This document shows positions 1 through 64,000 of a stretch of 64,000 nt of DNA, piece after piece. Source of the stretch: Macrostomum lignano (Eukaryota). Position 1 is the stretch's first letter. Each line of letters opens with the position of its first letter. Both the position numbers and the translations under genes were made by a program. The notes under the pieces are model-generated. The model made no database searches. It had not been told where the DNA came from and saw only the letters and a list, made by a program, of their open reading frames with translations. Where the stretch lies: contig NIVC01001225.1 in assembly GCA_002269645.1 (NCBI GenBank), forward strand, positions 1-64,000, read 5' to 3'.

Positions 1-2171
1 GCCTGTCTGCCAGCTGTCCGTTCAGTCCGGGGTTCAACCAGAAGTTCGGGCAGACGGCTAGGTGGGTTGCAGTGCGAGTGCAAGTGTAGCCAATTCATCG
101 TAATTGTTGCTTTGCGCTGATCATTTTGAAACTTCGGATTCAAACACCCCACCTCCCTGACTGATTCTCCATTTAAACACCCACCTCCCTGACTGATTCT
201 CCATTTAAACAGTCCCACCTCACTGACTGATTCTCCATTTAAACAGTCCCACCTCACTGACTGATTCTCCATTTAAACAGTCCCACCTCACTGACTGATT
301 CTCCATTTAAACAGTCCACCTCACTGACTGATTCTCCATTTAACAGTCCCACCTCACTGACTGATTCTCCATTTAAACAGTCCCACCTCACTGACTGATT
401 CTCCATTTAAACAGTCCCACCTCACTGACTGATTCTCCATTTAAACATCCACCTCACTGACTGATTCTCCATTTAAACACCACCACCTCTGACTGATTCT
501 CCATTTAAAACACCACCACCTCACTGACTGATTCTCCATTTAAACACCCCCACCTCACTGAATGATTCTCTCATTTAAACACCTGCTACCGGCTCAAACA
601 GTCGTCACAATCGGCCCGTATTCCGTGACTCACAGGTGTAGGAGCTGTTGCAACCAGCGACCAGCATATCCGCATAAGCTTTGGCAATGCTGAACAGCGC
701 ATTGGTGGTTGTCATCATGAACAATCCCGGATAGAACTGCGGCGAGGCAGCCATTGGCCAGCTGTTGTTGCAGCGGGAGCTGTAAGCCAAACTGCCCGTG
801 GTGCTGCAGTTGAACAGAGCCTCGTAGTAGGGCACCAGCCACGGGTTGTCGATGCTGCTGTCAGCCGACAGGCCGCTCAGGTGGGCCGTCACTCCGGCAA
901 CGTCGGGCGAGTTCACCTGCATCACCCAGCTGTTGTTGGCGCCCGGCCCAGGCCGCTCAGGGCGCTGTCGCGCGTCATTTCGCCCCAGTAGTTGCTGGCG
1001 ATGAACACGAGGCCGTTGTTGTCGGCGGTCAGCTGGACGAGGTCGGCCGATTTGTCCGACAGCACCACCACTACTCGGGTCTTGGAGATGTCGACTGTGA
1101 AATGAAGCCGGTTGAAATTGAGATTTGAAGTATCGAAATACTAAGAAAAATGTCTGTGTACTGGGGCGCTGCTATTGTAACATGCAACTCGCTGACAACT
1201 CTCACTCTGTCTTCCAACTGCAGCTCAGGGCTGCTGCCAACTAACCGCGACCGACTCTGCTTAACTCTGCTTCACTCACTCGGCTGGGTACCCTTTTGAA
1301 ACCATTACTATGCTCGTTAATCGGCGCACTTTAATGCACTTTATTCACATTAACGTGATTCACAAGTCTTAAATAGAAAATTGATTTTGAGCCAAAAGCT
1401 GAGATTTTCACCAACTTGCTTCTCACGCATCAGTCAGTTTATACAAAATTTGAAATTAAATCCTCTGCAGTATAACTCACGGATAATGTTCGACAGGATG
1501 GAGGCCACCGAACCGTCTGTGCCGACCTCAAGGCAGCGTGGCACGCAGATTCCCTCCCGCAGAGCCTGCACTCGGAACTCAGTAGCCAGCCGGTTTCCAT
1601 AATCATTGTTAGAGTACACCAGCTGGACGCACTTCCAGTTGAACTTGTTGATGACGGCGATGATGGCAGACACCTGCGACAGGCTGGCTGGTACGGTGCG
1701 GAAGACGCCCAGGGCCGTCAGGCCGTCGGAGCTGGCCGACGGGCTGACCAGCGGAACGCCGCCGAGGTCACGCAGCACCGGAGCCAGCGCTGTCGTCACG
1801 GCGTCGCCGTAGCTGACCCAGCTCCGGATCTTTGACGCGTCGATGTTGGCACCAGTCGACCTGTCGGGTAGCAGCAGGGTGCCCTGAGAGATGGACGTCA
1901 CCAGGCTGATGGCCACTGATGAGGAGCCGCAGACATCCAAGATGAGGGCGCCCAGCTTCACGGAGCCGCCGAAGCGCACGTCTGACTTGTTCCCGCCGTT
2001 AATGTAGTCCAGCGTCCACCTAACGGCCTCGGTGTAGCCGAAGCCTTCACCAGTTTTGACCGGGCCGCAGGCACCGCCGGAGCTGCCAGGAGAACGAACG
2101 TTGACCAGAACACCGACAAGGATGTCGCCCGGTAGGTACAGGTAGTTTGGCGTGCCAGTGAAGTACGGCGC
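1..2171 (-). CDS. VFT module 3 (end of exon 6, exon 7, start of exon 8), runs off the window
   Basis: YLPGDILVGVLV...CG, VKLGALILDVC, VPLVSPSASS, FRTVP, FNWKCVQLVYSNNDYG, NPWLVPYYEALFNC, C...SVCPNFW. Confidence 0.8.
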
Positions 2172-5100
2172 GCACTCGCTGCACCGGGAAGTGTCGCCGC
2201 ACGAAGAGGAAAGCGTGGCGACGCCGTGAGCGAGCTGCAGCAGGCCGGTGTCGAGGCTGAAGGCGGGCACCGTGGCTCCCACGGCCTCGTAGGCGGCGCT
2301 GCCGTTTTTCACGTTGTACACAGCCAAGCCGAAGGTCGGCACGGAGCGATCAGCAAAGGTAAAAGTCGAACCAGTCGATGGGTCGGTGAACCTGCCGTCC
2401 CCAAGCTGAGCAATCAGGTCGGCCTGCAGCCCAGTTCCGGTGCCGTTTCCGGCCGGGGAGGCGAACCAGAACGCGGTGCAGACGCCGCCGCTGCCGCCTG
2501 TGCAGACGCGGCTCAGGCGGGTTGAAGCGGCCAGCGCGTAGCTGGCCGACGCTCGCAGCACAGAGGAGGTGTAGGCGGACTCAGTGTACCTGGCCGAGGC
2601 TGTCAGGCTGTGCGAGGCGGCGCCAGAGCACAGAGTTGTGTAGCCGCGCATGCTGGCAGCGGACAGCGAGCAGCTGTTCAGGGACTCGTACCACTCCGAG
2701 TACCAGGGGTTCGCGGCTGTCTCGTTTGCCAGCTCGCGAGTCCGACCAGCCCAGGTCTGGTAAGGCGTAGCGGAGGCCGGGCGCGGCTCACCGACTGTGA
2801 TGACGCCCTGCGATTGGCTGACGCTGGTGGCAGTCAGCGCCGATTGGCTGGAGCCCCAGGCGACACCGCCGACCAGCTGGACTGGCGCCGTCACCTGCGG
2901 CAGCAGTTGGGCCGCGTCGCTAGCCGTCACCAAGGCGACAACTACGGCTGCCGAGGTGCGCGTTTTCACCTGGGCCATCACCTGGGCGTGGGTGCCGTTG
3001 ACGCCGATCACGTAGGTGGCCGAGACGCAGATGCGCCGGGAGCGCGCACCGGCAATGAAGAGGCGCGCAATCTCCTGGTTGGCGGCGTCCGGTGAGCAGA
3101 CCAGCTGGACGTAGTTGACGGACAGAGACGCCAGGGTGGACAGCAGAGCCTCGGCTTCGGCGGACGCGGAGGCCACAGTCTGGTAGAGATAGGGACTGGA
3201 GGTCAGAGCGGCTGGCCTGAAGGAGATCAGCGATCGCCGCTGGGCCGCCAGCAGCTGGGCGATGCCGTCGGTGCTGCTGGCGCTGCCGGAGCCGACCACG
3301 CCGATGATGCGGCTGGGATCGAGGCCGGCGATTCTCCGGGCGCCGCTCAGCAGGGAGTCGACGAGGTCCTGGCCCAGCACGGAGCTGCCGCAGTCGTCGA
3401 TTGCCACGGCGCCAATGAGGTCGGTGGCGTTCACCAGGGAGTTGGCCTGGCTCACGGAGTACAGAAAGGCGTCCAGCTCGCTGCTGCCATCGAGGCTGAC
3501 GGCGCCGCAGCTGCGCGGACTGGAGCCGGGCGAGTGCACGGAGAACACGCCCAGCAGGTAGAGCTGGCCGGGCACGTGGGCGAATTTGAAATCCGGCGCG
3601 GCGGCCAGGCAGCCGGAGCAGGGCGCCGCAGGGCAGGCAAACTGGGGCAGCGGGATCACGGCGTCCCTGCGCGATGGTGAGTCGATAATTCTTAGTGTTA
3701 CTAATAGTAGTGGTGACTTTTCGATTAGCTAGCTGCATTAAAACCTTTGCATCGTTTACGGAGCAGTTGAATAGACAGGTACAAGTAGACAGGTGGGTAT
3801 AGAGGTAGACGACGGGAGGCATGTAGGTAGACACAGTAGATATATTGGTCGACAGGTAGGTAAACTGGTAGACAGGTAGGTATATTGGTAGGCATGTAAG
3901 TATTACAGGTAGACAGGTAGGTATACTGGTAGACAGGTAGGTACACTGGTAGACAGGTAGGTATATTGGTAGGCATGTAAGTATTACAGGTAGACAGGTA
4001 GGTATACTGGTAGACAGGTAGGTACACTGGTAGACAGGTAGGTATACTGGTAGACAGGTAGGTATACTGGTAGACGGTAGGTAACTGGTAGACAGGTAGG
4101 TATACTGAGACAGGTAGGTATACTGTAGACAGGTAGGTAATATTGATAGACAAAGTAAGCATAAGGGTAGTCAGACAGGTATAGACAATTAGACAGTCCA
4201 TATTCAATCTAAGTAATAAAATATAGCTGCCAGTGCCTGCAACGAATCGCTATGAGCCTCACCTGGCCGAGTTGTACACATTCACGCTGCCGGACCGCCA
4301 TTCAGAGAAGGTACCAGCCAGACGAACCCCCACACGGACGTAGGCAAAGGCTGTGCCGTTCTGCCGCAGGTTGTGCACAAAGTAGTTGGTCTCGTAGGGT
4401 TCGCCGGTGTCCGTGAGCCGCAGCTGCTTCACCCGCCGGTCTGGCTCGCTGCTCGCCGTCGAATATCTGCCGGGGGAATTCGATTTTCGTAAGACTGGAC
4501 CGTTTGAGCATCTCAGTGTGAGACTAGACCATTTGAGAATCTCAGTGTGGGACTAGACCATTTGAGAATCTCACCGTGAGACTAGAATATTTGAGCATAT
4601 CCCCATTGAGACTAGACCATTTGAGAATCTCACCGTGAGACTAGACCATTTGAGAATCTCATTGTGAGACTAGACCCTTTGAGCATCTCTCCATTGAGAC
4701 TAGACCATTTGAGAATCTCATTGTGAGACTAGACCATTTGAGAATCTCATTGTGAGACTTGACCGTTTGAGCATCTCACTATGAGACTAAACCATTTGAG
4801 CATCTCACCGTGAGACTAGACTAGACCATTTTAGGCATCTCAGTGTGAGACTACATGTAGACCATTTGAGAATCTCCCCATTGAGATTAGACCATTTGCG
4901 AATCTCACTGTGAGACTAGAATATTTGAGCATCTCATCGTGAGACTTACAGTAGACCATTTCAGCATCTAACAATGAGACTAGACCACTTGAGCATCTCA
5001 ATGTGAGACTAGACCGTTTGAGCCTCTCAATGTGAGACGAGACCATTAAAGCTACCTCAGAGAGCCATAGAGCCTCTCACCTGGCAATCCGCTCAGCGGC

Positions 5101-7833
5101 CGTATAGCTAAAATCGGTCGCAGCCACCGCCGCGCTCAGCTCAGCATAGGTGGCGCCGCGCAGAGCCGCGCAGACCCCGCGAGCCCCGGCGCATTTTGTC
5201 TGCCAGAGTGAGCGCAGCGCCCTGGCGTAGGCGAAAGCGGCATCGATGGCCGGCTCGACCAAGCGGTTCTGTTGGTACTGGGCGGTGGCGGTGGCCATGT
5301 TGAAGGCCGGACAGGGGGAGCTCCGGGATTGGCCAGGTTGGTGCCGCCGGACAGGGTGCAGTTGCGGTCTGCATGAACCACTGCTGGAAGGCGGCGTTGC
5401 CACTACTGGCCACGTTGGACAGCTCGTTCAGGTAAAACGTCTCAAAAGCGTCGTTCGTTCGGTAGCCGAGACTCACGGAGGTCAGGCCGCGGGCGTTCCT
5501 GACGCTGAGCAGGGCGGCCGGATTGCCGAACGAGTCGGACATGATCCACTGGAAGGCGCTGGACGCCAGGTCGTTGAACAGTGGCGCGAAGTCGGCCAAT
5601 GAAACGACGGCCACCACGGCTCGAACGCCGGAGTCGCGCAGGCGGCCCAGAGCGGACGAGATTTCCGCTGCGCTTGGCGCAACGCTGATGGCTGACGCCT
5701 GGGCTACGCAGATGCCCAGGGAGGCGCTGAGGCTGACCAGGGCAGACTGACCGGCGGTGCCGTACGCGTCCGTGGTGTACAGGATGCCGATGTGAGTCCA
5801 GTTGTACTGCTTGAGCACAGCCCCGATTGCCTGCAAAAGTGTTGGCAGTGGTCTTCGCATGGCAGTAATAGTTGTGACAAAGGGGGTTGTAGCCTAGTAA
5901 GGGGGTTGTGGCCTAGTTAGGGGGTCGTAGCCTAGTGGTTAGAGCGTCAGACTCACGACTTGAAGGTCGTGGGTTCGATTCCCGATCCAACTGGAACAAT
6001 TTGTGTCCTTGAGAAAGACAACTAACTCTGCATTGCTTCAGTCCACCCAGCTGTAAAATGGGTGCCAGCATTAGCTGGGGTAATTGAGGGTGTGTGTGGC
6101 GACCCCCCAGTCCTTGGACTGAACAGCCGTACGCAGCCTTCAGATGCGCCGCGCAATAGCTGTGGCTGAGCTGTCGGTTGCACATGTGCCCAATAGGGCA
6201 GGTGTAATCAATTACGCTCGTATTATTATTACAACAATAATTCCAGCCTATAAACTACTGGCACCCGATGCATCCTGTTGAATTTTAGAATATTGATGAA
6301 GTTCAAGCATCGCACCGTGAACTCACATCAAACTGGGCGGTGTCGCTCGGGATGGTTCGGAAGAAGTTCGGATAGGCCGAGCGGTCGCTCAGGCCGGGCC
6401 CGCTGGCCGAGTAGGAGACCAACGGGATGCCGAAGTCGTTGAGCAGCGGCGCGAGCGACACGGCCGAGTCGGTGGTAGCTGGGCCGATGACGCCGGGCAC
6501 CAGGGTCTGGTTGGCTGAGCAGGAGGCTGCGGTGGACACCAGCTCGGGAAGATGGAGTCCAGCAGTGAGTCCGTCACCTGGCGCCTGCCGCAGGTGTCGT
6601 GAACGCTCAGCACTGCGGATGCAGGTGTTCATTTGAGAAATTATTCTCAAAAGCCCATTTTTAATGTTTCTCAATCCGCTGACTCAACCTTGCTACTCAA
6701 AGCTCATGCACTTTTACAGACCACTGACTCAACCCTGCTACTCAAAGCTCATGCACTTTGAGACGCCGTGAAGCCACAATTACTCACCGAACTTCACTCC
6801 GGGAATGTAGCTGTCATTTATTGCCAAGCCGGCTTCCGTTCCAGAATCCTTATTTAACAGATCGAACGCCCATTCCAACGCTTTGATGCTTGGCCAGGCG
6901 TCTGTGGAAAGAAATTGCATTTCATTTTAGCTCGTACTTTACATTACATTACATTACATTACATTTTTCCAGTGGAAAGTCGAATCAAGTAATTAATTTC
7001 TTACAGTTTACAGTTCTTACAGAAAGTAAATCTTTATTGGAATAACCAAGCTATTGAACCCATGCTTTTCATTGTCTATGGTCCAAAGGAGATCTAGGGA
7101 GCAAAAAATTCGAAAATTTTAGCGCGCGGTTTCATCAGTTGTGCAACAACTACTTTGGCGCTGGCGCCAATCCGGTGCTGGCGCCGTATTGGTGCTAGCG
7201 CCGCTTTAGTGTTAGCGCCATATTCGTGCTGGCGCCGCTTTAGTGTTAGCGCCGTATTCGTGCTGGCGCCGCTTTGGTGCTGGCGCCGCTTTGGTGCTGG
7301 CGCCGTATTGGTGCTGGCGCTGCTTTAGTGTTAGCGCCGTATTCGTGCTGGCGCCGCTTTGGTGCTGGCGCCGCTTTGGTGCTGACGCCGTATTGGTGCT
7401 GGCGCTGCTTTAGTGTTAGCGCCGTATTCGTGCTTCCGCCGCTTTAGTGTTAGCGCCGTATTCGTGCTGCCGCCGCTTTAGTGTTAGCGCCGTATTGGTT
7501 CTGGCGCCGCTTTGGTGCTGGCGCCGCTTGTGTGCTGGCGCCCCCACGATGGTGTACATGAAAGACGCCGTACCCTAATAAAAATCCTGACTAAAGCCCT
7601 GACTCACCTTCAACCAGATGCGAGCAGCCGAAACCGTCGGTGCCGGGCCGACGCAGCGCCGCCAGCACGGGCACCCGAACCGAGGCCGCGCTGCCGCCGC
7701 TGCCTAGCGAGAAAGGCGAATAGGCGGCCGATGCGGCGCAGGCCTCAGCCTCCAGAGACGATGCTGCCGATGCCGGCCGAAAGACAGCAAGCAAGACTAA
7801 GGACAGAGACACAGACAGCCAACTGACGGCCAT
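1..7833 (-). CDS. Multi-Venus-flytrap class C GPCR-like (mGluR/CaSR-type ectodomain) protein, 3'-partial; coding exons 7608-7833, 6788-6901, 6327-6612, 5081-5830, 4263-4466, 1481-3666, 634-1094, <1-57
   Basis: ATG at 7833 is followed by a hydrophobic signal peptide (MAVSWLSVSLSLVLLAVFRPASA). All junctions are GT-AG with matching phases (1,1,0,2,2,1,1). mGluR-like motifs include ALEWAFDLLNKD..IPGVKF, VHDTC, VIGP, IPLVSYSAS..LSDRSAYPNFFRTIPSD, YNWTHIGILY..DAYG and NPW..C, and they recur in three modules. The model needs four +1 corrections in homopolymers (942-944, 5314-5318, 5366-5367, 6546-6548). No 7TM domain lies in the window, so the GPCR assignment rests on the ectodomain only. Confidence 0.85.
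148..580. repeat. ~36-37-bp minisatellite (CCCACCTCACTGACTGATTCTCCATTTAAACAGT-like), ~12 copies, intronic
   Basis: Direct tandem copies are visible with small indels. Confidence 0.95.
2202..3608 (-). CDS. VFT module 2 (within exon 6), degenerate
   Basis: HVPGQLYLLGVFSVH...CG, IGAVAIDDCG, IIGVVG, NPWYSEWYESLNSC, C..G..GVC..FW. Confidence 0.8.
3770..4140. repeat. ~20-bp minisatellite (GTAGACAGGTAGGTATACTG) with higher-order variants
   Basis: Tandem copies are visible; explains spurious ORF 3725-4207. Confidence 0.9.
4263..7833 (-). CDS. VFT module 1 (exons 1-5) of the multi-VFT receptor
   Basis: Best-conserved mGluR-like module: GPATTDSAV, SYSASG, PSD, DAYG, GNAAFQQWF...NC, LVEPAIDAAFAYARAL. 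Confidence 0.85.
4490..5045. repeat. ~29-bp minisatellite (GAGAATCTCANTGTGAGACTAGACCATTT) filling most of intron 4
   Basis: About 18 tandem copies; each contains an imperfect TCTCA-nnn-TGAGA palindrome. Confidence 0.9.
5920..6240 (+). mobile_element. tRNA-derived SINE family 1 (tRNA-Met-like head, CORE-like central block, 3' stem-loop, (ATT)n tail), full length
   Basis: A-box TAGCCTAGTGG and B-box GGTTCGATTCC. The central TGTGTCCTTGAG(A/C)AAGACA..TAAC....CTGTAAAATGGG resembles the MIR/AFC CORE block. The 3' end has a GCCC-AATA-GGGC hairpin and an ATT tail. A near-identical copy lies at 19120-19432. Confidence 0.85.
7150..7540. repeat. GC-rich minisatellite of ~17-bp alternating subunits (TGCTGGCGCCGCTTT(A/G)G / TGTTAGCGCCGTATTCG)
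   Basis: Tandem copies are visible in intron 1 of the VFT gene. Confidence 0.9.
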
Positions 7834-8509
7834 TTCTCTGCTATACTCAGAGTTAAACTCGAATCGATGAGTTGAGTCACAGCAACTGTTGCGATCAGAT
7901 GATATTTAAGAACAGCAATCGCGAGAACAGAAGACACACAGACACAGGCGGTTCAACTGCAGCGGCAATATTAACAAAAAGTTGGGTGGGTACGGGCGCG
8001 CCCATTGCGAGGTTGGGGGGGGGGGGGGCCGGGGTGCAGGCCAGTTTAGCCATTCATTCATTCATGCTTGAGCCTCTGGCGCAGAGATGCTTTGCTGGCA
8101 TTGAATCTTGCCAGATAGACTTGGAAACAAATCTCTCTTTCATTTCAGAGAGGACTCGCTCTAGAGAGGCGCAGGAATCTCATTCGCAAGAATAGTGGGG
8201 GCGGACAGTTCAGTTGTGTCAGGGTGCGGTGTGCTGTAATTCTATCGCAGAGTAGCTATTATGGTATGCTGGCGATTTCGAACCTTTTGTTGCTTCATGC
8301 TCTACTCATACCGTAGGTGAAGATCTAGTAGTGATAAATTGGCAGCGTTTGTTCGATTTTTTTATTAGTTACGAACTTACCAACTGAATAACTAATAAAC
8401 TACATTACTAACTAACTGACTAACAAATTTACTAACTAACTGATAAACTAACTAACTTATTAACTAGCTGTACATCGTGTGTCAGCGTATGCGCTAACTA
8501 ACTGACTGG

Positions 8510-11972
<3,463 letters not shown>

Positions 11973-12184
11973 CGCTACGTTATATATAATATTTATTAAA
12001 TAGCGCATGAATGTCAAGTGACACTGGAAATTTGGTGCCTCTGGCAAAAATTCAAAATATCTTTTAACCGCTCATAGCCAGCATTCTGTTTTATTAATTG
12101 AAAGAATTAATTATGTTGAAAATTGAAAACAAAAATTCAAATCCTGAATAAGTGCAACTGGCGGCTGCAACTCTGTCCCAGAGC

Positions 12185-15100
12185 TTATTTGGAAGGGTTT
12201 AGCGAAACTTGCTTGTGTGGCTGATGTGTCTGCTGCTGTTGCTGCTGCTGTTGCTGCTGCTGTTGCACAGTTGAAGCCAACGGCAAAGCCCGAAGATTTG
12301 ACGCGGTCAATCCCTGACGCCTCTCCACGACCCTGGCAGTGCCGAAGCCCGCGTATTCAACATTGGCGTCCGCTTGCGCCTCATTTGCCGCATTGACCGC
12401 CTTGGCAGCTGCTGCCTTCTTGTCAGCCTGGAGGTTGCTCCGGTTAATTATGTTGTTGCGCGACTTCGGCATCACTGAAATGCCGCCCGGGTAGGTAGAC
12501 AGATTAGAAGGCAATTGGTAGGCAGAAAGGTAGGTACGTAGATAGGTAGGTAGAGAGATAGACAGATTGATAGGTAGGTGGGTAGGTAGGTAGGTAGGTA
12601 GGTAGGTAGGTAGGTAGGTAGGTAGGTAGGTAGGTAGGTAGGTAGGTAGGTATGTAGGTAGGTAGGTAGGTAGGTAGGTAGGTATGTAGGTAGGTAGGTA
12701 GGTAGGTAGGTAGGTAGGTAGGTAGGTAGGTAGGTAGGTAGGTAGGAACGTAAGTAAATTGGTAGGTAGGTAGGTAGGAAGTTTTCTAGATATGTAGGTC
12801 AGTAGGTAGGTAGAGAGATTGATAGGTAGTGCGTAGGCAGGTACGTTAGCAGAAGTACTCTATAATAAAGGGTCGAAAAAACAGAAACAAACCCCTGGAT
12901 GGGGGCAGCACATTCCGGCCAAACTGTCCGCTGTAGTTGCCGGGTGGGCGGTACCGGCCAACAACATAGACCCGGCCGGATTTGGACACCGCCCGGCCGA
13001 AACCGACCTCGGTTGAAGATCGCCAGACCAGCTGGGTAAAATGGCCTGCGATGCGGGATCACATCGAGTCAGCGTTGTGCTAGATGGTCCAGCAGTTGGT
13101 GTTCACATCTCTAAACTGTCACATCCTCAAACTGTCACATCCTCAAACTGTCACATCCTCAAACTGTCACATCCTCAAACTGTCACATCCTCAAACTGTC
13201 ACATCCTCAAACTGTCACATCCTCAAACTGTCACATCCTCAAACTGTCACATCCTCAAACTGTCACATCCTCAAACTGTCACATCCTCAAACTGTCACAT
13301 CCTCAAACTGTCACATCCTCAAACTGTCACATCCTCAAACTGTCACATCCTCAAACTGTCACATCCCCAAACTGTCACATCCTCAAACATTTTCATTCCT
13401 AAACTCTTCGGCCATTTGCTCACCGCAGGCCAGCTGATCCTCGCCTGTCCACTTGTACTGATCAATTTCGTGGTACCACAACTCGGAAAACAGATCGCCT
13501 TTAAAGAGAATTGCCGAGCAAGAAGAAGAAGATTAGCATTGCAGGATCCAAGGTGCAAAAATGATATTTTCAAAACGGGAGCATTACCTGGAAAATTAGT
13601 GAATCCTTTTCTAAACTTCATAGCCACATTCTCGCCCAGTCCGAGCGAGCTGCATTTGGGATCGTGCGCCATCTTGTCCTTGCCGGCCAGGACCTCCGCC
13701 CAGGCCTGGGCCAGCCTGGACAGCTCAGGGTTCAGGCGCAGCGGCGGCGACCGGTGCAACGCTCGGAACTCGTTGTGCGACACCAACAGCTGGTTCTCGA
13801 ATTTCTTCTGGCTGAAGATCTGAGGGTCGGATGAATTTAGATAGCAAATTTCTGCTTTGGTGTCTATAAAAATCAGTCTACACATATGTTGAGATTATGT
13901 GGCAGAGCAGCGCGGTGGCAACCGCGTCTGACTCTCTCGCTACGAACCCGTGGTTCGATTCCGCGCAACCACATTCATTTGGGGCTTGTGTGTGCACGAA
14001 AATTGGCCCAGGGGGTTTGTCATGTCATTCAAAACCATGAGGGCCAACACCCCAAGGCACAGAGACTGTATATGCCTGACGATTAGAAAGTCAGTGCCGC
14101 TGTACACCCTGTGTGAGCTGTGTGTGTGAGAGCATGTCTGCCCTCAGGAGTACAGCGGAACGGGCAGAATTGCCTTACCCGGGTTTCACGTAACAGCAAC
14201 AACAGCGTTACGGGATGTGCCTTGGGGCCTGGTAGTTACAAGTAAATGTGTACTTTTGAAGGGAGTGGGAATGCAGGTGCAAATTCAGGTGACCCGCAGA
14301 GTCAGCCCGCCATAGGAGGCAATAAGGCCTGTCTGATTTCGTTGACACCTGAGCATGCATACGGATAAGTACGGAGGCACACTCTCGCACAGGATGTAAG
14401 AGCTGCCCTGACTCTTTCATCGTTATTTTAGGCACTAGTTCTGTGTCAGTCTGCTGTTCACATGAATCCGGTGTTCTAAAACTGTATTAAAGCAAAACAA
14501 CTGAGCTGAGCTGCTCACTTTCTCATCGGATTTTGTCTCCTCCTTTTTCTCCGGCGCTCGCACGTGGCTCTGCTGCAGTGTCTGGCGAAGCAGCAGCGCC
14601 GCCACCGGACTCGAGGCCGCTTTGCCGCCGCCACCATCGGCGCTGCGCTGCGGCACAAAGTCGGTCAGGTTGCGCATTGCGGCGCTCCCTCCGCCCCCTC
14701 CGGCGCCGGTGCTGAACGTCACCGAGCGACGTTTCGCGGCGCCAAAGTCGCGCATCGCGAACGAAATCGGCGACGGCATCATCATTGGCTCCTTGACGAT
14801 CTCTTCGCCGGCTGCTTTCACCACTGGAGAGAGATATTGGGCAGCAGTGACAGGTGCTTTATTCTGTTTAGTTGAACACAAATCTGTTAGCTACTAATTA
14901 GTAGTCTATATTGGACACGAACAGACATGTAAAAGTACATTTATTTATAGAAAAGTTTACAATCGATAATGATACTGGTGCTTGAATCTGTGCAATGGTA
15001 GACATGTGCATTGCATATAGTATATGCAGCACAGATGTCATTACTCCATGCTACTTTTTTTACGCTAATGCAAAGATAAGGAGGCCGGCTGGATAGATAA

Positions 15101-16282
15101 TAAAGATTGAAAAGCATGCAGTCACGTGATGAAATTTCTAAATTGGGTAAATATTGGGGAGCGGCTGGTGGAATAAGGGTGAAAACTAATTGCTTTTGTG
15201 CCTGGGTGGTTTTGTCTTGGAAAATAGAATTTAGAATAGAATATCGATTGACCATTCTAAATCATATTTTAGGACACTCTACTGAACTTAAGCGACTCGT
15301 CTCTCACGTGCATCCTTATCTCTCCCAGTCTTCTCTCAGACCGTCTTCCATCACTTATCTAATGTACACTTATTCGCGATCGACTGATTATCAATCAATG
15401 TACATTAGACCCGCCCACACTCAAGATGGAGTGTAAATCTTTCTAACCCTCCTCGTATCTTATCCATTTTTAATTGATTACGTTGCCCGTCCTGGATTAG
15501 CCTTTTTATTAATAACCAACCCTCCAGCTTGTCAAGTATGAAGTTGCAATGCGGCCAGCATCGCTCACCATCATCAGCGCTTGGTAGAACGTTCTTTCTA
15601 AATTCTCCTTTATAGTTGCCAGGCGGTCTGTAGCGGCCTACAACGTACACTCGGCCGGTGTCGGACACGGCCCGGCCGAAACCGACCTCTGTAGTGGACT
15701 TCCAGACTAGCTGGGTGAAATGGCCTGCCAATGATTATCAAATTGATGGGATGGAGAACTCCTTTGTAGATACGCTTAGCAACACTCAGCTGTGGGTTAT
15801 GCGATTTGTGCGTCACAAGGCCTAGATTATTGGCCGGTGAGGAGAGAGTGAAGAGATTGAAGCTTGCAGTTAGAATTCTCAGTCCTCATTACCTGGTTTG
15901 GGGGTTGGAAATCTTAACATATTACTGTTTGTTTCTTCTTCTAGAAGCTCAGCAGAAAGCAATAGTTTTGCCTACCGCACTCGGGTTGCATCTCGTTGCT
16001 GTTCCAATCGTACGAGTCGATCTCTTCGTACCACATGTCCGTGAATACGTCGCCTGGTAGGGTTTTACAGGGCATATGATAGCGTAGTTGCGTTTTAGTT
16101 AACAATTGACTACTTATAATTAAGTTCGCTGACGTTTTACAGCAATGGCTATATAGAGAATACAGGTCATATATTTAGAGCTGCGAGAGTATAAAACATT
16201 TTAAAATGCAGTTTTTCCCTCAGTCAATGTTTGTCTGAAGCATCAAATTGGCTTCTCAAAGAAGAAAAATTAAAGAGAGAGA

Positions 16283-16362
<80 letters not shown>

Positions 16363-19300
16363 GTGGGAGAGGGAGAGGGAGAGAGAGAGGGAGATGGAGA
16401 GGGAGAGGGAGAGGGAGAGGGAGAGGGAGAGGGAGAGGGAGAGGGAGAGGGAGAGGGAGAGGGAGAGGGAGAGGAAGAGGGAGAGGGAGAGGGAGAAGGG
16501 AGAGGGAGAGGGAGAGGTATACTCAGCAACATTGAAAAGTCGCCACTCTATGCGCCAGTGAGCAATTTCTCTTGGACTATTCTGAAATAAAAGATACGAG
16601 AAAACTGATCGGGGTAGCTTTAATCCGTCCAACCCTCGCACACCGCTCGCCCACCACTTCATTCCTCAACTCAAGTCTGCCGCGGCTTAGCTGAGTTGCG
16701 TCACTCGCAAAGATTGAGAGACTTTACCCGCACTCGCAAAAGTGGCGACCACAGACAGAATCTTCTGTGATGGCGACTCTTCGATGTTGCTGAGTATATA
16801 AAGAGATATAGAGATAGAGTAGAGAAAAAGAGAGAGATAGAGCAAAGAGCTTACCTGGGAAGTTAGTCTCTCCAATGCGGAACTTCATAGCGATATTCTC
16901 TCCGGTGTTATTACTTGAGCAGTTGGGATCGTGCGCCATCTTGTCCCGCATCGCTAACACGTCTGCCCAGTCCTGGGCCAGCCTGTTCAGCTGGGGATTA
17001 AGCCGTAGCGGGCCGGCCTTGTGCTGGGCCCGGTACTCGTTGTGCGAGACCAGCATTTGGGTGACGAATTTGCGCATATTGAAAGCCTGTTTGTTGATTT
17101 GTATAATGTTTGCTTTTTCGCATTTTTAGCTATTAGACTAGAAATCTTTGAGGTGCCGCAGGTCGTACGAGTATGAAAACATATTTGTAAAAAACTATAA
17201 TTGCGCCGGATTATGCGGCAGGGCATAAAGGCGGAAATCTTCCATCCCCCATGGGAGGGACCGAGTGCTAGTCCACCCATAGTAAATCTTCAATCTTCTA
17301 TTATAAATTAAAAACCAATATGGCAAAGCATACCGGAACTGCCTCCTCCTCTAGATCTTCAGCTGAGGGTCTTTTCTGCCGAGTGTGCGAGCCGCCCAGC
17401 GTCTGGTGCAGGATGTTGGCGGTCAGGGGCCCCTTGGCGCCGCCTCCGTCAGATTTTCCCGACAGAGCGCCAAACAGCGACTTCGACGAGGCAGGCTCTG
17501 AATTGGCCGGGCCCTGAGCTTTTGACTTCAAGGAGCCAAACAAAGACATCGCCGATACAGCCGCCGGGGCAGTAGGGCCAGCCGAAGACTTGGCACCAAG
17601 AGCGCCGAACAAAGACTTAGTAGACGGGGCGGGCTCCTCATTAGTCGCTGTTGATAGCGGGGCTTCTGGTGCGGAGCTCGGAGATGACTTGACGGCAGGA
17701 GGTGTCGGCACTCGTTTGGCGGGCTCTCGGTCTGACGACGGCTCTCGCTCCGCCTTCGGCGACCGAGGCGCAAATGGAGCAGCAGCTTCTCCTTTCCTGT
17801 TGTCAGCTGCTATGCCGGACACCCGCGATGCTCGATAGTCTGTTTGTAACAGAGGGATGAGCAAGCCAGTAAAATGCAAGATTTGCACGCCGCTACCACT
17901 TGCTAGGGGTGAGAATTTTCTTAGTGCTAGCAGAGATGTCTTATGAGCGGCAACAAAGTCGTCTTTAGCAAGCAAACTCACTCCCAGAGGCCCGAGCTCT
18001 GGACACGCGCGGCAAAACGTTTCTAGGAAATTCTCCGGCATTATTTCCCATCGGGCGGTAGCGGCCAACAATGTAGACGCAGCCGGACATGGAGATGGCT
18101 CTGCCGAAGCCGGCCTCGCGACTGGCGCGCCAGACAACTTGGGCAAAATGACCTGCGGTTTTCGGAATCGATCGGTGAGCGCCATTCAATGTAGCGAGTC
18201 TTTTTTTCGCTGTGCCGCGACTGTCAGCAAGTTTTTGCTCTTAGGTTTTTCGAATATTTAACTTACTGCATTCGAACTGATCTTCTAAGCTTCGCCAATC
18301 GAAATTGTGCACTTCAGCGTACCAGGTGTCCACGAACTCTTGAGCTGATTATGTACCGGATGAGCACATTGAAAAGTTATCAATTGACACTTGCCATAGA
18401 AATAATTTGAAAAATGTTTTGCAATACATTATGTATTGTAGGATACTCTGACAATGGGTATGAGTATCTCAGTCAGTAACTAACGCAGTAGAAGGCTTAA
18501 GAGGGTTGTAGCCTAGCAGGGGGGTTGTAGCCTAGCAGGGAGGTTGTAGCCTAGCAGGGGGTTGTAGCCTAGCAGGGGGGTTGTAGCCTAGCAGGGGGGT
18601 TGTAGCCTAGCAGGGGGGTTGTAGCCTAGCAGAGGGGTTGTAGCCTAGCAGGGGGGTTGTAGCCTAGCAGGGGGGTTGTAGCCTAGCAGGGGGGTTGTAG
18701 CCTAGCAGGGGGTTGTAGCCTAGCAGGGGGGTTGTAGCCTAGCAGGGGGGGGGGTTGTAGCCTAGCAGGGGGGTTGTAGCCTAGCAGGGGGGTTGTAGCC
18801 TAGCAGGGGGGTTGTAGCCTAGCAGGGAGGTTGTAGCCTAGCAAGGAGGTTGTAGCCTAGCAGGGGGTTGCAGCCTAGCAGGGGGGGGGGGGGGTTGTAG
18901 CCTAGCAGGGGGGTTGTAGCCTAGCAGGGAGGTTGTAGCCTAGCAGGGAGGTTGTAGCCTAGCAGGGGGGTTGTAGCCTAGCAGGGGGGGGGGTTGTAGC
19001 CTAGTAAGGGGTTGTAGCCTAGTAAGGGGGTTGTAGCCTAGCGGTGGGGTTGTAGCCTAGTAAGGGGGTTGTAGCCTAGCAGGGGGGTTGTAGCCTAGTA
19101 AGGGGTTGTAGCCTAGTAAGGGGGTTGTAACCTAGTGGTTAGAGCGTCAGACTCACGACTTGAAGGTCGGGGGTTCGATTCCCGATCCCACTGGAACAAT
19201 TTGTGTCCTTGAGCAAGACACTTAACTCTGCATTGCTCCAGTTCACCCAGCTGTAAAATGGGTGCCAGCATTAGCTGGGGTAATTGAGGGTGTGTGTGGC

Positions 19301-22300
19301 GACCCCCCAGTCCTTGGACTGAACAGCCGTACGCAGCCTTCAGATGCGCCGCGCAATAGCTGTGGCTGAGCTGTCGGTTGCACATCTGCCCAATAGGGCA
19401 GGTGTAATCAATTATTATTATTATTAATATTATTAACTCAGTAGCAATCCCTCTCGCGTTGACAATAATTTGGGACTGATAATCAAATTTGGCCTGGTCG
19501 CGTGTCGTGCGACTTCCAACCATGAAGGCCTATTCCCAAGAGTGCGCGCCTGTCTGACGATGGGACACTGTAGACCAGGGGCCCTCGGGTCCTTTGAAAC
19601 TTCACAATAGCAGTCCGGCCCGCCTAAGGTTTGTGCCTCTTCTCAGCGCTCTCAGCCTTCTCTCCTCAGCCTTCTCTTATCTCTCTCTCTTATTCAATAT
19701 CTCCCTTCTTTCATCTCTCTTCCCCTCTCTCCCTTCTCTCCTCTACTTTCTCTCCTTTACCTTCTCTCCTCTCCCTTCTTTCCTCTACCTTGTCTCATCT
19801 CCCTTCTCTCATCTCCCCTCTCTCATCTCCTTTCTCTCATCTCCCTTCTCTCCTCTACCTTCTCTCTTCTCCCTTATCTTATCTCGGGGCCTTCTCTCAT
19901 CTCCCTTCTCTTCTCTACCTTCTCTCCTCTCCCTTATCTCATCTCCCTTCTATCATCTCTGCGCTCTTCTCTTCTCCTCTATTCTCTCTTTTCTTTCCCT
20001 TCCTCTGGTCCGCAGTCATGCGCTGGCCATCTAACCATTTAGGTAAGAAATCAAGCCAAACCCTGCTGTAAACGCTGTGCTTGCTCAAAGGTCAGCTGGT
20101 TACCGCCTCAGCTTGTTGTTGAGTTGTCGCCAAAAGCCTTCTTACCTGTCACTTCCCCATGGCCAATGTCGCACTTTCTGGCCACGTTCTCGCCAATGCC
20201 AGCCGCGTCGCATTTCAAATCGTAGGCCAGCGAGTCTCGCTTTGCTAGCAGCTCCGCCCAGGCCTGCGCTTGCCGGGTCAGCTCCTCGCTGAACCGCAGC
20301 GGCGGCGACTGGTGCAGCGATCGGTACTCGTTGTGCGCAGCCAGCATCTGGGCAGCGAACTTGCGCGTGGTTGCATTCTGCAGGAGGGAGCAGCAGGGCA
20401 AACTACTCTGACATTCAACTTATTTTTTGTTGGAGACAGGGGCTCTGCGCATCCTGGTGCACTTCAAGCGACATTGTCACAGCCGGCGAGAGGCATTACT
20501 GCCCATTCCGCCGACTCCCAGGCACTCAAGCGCGCGGATACGTACGCAGTCATACGCACAGGCACACACTCACACAGGAGTGTACAGCGGCCCTAACTCT
20601 ATTTATCGTTAGGCATGTACACTTCACTGTGCCTTGAAGGTTGGCCCTCAAGGGCGTTGACTGCACGAGCAGAGCCAAGCCGAGATTCCAATTTAGCCTC
20701 AAACTTATATAACTGCACTTGGAATCGAGCCTGGGCCGCTGGCATATCAGAGCTCCTCTAGGCTACGGCCCTCCCTGATAAGCAGCTTCTGGTACTCATT
20801 TCATAGCGTAAATAGAAACTAAAAAAATGCAACCAATGAAATCAAAAAGGCCCTCACACTGTTCAGAGTGTTTGCTGAATCCAGATTAACAAATCTAGCC
20901 GTTGCCTCTTGCTGGCAAATGCCTTTAAAATGATCTGAAAAGAATAAAAATGTCAAACAGAACAGTGTAGCCAATTTGAAGTTTTAATTAAACAGAATCA
21001 AGCTGTCACGAGCCACTTAAAAAATCATTATTATTCCTCGACCTCAAGGCAGTTCAGATTGATGCACGTGACAACAGCAAGGGCGACTGTAGTAGAAGAA
21101 CGGCTATCTTGGTTTGTTTTAGAGAAACTATTAAAATATTGGTCATTGGTCAAAGCAGATCTAATTATTGTACTTTTAATTCACCTTGCCTGTTTTATTG
21201 CTTAGCTCATTTATTGCAAAGTTTTATTTCATTTTACGTAAATGCGCCAAGCCAAAACTCATAAGCTGGCCCAGTACGACTTTATATCTTAGTTTCCTGG
21301 CTCTTATTGTTATTTATTATAGTAAATCATAACAGTTTTGAAAGCAATTTCCTAGTTTACAATGCATACACATAAACCTCCAACAGGTCTTCATGCTTCT
21401 AGCAAAGATTTGCTATATAAACTCCTCCTCTCTGACTCGTGGTTGTTCTGGCGCAAAACAGAAACCTGGTGAACTCTGGCGCAAAACAGAAACCTGGTGA
21501 ACTCTGGCGCAAAACAGAACCCTGGGGAACTCTGGCGCAAAACAGAACCCTGGGGAACTCTGGCGCAAAACAGAACCCTGGGGAACTCTGGCGCAAAACA
21601 GAACCCTGGGGAACTCTGGCGCAAAACAGAACCCTGGGGAACTCTGGCGCAAAACAGAACCCTGGGGAACTCTGGCGCAAAACAGAACCCTGGGGAACTC
21701 TGGCGCAACGCCTTCGGCGAAATGGTTCCGCAACCAGAGCTGAGGCAATTCTGGCCATTCCGCTGACTCCTGAGCACATGCAAGCCCTCCAATACTGTAC
21801 TCAAGTACGCACACACACACAAGCTCACACGGGTGTACAGCGGCCCTGACTGTCTAATCGTCAGGCATGTACACTCTGTGTGCCTTGGATGTTGGCCTTC
21901 ATGGTTGCGAATGGCACGGCAGCCCCGTGGGCCAAGTTTTGTGCACACAGAAGCCCCAAATGAATGTGCATGGTGGCGCACCGAATCGAACCAGCTGGGT
22001 CGTGACGCGGAGTCGGACACGTTTACCGCTGAACTTCTCTGCCCCATTATCCACGATTAAGTGTAAATGCCACTTTAAACACCGTATTGGAGATGAAGTT
22101 ATGATCCCCTGAAAACTGCAACTACCGTATTGCATGCACCTGAAAGCCGTGGAAACTCCGGGATCGGCTTACCGGGATCGGCCAGCGGCCGAACAATCAG
22201 CGCCGAATCGAGCGGTGAATCGGCGGCAGCTTCTATTGAGAACCGGAGCGGCAGAAGCCGTACGCACCTGCTTGCAGCTTTTGAATTGCTAAACTCCAGG

Positions 22301-22512
22301 CTCGTAGCTGTAGCGGTTGGCGAGTCGCCCCGCCGTTTCCGCCCAGCCGCGATGACTTGCGCTTGCGGCACCTGAAATCGGCGACTCTCGTAGCGGCTTC
22401 TTCGGCTGCGGCTTCGGGATCGGGTGCGATTGTCCTTCAGATGGCGCTTGGCGGATTGCAACTGCCAGTCCTGCTGCGTCTCGGAACTTGACAGCCAGGG
22501 CAGCTCCACCAT
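12185..22512 (-). CDS. Triple-CAP (SCP/GAPR-1/GLIPR2-type) protein, ~984 aa, complete; coding exons 22126-22512, 20146-20377, 18267-18344, 17982-18152, 17334-17839, 16855-17086, 15976-16053, 15569-15724, 14519-14883, 13588-13819, 13424-13498, 12893-13045, 12185-12474
   Basis: Three sets of HNEYR..H..PL, GEN(I/V)A, WY.E and (G/S)HF(T/A)Q(L/V)VW...GFG...VGRYRP.GN..G.F..NVLP motifs. All junctions are GT-AG and the exons sum to 2,955 nt (985 codons) with no frameshift. An in-frame TAG lies just upstream of the ATG, and minus-strand AATAAA occurs at 12090-12095. The first-exon donor (22126) and the 12893 donor are the least certain. Confidence 0.88.
12520..12830. repeat. (GGTA)n microsatellite
   Basis: Direct reading. 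Confidence 0.97.
12893..13819 (-). CDS. CAP domain 3 (exons 232/75/153 nt)
   Basis: SHNEFR...AHD...GENVA; WYHE; GHFTQLVW. Confidence 0.92.
13111..13390. repeat. 16-bp near-perfect minisatellite (CCTCAAACTGTCACAT), ~17 copies, filling a CAP3 intron
   Basis: Direct reading; the 16-aa periodicity of ORF 13041-13823 matches. Confidence 0.97.
13900..14215 (+). mobile_element. tRNA-derived SINE family 2 (tRNA-Arg-like head), copy A
   Basis: GCGCGGTGG..CGCGTCTGACT...GGTTCGATTCC head. The body (CATTCATTTGGGGCTT.TGTGTGCAC, CCATGA.GGCCAACA.CC.AAGGCAC, CCTGACGATTAG, GCCGCTGTACAC) is shared with 21710-22035, 20480-20655 and 38990-39100. Confidence 0.8.
15569..17086 (-). CDS. CAP domain 2 (exons 232/78/156 nt)
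   Basis: SHNEYR...AHD...GENIA; WYEE; GHFTQLVW. Confidence 0.92.
16275..16517. repeat. (GA)n followed by (GAGGGA)n polypurine tract
   Basis: Direct reading; source of the ERER/GEGE/RGRG ORF artefacts. Confidence 0.97.
16518..16798. mobile_element. Putative MITE with 28-bp terminal inverted repeats beginning TATA (possible TA target-site duplication)
   Basis: 16518-16545 TATACTCAGCAACATTGAAAAGTCGCCA matches the reverse complement of 16771-16798, TATACTCAGCAACATCGAAGAGTCGCCA, at 26/28 positions. There is no ORF inside. Confidence 0.7.
17982..20377 (-). CDS. CAP domain 1 (exons 232/78/171 nt)
   Basis: AAHNEYR...AYD...GENVA; WYAE; SHFAQVVW. Confidence 0.9.
18502..19119 (+). repeat. 19-20-bp G-rich minisatellite (GGGGGTTGTAGCCTAG(C/T)A), ~32 copies, matching the first bases of SINE family 1
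   Basis: The unit matches the SINE head GGGGGTTGTA(G/A)CCTAG and runs directly into the SINE at 19120. Confidence 0.95.
19120..19432 (+). mobile_element. SINE family 1, full-length copy 2
   Basis: Only scattered substitutions relative to 5920-6240; perfect CTGCCC-AATA-GGGCAG hairpin and (ATT)n tail. Confidence 0.88.
19640..20000. repeat. CT-rich degenerate low-complexity tract
   Basis: Direct reading. Confidence 0.9.
20480..20655 (-). mobile_element. SINE family 2, 3' fragment (diverged)
   Basis: GTGTACAGCGGCCCTAAC...GTTAGGCATGTACAC...GTGCCTTG..GGTTGGCCCTCA is colinear with 21820-21905. Confidence 0.75.
21440..21710. repeat. 28-bp minisatellite (GAACTCTGGCGCAAAACAGAACCCTGGG), ~9 copies
   Basis: Direct reading; 28-aa periodic ORFs on both strands. 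Confidence 0.97.
21710..22035 (-). mobile_element. SINE family 2, copy B
   Basis: The reverse complement has the head GTTCAGCGGTAAACGTGTCCGACTC...GGTTCGATTC and a body colinear with 13900-14215. Confidence 0.8.
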
Positions 22513-23079
22513 CTAACCTGGCTAGCGAGAAGTACAAATTATTGTGATAAAAATCATCTGATTCTTAGCTCCAGATTTTTTCAGATTGCTAATCCAAAAT
22601 CAAATGTTCCTGAATCTAACTCAGGTGTAAAAGGTTTATTATTATATTGATGCAGGATTCATAACTTACACAGTTACGGTCGCGTTTTTCTGTTGTCCTC
22701 AGATTGGAACGATATGTGCAGAACTTATCTGAGTTGGCTGACATGAGATGCTAAATCTAATAGCATTCCCAAAAATAATTCAGCTGAGCAGTCTGTCCTC
22801 AACCATTGATTTGAGTTTTTAAGGAAACAAAACTACTGCTGCATAATACAAAAATGCTTATTCTATGGTCTGGACTGCAGGTCTTGAAGAGCTTGAAATA
22901 ATAAAATCAAATTATTGTGTTGCTTTCCTTTTGATTGACTAAACTTCACGGAAATAGAAGCCGATGCTTTCATTAGTACATGTACATGTACATGCATAAA
23001 TACTGTATTGTATCTTTTAGGATTTTCTGCTGAACTTGTGCATGATGTCTTTTCGTTACATATATATACTCGTATACTA

Positions 23080-23205
23080 CTAATAATAATTCATTACAGC
23101 TAGATGTGCAACCGACAGCTCAGCCGCAGCTATTGCGCGGCGCATCTGAATAATGCTGCGTACGACTGTTCAGTCCAAGGACTGGGGGTCGCCACACTCA
23201 CCCTC
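23080..23205 (-). mobile_element. SINE family 1, 5'-truncated copy
   Basis: Reverse complement of the 3' body (GTGGCGACCCCCAGTCCTTGGACTGAACAG...GCTGTCGGTTGCACAT) plus an (ATT)n tail. Confidence 0.85.
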
Positions 23206-25739
23206 GACTCGTCTCGTATATCGATCGTATACTCGATTATATATGCTCTTGATTATACACGTGTTATGTGTATGAAACTTGACAGAAGTATGCGAAATTA
23301 AAAACCGTTATTTTTGTGCGTCACATGATCGATCGATGTCTATACCGATACATACATGTGAGTGTAAAACAGTTATAAAGAGTGCCACTTAAGAGATACT
23401 GCAGCAGTACATGTATGTCTCTTGCATACAAATCCATTAATTTAACTGTTTTATCAATTTTCATTCCGTTCAGTAGTCATAATGCCGTATTGATGTTTAG
23501 TTTTATCTAATGACAAAAACAGGATCGGTGGCAGAAGATATATATACATGCAATATGCATTTGTAGCTGCTATATGACGAAATATCAGAATTCAAAAGAG
23601 TATTAGTATTTATTGCGCGAATTAGTAGTCGTACAATGTAAAATTTGGAAGGAAGATTGTTACTACAATTGTCTTAAAACGTAAACATCGTGTAATTTTA
23701 GGGGGGGGGGCAATATCCTGAAAATATAGACAGTGGAGATAAGAAAATCACTTTTTGATGACAAAATCTATAATTGCAGCGAAGATGACCATTCCTTTAA
23801 TTTAGAATGCACAATTAGGTTACTCTGTTGTATTGTATACAGTGGTGTAGTGAAAGTAAACTTTTCCTATTGTTTTCTTTTTATAAATCCAAACCCAAAG
23901 TTGACGTATACACATGTACGTGTATGTATACTCCAGTAGGTGCTGATCTAATTTGAATCCAGTAGAATCCAGTAGTAGTAGTTTTTAAAATAGGATTTGT
24001 ACGCTTTCCTTCCAGTGGGTCTTAATTTACGATTAATTTAGCGTACAATCGAAATCTGACATCATTTCTACAAATATCAAGGAAAGCGTATTTCACAACT
24101 TGATGAAACATCATTTTTAAATGCAACATGACAAGAACTTTGTATTTTTGCTATAGTTAGCTTCAATATTAAAATTATTATTTAACTTATTCTTAATAGT
24201 AAGACTGGTAACGACTTTTTGTTTAATTAATATAAAGCTACTCAAGACTATTTAAAGTTAGGTTTCGCTGAATGACCACATGCATCGGACTATTCGGACT
24301 ATATACAATCGACTATCGGCACGCCAATATTGACAAGCTCAAACCAGTGCAAAAATACTCTTTTTTAGCCCGGTTCTAGTCTTTTTACGTAATTTCTTTC
24401 TTCACTTCTTCTGTAACAACGAAACAGAAAAATGAAGTGATTGCTCCAATTCACTAGTTTCTTCAAAGGCTTCAGTAAGAATATTTATCATTTGCTTACA
24501 GAAGCAAAGAAGATATGAAACTGTAAGTATTTTTATATTTGTGTATTTTAGCTAACATACCAGTTAGTAATAAAAGAATAAGCCTAAACATGGCCACCAT
24601 TATTTCTAAAATTCTGTTTCTGAGTACAATGTCATTGTATAGCTCAAGATAGCCTTTGAAATTCTATTACAGCTACATGTCATAAGTCATAATTGATTCT
24701 AGTGATGGTCAAAAGTCTGCTTTTGCAGACTTTTTTTGCAGAAAGTTTTGCAGACTTGCAGACCATTGGTTAGTACCATGGGTGAAGGAATATTTTGGAT
24801 TGCTTATCTGAAATAATCTATGGTCACTTTGGCCTATGAAAACTATGAAAGGAAAAAATAATCCTATAGGCCCTATAATAGATAGGACTTAACTTGTTGC
24901 TAAGCTTTTAAGAATCCAAAAATGCATCTAACATACCTGATTCAATAGCAAATAAAATCTTATAGCCCAAGGGATTTTTAACTTTAATCTACCTATAGGT
25001 TTACAGCAGGGATAATTTCAAGTTTTAGATGAGTAATCCATGGATTCTTTCATCTATAGTTAATGCTAAGTCCAATTAAATTCATTTAAATCACAATTTT
25101 ATAATCACTCTATATTTCTATCTGTAGGCCTATATAATGAAGACATTTTGTAGCATTGCCATTAGATAGATTTATATTTGTAGTTTTATTTATTGATTCC
25201 TTTTTTAGTTTAAACAAGTATTTAAAATTAAATTTAAACAATATTTTTTGGAAACCCAATAGCCAAAAACAACTTACCTTTGCTATATAAGAAAGTATTA
25301 ATAAATTTTAGATAATTTTGCAATATAGTAAAAATTAAATCAAAGAGTGATTTTTCTTATCTCTTACTTTTTTGTAAGCCATAATAATATTGCCCATAGT
25401 ATATTAGGTTTTCTTATTAAACTTATTTTTTGCAAATATATACATAGAAATTAAAAGTGAAATTTGTATGTCTACTTGTTGAACAATATTTATAGTGATT
25501 TTTTTAGATGGCTTGACCAAATATTTTAATTGGTTATATGATATCAATTGATAAAAATCATATATATTTTTATCAAGGTGATGTCTGCCTTTGTCTTTAA
25601 GTTTTCTTGTTAGAGCTAGACATTTGTAATTATTTGAATTATATTTTACATTGTTTGTGAATGTTCACTTTTTCTGCTCATTTATATATTTGGTTATACA
25701 TGACTGTCATTTTATCTTAATAAATTTTAGGGTGAAGAC

Positions 25740-28700
25740 ATGAAGAAACATGATGGGCTCCTGGCATTACTCATTCTGCTGTTCTGTCAGGCCTTAATTA
25801 GCAGCAATGCAATTAAAATTGCATCAGAGTACGAGTTCTCTCAGCAGCACTACAATGCAACAGTGTTCAAGTTCAAGAACACGCCTGTCCAGCCGCAGCG
25901 GACGCTCATCAGTTTAAAGACAGACAAGGCTGTCTCTTTCAGAGTAGCTGACGATAATTTCGTCAACTTCTTCGTGCCATGGTCGGAGCATGTCGCCGGG
26001 GTCACATTCCTGCGTTTGCGCACGACCAACCTCGCTGCCAGCAGTCGAAATTTCACTGGCACCCTTGCTGTTCCAATCTCTGCCGAAATTGCTGGCGTTC
26101 CAACAGTTTCGCCTCGATGCATTCTCTATTTGAAGGTGTTGGCAGTCACCGAGCTGTGCCCATTCATTTCGGCAATCTCTTACACCTTTAGCATCGATTC
26201 CACCCAGAGTCTGTTCTCCACCATCGGTCACGTGCAGGTTGAAGTACCCTCCGGAGGCGAAACGTCGTACGTGCTCTACCTGCGGGACTTGTCTCCTGTG
26301 TTTACTCTGAATCCACACACCGGAGCCTTAGTACTCACCAGCCGTCCGCTACAGAAAGAATACAAGCTTCGTGCTATTGTTGTCAATCCGAAGACGCGTA
26401 GCTGTCCGATTACAGAGAACTATAGTGATGTACTGGTGACTGTCATAGTAAAAGATTTGGATAGGGTATCTGTGCAACAAATTACTGGTACCGTGAACGT
26501 CCTAAACCATGTGAATAATTTAGGCAAGGCTGGCAGTGTATTTGCGTGGCTTAATCTCACTGGAGCAAGCAATAGGTCTTCTGTTCAGATACTAAACAGC
26601 GAAGCTAACAACTACTTCGAATTTGTGCACACCTCCGATTCTGCGTATCGACTGCAGCTGCGCAACGATTTCAGTTTTTCTCCCAGTGTGTCCCAGCGGC
26701 AATTCAACGTGAACTTTTCTGTTACTGATCCGGTTGATCAGGGCCAGCATTTTACGGGAAACTTCATTGTTAATCCTAACGATCGTAGTCTTCTTGGAAT
26801 CGACCCCACTAACTTGGAATTTTTCGTATCCGTTCCAGAGTGTATGCCAGTTGGGTCTATTATCTTCCAGTTTCATTCTACTATCTATAATCAGACGCTG
26901 CCGCACATTAAATATCGCTACAACATGCTGCAAGGCAATTCTTACGTACATCTAGATGAAGACACGGGTGTCCTTGTTATCAAGTCGCCACTAGACGCTG
27001 AATCTGCTCCGAAGCTGTCTATATTTGCTCGAATTCGCGATGCAGAAACCTAAGACGACTAATATTTCACACTCTCACAGTTGATGTGACTGACTGCAAC
27101 GAATTCGCGCCCTCAATCGCGAACAATGCAACAGTTCATTCCGTATCTGAGTCGGCAACGGTAGGAACTACGGTTTTAACGGTAGACGCTGATGATGCAG
27201 ACGCCACACCGAGCGACTTGATCGTAAGCATTGCTGAAAGTCCCGAAGTTCCCTTTGGCATTGTCGGGAAACGAATTGTGGTCAGTCGGTCTCTAGACTC
27301 AGAAACAATGGCCGCAAACTATACTCTCTATGTGAGAGTCTCTGATCAGGGCCAGCCAATTCCAAGGGAATCACTAGCTATCTATTATGTCAATATTAAT
27401 CCAGAAGACGAGTTTCGTCCGGAATTCGAGTCGGACTCTTGTGTTGTCGACCTATTGCGAAGCGATAAAAGCTTCGAGACAGGACATTTTCCAGCTCTGG
27501 ATCTCGACTATCCATTTGCACCGGTGACTTACAAAATCTTCGACGATCCTCTTGGTGGCAGATGTTTTACAATTAGTAGCACAACTGGCAATTTAAAACT
27601 AGTATGTGACCTAAATGGAGTGATAAATGATCAAATTGTGCTCTCTATAGTTGCCACTGACCGTGCGGGTCGCGAGTCGCCAAAGTTGCGTGTGCGATTC
27701 AACATCTTAGACAATTTGCAGTTTCTACCAAAAGAACGCGCTGTGTTCAGCACGTACGTAGTGTTACGAATTATATGAGGCTAACAAAAAGGCGCGCAAT
27801 AGTCACGAAGTGTCTGTTCAAATGTTTGAATCATTACAGTCTCGGTCTTTTGGTGATCACTTGCCTAACCGGCCACCGTTGTTGAACTCCGTGCTGTCGT
27901 CGTTTTCTGTTCCAGAAAATATTGGAATCGGACAAACAGTGGCCAGTTTTTTTGCAGAGGATCAGGATCCTTATGGATCTTACAATGGTCGTCTGCAGTT
28001 TCGCATTGATTCTGGGAACATTGGCTACGCATTCAATGTTACTCAGAGGCTCGATAAGTTTTCAACTGATGAAACAGACGACAGTGAAGGCTCTAGGCGC
28101 GTCAGCTTAGTTGTTCTAAATGAATTAGATAGAGAGAAACGTGAGACCTACATGCTTAACATTACTGTGTGCGATATGGGCGAGCCAAGTTATTGCTCCA
28201 CATTATCTCACGTAATGATTCGCGTGTTAGACGTCAATGACAACTCGCCACTGCTTGAATCGCCAGTATTTGATGTCACTGTTCCCGAGGACACGCCGAT
28301 TGGTACTGAGATTTGTCGATTTTCCGCTACGGATCCTGACGCCGGTTCCAACGGAACTGTCCGATACAGCGTCAGCGATACGAACGCCTTTTCAATCAAT
28401 TCAAACACTGGCGTCCTGCGCACAGCATCTCGAGACCTGCTAGATCGTGAGTCCGTCTCGGTATACGATCTTCTAGTGCGCGCGCACGACAGCGGGCAGC
28501 CCGAGCGCAGCTCGGAGCTGCACTTCCGTGTAAACATTGCCGACGAGAATGATCATGCGCCTACTTTCATCACGAAGAGTCCCGGTCCAAGTAGCAGCGA
28601 GAGACTGGCGTTAACTATCAGCGAGGACATTCCTGTCAATTCTTTTCTGACTCGACTCATTGCCGTTGACAGCGACTATGGTGAAAACGGACGCATTGTG

Positions 28701-31700
28701 TACAGCCTGTCTGGCGTACCGAAAGTTCTGTCGCACTTTGTAATCGACCAGGACTCGGGCTGCCTGTACTTAGCCAAGCCTTTGTCGGCAGCGCTGTCGC
28801 CCTATCAATTGTTTGTGGACGCCAGAGACTCTGCGATAGCGCCGAAGCGGAGCAGAATCTCTCTAAACATCAACGTTGTTGCAGCGGTGCCTCCGCCAGT
28901 TTATATAATCTTCTCCGAAGCTGTCTACTCATTTTCATTAAGTGAAGATGTAAGAGTTGGTACATCGGTGGGTCGCATTAATACTACAATTTATCCTAAT
29001 ATCGCCGCATCCAGCAGTATCACCGTTGGCTATGTTATCACGTCGGGTAGTGGACTTGGACGATTCACTATTGACCAGACTGGTGAGTTTTCATTGGAAG
29101 TTATTTGTGGCCTAGGAATTGCATTCCAGTGCGGCAAAGTGGGATAAGATGGACCACAGGTTATTTGCTCATTTTCTTTTCTGCTTAGACTGCCGTAGAC
29201 CCTGCTCTGCTAAGCCCGCATGAGTCATGGGCGAGGAGAGCTAGCCGGGCCGCCCTCTTATGTCACGAGAGTCCCAGTTCCCCTAGGCCTAGCTAAACTC
29301 TTGTTCCCCACTCCTAGAGAGTCGCCCCGGCCCCCTTTTTGCTTTCCTATGGTCCCCTCTGCCAGATGTCTCTGTTAGACGAAGAAACGCACAGCTCGAG
29401 TAGCGGGGCAGAGAGGCGAGCTGTCCAGCCTGGGCAGTGATGAGGCATTATTGCGCGTGGCTGAAACAGGCAAAAGACTTAATACACAGCTGCTGGCTAG
29501 CTGAGCTCTTCCCTTGGCCTAATCGGCGTCGCTTCCGGGTTTTTCTTGTTGAAATGTTTGGTCTTCGTGCCTGTTTTAACTTCAAACAAAAGCTGTGGCG
29601 CTAGTTTGTTTATCTATAATGCAGCTCTTTTGTTCTTTGCCGAGTGGCGCCTGCTATTAATGGCACAATAGCTTGAATTGACTCTAGAATAACACAGTTT
29701 TGTCCCCCCCTCGGGGGTTAGTTGGATATAACAATCGGTAAGAAGGACCAACGCAGATATGACAACTCGATGGCTTAAGCCCGAAGTAAATAGCGTTTGC
29801 TTGTTAGTCTCGGAGAACCTTAGAAAGCTGAATGAAATGTGGGATCCTAATTCTCGGAGACCTGCTGCTTGGCTCTCCTGAGAGAATCGGATCGTGTCTG
29901 CAGGTGGGGTTTGGGGTCGAGCTTAAGCGAGCAATCGTGTATTGCTATCGGCTGTTTCGCCACGGCCCTGTATGTAACACGTGTGCAAGCATGACCGCAG
30001 TGTGTAGATATGGTGGCCTGGGCGCATGATTAAGTGGGGCTCCCTTCGTCCCTCTGAATTCAATAATTTGCAACAGGGCGCGGACAGCGTGTCGACTCTC
30101 TGCGGGTCTCTTAAGCCATCTATCCTTCATCATCCGGTACCCGGTGTTTTTTGTGTTTCTTTTTCGATTTTGTCAGCAAAAAATTTGCCTCAGTCAGTCT
30201 CACTGTACGTCTGATGCTTCGTTAAATTCGTCATCATTCATCAATAATTTCATCTAACTCCACTCCACGGAAAAGTTTCTCTTGAACAGCAATAGCCAAC
30301 CTATAAAGCAGGCCACAAAGAGAAAAAATGGCGTGAGAGTGCATTTTGAAGAGAGGCGGCGAGTTTTGGTGGCTGTTGGTGTCCAGAATCGGTGTCTATT
30401 CACTCTCATCTGCGACTGCTATTTATGAAAATACTGTACGATTCGAAATATTCGTATAAGGACTTGGATATTTAGACGTATTCGCATACACAAAATTCAG
30501 ATAAACGATTAGTAATTTAATTCAAAATCAAATATTGAGTGACAGGCTTTACTTTGTCAAACCAAAAAACTCTTAATTCTAAAAGCACTAAATTAATGCC
30601 CCCTAATTTTGTGTCTAAAGGCTTAGTTGGCAGGAAAACTCTTCCAGCTCTGCTTGCCCCTGGGTCTTTCTCATTACTAACCTGGAAAAAGACTGTGTTG
30701 CATGTCTCTTCTGCTTTCTGCCTTCACTAATTAACTATCGGTAGTGCCGGAAGGAAAGCCTAGTAAAACAGGCTGTATAATAATACTATAGAGAGCTTTT
30801 ACACCTGTATTTTACCTACAGTTTGTAGCTAATATAAGTAAGCTCTCCTGTTTCGATACAATCTACGTAATAGTTAATTAAACCGTGTTCTTTGTTTCTT
30901 TTGCTACAATAGTTTCATAATACGACTAAAATATTTGTTATGTTTTCATTGGACCTAGAATCCTACGTAAGTAAGTTCTCTTTATACAACCTCACATCTG
31001 TTTCTCCCAGCTACGTGCGTGAATCGCGTGCGTCAATTAGAAACGTATGGCGCTTAATTTCCTGTTAATGCTAAGCACCTCTTACCTAGTGCATTCCCAT
31101 TTTGGTCTTAATTTTCCTAGGGGGTAATTCCCTTGACTACCCTTAAAAATATAAAAATAGTCCATGGTATAGGGCAAAAGCTAATGGGCGCTAAGGCTGA
31201 TTATTGTCTATTTTTCATCCCCAAAAAAGCGCCCGAATTTTCTGTCGCTCTGCATGGCAAATGAAATCAGATCGACTGGAAATTGCACGTTAGCGCTGCG
31301 GCGTCTTTAGGGGGGGGGGGTCGTCGGGTGGGTTAGGCGGGGCAGCCCAAGGGAAAGGCTAGTCAACACCGTTGCGGATTCCGCACTGTTGTACCTCGTA
31401 TAGCCGGCTGGCTTTGTACTTTTACTAAAGAAATTTCTACAGCACTTATTCGTTAGTCAGGTATACTGTATGTACTTTGCGCAAGAAGAAACGAAAGAAA
31501 AAGCAGCAAAAATAATCTACAAGTCCCAAATTTTCGGCGTGGTTTAGAAAGTCCTTTTCTGCAGTTATTAGCGCAATTTTTCATTGATTGCATAAATCGA
31601 TAAACATAAATTGTGATCTAATTAGATGACGAGGCATTTTGTCATAGTTGCTCCCGCCGTTTACCCCGCCGCATAATGTTTTCGTCACGACTCACCAACA

Positions 31701-34700
31701 GGCGAGATTCGCACTAGAATTCCGCTGGACAGGGAGAGCCAGCCGGCCGGCTTGTGGCTCACAGTGCACGCCTATCTGCTGGCCGGCCAGACCGTGGTCA
31801 CCCACGCTGAGGAGAAGATCTCAATCTGCCAGGTGTACATCAACCTAGAGGATGTGAATGACTATCGACCGATGCCAACTGAGCAGACGCACTACAGGCT
31901 GCAGCTGGTGGAGGCCGCTCCGGCCGGCACTGTACTGCTTAGCAGCATACCGGCTATGGACCAGGATCTGGGCGACAATGCCAGCATAGTTTATGCCATT
32001 ACCGACGGCAATACTGCGGGACATTTTCGTATCGACCCTGAGACAGGTGAGAATATCTGAGCTTATCTCATTAGTACTAGTGTGAAAACTAGCACATAAC
32101 TATGCAGCTGCTTGAAAAGGTGCTAATTGTTTCGCTAATAATAAAACACCTGTCATAATTTTATAAGGCGTTTGTATATACTTTGCACGGCGTAAAGCTA
32201 AATTGTGTCCTATTGTGTCTCTCACACCTCTAGGCCGGTTGACAACAACAGAATTGGCAGTTGATCGCGAAGTAGCCGACCAATTCCTGCTGACTGTCAG
32301 CCTCGCTGACCGGGGCGCGCCGCCTCTCAGCACCGACCTGCTAGTGGAGATTGCCGTATCGGATTTAAACGATTCACCGCCTAAGTTTGTACGGCCGCTG
32401 TTCCAGGTCACGGCTATTGCTGACAGCTCAGCTGAGGGGACGTCAAACGGTGAGAGTTAATTGGATGATGCCGATGATGGCTCAAATGCGATCCTGCGCC
32501 ATCCGCTCTACCTACTGCATTAATAATTATTGGATTAAGTTAATTTAATCTGTCACAGATGCTTAGATGGGACTGGGAAATGATTTATCACTAGTAGGCT
32601 TTTTAGTTCCCTCTCTGGAACAGCTGATGCCCAACTTTTATTGCCATTGAGACATCTACTAAGCCGGTGGTAATACGCTAATTTAATAAGGAATGCCTCC
32701 ATGCCACTCTATGGGGCCCTTTTAGTGCGCGTGTACTTTAAACATTTGCCTGCCGCCCTCAGATGACGAGCAAGTCCTGCTGACTCGCCTGCCAGCCGTC
32801 GACAAGGACCTGCTAGAGAATGCCACCATTCTGTACTCGCTGCAGCCGTCTGGGTCCGGGGTTCGAATCTCTAAATCTACAGGCGAATTGAGCATCTCTC
32901 CCAGGCTGCTCAGATTAGATACTGGCGTCGGTTCCAATATGATGACATTCACCGTGGTTGCTAAGGACGCCGGCAGGCTGGAGCTGTCAGCGATGGCTTC
33001 TGTCAAGCTGACGATCGAGCAGCAGCAGCCGACTTTGCCGGAGCCCGACGCTGGCACAGCTGTCGACTTGTTTCAAATTGATGTCTCCGGCGGCGACGGC
33101 GCCGATGCGGTTGTCCGATTGTTCGACAATCTGGCGCTGGAGGACAGCGTGCCGAGATTGTTGGTCACACCGGCTGTTACCATGGCAACTAAAATGCTGT
33201 TTACTCTCACTGGTGAGTTTGTGAAGATTTCTTATACCTATCTATACTGACATCTAATTCATTTTTTACCTGGCAGGCTATCCCATATTCCAAAGCATAG
33301 TCTATCCCATAATCCAAAGCATAGTCTATTCCATATTTCAAAGCAAAGTCTATCCCATATTCCAAAGCATAGTCTATCCCATATTCCAAAGCATAGTCTA
33401 TCCCATATTCCAAAGCATAGTCTATCCCATATTCCAAAGCATAGTCTATCCCATATTCCAAAGCATAGTCTATCCCATATTCCAAAGCATAGTCTATCCC
33501 ATATTCCAAAGCATAGTCTATCCCATATTCCAAAGCATAGTCTATCCCATATTCCAAAGCATAGTCTATCCCATATTCCAAAGCATAGTCTATCCCATAA
33601 TCCAAAGCATAGTCTATCCCATATTCCAAAGCATAGTCTATCCCATATTCCAAAGCATAGTCTATCCCATATTCCAAAGCATAGTCTATCCCATAATCCA
33701 ACACATAGTCTATCCCATATTCCAAAGCATAGTCTATCCCATAATCCAACACATAGTCTATCCCTTATTCAACCACATCGTCTAACAAAGCTTCATATTC
33801 ATTCTCTACTCTGTATATGTAGTTGAAATTATACTCAAAAATACTCGTATTTGCGCCTATTATATTTTATTATATAGTATATCACAGTGTACGGTATTTT
33901 CAGTAGCTGTTATTTAATGTGCAAGCTTAGGGTAATCCAGCACTCTAGCTAGCCATAAAGTTATGTTTTATGCGAATTTTCATCGTTCAGTTACACAATA
34001 GAAAGCTGTGGCCGTTTCTTAGCCAGCTGCCCAATGCGCTAGCCTAAGACCATTCATTCATTCGTCTGCTCCATCGCGCTTTGCAGGCCGGGGCAGCGAA
34101 GATTTCTACATGCCGCAGGCTGGCGGCCGGCTGCAGCTCATCAGGCGGCTCAGCCACGCCCGTCAGGCGGTTTACAATCTCACTGTTGGCGCCAGACTCG
34201 GTGCTCGCTTGCAGACCAAATCGGTGAGATTGATGCGTTACCTGAGTTGATTATTTGAGAATGTTTGAAAATTCCCAGATAAAGGGCATGGGAGAATTTG
34301 GGGTCTGGCCGGATGACCTAGATGTTGCCTGAGGCACTGATAGTGTCCCACTGAAAGCATTGATAACCTTTAACACCTGAGCCACTGATAGTGTCCCACT
34401 GAAAGCATTGATAACCTTAAACACCTGAGGCACTGATAATGTCCCACTGAAAGCATTGATAACCTTTAACACCTGAGGCACTGATAATGTCCCACTGAAA
34501 GCATTGATAACCTTAAACACCTGAGGCACTGATAGTGTCCCACTGAAAGCATTGATAACCTTTAACACCTGAGCCACTGATAGTGTCCCACTGAAGGCAT
34601 TGATAACCTTTAACACCTGAGCCACTGATAGTGTCCCACTGAAGGCATTGATAACCTTCAACACCTGAGGCACTGATAAGTTCCCACTGAAGGAAGTGAC

Positions 34701-35513
34701 CTTTAGGAGATCAGGAGAAATCCAAGAGTGCTGCATGGTGCTATCAGCTGCAGGTAGTGAGTGAGTCAGTAAAAGTCATCCCAGTGTGTCAGACACCCCC
34801 TTCCCTGTGCCATTCTGCTTGTGGATTTCGTTGGTCCGACCTGAATAGCGCGCAATGTCTCTATTCTGCGCATATTTGCTTTTTATTATATGAAAGCGTT
34901 GCCGCATTGCCTTAGCTATAGACCAGGATAGTGCTATAGACCAGCTATAGGTGGTAGCATAGGTAAAGCACTCGAACTGCCTTATAAAGGCATTCGATAG
35001 GCTTAGGATATAGTGGATTCGGAATACAATCTAGTCAGCCCAAGGTGAAATCGAATTGCGCCGCGGCGGTCTGGTGGCGTAGGGCGAGACTGGGGAGGAT
35101 GGGTGGAGAGATAGGGGGGGGGGACAATTAAATAAGGCGTAAGGATAAGCAGATAGGGAATGGATTGAATTTGAGTGCAATGCTACATTATATATGCTGC
35201 GTCCAGTGGAGAGGGGGGTTGAAAGTTCTCTGCCGATTTTTTCATTTTAAGTAGCGATTTCTTTTCCGTGCGTGTGTTTATATTGTAGCTGTATAGCTAT
35301 GTGGCGTATCCTATCTGCCGGCGCTGGTTACAAGGAAAGGCATTCTGTCTAAGTGGGGCTGTAGGCTAAACTTGTGATAAAAGCGACACTAAAAGATGAA
35401 GGAGAGATTAGTAGGAATAAACAAAAAAGCTGGAGTAGGGAGAAGGACAGGCATACAGACAGATCGAAGTAGGGAAACAGACAGGCAGACAGAAGAGGAG
35501 TGGGCAAACAGGC

Positions 35514-35544
<31 letters not shown>

Positions 35545-38500
35545 AAAAAAGAAAACTTAACATTAAAGTACTACAACAGGAGGCGGGGACCGTGGATATG
35601 TGTACTTTTATTAACACAAGTTGTAGAGAAAGAAAAAGAAGATTGAGTCGCTAGCAATTTGATCTCTAATTGGTTTCCCATGCTTGCTCAGGCTATAATT
35701 ATTATATATTAGTTTGTATAAACAAAACAGGTTTAGTCTGAATCTCTTAGCCATATTAGCCTGTGGTCTAAAATTACTTATTATAAAGGACTGGTTATAT
35801 AGATTTTTGATAGATCTACAATTCTACATAGTAACAAATTCTGTTGACAGAATTAATTTCTATTTAGCATTCAATTTGAATATAATCAAATTGTACTTAT
35901 TTGCGCAAAGACTCGCAGTTAAAGCTTGATTGATTGTGCGCAGTTAAATGTGAATACTAGCTATTATAAAGGCTAGTTTCCTGGAGGGGGGGGTGAGCCT
36001 GGCTAGTGCAGCGGTAGACGTGTTTGTCTGTGCCAATTTAATTAATAATTTATGTATTAGCTCTACAGCTCTTAGCTGCCATGCACTGTGCCCGGCGCTT
36101 GATAACTTTACAGCGTCTGTTGTGGTGATAAATTTCTACTGAGAGGGCGTGTACTCGCTTTTGAGTAAGCCACTCAACAGTGGGGTAGTTTTTTCCTGGC
36201 TTTTTTAGGCGAAGCTCAGTCCCACTCATTGGGTACTTCTAAGTCATCCACTATTAATAATTATAAATGCTATATAAATAAAAGTACTTTTTGGACTGTT
36301 GGACAGAATTAATCCCAAACGGAAACATTATAATTTCCTCAATTGTCAAAACTTTGAGCAGTAAGCATATAAAAAATACGGCCTTAAAAAATGAGGATCT
36401 GAGAGGGATTTTGAGTCCCTACAATTGAGGATCTCAGAAGGATTTCGAGTCCTTACAAATGGGGATGGAAGAGGGATTTCAAGTCCCTACAGATGAATCT
36501 GAGGGGGATTTCGAGTCCCTACCAATTAAGAGCTCAGAGGGATTTTGAGTACCTACAAATGAGGATCTCAGACTTTGGGATTTTGGGTCCCTACAAATGA
36601 GGATCTCAGACTTTGGGATTTTGGGTCCCTACAAATGAGGATCTGACTCATAGGGATTTTGAGACCCTACAAATAAGGATCCCAGACTCATAGGGATTTC
36701 GAGTCCCTACACATGAGGATCCCAGACTCGGTAATTTTGAGTCCTTACAAAAGAGGATCTAAGAGTACTTTTAGACATCAATAGTACCTGGTGTAAAAAA
36801 CGGCTATCCTGATTTGGGTGGAAGAACCCCCTGTTTCTATACTAAGTAACAGTAAAAATTAATATTGCTAAAAGTACACCCTCACCCACCCGCACACAGC
36901 TGCTACTGCTAGTGTCTCAGTCCAACCGGAATTCGCCAATGTTCAGCAAGCCAGTGTACGATACATCCGTTACCGAAGGCGCCAATCTTCAGCTGCTGCA
37001 GGTGTTTGCAACTGATCCGGATCCGGGACCTACTGGCCACCTCCAGTACAGCCTGGTTAGCGCCGCTCAGTCGGCCAGCTTGGATCATTTCAGCCTCGAG
37101 CCGCTCACCGGCCGCCTGGCCGCCATGCCGCCGCCGTCGCCGCCGCTAAATCACGAATCGGCCGGCATCCACGAGCTGCTTGTCCGAGCGGTGGATTCCT
37201 ATTCTACTGATAGGCGATTCAGCCTGGCCAGGGTGATTGTCACTGTGACAAATGAGAATGAGCACTATCCTGTTGTGGTGACTGCCAGGCCGTCACTGCC
37301 CGACCTGCCAGCCGGTGCTAGCATAGCTCAGCGCCAGTACCAGGCTGAGGCGCTTAATAAAATGTCCCGATCGCCTCAGGAGCCGGCGTTGCTAAGTGCC
37401 AGCGTCCTTGCCAACGCTCGGCCGGGCTATCCGCTGTTGCAGGTTTACGCATTCGATTTGGACTCGGGACGGAGTGGTCAGCTGGCGTACTCGGTCATTT
37501 CTGGTGAGTTGATTAAAGATTTAGTATCGGGGTATTCTCTTTAAAAATTGACCTTGAATGTCGTATGCAAAGAGCGCCTGGTTATTTTAACTCCCTCAGG
37601 GGTAAATCGTTCGTAATCGCCCCTTGAATTCTCTTCAGAGAAAAATCCCCCTTTAAATTTCCCTAGGGAAAATCACCCCTTAAATTTCCCTAGGGAAAAT
37701 CACCCCTTAAATTTCCCTAGGAAAAATCGCCCCTTAAATATAAATTCCTCTAGGAAAAAATCGCCCTTTAAATTTCCCCATCCATGAATCGCCCCTTAAA
37801 TTCCCTTAGGAAATAATCGACTTTAAATTTCCCTAGGAAAAAATCGCCCCTTAAATTCCCTTGGGAAATAATCGACTTTAAATTTCCCTAGAAAAAAAAA
37901 TCGCCTGTTAAATTCCCCCATACAAGAATCGCTCCTTAAATTCCCTTAAATAAAAATCGCCTCTCAAATCCCCCCCGGAAGAAATTGTCTTTTAATTTCT
38001 TTCATCGAGGAATCGCCATTTAAATTTTCCCATAGAAACTGATCCATTGTTAACAGGCGCAAGGATAATATGGCTATTAAAAGTACTTATTATATAGGCC
38101 GCTAGGCCATTGCCCATACCGAATTTCTGTCTGTCCGGCTCGCTGATCGCGCAGCGTGCCTACAGATAAATTTATGTAGAAAGCCGCAACTGTATTTGCA
38201 TTCGCTACTAAGCATGCGTATGGATATAGCTGAAGCTGGATTGAAGCGTGCGGCCAACCGCAATAGTCTGTGCTTAACGGGGAGCTCAACTCAATTCAGG
38301 GACAAAAATATTTCTAGGCGAGCGACAGCGGTGGAGCTCCGTCGCTGCAGTCTTGCCTTGCCCCAGCTCATCCGCTTGGTCCCGTGTGCACTCCCCCACT
38401 CCCCTTATTCTCCCAATTCCCTGGAATCTTTCTCTATCTCAACCCCTGCCAGCCGCCGTCAAATCCCAAATCTCCAACCCAGGGGCCGTTCTCTCTGTTC

Positions 38501-41500
38501 TCTCTGTCCCATCTGCTTCTACTCGCCCTCTCTCCTAGAAGCAGTAGCTCTCTTTCTCTCTCGCTCTCTGTTCCTCTGTCTATCCAGAGGGAGAAGCGGG
38601 CAAAAAGCGCACAGGCTCAGCGCGCGTAGTGTGTGTAGCTAGTCGCTATACTCCAGCCTCCGATCTCGCAGGCAGCCAGCTAGTCTGAATTAGTTAGTTC
38701 CAGATCTTCTACTAAGGCTCTTCTACTTTAGCTTTTTAGATCTGGGTCTGGGAAGAATTGAAGCCGCATTGATTGGTTAGCTATATGAGAAAATGATATT
38801 GTAATAATATGGGATAAGAATCCAGACGGGACAAATGTGTTTTATCTTAGGAAAATGCGTTATTAAAGATTACTGATGCATCATACAGGCTCTATGAGCC
38901 GATGTAGGAATCTTGGAACTCCCGTAATAGTTTTTTCTTCATTCTTGGCATCCTGGACCAACCTGAAAATTCGGGATAATAAGAGGGCAGAGAAGCTCAG
39001 TGGTGAACGCGTCTGGCTCTCGCGCCGCGACCCCTGGTTCGATTTCGTGCGCAGTCACATTCCTTTTTGGGCCTCGTGCGCACTAAAATTGGCGCCGTGG
39101 GGGGGGAGTTCATAGAGCTTCTCTCCTCTCTCTTCTCTTTTCTTTCATCTACTCTCTCCTCTCATCTCATCTCAAATTTCTTCTTTCTTTCCCCCATTCC
39201 ATCTTTTTTCCACTCTCATCTGGCCTGCAGCAATGATCAAGATTCCCTATCTGGCCCTTAAAGTAAAAAGTTTACCAACCCGTGATTCATAAAGTGTCTG
39301 TAGTTAGTCGCTATTTATAGGAGAATAGTGAGAATCTGGCAGCGATTAAGATTGAACTGTTTAATAATAATACTAATAAAAGAGACACAAATGGAAACAG
39401 CAAGACAACAATAAGGCAGACAGGTAAATCAGACAGGAGCTGGTTTGCTGTTTTGACTGATCTGCGTTCTGCACTGTCTGTAAGCTCTATAGCTGTAGGT
39501 AAACTGTGAGATTGATCTCTGAGGCACTTGAGAAGTCTGAAGATTGTTATTATTTATCTACTTTGTTTATACGACATTTAATAATTATGGTTATATTTAG
39601 TCTATTAGCTGCATAGCAAGACTTATTTCTACGAGCGTAGTAGTAGGTAAAATTTTTAGTAGCTAAAACTTCAACTAGAATGCATTCAATATCTGGTGGC
39701 TTCGGTTACAGCAGTTGACTGACTGGTTCAAATGAACTTAACTGGTTTGATGTATACAAAGAATATGTTGATTTTCTCTAAGTGTTATTTTTCAGCTCCT
39801 GTGTCGGCTTCTCTGTGTGCTTTTCTCTATACACAAACATACAGTATGTATAAACATATTGTGCTATCCTATTTCTGCCGTTCCCACAGTCTCCATTATT
39901 TGTCACTTTTTGCCAGTTCTGGTTGACTTTGACTCTGCCTTATTGTAATAATAATCTTTCGTTACTTTCATATTATATATAATATCAAAAGAAACCATTG
40001 CCTGAGAATGAAAAAGAAACAGCGGACGATTGGGAAGTTAATTAAATCTAGCTATCTGTCTATCTATCTGTTTCTCTGTTGCTTCTGTGTGCCACTGTTT
40101 TAATGCAGAGGCCGCCTTCTGTCTCGCCCGGAATCTGCTTTCTTCTGGGATTGGAGAAAAAATTGCTTAGAACTGTCTTAATCCACTTTAGTTTTGTGTT
40201 TGTATGCATAGATATACTTTCCCATTTGGTCTTTCTGTTACTCCCTACTTTGGACTGTCCAGCTGTTCGCTACAGGGTTAATTATATTTATGATTCACTT
40301 TATGGTCACCTTCTGTCTGCGAGTGATTCTTCTGTGTCCGTTTTTCTTTGCATGTTCTTTTGTATGTGAGTATCGGTCTGTTTTTTGTCTGTTCTATTTG
40401 TGTCTTTCTGTTCTATCTGTGTCTGTTCTATTTGTGTCTTTCTGTTCTATCTGTGTCTGTTCTATTTGTGTCTTTCTGTTCTATCTGTGTCTGTTCTATC
40501 TGTGTCTGTTCTATCTGTGTCTGTTCTATTTGTGTCTTTCTGTTCTATCTGGGTGTCTGTCTGTTCTATCTGTGTCTGCTCTGTCTAGGTGTCTGTCTGT
40601 TCTATCTATGTGTCTGTCTGTTCTATCTGTGTCTGTCCTGTCTATGTGTCTGTCTGTTCTATCTGTGTCTGGTCTGTCTAGGTGTCTGTCTGTTCTATCT
40701 ATGTGTCTGTCTGTTCTATCTGTGTCTGTTCTGTCTATGTGTCTGTCTGTTCTATCTGTGTCTGTTCTGTCTATGTGTCTGTCTGTTCTATTTGTGTCTG
40801 TTCTGTCTAGGTGTCTGTCTGTTCTATCTGTGTCTGTTCTGTCTAGGTGTCTGTCTGTTCTATCTATGTGTCTGTCTGTTCTATCTGTGTCTGTTCTGTC
40901 TAGGTGTCTGTCTTTTCTATCTGTGTCTGTTCTGTCTAGGTGTCTGTCTGTTCTATCTATGTGTCTGTCTGTTCTATCTGTGTCTGTTCTGTCTATGTGT
41001 CTGTCTGTTCTATCTGTGTCTGTTCTGTCTAGGTGTCTGTCTTTTCTATCTGTGTCTGTTCTGTCTAGGTGTCTGTCTGTTCTATCTGTGTCTGTTCTGT
41101 CTATGTGTCTGTCTGTTCTATATGTGTCTGTTCTGTCTAGGTGTCTGTCTGTTCTATCTGTGTCTGTTCTGTCTAGGTGTCTGTCTGTTCTATCTGTGTC
41201 TGTTCTGTCTAGGTGTCTGTCTGTTCTATCTATGTGTCTGTCTGTTCTATCTGTGTCTGTTCTGTCTATGTGTCTGTCTGTTCTATCTGTGTCTGGTCTG
41301 TCTAGGTGTCTGTCTTTTCTATCTGTGTCTGTTCTGTCTAGGTGTCTGTCTGTTCTATCTGTGTCTGTTCTGTCTAGGTGTCTGTCTGTTCTATCTGTGT
41401 CTGTTCTGTCTAGGTGTCTGTCTGTTCTATCTATGTGTCTGTCTGTTCTATCTGTGTCTGTTCTGTCTATGTGTCTGTCTGTTCTATCTGTGTCTGTTCT

Positions 41501-44500
41501 GTCTAGGTGTCTGTCTTTTCTATCTGTGTCTGTTCTGTCTAGGTGTCTGTCTGTTCTATCTATGTGTCTGTCTGTTCTATCTGTGTCTGTTCTGTCTATG
41601 TGTCTGTCTGTTCTATCTGTGTCTGTTCTGTCTAGGTGTCTGTCTTTTCTATCTGTGTCTGTTCTGTCTAGGTGTCTGTCTGTTCTATCTGTGTCTGTTC
41701 TTTCTATGTGTCTGTCTGTTCTATCTGTGTCTGTTCTATCTGTGTCTGTTCTGTCTAGGTGTCTGTCTTTTCTATCTGTGTCTGTTCTGTCTAGGTGTCT
41801 GTCTGTTCTATCTGTGTCTGTTCTTTCTATGTGTCTGTCTGTTCTATCTGTGTCTGTTCTATCTATGTGTCTGTCTGTTCTATCTGTGTCTGTTCTTTCT
41901 ATGTGTCTGTCTGTTCTATCTGTGTCTGTTCTTTCTATGTGTCTGTCTGTTCTATCTGTGTCTGTTCTTTCTATGTGTCTGTCTGTTCTATCTGTGTCTG
42001 TTCTTTCTATGTGTCTGTCTGTTCTATCTGTGTCTGTTCTGTCTATGTGTCTGTCTGTTCTATCTGTGTCTGTTCTGTCTAGGTGTCTGTCTGTTCTATC
42101 TGTGTCTGTTCTGTCTCGGTGTCTGTCTGTTCTATCTGTGTCTGTCTGTTCTATCTGCTTGTCTGTCTGTTCTATCTGCGTGTCTGTCTGTTCTATCTGT
42201 GTCTGTCTGTTCTATCTGCTTGTCTGTCTGTTCTATCTGCGTGTCTGTCTGTTCTATCTGCGTGTCTGTCTGTTCTATCTGTGTCTGTCTGTTCTATCTG
42301 CTTGTCTGTCTGTTCTATCTGCGTGTCTGTCTGTTCTATCTGTGTCTGTCTGTTCTATCTGCTTGTCTGTCTGTTCTATCTGCGTGTCTGTCTGTTCTAT
42401 CTGCGTGTCTGTCTGTTCTATCTGCTTGTCTGTCTGTTCTATCTGCTTGTCTGTCTGTTCTATCTGCGTGTCTGTCTGTTCTATCTGTGTCTGTCTGTTC
42501 TATCTGCTTGTCTGTCTGTTCTATCTGCGTGTCTGTCTGTTCTATCTGTGTCTGTCTGTTCTATCTGCTTGTTTGTTTTTTCTATCTGCGTGTCCATCAG
42601 AGTGTATTTTTGTTCTATTCAGGTGTCTGTCCGTTTTATCATGGTGTCTCTGTTTTGCCAGGTTGTCTGCCTGTTGCTCTTTGAATTTTGAGGATGCAAA
42701 GAGTCTGGCCTCCATTTTATTAGTTTCCTTTTGTGTTTCCAGCTTTCTAATTTTATATTCTTAATTTTCAAGTGTTTTAGAATTCGTATGCGTGTGCAGG
42801 CGGGTGGGGCTAGCAGATGTGAAGCTCAGATTATAAATGCTTTTCCCGTTGGGTGCACTTCATCTTGGGTTTAATCTTTTGCCCTTCTCAATTCTGTTTC
42901 TCTGTCTGCCAAATTTCCCTACTGACCTCCAGCTTTAAGAGTGCTCAATTCCCTGCTGGACCATTATGGACCGGAGGAAGTGGGCTGAGCTGAGAGAGAG
43001 AGAGAGAGAGAGAGAAATTGGGCGGAGAATTTATGACCCGAGATTGAGGCAGAGAGATGCTTCGCTCCTACCCTCCGCTCCTTTTCCTTATGCCCCACAC
43101 GGGGCCAATAATAAAGTGCAAAAACAGACGGTAATAATACAGTCTACACTAGGGGCCGGCAAACTTTTTTACCTCAAGGGCCAGATAGAGAGTCTAGAGC
43201 ATAACTGCGGGACGGAGGAGGGGATATAGAGAGAATAAGATAGGAGATAGGAGGAGAGGAGAAGGATGAGAGAAGAGAGATTAGTTAAGATTAGAGAGAA
43301 GAGCGCTGAGAAGAGATTTTTTGCTGGCCGGAGTCTGCCGTCCCCTGGTCGACATGTCGACATGCTATGCTCCGATTATTAAAACGAGTCGCGTCTTGAG
43401 TATTGAGGTTCATATTAAGCTCACCAAAGTTTTATATATATGGTACCGTACTAAGCAGCGGTCGTGGGTTCTGTTACTTCAAAGCAGAATTCCCTGGGGA
43501 CAGAGCGGGTTTTGTGTTGGGTTGGGCTAGTACGACTTCCATCCTCTTTTGATGCGTTCCCTCCTACACAGTGTGCGTGATTATTGTTGTGTTGCGTGCG
43601 TTGATAAGTTTGTCTTCGTGGATAAATCGGAAATCAACAAAAATTGCTCAAACTGAAATTGCTCTGCTCCGTTCGGGTCAGCCCAATTGGGGATTGGCTA
43701 TCCATACCGTAGCTTCTGTGCCGCACCCTCTGATGGGAGAGTATATCTTTGCAACTTCTGAATCCCCTAAGTGCCCCTGCACCGAACTTACCCCCTCTCT
43801 CCACACCCCTGTCTAATTACTGGCAATTCGGACTTTTTTGTTGCTGGTTCGCAATTTCGAATCCTCTTTGTGAAAGATTTGAAATTTTTTCTCTCTAAAA
43901 TAAAAAGCGGTGATGTCTGTTTCTTATCGAGAAAAAGAGAGTGTTCGTGTGGTAGAGGTGTTGCGCTACTGGCTACGGGCCAGAAATATTTGCACGACGA
44001 GAAATGTTCAACTGTATGTCAGGCACTGCTGGGTTGTTTAACTTCTTTTTTATTTTAATAGCGCCTTCCTTGACGCTTCAAGTAAAGAATGTTTCAGCTC
44101 CGCCCTCGCCGCAGAGGCTACGGCAGGGGGATAAAGGGTAAGATGAGGGATTCTGAGGACACAAACATTTGTTCGGCTGGGCGGGGCGAGCTTGTCTTAT
44201 CGTTAAAGGAATAGCGGTGGAGCGGAGCAGTGCAGTATCTAAGGGGTTTTGGGGGATTTTTCTCCCAGAATTTATGCGGCCCGTAGCGGCGATGATTGCT
44301 TTTGCGACCTAGAAGAAAATTAGAAATCTATTTGCGCTCTCAAAGTCTCCTCCCTCTCTCTCTTCCCTCTTGTGCCAATCAAGTCGGCCGCTTTGGTCTC
44401 TCTGTGTGTCCTCAGTGTGTTTAGGCATTCAGAACTTGTCTACATATAACACAACGTTTTGTTATTTCCTGAGATTTTCAATTTCTGTCTGTCTCTCTCT

Positions 44501-47500
44501 TGCTTAGCTCTTGACTTCTTTCCTTTCCTTTCCTTCCCCGCTCTTTTTTTTCTCTCTTCTGTTCTCCCCAAGGTTCAATGTATCTCTACCCATAGTTATT
44601 TTTGCGCCTACCGACAAATTTAATGATAAAAATAGTTATTGATTAATATTTATAAGACATGCGATCAGAGAGTCTTGCCGACAAAAGTAGTCTTAAAAAA
44701 TAGCGAATATATATGCTTACAGCGATTAACCATACAAAATGGGAGGTTTCAGGTGCCTACTTGACTAAAGTCAAACTGCTTTACAATAGAACGGACATGT
44801 CAAATCCAGTAGGCGCTTTTAAAGTAAAGGTGCTCACGAAAGCTCTCTACAAGAGGGCCGCACTGTCAGCTGTTTGCTGGGAATCTTCCCCAGTAGGAAG
44901 GAAGTCGCTTGGCCTCTCTCTTCCCTCTTTACTTGCCGTATATACAGTAACCGGCTGCATGCTTGATTCACTTTCCGCATCAAGGATTTATAATTTCTGA
45001 ATGAGTAGTCGGCGCTGCAGTCGTCAATCTTTTGACGTTTTGTGGAAAAAATAATAGAGAGGAGTTTGAGTAGCGACGGGATAATCCAGGTAGGGTGAAA
45101 GGGGGCTTTAGCAAGTGTTTCCGAGTCAATAATATTTGATTGAAGCGCTGGCTGTCTCACCTAAACAGGTCTGGCGGCGTCACCCTCACCCTCACCCTCA
45201 ATGTCTTAAGTTTTTTGTAACCTTAGTTGAGTGGCGTGTGTTTGTTTTTTTGCGAACAGAAATACTTCACTTGGCTAAACTATATAGTGCAGGAAACTCG
45301 GGTTTTACTTGGCTTCCTTGGCGCTTAGGAATTGTTTTGATGAAAAGTTATTTACGATACATATCGGCAAGTCAACGAGTATCCTATCATAATCTCCAAT
45401 ACCTACCCAATGCTGTGAATTAGGGGTAGGAGCAATACAGAAGTAAAAAAACGGGTGAATGGTGGAGGTCGATGACTCGAGGCGGCATTTTTTATAGAGC
45501 GAGTGTTTAGCTGGCGGTCTGGACCGGGGTTAACCTCAGATTACGTAATAATGGATGGCTAATATACGCGTCTGCAGGGCATGTTTTCCCGCTGAGTGGA
45601 TACTGATGCCTCTGTCTGTCTCTCGCCCTGTCTCTCTTCATATCATTTTTAGCACGCTTTGCGCAGCAGCTCCAGAATATGGCTGCTGTCAATCTCATTT
45701 CACATATTCAGTATTCAGCAGAGTTTGGCAGAGACTATATCATCTCCATGCCTATAGTAGTTTAGGCGCTGAGTTGAGCCGAAAATCATTTAATCAATGC
45801 GGGGTACAGATATATGGCAGATGCGTTCGCTCTTCATCTGATTGATACCTATAGTTTCGAGAGGTTGGGGTTTCGTGGGTTGGGGGGGGCAGAGTAGTGG
45901 TTACTCGTGTATGCGCGATCACATCACATGTGCATTGTACAGTGCCTACATACGAGCGTATCCTTTGTGTCCTCTGTGTCCAGTTGTAAATAATAGGTTT
46001 CAATTTTGCGTTTTCACACCTGGAGCTGGTGGCTAGACTCCCATTCAGCGCATGCAGTGACCTTGAAGAGACCAGACTGTATTGCATTGCCCCTTGTTCG
46101 CAATTTATAAACCCCCACCCCCCCAGCAAAAAAGCATCCTCAGTGGTCGCTTTTTAACCCTTTTCTCACTACTGCTAACACTACTAGCTATTCAATTAAT
46201 CTGGCCGCCATCTCGATCCATTTGCGCAAAAACCCGTCGCGCAAGGGTAGCACGCGATGAAGCCAATAAAACTGGATGAGGGGGGGGGGAGGCTGGGGCC
46301 GGGCGAGAGGCAGATGGAGTCAGAGAAAGTGGATTGCGGGAAGGGTAGTTTGATTTTTTTCAAGGTGAAAATTCTCAACTACCTTGTCGCCCTGGCTGCA
46401 TGCCCCCATAGTACGTAGAAAAATAGCTTCTTATCTCTCTTTTCTAGTCTAGCTTCCTAAAAGCCTGGATCTAATTCCTAGTTTTTCCTTTGCGCAGCTT
46501 CCACTAATGCCTGCATAAAAATGTGTGTGTCATTTCCAACCTTTCTGCTGGTTTGGCTACATTATTACGTAACAGTCATTTTGCTGCGGCACCTGATGAA
46601 GCAAAAGAGTTAAAAAATGCACTACGCCTCTGCCTCTATGCGAGACCCTAGTTCTGCTTTTTTCATCCACTTAATAATGAGAGGAGAGATCCCGGATGGA
46701 ATGTGCCGTTTTCTGGCAATGAAGAAACTGCATTTCCCGGCATTCACTGCTGCATCTAAGCTAATATTGACTGCTAGCTATATTTCTACACAATTGCATT
46801 GGGTAGTTGCTTCGATAATTATGGGTAAATAAATTGACTAGCCAGTTGATTGACGCGATTAATTGCTGCCTAATTTCATAATAAGCGGCAAAAGAACACA
46901 GAGTTGAAATCTCGGGTCAAATTCAATATCGAACATTTATGAGCATATCCGGCCTCGTGACCTCAGTTAATCCTCTTATTAAACGTTCTCATCTATCTCT
47001 CTCTCTCTTTAGCTTGTTTAATTCTGCATTCTGCACACCATGGCTGTATTGTATGCAGTTGGGTTGGAAGGGAGGAAGGCTTGAAATAAATCCCTCCCTA
47101 ATCAATCAGCGGTTTTGCTCGTCGATAAAGTGCGCGCACAACAGATAGACGCCGCAGATGCCTGGAATTCCCACTGTGTTTTTTCTTTCTTCGTTCCAAA
47201 ATAGCTGACTGAATACTGCCGCTGCTGCCGCTGCCGCCTCAGGCAGCTTTTTAATTGATTCTGTTTTGCTGCTCCAAAGACGGGCCACGCACACCATAAT
47301 ACTCATGCACACAACACAGCGGCTTTCCTCGGGCATCTGAGATTATCTTTGTTTTTAACCCTTCTCCTGTTCCCCTCAGAGACTTATTACTAATCCTTCC
47401 CCGCTGGTGGAATGTTATCCCCTATCTATTCTGAATGTTTCTGAGCGCTGCTTTCTTTCTGTCGTTTTTCCCTGCTCTCTTTTAAGCAGATCTTGCTTGT

Positions 47501-48104
47501 ACTGTTCCAATTTGACAAATCTAGGATGGCATTGCTTAATCGCTAATTAAGAAAGTCGATCCTTGAGTTGGAGCCTGTCTCTAGCGCCTGAGCTGTCGCA
47601 CTCTTCTTGTACTAATCTGACAAGACACCGAGGCGCTTATCTGTCACTCGTAGCGATACTTCTTCTAGTTTAAAGAATCTAAATATCAAAGTTTCCCTAT
47701 TCTAAATTATTAAACTCCCCCGGCTTAGAGCCAAGTTGAAAATTTCCAATTATCGAAGTCGTCGTCTCTGGGGGGGGATTCCTGGTGGGTTGGGGATTGA
47801 AATCGCGGAATAGAAAAAAAAGGGTTTTGAGGGGAAGAATTCGCGCAGCTGAGAAACCGGCCGACTGGGGGTGGGAGGGGCGCTTCGGCCAGCTGAAGCG
47901 ATAAAAATCCTGATGACGTAACACAGCGCAATTCTGCTTTTTAAAAGGATTGTGGGTAGCGGAGATGGCAACGGGGCTGATTCCTGTGTCTCCCTTGGGG
48001 AATTGTAAATATTGGAAAGTGGAAAATGCTTCGCTTTCGGCGCTTGAAATGAAAGGAATCGCTTTGCTGATAATTTAACCGGTTAATTTGATTGCGGTTG
48101 CAGC

Positions 48105-48161
<57 letters not shown>

Positions 48162-51100
48162 CTAAGACACTAATACAGACAGACACTAAGACACTAATGC
48201 AGACAGACACTAAGACACTAATGCAGACAGACACTAAGACACTAAAATACAGACAGACACTAAGACACTAATGCAGACAGACACTAAGACACTAATACAG
48301 ACAGACACTAAGACACTAAAATACAAACAGACACTAAGACACTAATGCAGACAGACACTAAGACACTAATACAGACAGACACTAAGACACTAATGCAGAC
48401 AGACACTAAGACACTAATACAGACAGACACTAAGACACTAATGCAGACAGACACTAAGACACTAATACAGACAGACACTAAGACACTAAAATACAAACAG
48501 ACACTAAGACACTAATGCAGACAGACACTAAGACACTAATACAGACAGACACTAAGACACTAATACAGACAGACACTAAGACACTAAAATACAAACAGAC
48601 ACTAAGACACTAATGCAGACAGACACTAAGACACTAATACAGACAGACACTAAGACACTAATGCAGACAGACAGACAAGCAAGCAGACAGACACTAAGAA
48701 ACTACTACAGACAGACACTAAGACACTAATACAGACAGACACTAAGACACTAATGCAGACAGACAGACAGACGGAAGGAAAGACAGACAAGTTTCTGCAC
48801 AAGTAGACAAGCAAATAACTAACAAATAAGTGTGCAAGCCGCAGGTAGAAAATTGGACAAGTAGACAGACAAATATAAAGGCAGGAACTCAGAAAGACCA
48901 GTAGGCAGGCTGTATGTTGGACGGTAAAATTTGCATTATCTGGATTTTATCTCATTACTACTGGAGTATGAATTCAACAAATCGCAAACGAATCCCACAA
49001 CAGGCAACGATCTGGGCCTGTTCGACCTGGACTCTGAGACCGGACAGCTGAGCACCGGAAAGCTGCTCGTAGACTTTGCCGGTCACAACCTGAGCCTGAG
49101 TCTGGCCGTCAGCGATCTGGGCTCGCCGCCCAAGGCCAGCCTGTGCTTAGTGAGCATTCGCATCATCAACCACGAGCCCAACAGGCCCGTGGTGTTCGGC
49201 CAGCACCACTACAACGTCAAGATTGTGGAAGAGGCACCGCCGGGCAGTTTCGTTATTAAAGTTGACGCCAAAGCTAACGACATGCCGCTTGTGTATTCCA
49301 TTACTAGCGGCAACGAGCTGGGCCTGTTCGACATCGCGCCATCCACCGGGGTGCTCATCGTTAAAAATCCCGTCGATCGAGAGACTCACGGCGATTTCTT
49401 CCGTCTCGGCGTTCAAGTGCAGGCGGTGGACACCCGCCTAGCCGTGCTCACCGAGGTTCTCGTCAATGTGCTGGACGTTAATGACAATCGGCCGGCGTTC
49501 CTGTCCGATAGACTGTCCGACGGCGTAGTGTCCGAGGATGCGCAGCGTGGCCAGATTGTTCGCGAAGCTGGCCGACCGCGGCCGCTGACCATCAAGGCTG
49601 CGGATGCCGACTTTGGCGTGAATCAGGTAACGGGAGTAAACTTTATGGCCGCTAGCTGTAGTCACGTGACCGACTGAAGTTCGACTAACTGACTGGAGTC
49701 CCGTGACCGATAGAAGGGTTGCTAGATGGAGTCACGTGACCGATAGAAGGGTTGCTAGATGGAGTCACGTGACCGATTGAAGGTTGCTAGATGGAGTCAC
49801 GTGACCGATTGAAGGTTGCTAGATGGAGTCGCGTGACCGATTGAAGGTTGCTAGATGGAATCACGTGACCGATTGAAGGGTTGCTAGATGAAGTCACCTG
49901 ACCGATTGAAGGGTTGCTTGATGAAGTCACCTGACCGATTTAAGGGTTGTTAGATGTAGTCACGTGACCGATTTAAGGGTGCCATATGAAGTCACGTGAC
50001 CGATTGAAGGTTGCTAGATGAAGTCACGTGACCGATTTAAGGGTTGTTAGATGTAGTCACGTGACCGATCGAAGGATGGCTAGATGGATTCACGTGACCA
50101 ACTGCAGTTTTTGTGTGGATTTAGTTAGTTATCAATCATATCGGTAGAATCGCGATCACAGAGCTCTCCGCCACCCATCCCAGGAGCTCACCTACGAGAT
50201 CGCTGACCCGGCCGCCGACGCCGCCTTCTCCGTCGACCCTGTGACCGGCGCCATTCGCGTCAGCCAACCGTTGGACCGCGAAACTCGCGACCTGTACGAA
50301 TTCGACGTCTGGGTGCGCGACAGCGGCACGCCGAAACGGCTGCGCTCGGCCAAGCCGGCCCGGGTTCGAATCCGCATTCTAGACGTTAACGATTGTCCGC
50401 CGCAGTACAGCCGGGCGGACTACTACACTGTGCTGGAGTTGCCCAGCTACGACGGCGCCAGGCTGGCCAGGATTCGAGCCTACGACCGCGATTTAAATAA
50501 TAGCGTCAGTTTGAGCATAGTTAGCGGCAATGCCGATGGCCTGTTTCAATTGCATCCGGTTAGTGGACTGCTCACCCTGGCCAGGCCGGAACTGCTTCGG
50601 GAGCACTATTATTTCCTAGTTATTAGCGCTACGGATTCCGTGCACGTGTCTTTGACTAATATTTCTATCAATGCCAGGTAAGTTTTGTTATATTATTTTC
50701 TATTTTCTAACCACTATGATATGTAAAATGTTTTGTGTCAGTGCCATTTGGCAATGCCAGTTTCAGTGCCATTTGGCAGCGCCATTAGTCATCCGGGGTC
50801 TAAATTAGGGATGTCGTAGCATGGCACACTTTAAGACACAGCAAAGTCTAAGCTATGACCAAGTGCACAGTGTTATCTATAAGCAGTGCAATTTTTATCA
50901 ATATTTTATAAACTATTAAGATAAAAAACATCAAAGCCTGCATTTAACATTCCGCGTCGGTCCCACTTGTTAAGAAAAAAATTACAGACGGACAGACAGA
51001 ATGAACAAACAACAAGCTTGTAGTTTGTGATACAATTTCGCAAATAACTGATAAGCGCTGCTATATTATAGAAATAGACAGTTCTCTTTAAGTGACTCTG

Positions 51101-53097
51101 TGTTCACCTCTGCCGTTTCCAAGCTGTTATGCAGCTTGATTTCATATTTTTGTTACTGGCTATACCCGTCTCTGTCGGTGTTCGAGCCTGTCTGGTGCCT
51201 CACACCGTCTTTCCCTACTCCTATCTAACTCAACATTTGACTTGCTCAGTCTGTAAGCCGCTTTATCTACTCTCTATGTTAGATAAATATAGAGCTGACT
51301 GAAGATTTTCATGCTCGATAGATAAAGCCTGTCGGCAGTGGGTGTGTGTTGCTTTAATTTTTCCTTTGCCCCCTGGTTTCCGTTCATTTTCGGTGCACTG
51401 TTCTTAGTGTGCTAGTTCTTGATATTCTCGATGTGTGTGTGGTATTATGAATATGTATGCTTATGTTTAGGGACGCCAAAAATAAAATAAGCTGTGAAGC
51501 TTTGAGTGTGCCATGTTTTAGACCGTCGAAGTTCACTTAGCACCCTGAAAATCGCCTTTAAACAGTCCTTGGAGAATCGCCCCTAAACCGCTCATAAACC
51601 GCCCCTTACGAATCGCCTCCAAACCGCCCCCCCAAACCGCCGCTAAACCGCCCCTTACGAATCGCCTCTAAACCGCCCCCCAAACCGCCCCTAAACCGCC
51701 CCTTACGAATCGCCTCTAAACCGCCCCTAAACCGCCTTTAGAGAATCGCCCCTAAACTGGCCCTCAACCGCCCTTTGAGAATTGCTCCTAAAACACCCTG
51801 AAAATCGCCGCTAACCCGCGTTAAGAATCGTCCCTTAACCTTAAAAGTATCGAGCTGTAAGAGTCCTAGTTAAATTTTTTGTAACGAATAATAGCCATTT
51901 CGTACCCATTAAGCTTAATTCTTAATTTGTCCTCTAATTCCTCGAATGTCTGCAGGCAGCGCACCGCCAATCTCCAACTGCTGCCAGCTAATCTGACAGT
52001 CCACGTCCAAGAGAACTCGGCCGAGGTGACCACCTTGGCCAAATTCCGGCCCTACCCGGCTCCGCTGAACTATCCATACAGATTCAGCCTGATCTCACCT
52101 AGCGAGTATTTCAGCGTTAACTCTATTACTGGCGTCCTGGCCACGACTGGCCGACCTATGGACGCGGAGCAGGCTAGGCGGCACGTTCTGCTGGTGAGAG
52201 TCTGTGCTTGGGAATGGATTCTTCATTTACAGTTCACTGTCAAATATAAGAGATAGATCATGGACCTCCAGGTTACAGGCTGGTCAGCGTTGCAGAATGA
52301 CCGGTGTTAAGTACTAATTTATAGGAAAAAACTCGGTTATCCCCTGCAGTTATCCCCTGTCACAGACAGACAGACCAGTACAATCCCTGTTACAGTCGAT
52401 TATCCCCAGTTACAGGCAATTATCCACAGTTACAGGAATAATCCCCAGGTACATTCAATTATCCCCTGTTACAGGCACTCATCCCCTAGTTATACAGGCA
52501 ATTCTTCCCCATTTACAATCAATTATCCCCTGTCACCCCACACCAACCCCGTCCCCCAGGTTCGCGCCACAGCGGAGTCCAAGCTGGGTTTCGCCCAGGT
52601 GACAGTGCAGGTAGACGACACGAACGACAATCGGCCAGTGTTTGTGAACCGGCCCTACAACTCTATCATGTTCGCTGGTCAGCCACTTGGCAGCGTGGCG
52701 CTAATCGCGCGCGCTATCGACGCCGATTCGGGCGCCAACGGATTGGTGCGATACGAGTTGCGCAATCATCATTCGGAATTCTGGATTAACGCCACAGGCG
52801 GCCAGGTGTACACCAGGAAGATTATTGAACAGCCGGCCGTGTTCACATTGGAACTTCGGGCTATCGATGCTGGATCGCCAATTCAACAGTTCAGCACGGT
52901 GGCGGCCACAGTCCAGGTGGTAGCTAATAACACCCCTGTGTTTCCCAACGGCTCAGTCACCGTGTCAGTTAGCGAGTCGCTCCGGCCCAACTCTGAGATT
53001 TTCACTGTGCAAGCCGAGGCGCCCGGCTCTGCCACGCTAATCTATACTATTGAGAGCGGCAATGTTGGCGAAATGTTCTCGTTGGATTTTCAAACTG
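25740..53097 (+). CDS. FAT1: Fat-like giant cadherin (FAT1/2/3, Drosophila kugelei group), 3'-partial, ~2,330 aa (~20-21 cadherin repeats); coding exons 25740-29082, 31702-32046, 32234-32449, 32763-33212, 34087-34223, 36900-37503, 49004-49626, 50184-50677, 51956-52193, 52560-53097
   Basis: Signal peptide followed by F.QQHYNATV and tandem cadherin motifs (LDRE, DVNDN.P, A.D.D.G.NG). The order of repeats and family-specific segments (YEANK linker, PLTIKAADAD, LELPSYDGA, VNRPY, FSLDFQTG) is colinear with vertebrate FAT1 as I recall it. GT-AG phases are consistent. The model needs three +1 homopolymer corrections in the first coding exon. The symbol denotes the FAT1/2/3 orthology group, not 1:1 orthology. 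Confidence 0.9.
33285..33790. repeat. 24-bp minisatellite (AGTCTATCCCATATTCCAAAGCAT), ~20 copies
   Basis: Direct reading; the minus-strand DYALEYGI ORF is an artefact. Confidence 0.97.
34330..34700. repeat. 48-bp minisatellite, ~7.5 copies
   Basis: GGCACTGATAGTGTCCCACTGAAAGCATTGATAACCTTTAACACCTGA repeated. Confidence 0.97.
36390..36770. repeat. ~35-38-bp degenerate minisatellite (GAGGATCTCAGA..GGGATTTTGAGTCCCTACAAAT)
   Basis: Direct reading. Confidence 0.9.
37615..38030. repeat. ~26-bp degenerate minisatellite (AAAATCGCCCCTTAAATTTCCCTAGG)
   Basis: Direct reading. Confidence 0.88.
38990..39100 (+). mobile_element. SINE family 2, head fragment
   Basis: GCTCAGTGGTGAACGCGTCTGGCTC...GGTTCGATTTC...CACATTCCTTTTTGGGCCTCGTGCGCAC.AAAATTGG matches 13900-14005. 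Confidence 0.7.
40380..42590. repeat. ~2.2-kb compound T/C/G-rich tandem array (TCTG-derived 18/21/36-39-nt units)
   Basis: GTGTCTGTCTGTTCTATCT(GTGTCTGTTCTGTCTA) units; the near-absence of stop codons creates the 778- and 824-aa artefact ORFs. Confidence 0.97.
43150..43347. mobile_element. hAT (Charlie-like) MITE, ~198 bp
   Basis: TIRs TAGGGGCCGGCAAACT and (reverse complement) CAGGGGACGGCAGACT. Subterminal AAACTTTTT...AAGGGCCAGATAG resembles MER58-type elements from memory. The 8-bp flanks GTCTACAC and GTCGACAT (6/8) fit a decayed TSD. Confidence 0.75.
48100..48790. repeat. (CAGA)n grading into a 24-bp unit (ACAGACAGACACTAAGACACTAAT)
   Basis: Direct reading. Confidence 0.97.
49661..50098. 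repeat. 32-33-bp minisatellite, 14 units, each with a GTCACGTGAC palindrome (8 perfect)
   Basis: Perfect copies at 49661, 49731, 49764, 49796, 49959, 49991, 50023 and 50056; single-mismatch copies at 49698, 49828, 49860, 49893, 49926 and 50089. Confidence 0.97.
51545..51840. repeat. C-rich degenerate minisatellite (GAATCGCC(C/T)CTAAACCGCCCC)
   Basis: Direct reading. Confidence 0.85.
52335..52535. repeat. ~20-bp degenerate repeat (TTATCCCCTGTTACAGGCAA)
   Basis: Direct reading. Confidence 0.8.
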
Positions 53098-54789
53098 GTG
53101 AGCGCTATAATTGTTTTACTGTTTACTGTATATAGTACATGCTTAAACCTACCTGTGTCTCTGTGTGTTGTCCGCATTATTTTGGCTCTCTCTCTATCAC
53201 TCTGTCTATCAGGTAAGTATATCCGCTCCGATGCTATGTAATAATAGTTTAGCTAAGCTTAGGCCACACAAGAGCTTAACATCACTGACAACAGCGACTC
53301 CTTGGACACTCTTACTTGGTAAACACTGCTCTGGCTGAACTATAAAAGCAGCAAGCAGCAGCCTTTTGAGTTGTCCGCTTTTGTGCAAATATCTGTGTAT
53401 ATGTATGTATGTATGGATGTATGTATGTATTGGTAAATATTGTATGCCTTGCTCTATATTCAAACTGCTAATCTGTGTGCGTGTGTGCGTTTGTTATTCA
53501 CCGGTGCGGGGCACTATTTGACCTGCGGCTTGGCTCTGACGTTGTGTGCAGTTTTTTTGCGTTTGTGTGTGTGTGCGCGTCCTAAAACCTATCAGCTAAT
53601 CTCTTCTCTGGCAATAGCTTAGTCTGTGTGCAATAGTAGCAGCTTATATAATATAGTTTATTAGTATTATCTCTGTATTTGCGTAGGCGGCTCGTCTGTT
53701 TCTTTACAATGATAAGCGCAATTTTTTACTCTATGTTGGTAGAATAGAAACCAACTTGACATTGATTGAAGAAACCCGTTGAAAATGTTACTTTGGCAAG
53801 AATCGCGAAAGAGTCTTTGCAAACAACTCATAAATTGACGCATGAATAGTATAGCATGAACTTTTTATTATTAATGCTTGTCATTACGTTTTGCATTTTA
53901 AAAGGAGATCTGTTTTAAACAAAAAAATCGCATGCGCTCTGGCTGCCAAACCCCTCAGTTCGAACGCTTAGCGCGGCATCTTCATATTTAGCATCGTTGC
54001 ATTAATATTTACAATACTAGCTAATTATTTTACTACTTTATCATCAAATTTTGTTTAATTTTCGCAGCGCCGTCGAGAAATGCAACGCCGAATTTTGGTA
54101 GGCCGTCCCCATCGATAATTTTGCTCTCTATTTATATTTTACTAGACACAAAAACCGAACCCACATCTTTGAAACACATCTCTGCCTGGTGCTGCTATGC
54201 TTTTCATTTTGAGCATTTCTTTGCGGTTGTTGTATCCACTCTCTGGTCTATCACTCTTTAGCCTGCATCTATTGTATTGAGCTTCTTCTGTCTCTTATTC
54301 ATTTTTACACCGGTTTCTCGAGAGCACTCACGTATGTGTTTATAAAGAATTGTGTTTAGCAGGTGTTGCTATGGAGCTCAACTACTGTCTGTCGGCATTT
54401 TTCTGTGATGTCGAAAACAACCCTATTGTAGAATTTCATTTTTTGTGGACAAGTTTTATTTTTTTATTTCATTTATTAGACTTTTTCTTCATTTTTTTAT
54501 AAGCATTAACAAAAATTGAATTTTATTACCCTTCAGCGAGCTCAATTCTTCAAAACCTGTTTAGACCTACCTTTGCCATTGATACGCTTGCCTTAGTTAA
54601 TGTTTAGCGAAATGGCTGCTGCATTTTGGTGAATTACTCTATGGTAGATTTTGCATTTTTACACCCACCCTTTTTGTCATGGTAATTTGCAATTTGATTG
54701 GAGCATTCCTGATCCCAACTCTGCCACTGGTGACGCAACACTTGCATATTATCGTAGCTTATACCCATTGGCCCAGCTCCTTCTGCCAT

Positions 54790-55335
<546 letters not shown>

Positions 55336-56269
55336 TGTAATATGTCAATCTCTGCCTGTTTGCTTCAGCCAATTTCTGATGGTAAAATTTAGTATTGAAA
55401 AAGCGAAAAGCACTGCCGCCCTCTCTATCCCGCATGAATCTGCATGTCTAACTGTGCCTAGATCCGATTGCTTTGCCAAATACTGCAAAATGCATTATGT
55501 ATTGTATTTTTTCTAATTTAATTCCTGTCTAACTGCGACAGACTACAACAGTCGAGGGCCTTGTAAGTACCATATTTGTAGATTCGGATCATCTGTGATT
55601 TTTTATCAGCACAATCAATCAATAATCGGCCGCAAATTTATCAAGCTTTCGCTTCTGCGAATATTCAATTTTTATTGATTGATTTTTTTACAGAAAATAA
55701 CTAAGAAATAGAACAATATTGTCTGATATCGTTGACTTCTGGTTAAGGGATTCTAGGGAGGTGGGGGCTACCAAGAAACCTTGAATTGTTGCATTTTGTC
55801 CAACCATTTCAAAGCGCTGCAGGTCAGTGCAGAGAAATTTATTCATATGGATAATTTCTTTTTCTTGTCTTGCCTTGACTTGATACAGTTTAGCCAGAGA
55901 GAGTGTGTATACAAGTGCGCAAGGCCGTCCCCTATGCCATATTCGCACCAGGGTATCGGTTTGTTGGGCAAGACTTGCGGCTAGCTTTGGCGGAAACTTT
56001 CTTCTTGTTAGTCTGTTCTGGTCTATTTGCTATCATTTATCCTCATGTGCAGGCGGTCAAGATAGTCATCTGCAATATGGAATCATGATTTTTCTTTCTC
56101 CATATTTCAGTGCACAATACAACTGCTTAAAATATCCTAGTTTAATGTATTCAACGCGTCATTAATCTGCTGGCGCAATGGTTTTCTGCTTGATTGCTTG
56201 CTTGCTACTAGAAAAATATAGCATTTTTTTCAAACGTAGGCTGCTCCTTTAAAAAATTAATGTCCCATT

Positions 56270-56520
56270 TTTCAATTTTATGGCGCCCTATTAGTTCTAT
56301 TGTGGCGCCTCTAATAGGTCTATTGTGGTGCCATTGTTAGGTCTATTGTGGCTCTCTTATTAGGTATATCGTGGTACCCTTAATATGTATTTTGTGGTGC
56401 CCTTATTAGGTCCATTGTGGTGCCATTATTAGGTCCATTGTGGTGCCCTTATTAGGTCCATTGTGGCGCCCTTATTAGGTCCATTGTGGCGCCCTTATTA
56501 GGTCTTATTTGGTTGCCCAA
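56270..56520. repeat. 23-bp minisatellite (CCTTATTAGGTCCATTGTGG(T/C)GC)
   Basis: Direct reading. Confidence 0.9.
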
Positions 56521-58202
56521 TAGATCGTTAAAATGCTGCCATTTGTAATGCACTGCACTTTATGCCGAATGTAAAAGTTTGCAAATCACAGATATGAGGT
56601 CAAATGTGGTCACGGTATGCAATTAGTTGGTTAGTCGATGGTAAGGCGACACCAAGGCCAGAGAGATTGGTTAGGAGTGTATTATTTTCCGTCTGGACTA
56701 AAGGTGTTATCCTGGCAGCCAGCATTGGATGCTGGGGACAGCATCGGATTTAGTCTTCTATTCGCCAGTTCAGCTTTTTTTGTTTAGTTGCCAGGTGCCA
56801 AGTTTCTGGTATAGCCTCGATGAATTTTGCTTCTTTCCTTCGTCTTCTTCTTTCGTTTCTATTTGTTATGCGCCAGCCAAGTAGCTTTATCTGCGTGCAG
56901 CGGCCGGCTTGGTCCTTTTCTGTCTCCAATTTTTCTCTTCTGCAAGGGAATTTCGAGACTTGGGCGGGGGCCGAATCATTATTGCCTCTGCGATAAGGCC
57001 TATCAGTGGGCGAACATCCGTCTTCTGCTTTTTTCAGTAGGCTTCTGTTAGAGTGAATTCTAGGGATGGGGGCCTGTGCGGATAGATAGACAAGTTGGGA
57101 GTTTTTTATCGCGGCATTTCTCAGCCCTCTCTTCACCCTTTGACGTGATTGATTCCGGGATGGAAGTGAGTTGAATTTGCCAAAAAAACAGAATAGATGA
57201 TTATGAAAAGGAGTATGAAAATTTTGTGTGTTGCTTTTATATTTATATTTATATTTTTATATTTAGCTTGATGGTAAGTATAGTAGCTAATATACTAGGT
57301 TAATTGTGCGTGCAGTCGGCCACCTTTTGACGGTTGAGACGACTTGCCCGCTGTGACCCTTTCAGCTCCGGCCCCGACAATAATAATTGATTAGCTGGGT
57401 CACTCTTCCACAGCCAGGGGCCGGAGATGGAGAGACAGTGGGAAGAGGCTGCTCGCAGGGAAGGGCGAGAGGGAGGTTGAGAGAGAGACCTTAGTACCAG
57501 CAATTGACGGGGCCGACTTCTTAGAGAGATAGACGACAGTTTCCTGGCTGACCTCTGACCCCACCCCCTCCCCAAATCCACATAATCCTCTTTTCCTTCG
57601 CCTGCCAGCAGAATAATCATTATTATTAATATAATGATTAGCTATATGATATTGGCTAGCGGGAGAAGTTGAAGATGAAGAGTTGCTTATACTATAGTGA
57701 GCTTTAGGACTGTAGGAATCGGTGAGGTGTGACTAATTGGCACGCCCAGGATGCAGTGCGGGAAGCTGGATATACTGAACCGAAAGCCTGTAGCGGAGTT
57801 ATAAAAAAATTTGCAACCCCAAAGAATGCGAGAATCCGCCCCGAATGCCGCCCAAGGATTTATAGGCAGTGAAGTGAGGGGGGACAGAGTCGCTGATTTA
57901 TTGCTGCCATGCTGCTGGCCCATATCGATCGATTCGGGTGGGGTGGGGCGGTTTTCTCCGGCGTGCGAACGCGACGCTGCTATGCCGGGACGATGAACGA
58001 AAGAGGATCGAGGGAAGGCGACAGCTGTCTCGAGTTTCACTCTTTGGAGCAGATTGCATATTCGCTCTCTTATTTCTTAGCTTACCTCCTGTGGCCTCCC
58101 CCAGTCCCAGTCAGATTTCCAGACTCAAGCGATGCGATGGAATTGCATATTTTATATTCACGAAATTTGAGTCATTCTTTGGCTGCTGTCTATGGATAGG
58201 CA

Positions 58203-58560
<358 letters not shown>

Positions 58561-59639
58561 TTTTTGTCTGTCTATCTCTCTCCCTCTCCCTCTTCCCTCT
58601 CTCCCTCTCCCTCTCTCTACCTATTCCACTCTCTCTTCTCCCTCCCCCCTCTATCTTGCTAGCTATTTCTATGTATATCTTGCTTCTACTGTTGCTTCTC
58701 GCTCTCCCTTCTCTCACCTAGGCTGTAATGCTTCATCGCTGGGATGTCCCCCAAGCCATATTGCCATAAATTCTTCCCAAGCGCAATGTATATATAAATC
58801 TCTCCAGCTGAGCCGACCTGCCGCCCCATAGCAGTACCGTCGGTCCGTGCTCCTTCAATTAATTAATACCCCGTCTCTCTTTCTTCTTTCCTTTGCTCTT
58901 GTCCGCCCCCCCCCCCACGATTCTCGATTGTGTTTGCTCTGGTCTGCGCTCTGTTCCTCAAGTCAAGCCGGTGAAAGCTTAGTCCGAGCCTTGGCCGCGC
59001 GAAGACACAAAGTGGACTCACCTGGGGCACCCCCCCCCCCGTGAGCGCGAGTCCTATGGCTGTCTACCGTAGAATAAAATGAAAGAGAATGAGGAAAAGA
59101 AAAGAGCCCACCAGAGAGGGATTTTCTTACCTAACTCTCGCTCTCTTTCTACTCCGCTTCGCTCCTCCCACTTCATTTCGGGTCCGATGCCTTTCTCTTT
59201 TCCCCTCTGCGCCGTAATCCTCCAGGCAAAAACCGACCGCAAAGACCAAAGGGAGATTACGTCACCAGCTGCGTCGCCTGCTTTTCTCTCTCCTAATTTC
59301 TTGCCTCTTTGGACTCTTCTATATATAATTATTTCTTAACTCCGTCTCGAGTTTTTTATTTACTATTTGTTTCGGTAACAGCCCCCCCGCGGGGTAGCCG
59401 CTTGGTATTTGGGCGGTCTCCTTAAGTCCCTAGTCTCTTGGCCGAGCCTCGGGTGTGAGGCCCCAGAGGGGAGAGGAAGTGTCGGTAGAGAGCTGCTGGC
59501 TGAAGGCTTCAAAGTAATTCTCATATCAATGCGCTTCGGTGCGCCCGCTCGTCGACTACTGACTAAGAGTCTCTGTTTAGTCATCAATATCATTTTTGTA
59601 TATAACTTATCAACTCTCTTCTCTGTGTGTTCTCAGTCT

Positions 59640-60470
59640 CTTATCTGTCTAATCTCTGCGGTCTCACCTCTCATCTCTGTCTAATCTCTGCTATCTCTTC
59701 TCTCATCTGTCTAATCTCTGTTATCTCTCTCATCTCTGTCTAATTTCTGCTGTCCCTCTCATCTGTCTAATCTCTGCTATCTCTCCTCTCATCTCTGTCT
59801 AATTTCTGCTGTCCCTCTCATCTGTCTAATCTCTGCTATCTCTCCTCTCATCTCTGTCTAATCTCTGCTATCTCTCCTCTCATCTCTGTCAAATCTCTGC
59901 TATCTCTCCTCTCATCTCTGTCTAATCTCTGCTATCTCTTCTCTCATCTCTGTCTAATCTCTGCTATCTCTCCTCTCATCTCTGTCTAATCTCTGCTATC
60001 TCTCCTCTCATCTCTGTCTAATCTCTGCTATCTCTTCTCTCATCTCTGTCTAATCTCTGCTATCTTTTCTCTCATCTCTGTCTAATCTCTGCTATCTCTT
60101 CTCTCATCTCTGTCTAATCTCTGCTATCTCTTCTCTCATCTCTGTCTAATCTCTGTTATCTCTTCTCTCATCTGTCTAATCTCTGCTATCTCTCCTCTCA
60201 TCTGTCTAATCTCTGCTATCTCTTCTCTCATCTCTGTCTAATCTCTGCTATCTCTCCTCTCATCTCTGTCTAATCTCTGCTATCTCTCCTCTCATCTCTG
60301 TCTTATCTCTGCTATCTCTCCTCTCCTCTCTGTCTAATCTCTGCTATCCCTTCTCTCATCTCTGTCTAATCTCTGCTATCTCTTCTCTCATCTCTGTCTA
60401 ATCTCTGCTATCTCTTCTCTCATCTCTGTCTAATCTCTGATATCTCTTTTATCTCTGTCTAATCTCTGAT
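59640..60470. repeat. ~30-bp pyrimidine-rich minisatellite (CTCTCATCTCTGTCTAATCTCTGCTATCTCT)
   Basis: Direct reading. Confidence 0.95.
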
Positions 60471-61075
60471 ATCCTCATTCATGCTTGTATTCAGCTGCTC
60501 GAAGAAAAATGCAGTGAAAAGTGTTTAGCTGCAGTTTTAATCATCAGTGCCAAACTGATGAAAGAGATGCCTTCAGTAAATATTCAAGCAAGAAAGCAGG
60601 CGGCCTACCTATAGTCAGTAGAGAGTATTTACCTGCACAAGGATCCCGACAAATTGTAGCATTATTGAAAACTCTGACTTCATATGCTGTGTAACAATTT
60701 CTAAGCTATGACGGAAGTGTTCCACTCTGCTATGGGCTTCCTTCCTACCTTCCTACTTTTTAGAGAATCAGAGTAAGGCGCTACTGTCTGTCGCGATTCA
60801 TCCAGCATCTGGGGCTTCTCCCCCCCTTCAGCCCGATCCTTCATCGGCTTGGGTTGTAACGCGACACCGGACAGAGCTCTCCTCTTCGACCCCGTCTCTG
60901 CAGGGGGCACCTTACCCCCCCCCCCCCTACCCTGTTTGAGCTGATGGGCACATGGCTTATCATAATCTATTTCCTATAGTTATTCCCATTTCAGTTCGTG
61001 TTTATGCATGTATGTAATTATTATAGTGAATTACATTCGTCTTTTAATGACAGGACAGCTTATCCGTCACTTGTT

Positions 61076-61076
<1 letters not shown>

Positions 61077-61135
<59 letters not shown>
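61077..61135. repeat. (GT)n microsatellite
   Basis: Direct reading. Confidence 0.98.
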
Positions 61136-61136
<1 letters not shown>

Positions 61137-61717
61137 ATATGTATTTTCTTAATCCTATTCGTCTAATTACATTCATCTGCTGTAGAGAAATCTAAAAAGA
61201 AGGACTTGAATTGGAATTCTCTGTGCAAAATAGGGGCTTTGGAGGGTTGGGGTCGTTCAAGTCCGGTTCGCTGCATTATTTAAGCTAGGAGAGGAGAGAA
61301 CGGTCCATCTGCTTCATGGCTTCAATTCTACTCGATTCGACTCTTTCCATGTCCTTCTTATCAGACTGGCCGATGGGGTGTAAGCTTGCGGTAGAATAAT
61401 GCTGACACATGCGCATAGAGATGAAGGGGGGAGAGCGAGAGCGGGACAGATATAGAGGGAGTTGACGAGGCCTGTAATGAGGCGATGTTCTTCATCGAAT
61501 TGAAGTAGCTGGCCCGATGTCTGGCTGCGATGCGGTTATGGCATGCCTGCTTGCGGCTCACGCGTCTGTTTGCCTTCAAGTAATACGATTGGAGCAGCTG
61601 CGGCGATGAAGACTGCGGGATGCTGGACTGGCATGATGCAGCTTGGGATGCAAGTCACGCAATGCTGGCTGGAGCTGTCACTCTTTCTCTGATCTGTTTA
61701 TCGATTCTGCGTCTCTT

Positions 61718-62590
<873 letters not shown>

Positions 62591-64000
62591 AGTCTAATCT
62601 ACTCTAATCTATTTATCCATCTCTCCATCTATCTATTGATATTTCTATCTATTTGAATCAGGCAATATTTGTACATGCCTGACGAAGGTATATTTTTGGC
62701 TTAGCAAACAAACAAGCTGAAACTAATTTTCTTCAATGAGCACGTACTGTACCCCAGTGTACCGCTATTTACCGGTCTGATCCATCTAGCACAAGCCGTC
62801 ATTGTTATTACATCACTGCTATCATCGCCACTCGTTATCCTTCATTATTCTAATCCAGTTCTTGCGAATTCATTCGTGACAACATATTTTTGGGTGTTAC
62901 GCAACGCGGACACAAACCGTGACTTATTTCTGGCCATAATTAATAATGCAACTGATTAAGCGATTTTTGAGCTAACTCTAAATGCCTAAGCTCGTGTCAG
63001 GGAGCAGGCTTACAGAGATTAAACTGTACCAAGTCTTCAAGTTTGTCGTTAGAAGGCTAGTCGCTATTCAACTCAGCTAATCCAATAGTTAGGGCAGTGA
63101 TTCACACTCTGAAAAGCTTCAATATATAAAGAACTGAATGAGGTTTTTGGTGACAAAAAAATCAATCGCCATTTCTTTCTATAGCCAGGGAGACCCTCTT
63201 TTTTAAAGCCGCTCACTGTTTTGGTGTACGCACTGGCCCGTGTGTCATTATGTTTTTCTGAGTGACTAATTCTAGGGTCCATCCCAAACTTGCCGGGTCT
63301 GCGGAGTCCCACTCTCCCTCCTCCTCTCTCCCGGCTCCGTCTCTGCGGCTGCAGGAATTACGCAATCCACTGCCGCCTATACAGACTTGGCTGGCTGTAC
63401 TGCGCTGGGCAACCCTTCAATATCGCATTGAGGCACTGAGGCAGGGGACGGGAATGAATGAAGGATCCGATCTTAGGTGGCGGGGGAGGGGGTTCGCCGA
63501 GAGAGTGGCTGGAGAGGAGTGTCGCCTGAAAGCCGACACGCCATCCTCCGCTCTCCACCACCCGTCTCTTCTATCATCCAGCCTTGTCATTTCTGTCTCT
63601 TGTCTCTCCATGTCTAACCTCATCTCGAGCGCACCGTGTCAGAGCTGATCAATTAGCAATCAAACGCGAGCAAATAATAAATGTCAAATTTGATTTTCTA
63701 TTCTGTTCTCGCATAGGCGGCTGAAGTGGGTCTCAACACGCAGAAACAAAAAAGCTCTCTTGTCAGGCACGCTCTACCCTCCTCTCTTTGCTTCCTTACT
63801 TTTTGACAGGCATATGGAATCTGTGCTGCCCTTTTTTCTCTCTTAGCTTTCGCCGGCTCTCGCTAGTTGGACTCGTCTGCTGATTCTTTGCTGGGGTCAG
63901 CAGGTCAAGCACCCTTACGGTGCCACGCTAGCCCCTCATTCCGATTCCTAATGCCTTTTTCTAATCTGTCGGGGCTGGCCTCGCCTGCCTGTGTCTCTGC

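What the first reader, a model, noticed from the sequence alone, without database searches (positions are those of the whole stretch)
1..7833. Class C GPCR-like receptor with at least three tandem Venus-flytrap modules
Seen: after splicing and four +1 corrections, one ORF of about 1,430 aa carries a signal peptide and three consecutive mGluR-type VFT modules, each with its own 'G.....G.F.VH...CG', 'D.C' and 'NPW..C' landmarks, and it is still open at base 1. Known: mGluR, CaSR, T1R, GABA-B, receptor guanylyl cyclases and iGluR N-terminal domains each carry one VFT per chain. Inference: this is a multivalent or multi-ligand sensor, or a very long-reach receptor or secreted binder, of a poorly characterised invertebrate family. 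It is the most unusual architecture in the window.
Basis: partly seen in the sequence, partly recalled or inferred. Interest (0 to 1): 0.78.

Follow-up and report, generated by a model that had tools for sequence, protein, structure and literature searches.

The report
Flatworm receptor gene with tandem flytraps
The region holds the first eight exons of a Macrostomum lignano gene for a glutamate-receptor-type (class C) membrane receptor that carries several ligand-binding 'Venus flytrap' domains in a row instead of one; this design is conserved across many invertebrates, and I found no published description of it.

Summary
On the minus strand, from 7833 to 1, eight exons with seven GTGAG..AG introns and four single-base insertions give one stop-free 1,429-aa reading frame. 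It has a signal-peptide-like start and three tandem modules, and each module alone passes Pfam ANF_receptor (130, 56 and 71 bits; cut-off 25.4). Module 2 and the first half of module 3 lie in one uninterrupted exon, so they cannot be separate genes.

The protein is identical to two partial UniProt entries of Macrostomum lignano. Those entries read through all four frameshift sites and continue into a fourth module.

Full-length relatives have five ANF_receptor domains plus a 7tm_3 domain and no NCD3G domain. They occur in a nemertean, molluscs and a brachiopod. Hemichordate, crinoid and scorpion proteins show four plus 7tm_3, and the amphioxus protein shows three. Long relatives in other arthropods were not domain-checked. 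All are labelled 'uncharacterized protein'.

Two public contigs of 9 to 10 kb each carry the whole five-module receptor as one open reading frame.

The frameshifts all lie at C-runs, so they are most likely assembly errors.

Ten literature searches, four of them term searches for tandem flytraps, found such tandems described only in bacterial BvgS-type kinases. How it works is inferred, not shown.

The parts
7608..7833 (-). Exon 1: ATG at 7833, signal-peptide-like start and the beginning of flytrap module 1. Donor GAAG|GTGAGT.
   Evidence: Identical to the N-terminus of UniProt A0A1I8I1E6.
6788..6901 (-). Exon 2, part of module 1 (..DAWPSIKALEWAFDLLNKD..).
   Evidence: Acceptor CCACAG, donor GTGAGT.
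6327..6612 (-). Exon 3, part of module 1. It holds the GVIGPATTDS and SYSASGP pocket motifs and the loop cysteine. One base is missing after 6546, in a C-run.
   Evidence: (ANF_receptor 4.2e-14 on the raw ORF).
5081..5830 (-). Exon 4, second lobe of module 1. Bases are missing after 5369 and 5314, both at C-runs.
4263..4466 (-). Exon 5, end of module 1. It splices in phase to exon 6.
   Evidence: The junction sequence ..VYNSA|R|DAVIPLPQFAC matches the contiguous orthologue sequence.
1481..3666 (-). Exon 6: one uninterrupted 728-codon stretch. It holds the Cys linker, all of module 2 (2202-3665), a second Cys linker and the first half of module 3.
   Evidence: (ANF_receptor 5.8e-32, two stretches).
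634..1094 (-). Exon 7, part of module 3. One base is missing after 943, at a C/G run.
1..57 (-). Exon 8, part of module 3. It runs off the window at base 1.
   Evidence: Continued by P0001/P0151.
4263..7764 (-). Flytrap module 1 (aa 24-528, spliced). It keeps the mGluR amino-acid-binding signature (T, S, D, Y, D) and a loop cysteine at the position of the mGluR inter-subunit disulfide.
   Evidence: (130 bits).
2202..3665 (-). Flytrap module 2 (aa 529-1016). The fold and structural cysteines are kept, but all five amino-acid-binding signature residues are replaced (A, A, A, A, V).
   Evidence: (55.7 bits).
1..2201 (-). Flytrap module 3 (aa 1017-1429 and beyond, spliced). Its last ~50 residues lie outside the window. 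The signature is partly kept (D, S, S, Y, N).
   Evidence: (71.3 bits).

Best explanation
What it is. Bases 1-7833 (minus strand) are the 5' part of a Macrostomum lignano gene for a class C (metabotropic-glutamate-receptor-type) receptor. Its extracellular region is a chain of Venus-flytrap modules rather than a single one. The window holds the signal peptide, modules 1 and 2, and most of module 3. The gene continues past base 1 into module 4. By homology it then continues into a fifth module and a seven-helix membrane domain.

The frameshifts. The four frameshifts are most likely single-base deletions at C-runs in a long-read assembly, not gene decay.

How it probably works (inferred, not shown).
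- The protein is a dimeric receptor. The membrane-proximal module plays the usual class C role: flytrap closure re-orients the two seven-helix domains and activates a G protein.
- The distal modules are further small-molecule sensors or spacers. Short three-cysteine linkers join them. These linkers look like the start of the mGluR cysteine-rich domain and could pass movement from the second lobe of one module to the next.
- Module 1 still looks like an amino-acid binder. So does module 4, which lies outside the window. Module 2 has lost that pocket and is more likely a structural relay or binds something else.
- Only modules 1 and 5 keep the loop cysteine that cross-links mGluR dimers. This suggests the dimer is clamped at both ends.
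For: Shown:
- Three separate ANF_receptor hits above threshold. Modules 2 and 3 share one exon with no stop between them.
- All splice sites are canonical and in phase, and the model has no stop. GC3 is 0.82 against 0.46 GC in introns.
- The model is identical to UniProt A0A1I8I1E6 and A0A1I8IKL0 of M. lignano. Both read through all four frameshift sites in my frame and add a fourth module.
- Colinear orthologues of 2,730-2,872 aa exist in Tubulanus, Babylonia, Argopecten, Sinanodonta, Physella and Bulinus. The three of these that I scanned have 5x ANF_receptor plus 7tm_3: Tubulanus, Babylonia and the unnamed contig protein P0002. So do Lingula and Octopus.
- Saccoglossus, Anneissia and Centruroides proteins have four modules plus 7tm_3, and the Branchiostoma protein has three. 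Long relatives in Limulus, Procambarus, a mite, a tick and Orthoptera were found but not Pfam-scanned.
- Two public contigs (9,030 and 10,192 nt) each carry the whole five-module-plus-7TM protein as one uninterrupted ORF.
- In a neighbour-joining tree, modules 1 to 5 form position-specific clades across Spiralia.
- The closest solved structures are mGluR flytraps, by sequence and by fold. An AF2 model of modules 2+3 has pLDDT 84.8, and its best matches are mGluR5/3/1/7/8 with target TM-score up to 0.84.
- The orthologue 7TM domain is closest to mGluR3/2.

Supporting the assembly-error reading:
- All four sites are C-runs and all shift the same way.
- The neighbouring cadherin gene needs the same kind of fix at about 27045.
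- The earlier M. lignano assemblies ML2 and Mlig_3_7 were built with deep PacBio sequencing, and the genome is neopolyploid (PMC10733133).

Supporting the mechanism:
- Pocket residues per module.
- The loop cysteine is present only in the module 1 and module 5 clades.
- A conserved C-x(2-6)-C-x2-C motif sits before each module.
Against: - No 7TM domain lies in the window, and both M. lignano database models stop before module 5. The GPCR end of this particular gene therefore rests on homology only. My two attempts to recover it failed.
- Four frameshifts in 4.3 kb could also mean that this copy is a decaying duplicate in a neopolyploid genome.
- I could not check the library type of the two public runs, so 'transcript' is an inference from the lack of introns.
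- The module tree has no support values.
- Pocket and cysteine assignments depend on one MAFFT alignment.
- The AF2 linker between modules (about residues 451-510 of the model) has low confidence. The proposed rigid relay therefore has no structural support.
- No ligand, expression or signalling data exist.
Confidence: 0.85

Rival explanations
1. This particular copy is a pseudogene. It would be one of the near-identical duplicates of a neopolyploid genome that has begun to decay through frameshifts, while another copy supplies the intact transcript seen in UniProt.
For: Four frameshifts in 4.3 kb of coding sequence. M. lignano has 2-4 near-identical paralogous copies (PMC10733133). Two slightly different database proteins exist.
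Against: There is no in-frame stop and no substitution damage. All four lesions are one-base losses at C-runs in the same direction, which is the pattern of long-read errors. The neighbouring large cadherin gene shows the same lesion. GC3 of 0.82 is intact. All splice sites are intact.
Confidence: 0.1
2. The three modules belong to separate neighbouring single-flytrap genes, or the long 'multi-VFT' proteins in databases are gene-prediction fusions of tandem arrays.
For: Such fusions do occur. The Polypterus 'CASR protein, partial' entries of 1,633-3,927 aa, with up to 8 flytrap hits, look like fused tandem genes.
Against: Modules 2 and 3 are in one exon with no stop, no 7TM and no signal peptide between them. 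Modules 1 and 2 join through an in-phase canonical splice that reproduces the orthologues' contiguous sequence. Only one 7tm_3 sits at the very end of each orthologue. Two intron-free contigs carry the whole ORF. Module order is conserved across phyla.
Confidence: 0.03
3. In M. lignano the protein is not a GPCR. It would be a secreted or single-pass multi-flytrap binder, or a flytrap-kinase (VKR-like) receptor.
For: The C-terminus is not in the window or in the database models. A related group of proteins has two flytraps, a single transmembrane helix and a disordered tail with no 7tm_3. Truncated soluble mGluR-like binders and VKRs exist in flatworms (PMC3206071 and PMC2680970, listed).
Against: The four visible modules are one-to-one orthologues of modules 1-4 of the 5xVFT-7TM proteins. 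P0151 ends in the linker that precedes module 5. No kinase, guanylate cyclase or ion-channel domain was found in any close relative.
Confidence: 0.07

Closest known systems
Metabotropic glutamate receptors (class C GPCRs; closest are group II/III: mGluR2/3 and mGluR6/8)
   Same: Each module is an mGluR-type flytrap by three measures: Pfam ANF_receptor; PDB sequence hits of 1e-20 to 1e-30; and fold matches with target TM-score up to 0.84. The structural cysteines are conserved. Module 1 keeps the Ser/Thr, Asp, Tyr, Asp amino-acid-binding signature. The orthologues' 7TM domain is closest to mGluR3/2.
   Different: The chain has three to five flytraps instead of one. No NCD3G cysteine-rich domain was detected; only a three-cysteine linker stands before each module and before the 7TM. 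Several modules have lost the glutamate-type pocket.
Unnamed orthologue group: 'uncharacterized protein' XP_074641006.1 (Tubulanus), XP_076434694.1 (Babylonia), XP_059178375.1 (Physella), XP_023931987.1 (Lingula), XP_002735016.2 (Saccoglossus) and others
   Same: Colinear match over modules 2-3 (E down to 6e-151). Position-specific module orthology. Same linkers and same loop-cysteine pattern.
   Different: Only the first three of the expected five modules are in the window. The M. lignano sequence is unusually GC-rich and Ala/Ser/Gly-rich, and is only about 28% identical to these proteins.
BvgS/EvgS-family bacterial sensor kinases with one to five tandem periplasmic flytraps (PMC4352136)
   Same: Several flytrap domains in tandem sit ahead of one transmembrane signalling unit. 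The idea that this integrates several chemical signals has been proposed for that family.
   Different: This is an analogy only. Those are bacterial solute-binding-type domains feeding a histidine kinase. No such Pfam family matched here. The present modules are ANF_receptor-type and feed (by homology) a 7TM GPCR.
GABA-B receptors
   Same: A class C receptor in which the flytrap joins the 7TM without a cysteine-rich domain. Only some of the flytraps in the complex bind ligand.
   Different: GABA-B has one flytrap per chain. It was not among the sequence or fold matches listed.
Two-flytrap single-pass membrane proteins (for example P0047 on contig LFEI02000154.1; also P0041, P0042 and P0062)
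   Same: Tandem ANF_receptor modules with the same cysteine linker. They were found with the same query.
   Different: They have two modules, one transmembrane helix and a long disordered tail, with no 7tm_3. These proteins are also uncharacterised.

Membership tests
Class C (family 3, glutamate-type) GPCR | Extracellular Venus-flytrap domain of the ANF_receptor type | tested here: met
   Three separate hits of 130, 55.7 and 71.3 bits against a cut-off of 25.4. mGluR is the best PDB match by sequence and by fold.
Class C (family 3, glutamate-type) GPCR | Seven-helix 7tm_3 domain | tested here: inconclusive
   Not in the window. The gene runs off at base 1 and the M. lignano database models stop in or after module 4. 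It is present in all nine multi-VFT relatives scanned that are not M. lignano fragments. Two searches for the M. lignano 3' end failed.
mGluR/CaSR/T1R subgroup of class C | NCD3G cysteine-rich domain between flytrap and 7TM | tested here: not met
   No NCD3G hit in the 11 multi-VFT relatives scanned at E <= 0.01. Fish mGluR8 found do carry PF07562. Only a C-x(2-6)-C-x2-C linker is present.
mGluR/CaSR/T1R subgroup of class C | One flytrap per chain | tested here: not met
   Three modules lie in the window, four in the M. lignano database proteins, and five in the orthologues.
mGluR/CaSR/T1R subgroup of class C | Alpha-amino-acid binding signature (mGluR1 S165, T188, D208, Y236, D318; residue numbers recalled from memory) | tested here: inconclusive
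   From the alignment: module 1 = T, S, D, Y, D (kept); module 2 = A, A, A, A, V (lost); module 3 = D, S, S, Y, N (partly kept). No binding assay exists.
Multi-VFT class C orthologue group (unnamed) | Colinear, position-specific orthology of the modules, with cysteine linkers between them | tested here: met
   The exon 6 protein aligns to residues 519-1235 of P0002 and to like positions in eight others. In the module tree, M. lignano modules 1-4 fall in the module 1-4 clades. The linker motif is conserved.
Multi-VFT class C orthologue group (unnamed) | A loop cysteine in the first and last module only | tested here: met
   Module 1 of M. lignano has it (..STAASCSANQ..). Modules 2-4 lack it, as in all orthologues. 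Module 5 of M. lignano was not available.
Venus kinase receptor (VKR) | Flytrap, then a single TM, then a tyrosine kinase domain | not testable with these tools
   The C-terminus is outside the window. No kinase domain was found in any close relative.
BvgS-type tandem-VFT sensor kinase | Bacterial solute-binding (type 2) flytraps plus a histidine kinase | tested here: not met
   Only ANF_receptor and Peripla_BP_6 matched. The gene is a spliced animal gene.

The most novel reading that the evidence does not exclude
Proposal: an ancient class C receptor type, present in both protostomes and deuterostomes and so far undescribed.
- Several chemically distinct flytrap modules in one chain are mechanically coupled through vestigial cysteine-rich linkers to a single seven-helix domain.
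- One receptor would therefore compute a combinatorial (coincidence or ratio) response to several small molecules, or sense ligands tens of nanometres from the membrane.
- I saw no vertebrate, fly or nematode member among the 36 hit clusters whose names I looked up (30 looked-up proteins plus cluster members). Absence from those groups was not tested directly. If it holds, it would explain why the family has gone unnoticed.
Probability: 0.3. Interest if true: 0.85.

Novelty: new variant of a known kind. Interest (0 to 1): 0.7.

Why it matters
All current class C GPCR mechanisms are built on one flytrap per subunit in a dimer: flytrap closure, dimer re-orientation, then 7TM activation. A conserved receptor with three to five flytraps in series raises questions that can now be tested:
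- How is closure of a distal module transmitted to the membrane domain?
- Do the modules bind different ligands?
- Is the cysteine-rich domain dispensable?

M. lignano supports RNAi and transgenesis (from my own knowledge), and the family also occurs in molluscs, arthropods, echinoderms and amphioxus. Function could therefore be studied in several systems.

For genome annotation, this case shows that very long 'uncharacterized' ANF_receptor proteins need not be fusion artefacts.

Tried and rejected
- The search for homologous proteins with the 741-aa ORF returned nothing, although an identical UniProt protein is in the collection. The Ala/Ser/Gly-rich words probably saturate the candidate list.
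- The same tool with module 4 returned only fish mGluR8. With a module 5 + 7TM profile of the orthologues it returned nothing. The M. lignano 3' end was therefore not recovered.
- The first AF2 job, with a 3-sequence alignment of a construct truncated in module 3, was useless (pLDDT 41).
I used the identical stretch of P0001 instead.
- Four term searches for tandem or multiple VFT/ANF in eukaryotic receptors found only bacterial BvgS/EvgS/CdgH papers or noise. Two broader class C and GPCR-repertoire searches and a check of a 2025 GPCR survey showed no multi-flytrap architecture either.
- Considered and rejected: programmed frameshifting (all four sites are plain C-runs, and the database proteins read straight through); very short introns at the frameshift sites (no GT..AG, and the protein alignment is continuous); a receptor guanylate cyclase or an iGluR (no such domains in any relative).

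Full report
**What is in the sequence**

The window is animal DNA: it has GT-AG introns, minisatellite-filled introns and a large cadherin gene.
- Exons: 7833-7608, 6901-6788, 6612-6327, 5830-5081, 4466-4263, 3666-1481, 1094-634 and 57-1.
- All seven introns begin with GTGAG and end with AG, and all junctions are in phase.
- Four single-base insertions are needed, after 6546, 5369, 5314 and 943. All four shift the frame in the same direction.
- The product is 1,429 aa with no stop codon.
- It starts with MAVSWLSVSLSLVLLAVFRPASA, a signal-peptide-like segment (by eye).
- It is still open at base 1.
- GC3 is 0.82, against 0.46 GC in the introns, so the frame carries a strong coding signal.

**Three flytrap modules**

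- Scanned separately, aa 1-528, 529-1016 and 1017-1429 each pass Pfam ANF_receptor. The scores are 130.3, 55.7 and 71.3 bits, with E = 1e-37, 6e-15 and 1e-19, against a cut-off of 25.4 bits.
- The modules are 21-28% identical to one another and share the structural cysteine landmarks.
- Exon 6 is decisive. Its uninterrupted 728 codons hold all of module 2, a linker and the first half of module 3. These two modules therefore cannot be separate genes.
- The closest solved proteins are mGluR2/7/3/8 for modules 2 and 3, and mGluR6/8 for module 1.

**Identity of the gene**

An exhaustive HMMER search with the exon 6 protein found 799 relatives. The top hit, P0001, is UniProt A0A1I8I1E6 of the flatworm Macrostomum lignano. 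A cluster mate, P0151, is A0A1I8IKL0.

My model is identical to both entries, apart from short stretches at or near the four insertion sites where the three sequences differ from one another. Both entries read through the four sites in the frame I inferred:
- at three sites (..IFPELV.., ..FMQTRNC.., ..GLGPGANN..) both give the same residues;
- at the fourth, P0001 reads ..APPCPAF.., while P0151 lacks the 12 residues that follow ..APP.

Both entries continue beyond base 1 into a fourth ANF_receptor module. P0151 ends in the cysteine linker that would precede a fifth.

**The frameshifts**

All four sites are C-runs on the coding strand. The neighbouring cadherin gene needs the same kind of one-base repair at about 27045. 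The earlier M. lignano assemblies ML2 and Mlig_3_7 were built with deep PacBio sequencing, and the genome is neopolyploid (PMC10733133). Assembly error is the best reading. A decaying duplicate copy is the main rival.

**The family**

- Nine of the top ten hits are proteins of 2,189-2,872 aa that match colinearly.
- The named ones are all 'uncharacterized' or 'hypothetical' proteins. They come from Tubulanus (nemertean), from Babylonia, Physella, Bulinus, Argopecten, Sinanodonta and Octopus (molluscs), and from Lingula (brachiopod). Further out are Saccoglossus, Anneissia, Branchiostoma, Centruroides, Limulus, Procambarus, a mite, a tick and Orthoptera.
- Pfam shows 5x ANF_receptor plus one C-terminal 7tm_3 in the five spiralian proteins scanned. 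It shows four plus 7tm_3 in the hemichordate, crinoid and scorpion, and three plus 7tm_3 in amphioxus. NCD3G was never found.
- The 7TM domain is closest to mGluR3/2.
- Two public contigs, of 9,030 nt (SRR25726911) and 10,192 nt (SRR32835171), each carry the whole receptor as one uninterrupted ORF of 2,802 or 2,730 aa with short flanks. The M. lignano copy of this gene is split by introns, so I read these contigs as transcripts. I could not check the library type.
- A neighbour-joining tree of 54 modules puts modules 1, 2, 3, 4 and 5 into position-specific clades that each include the flatworm (modules 1-4 only), nemertean, mollusc and brachiopod sequences. The five-module chain therefore predates the split of these phyla. 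The tree has no support values.
- As a caution, the Polypterus 'CASR protein, partial' entries with up to eight flytrap hits look like fused tandem genes.

**Structure**

A first AF2 run with three sequences failed, with pLDDT 41. A run on modules 2+3 (962 aa, 70-sequence alignment) gave mean pLDDT 84.8 and pTM 0.67. Both modules were confident, but the junction at about residues 451-510 had low confidence. Foldseek against the PDB returned mGluR5/3/1/7/8 ligand-binding domains. Target TM-scores reached 0.84, but query TM-scores were only about 0.40. Each solved chain therefore covers one module, and no chain among the 50 best matches shown covers more than one module.

**Clues to mechanism (inference)**

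- Aligned to the mGluR amino-acid-binding positions, module 1 of M. lignano keeps T, S, D, Y, D. Module 2 has A, A, A, A, V. Module 3 has D, S, S, Y, N. Across species the module 4 clade keeps the signature best.
- A single cysteine lies in the loop where mGluRs form their inter-subunit disulfide. All module 1 and all module 5 sequences of the spiralian proteins have it, and no module 2, 3 or 4 sequence does.
- A C-x(2-6)-C-x2-C motif precedes every module and the 7TM. It resembles the first cysteines of the mGluR cysteine-rich domain. From my own knowledge, one of those cysteines bonds to the second lobe of the flytrap.
- I therefore propose a dimer clamped at both ends, with module 5 acting as the canonical transducer. 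Modules 1 and 4 would be amino-acid-type sensors. Module 2 would be a relay or a binder of something else. Nothing here tests this proposal.

**Comparison with what is known, and novelty**

Characterised class C receptors have one flytrap per chain. A 2025 survey lists three architectures: ANF+NCD3G, ANF alone, and Cache+EGF (PMC12716839). The four term searches for tandem or multiple flytraps found them described only in bacteria, for example BvgS homologues with one to five VFT domains (PMC4352136). The broader class C and GPCR-repertoire searches did not turn up a multi-flytrap receptor either. The proteins themselves are already in public databases, unnamed. Subscription journals were not searchable. 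I rate this a new variant of a known kind.

Noticed in passing
window 8494-11972 and 12517-12813: A 3.5-kb (CTAA)n microsatellite (about 870 copies) lies about 660 bases upstream of the receptor gene's start codon. A (GGTA)n array of about 74 copies follows it. Together they explain the 25-30% GC and extreme skew seen there.
   Followed up: no
window 5900-6260 (intron 3 of the gene) and 19100-19530: Two copies of a roughly 300-bp repeat, near-identical over about 300 bases (88% mean column identity over the whole alignment). Each has a tRNA-like part that Rfam scores just above threshold (5921-5990 and 19121-19190, + strand). It is probably a tRNA-derived SINE. ARAGORN calls no tRNA.
   Followed up: partly
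window 148-581, 3785-4152, 4492-5047 and 7153-7542: Four of the gene's seven introns are largely filled by minisatellites, with units of 34, 20, 29 and 17 bp.
   Followed up: no
window 25731-53135, + strand: A very large Fat-like cadherin gene with many exons gives Pfam Cadherin and Cadherin_FAT4_N hits. Its first large exon needs a one-base insertion at about 27045 (..GAAACC^TAAGA..) to read through. This is the same type of defect as in the receptor gene.
   Followed up: partly
window 13343-13885 (-) and 16724-17077 (-): Two ORFs with partial CAP/cysteine-rich-secretory-protein domains (E = 4e-6 and 3e-8). They are probably exons of one or two tandem CAP-family genes.
   Followed up: no
window 40212-42764 and 54650-62460: Long low-complexity tandem arrays give spurious ORFs of up to 850 aa (..LSVLSVSV....SIYLSIYL..). 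They are not genes.
   Followed up: no
P0041, P0042, P0047 (locus L003, contig LFEI02000154.1 of GCA_001039355.2) and P0062: A second uncharacterised architecture: signal peptide, two tandem ANF_receptor modules, the same cysteine linker, one transmembrane helix and a long disordered tail, with no 7tm_3. Some of these may be fragments.
   Followed up: partly
modules 1 and 5 of the orthologue family (M. lignano module 1: window about 6500-6530..STAASCSANQ..): A single cysteine in the loop equivalent to the mGluR inter-subunit disulfide loop is conserved in every spiralian module 1 and module 5 sequence and is absent from modules 2-4.
   Followed up: partly
P0016, P0018, P0028, P0029, P0071 and P0077 (Polypterus senegalus 'CASR protein, partial'): Predicted proteins of 1,633-3,927 aa carry three to eight flytrap hits in my local scan. 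In the one inspected in detail (P0016) most hits cover only part of the domain. They are probably fusions of tandemly arrayed receptor genes, so they warn against trusting every multi-ANF entry.
   Followed up: no
tool behaviour: The word-index protein search did not return UniProt proteins that contain the query exactly (P0001). It also did not return the contig proteins (P0002, P0008) whose C-terminal sequences were rows of the query profile. The exhaustive search found P0001, P0002 and P0008 at once.
   Followed up: no
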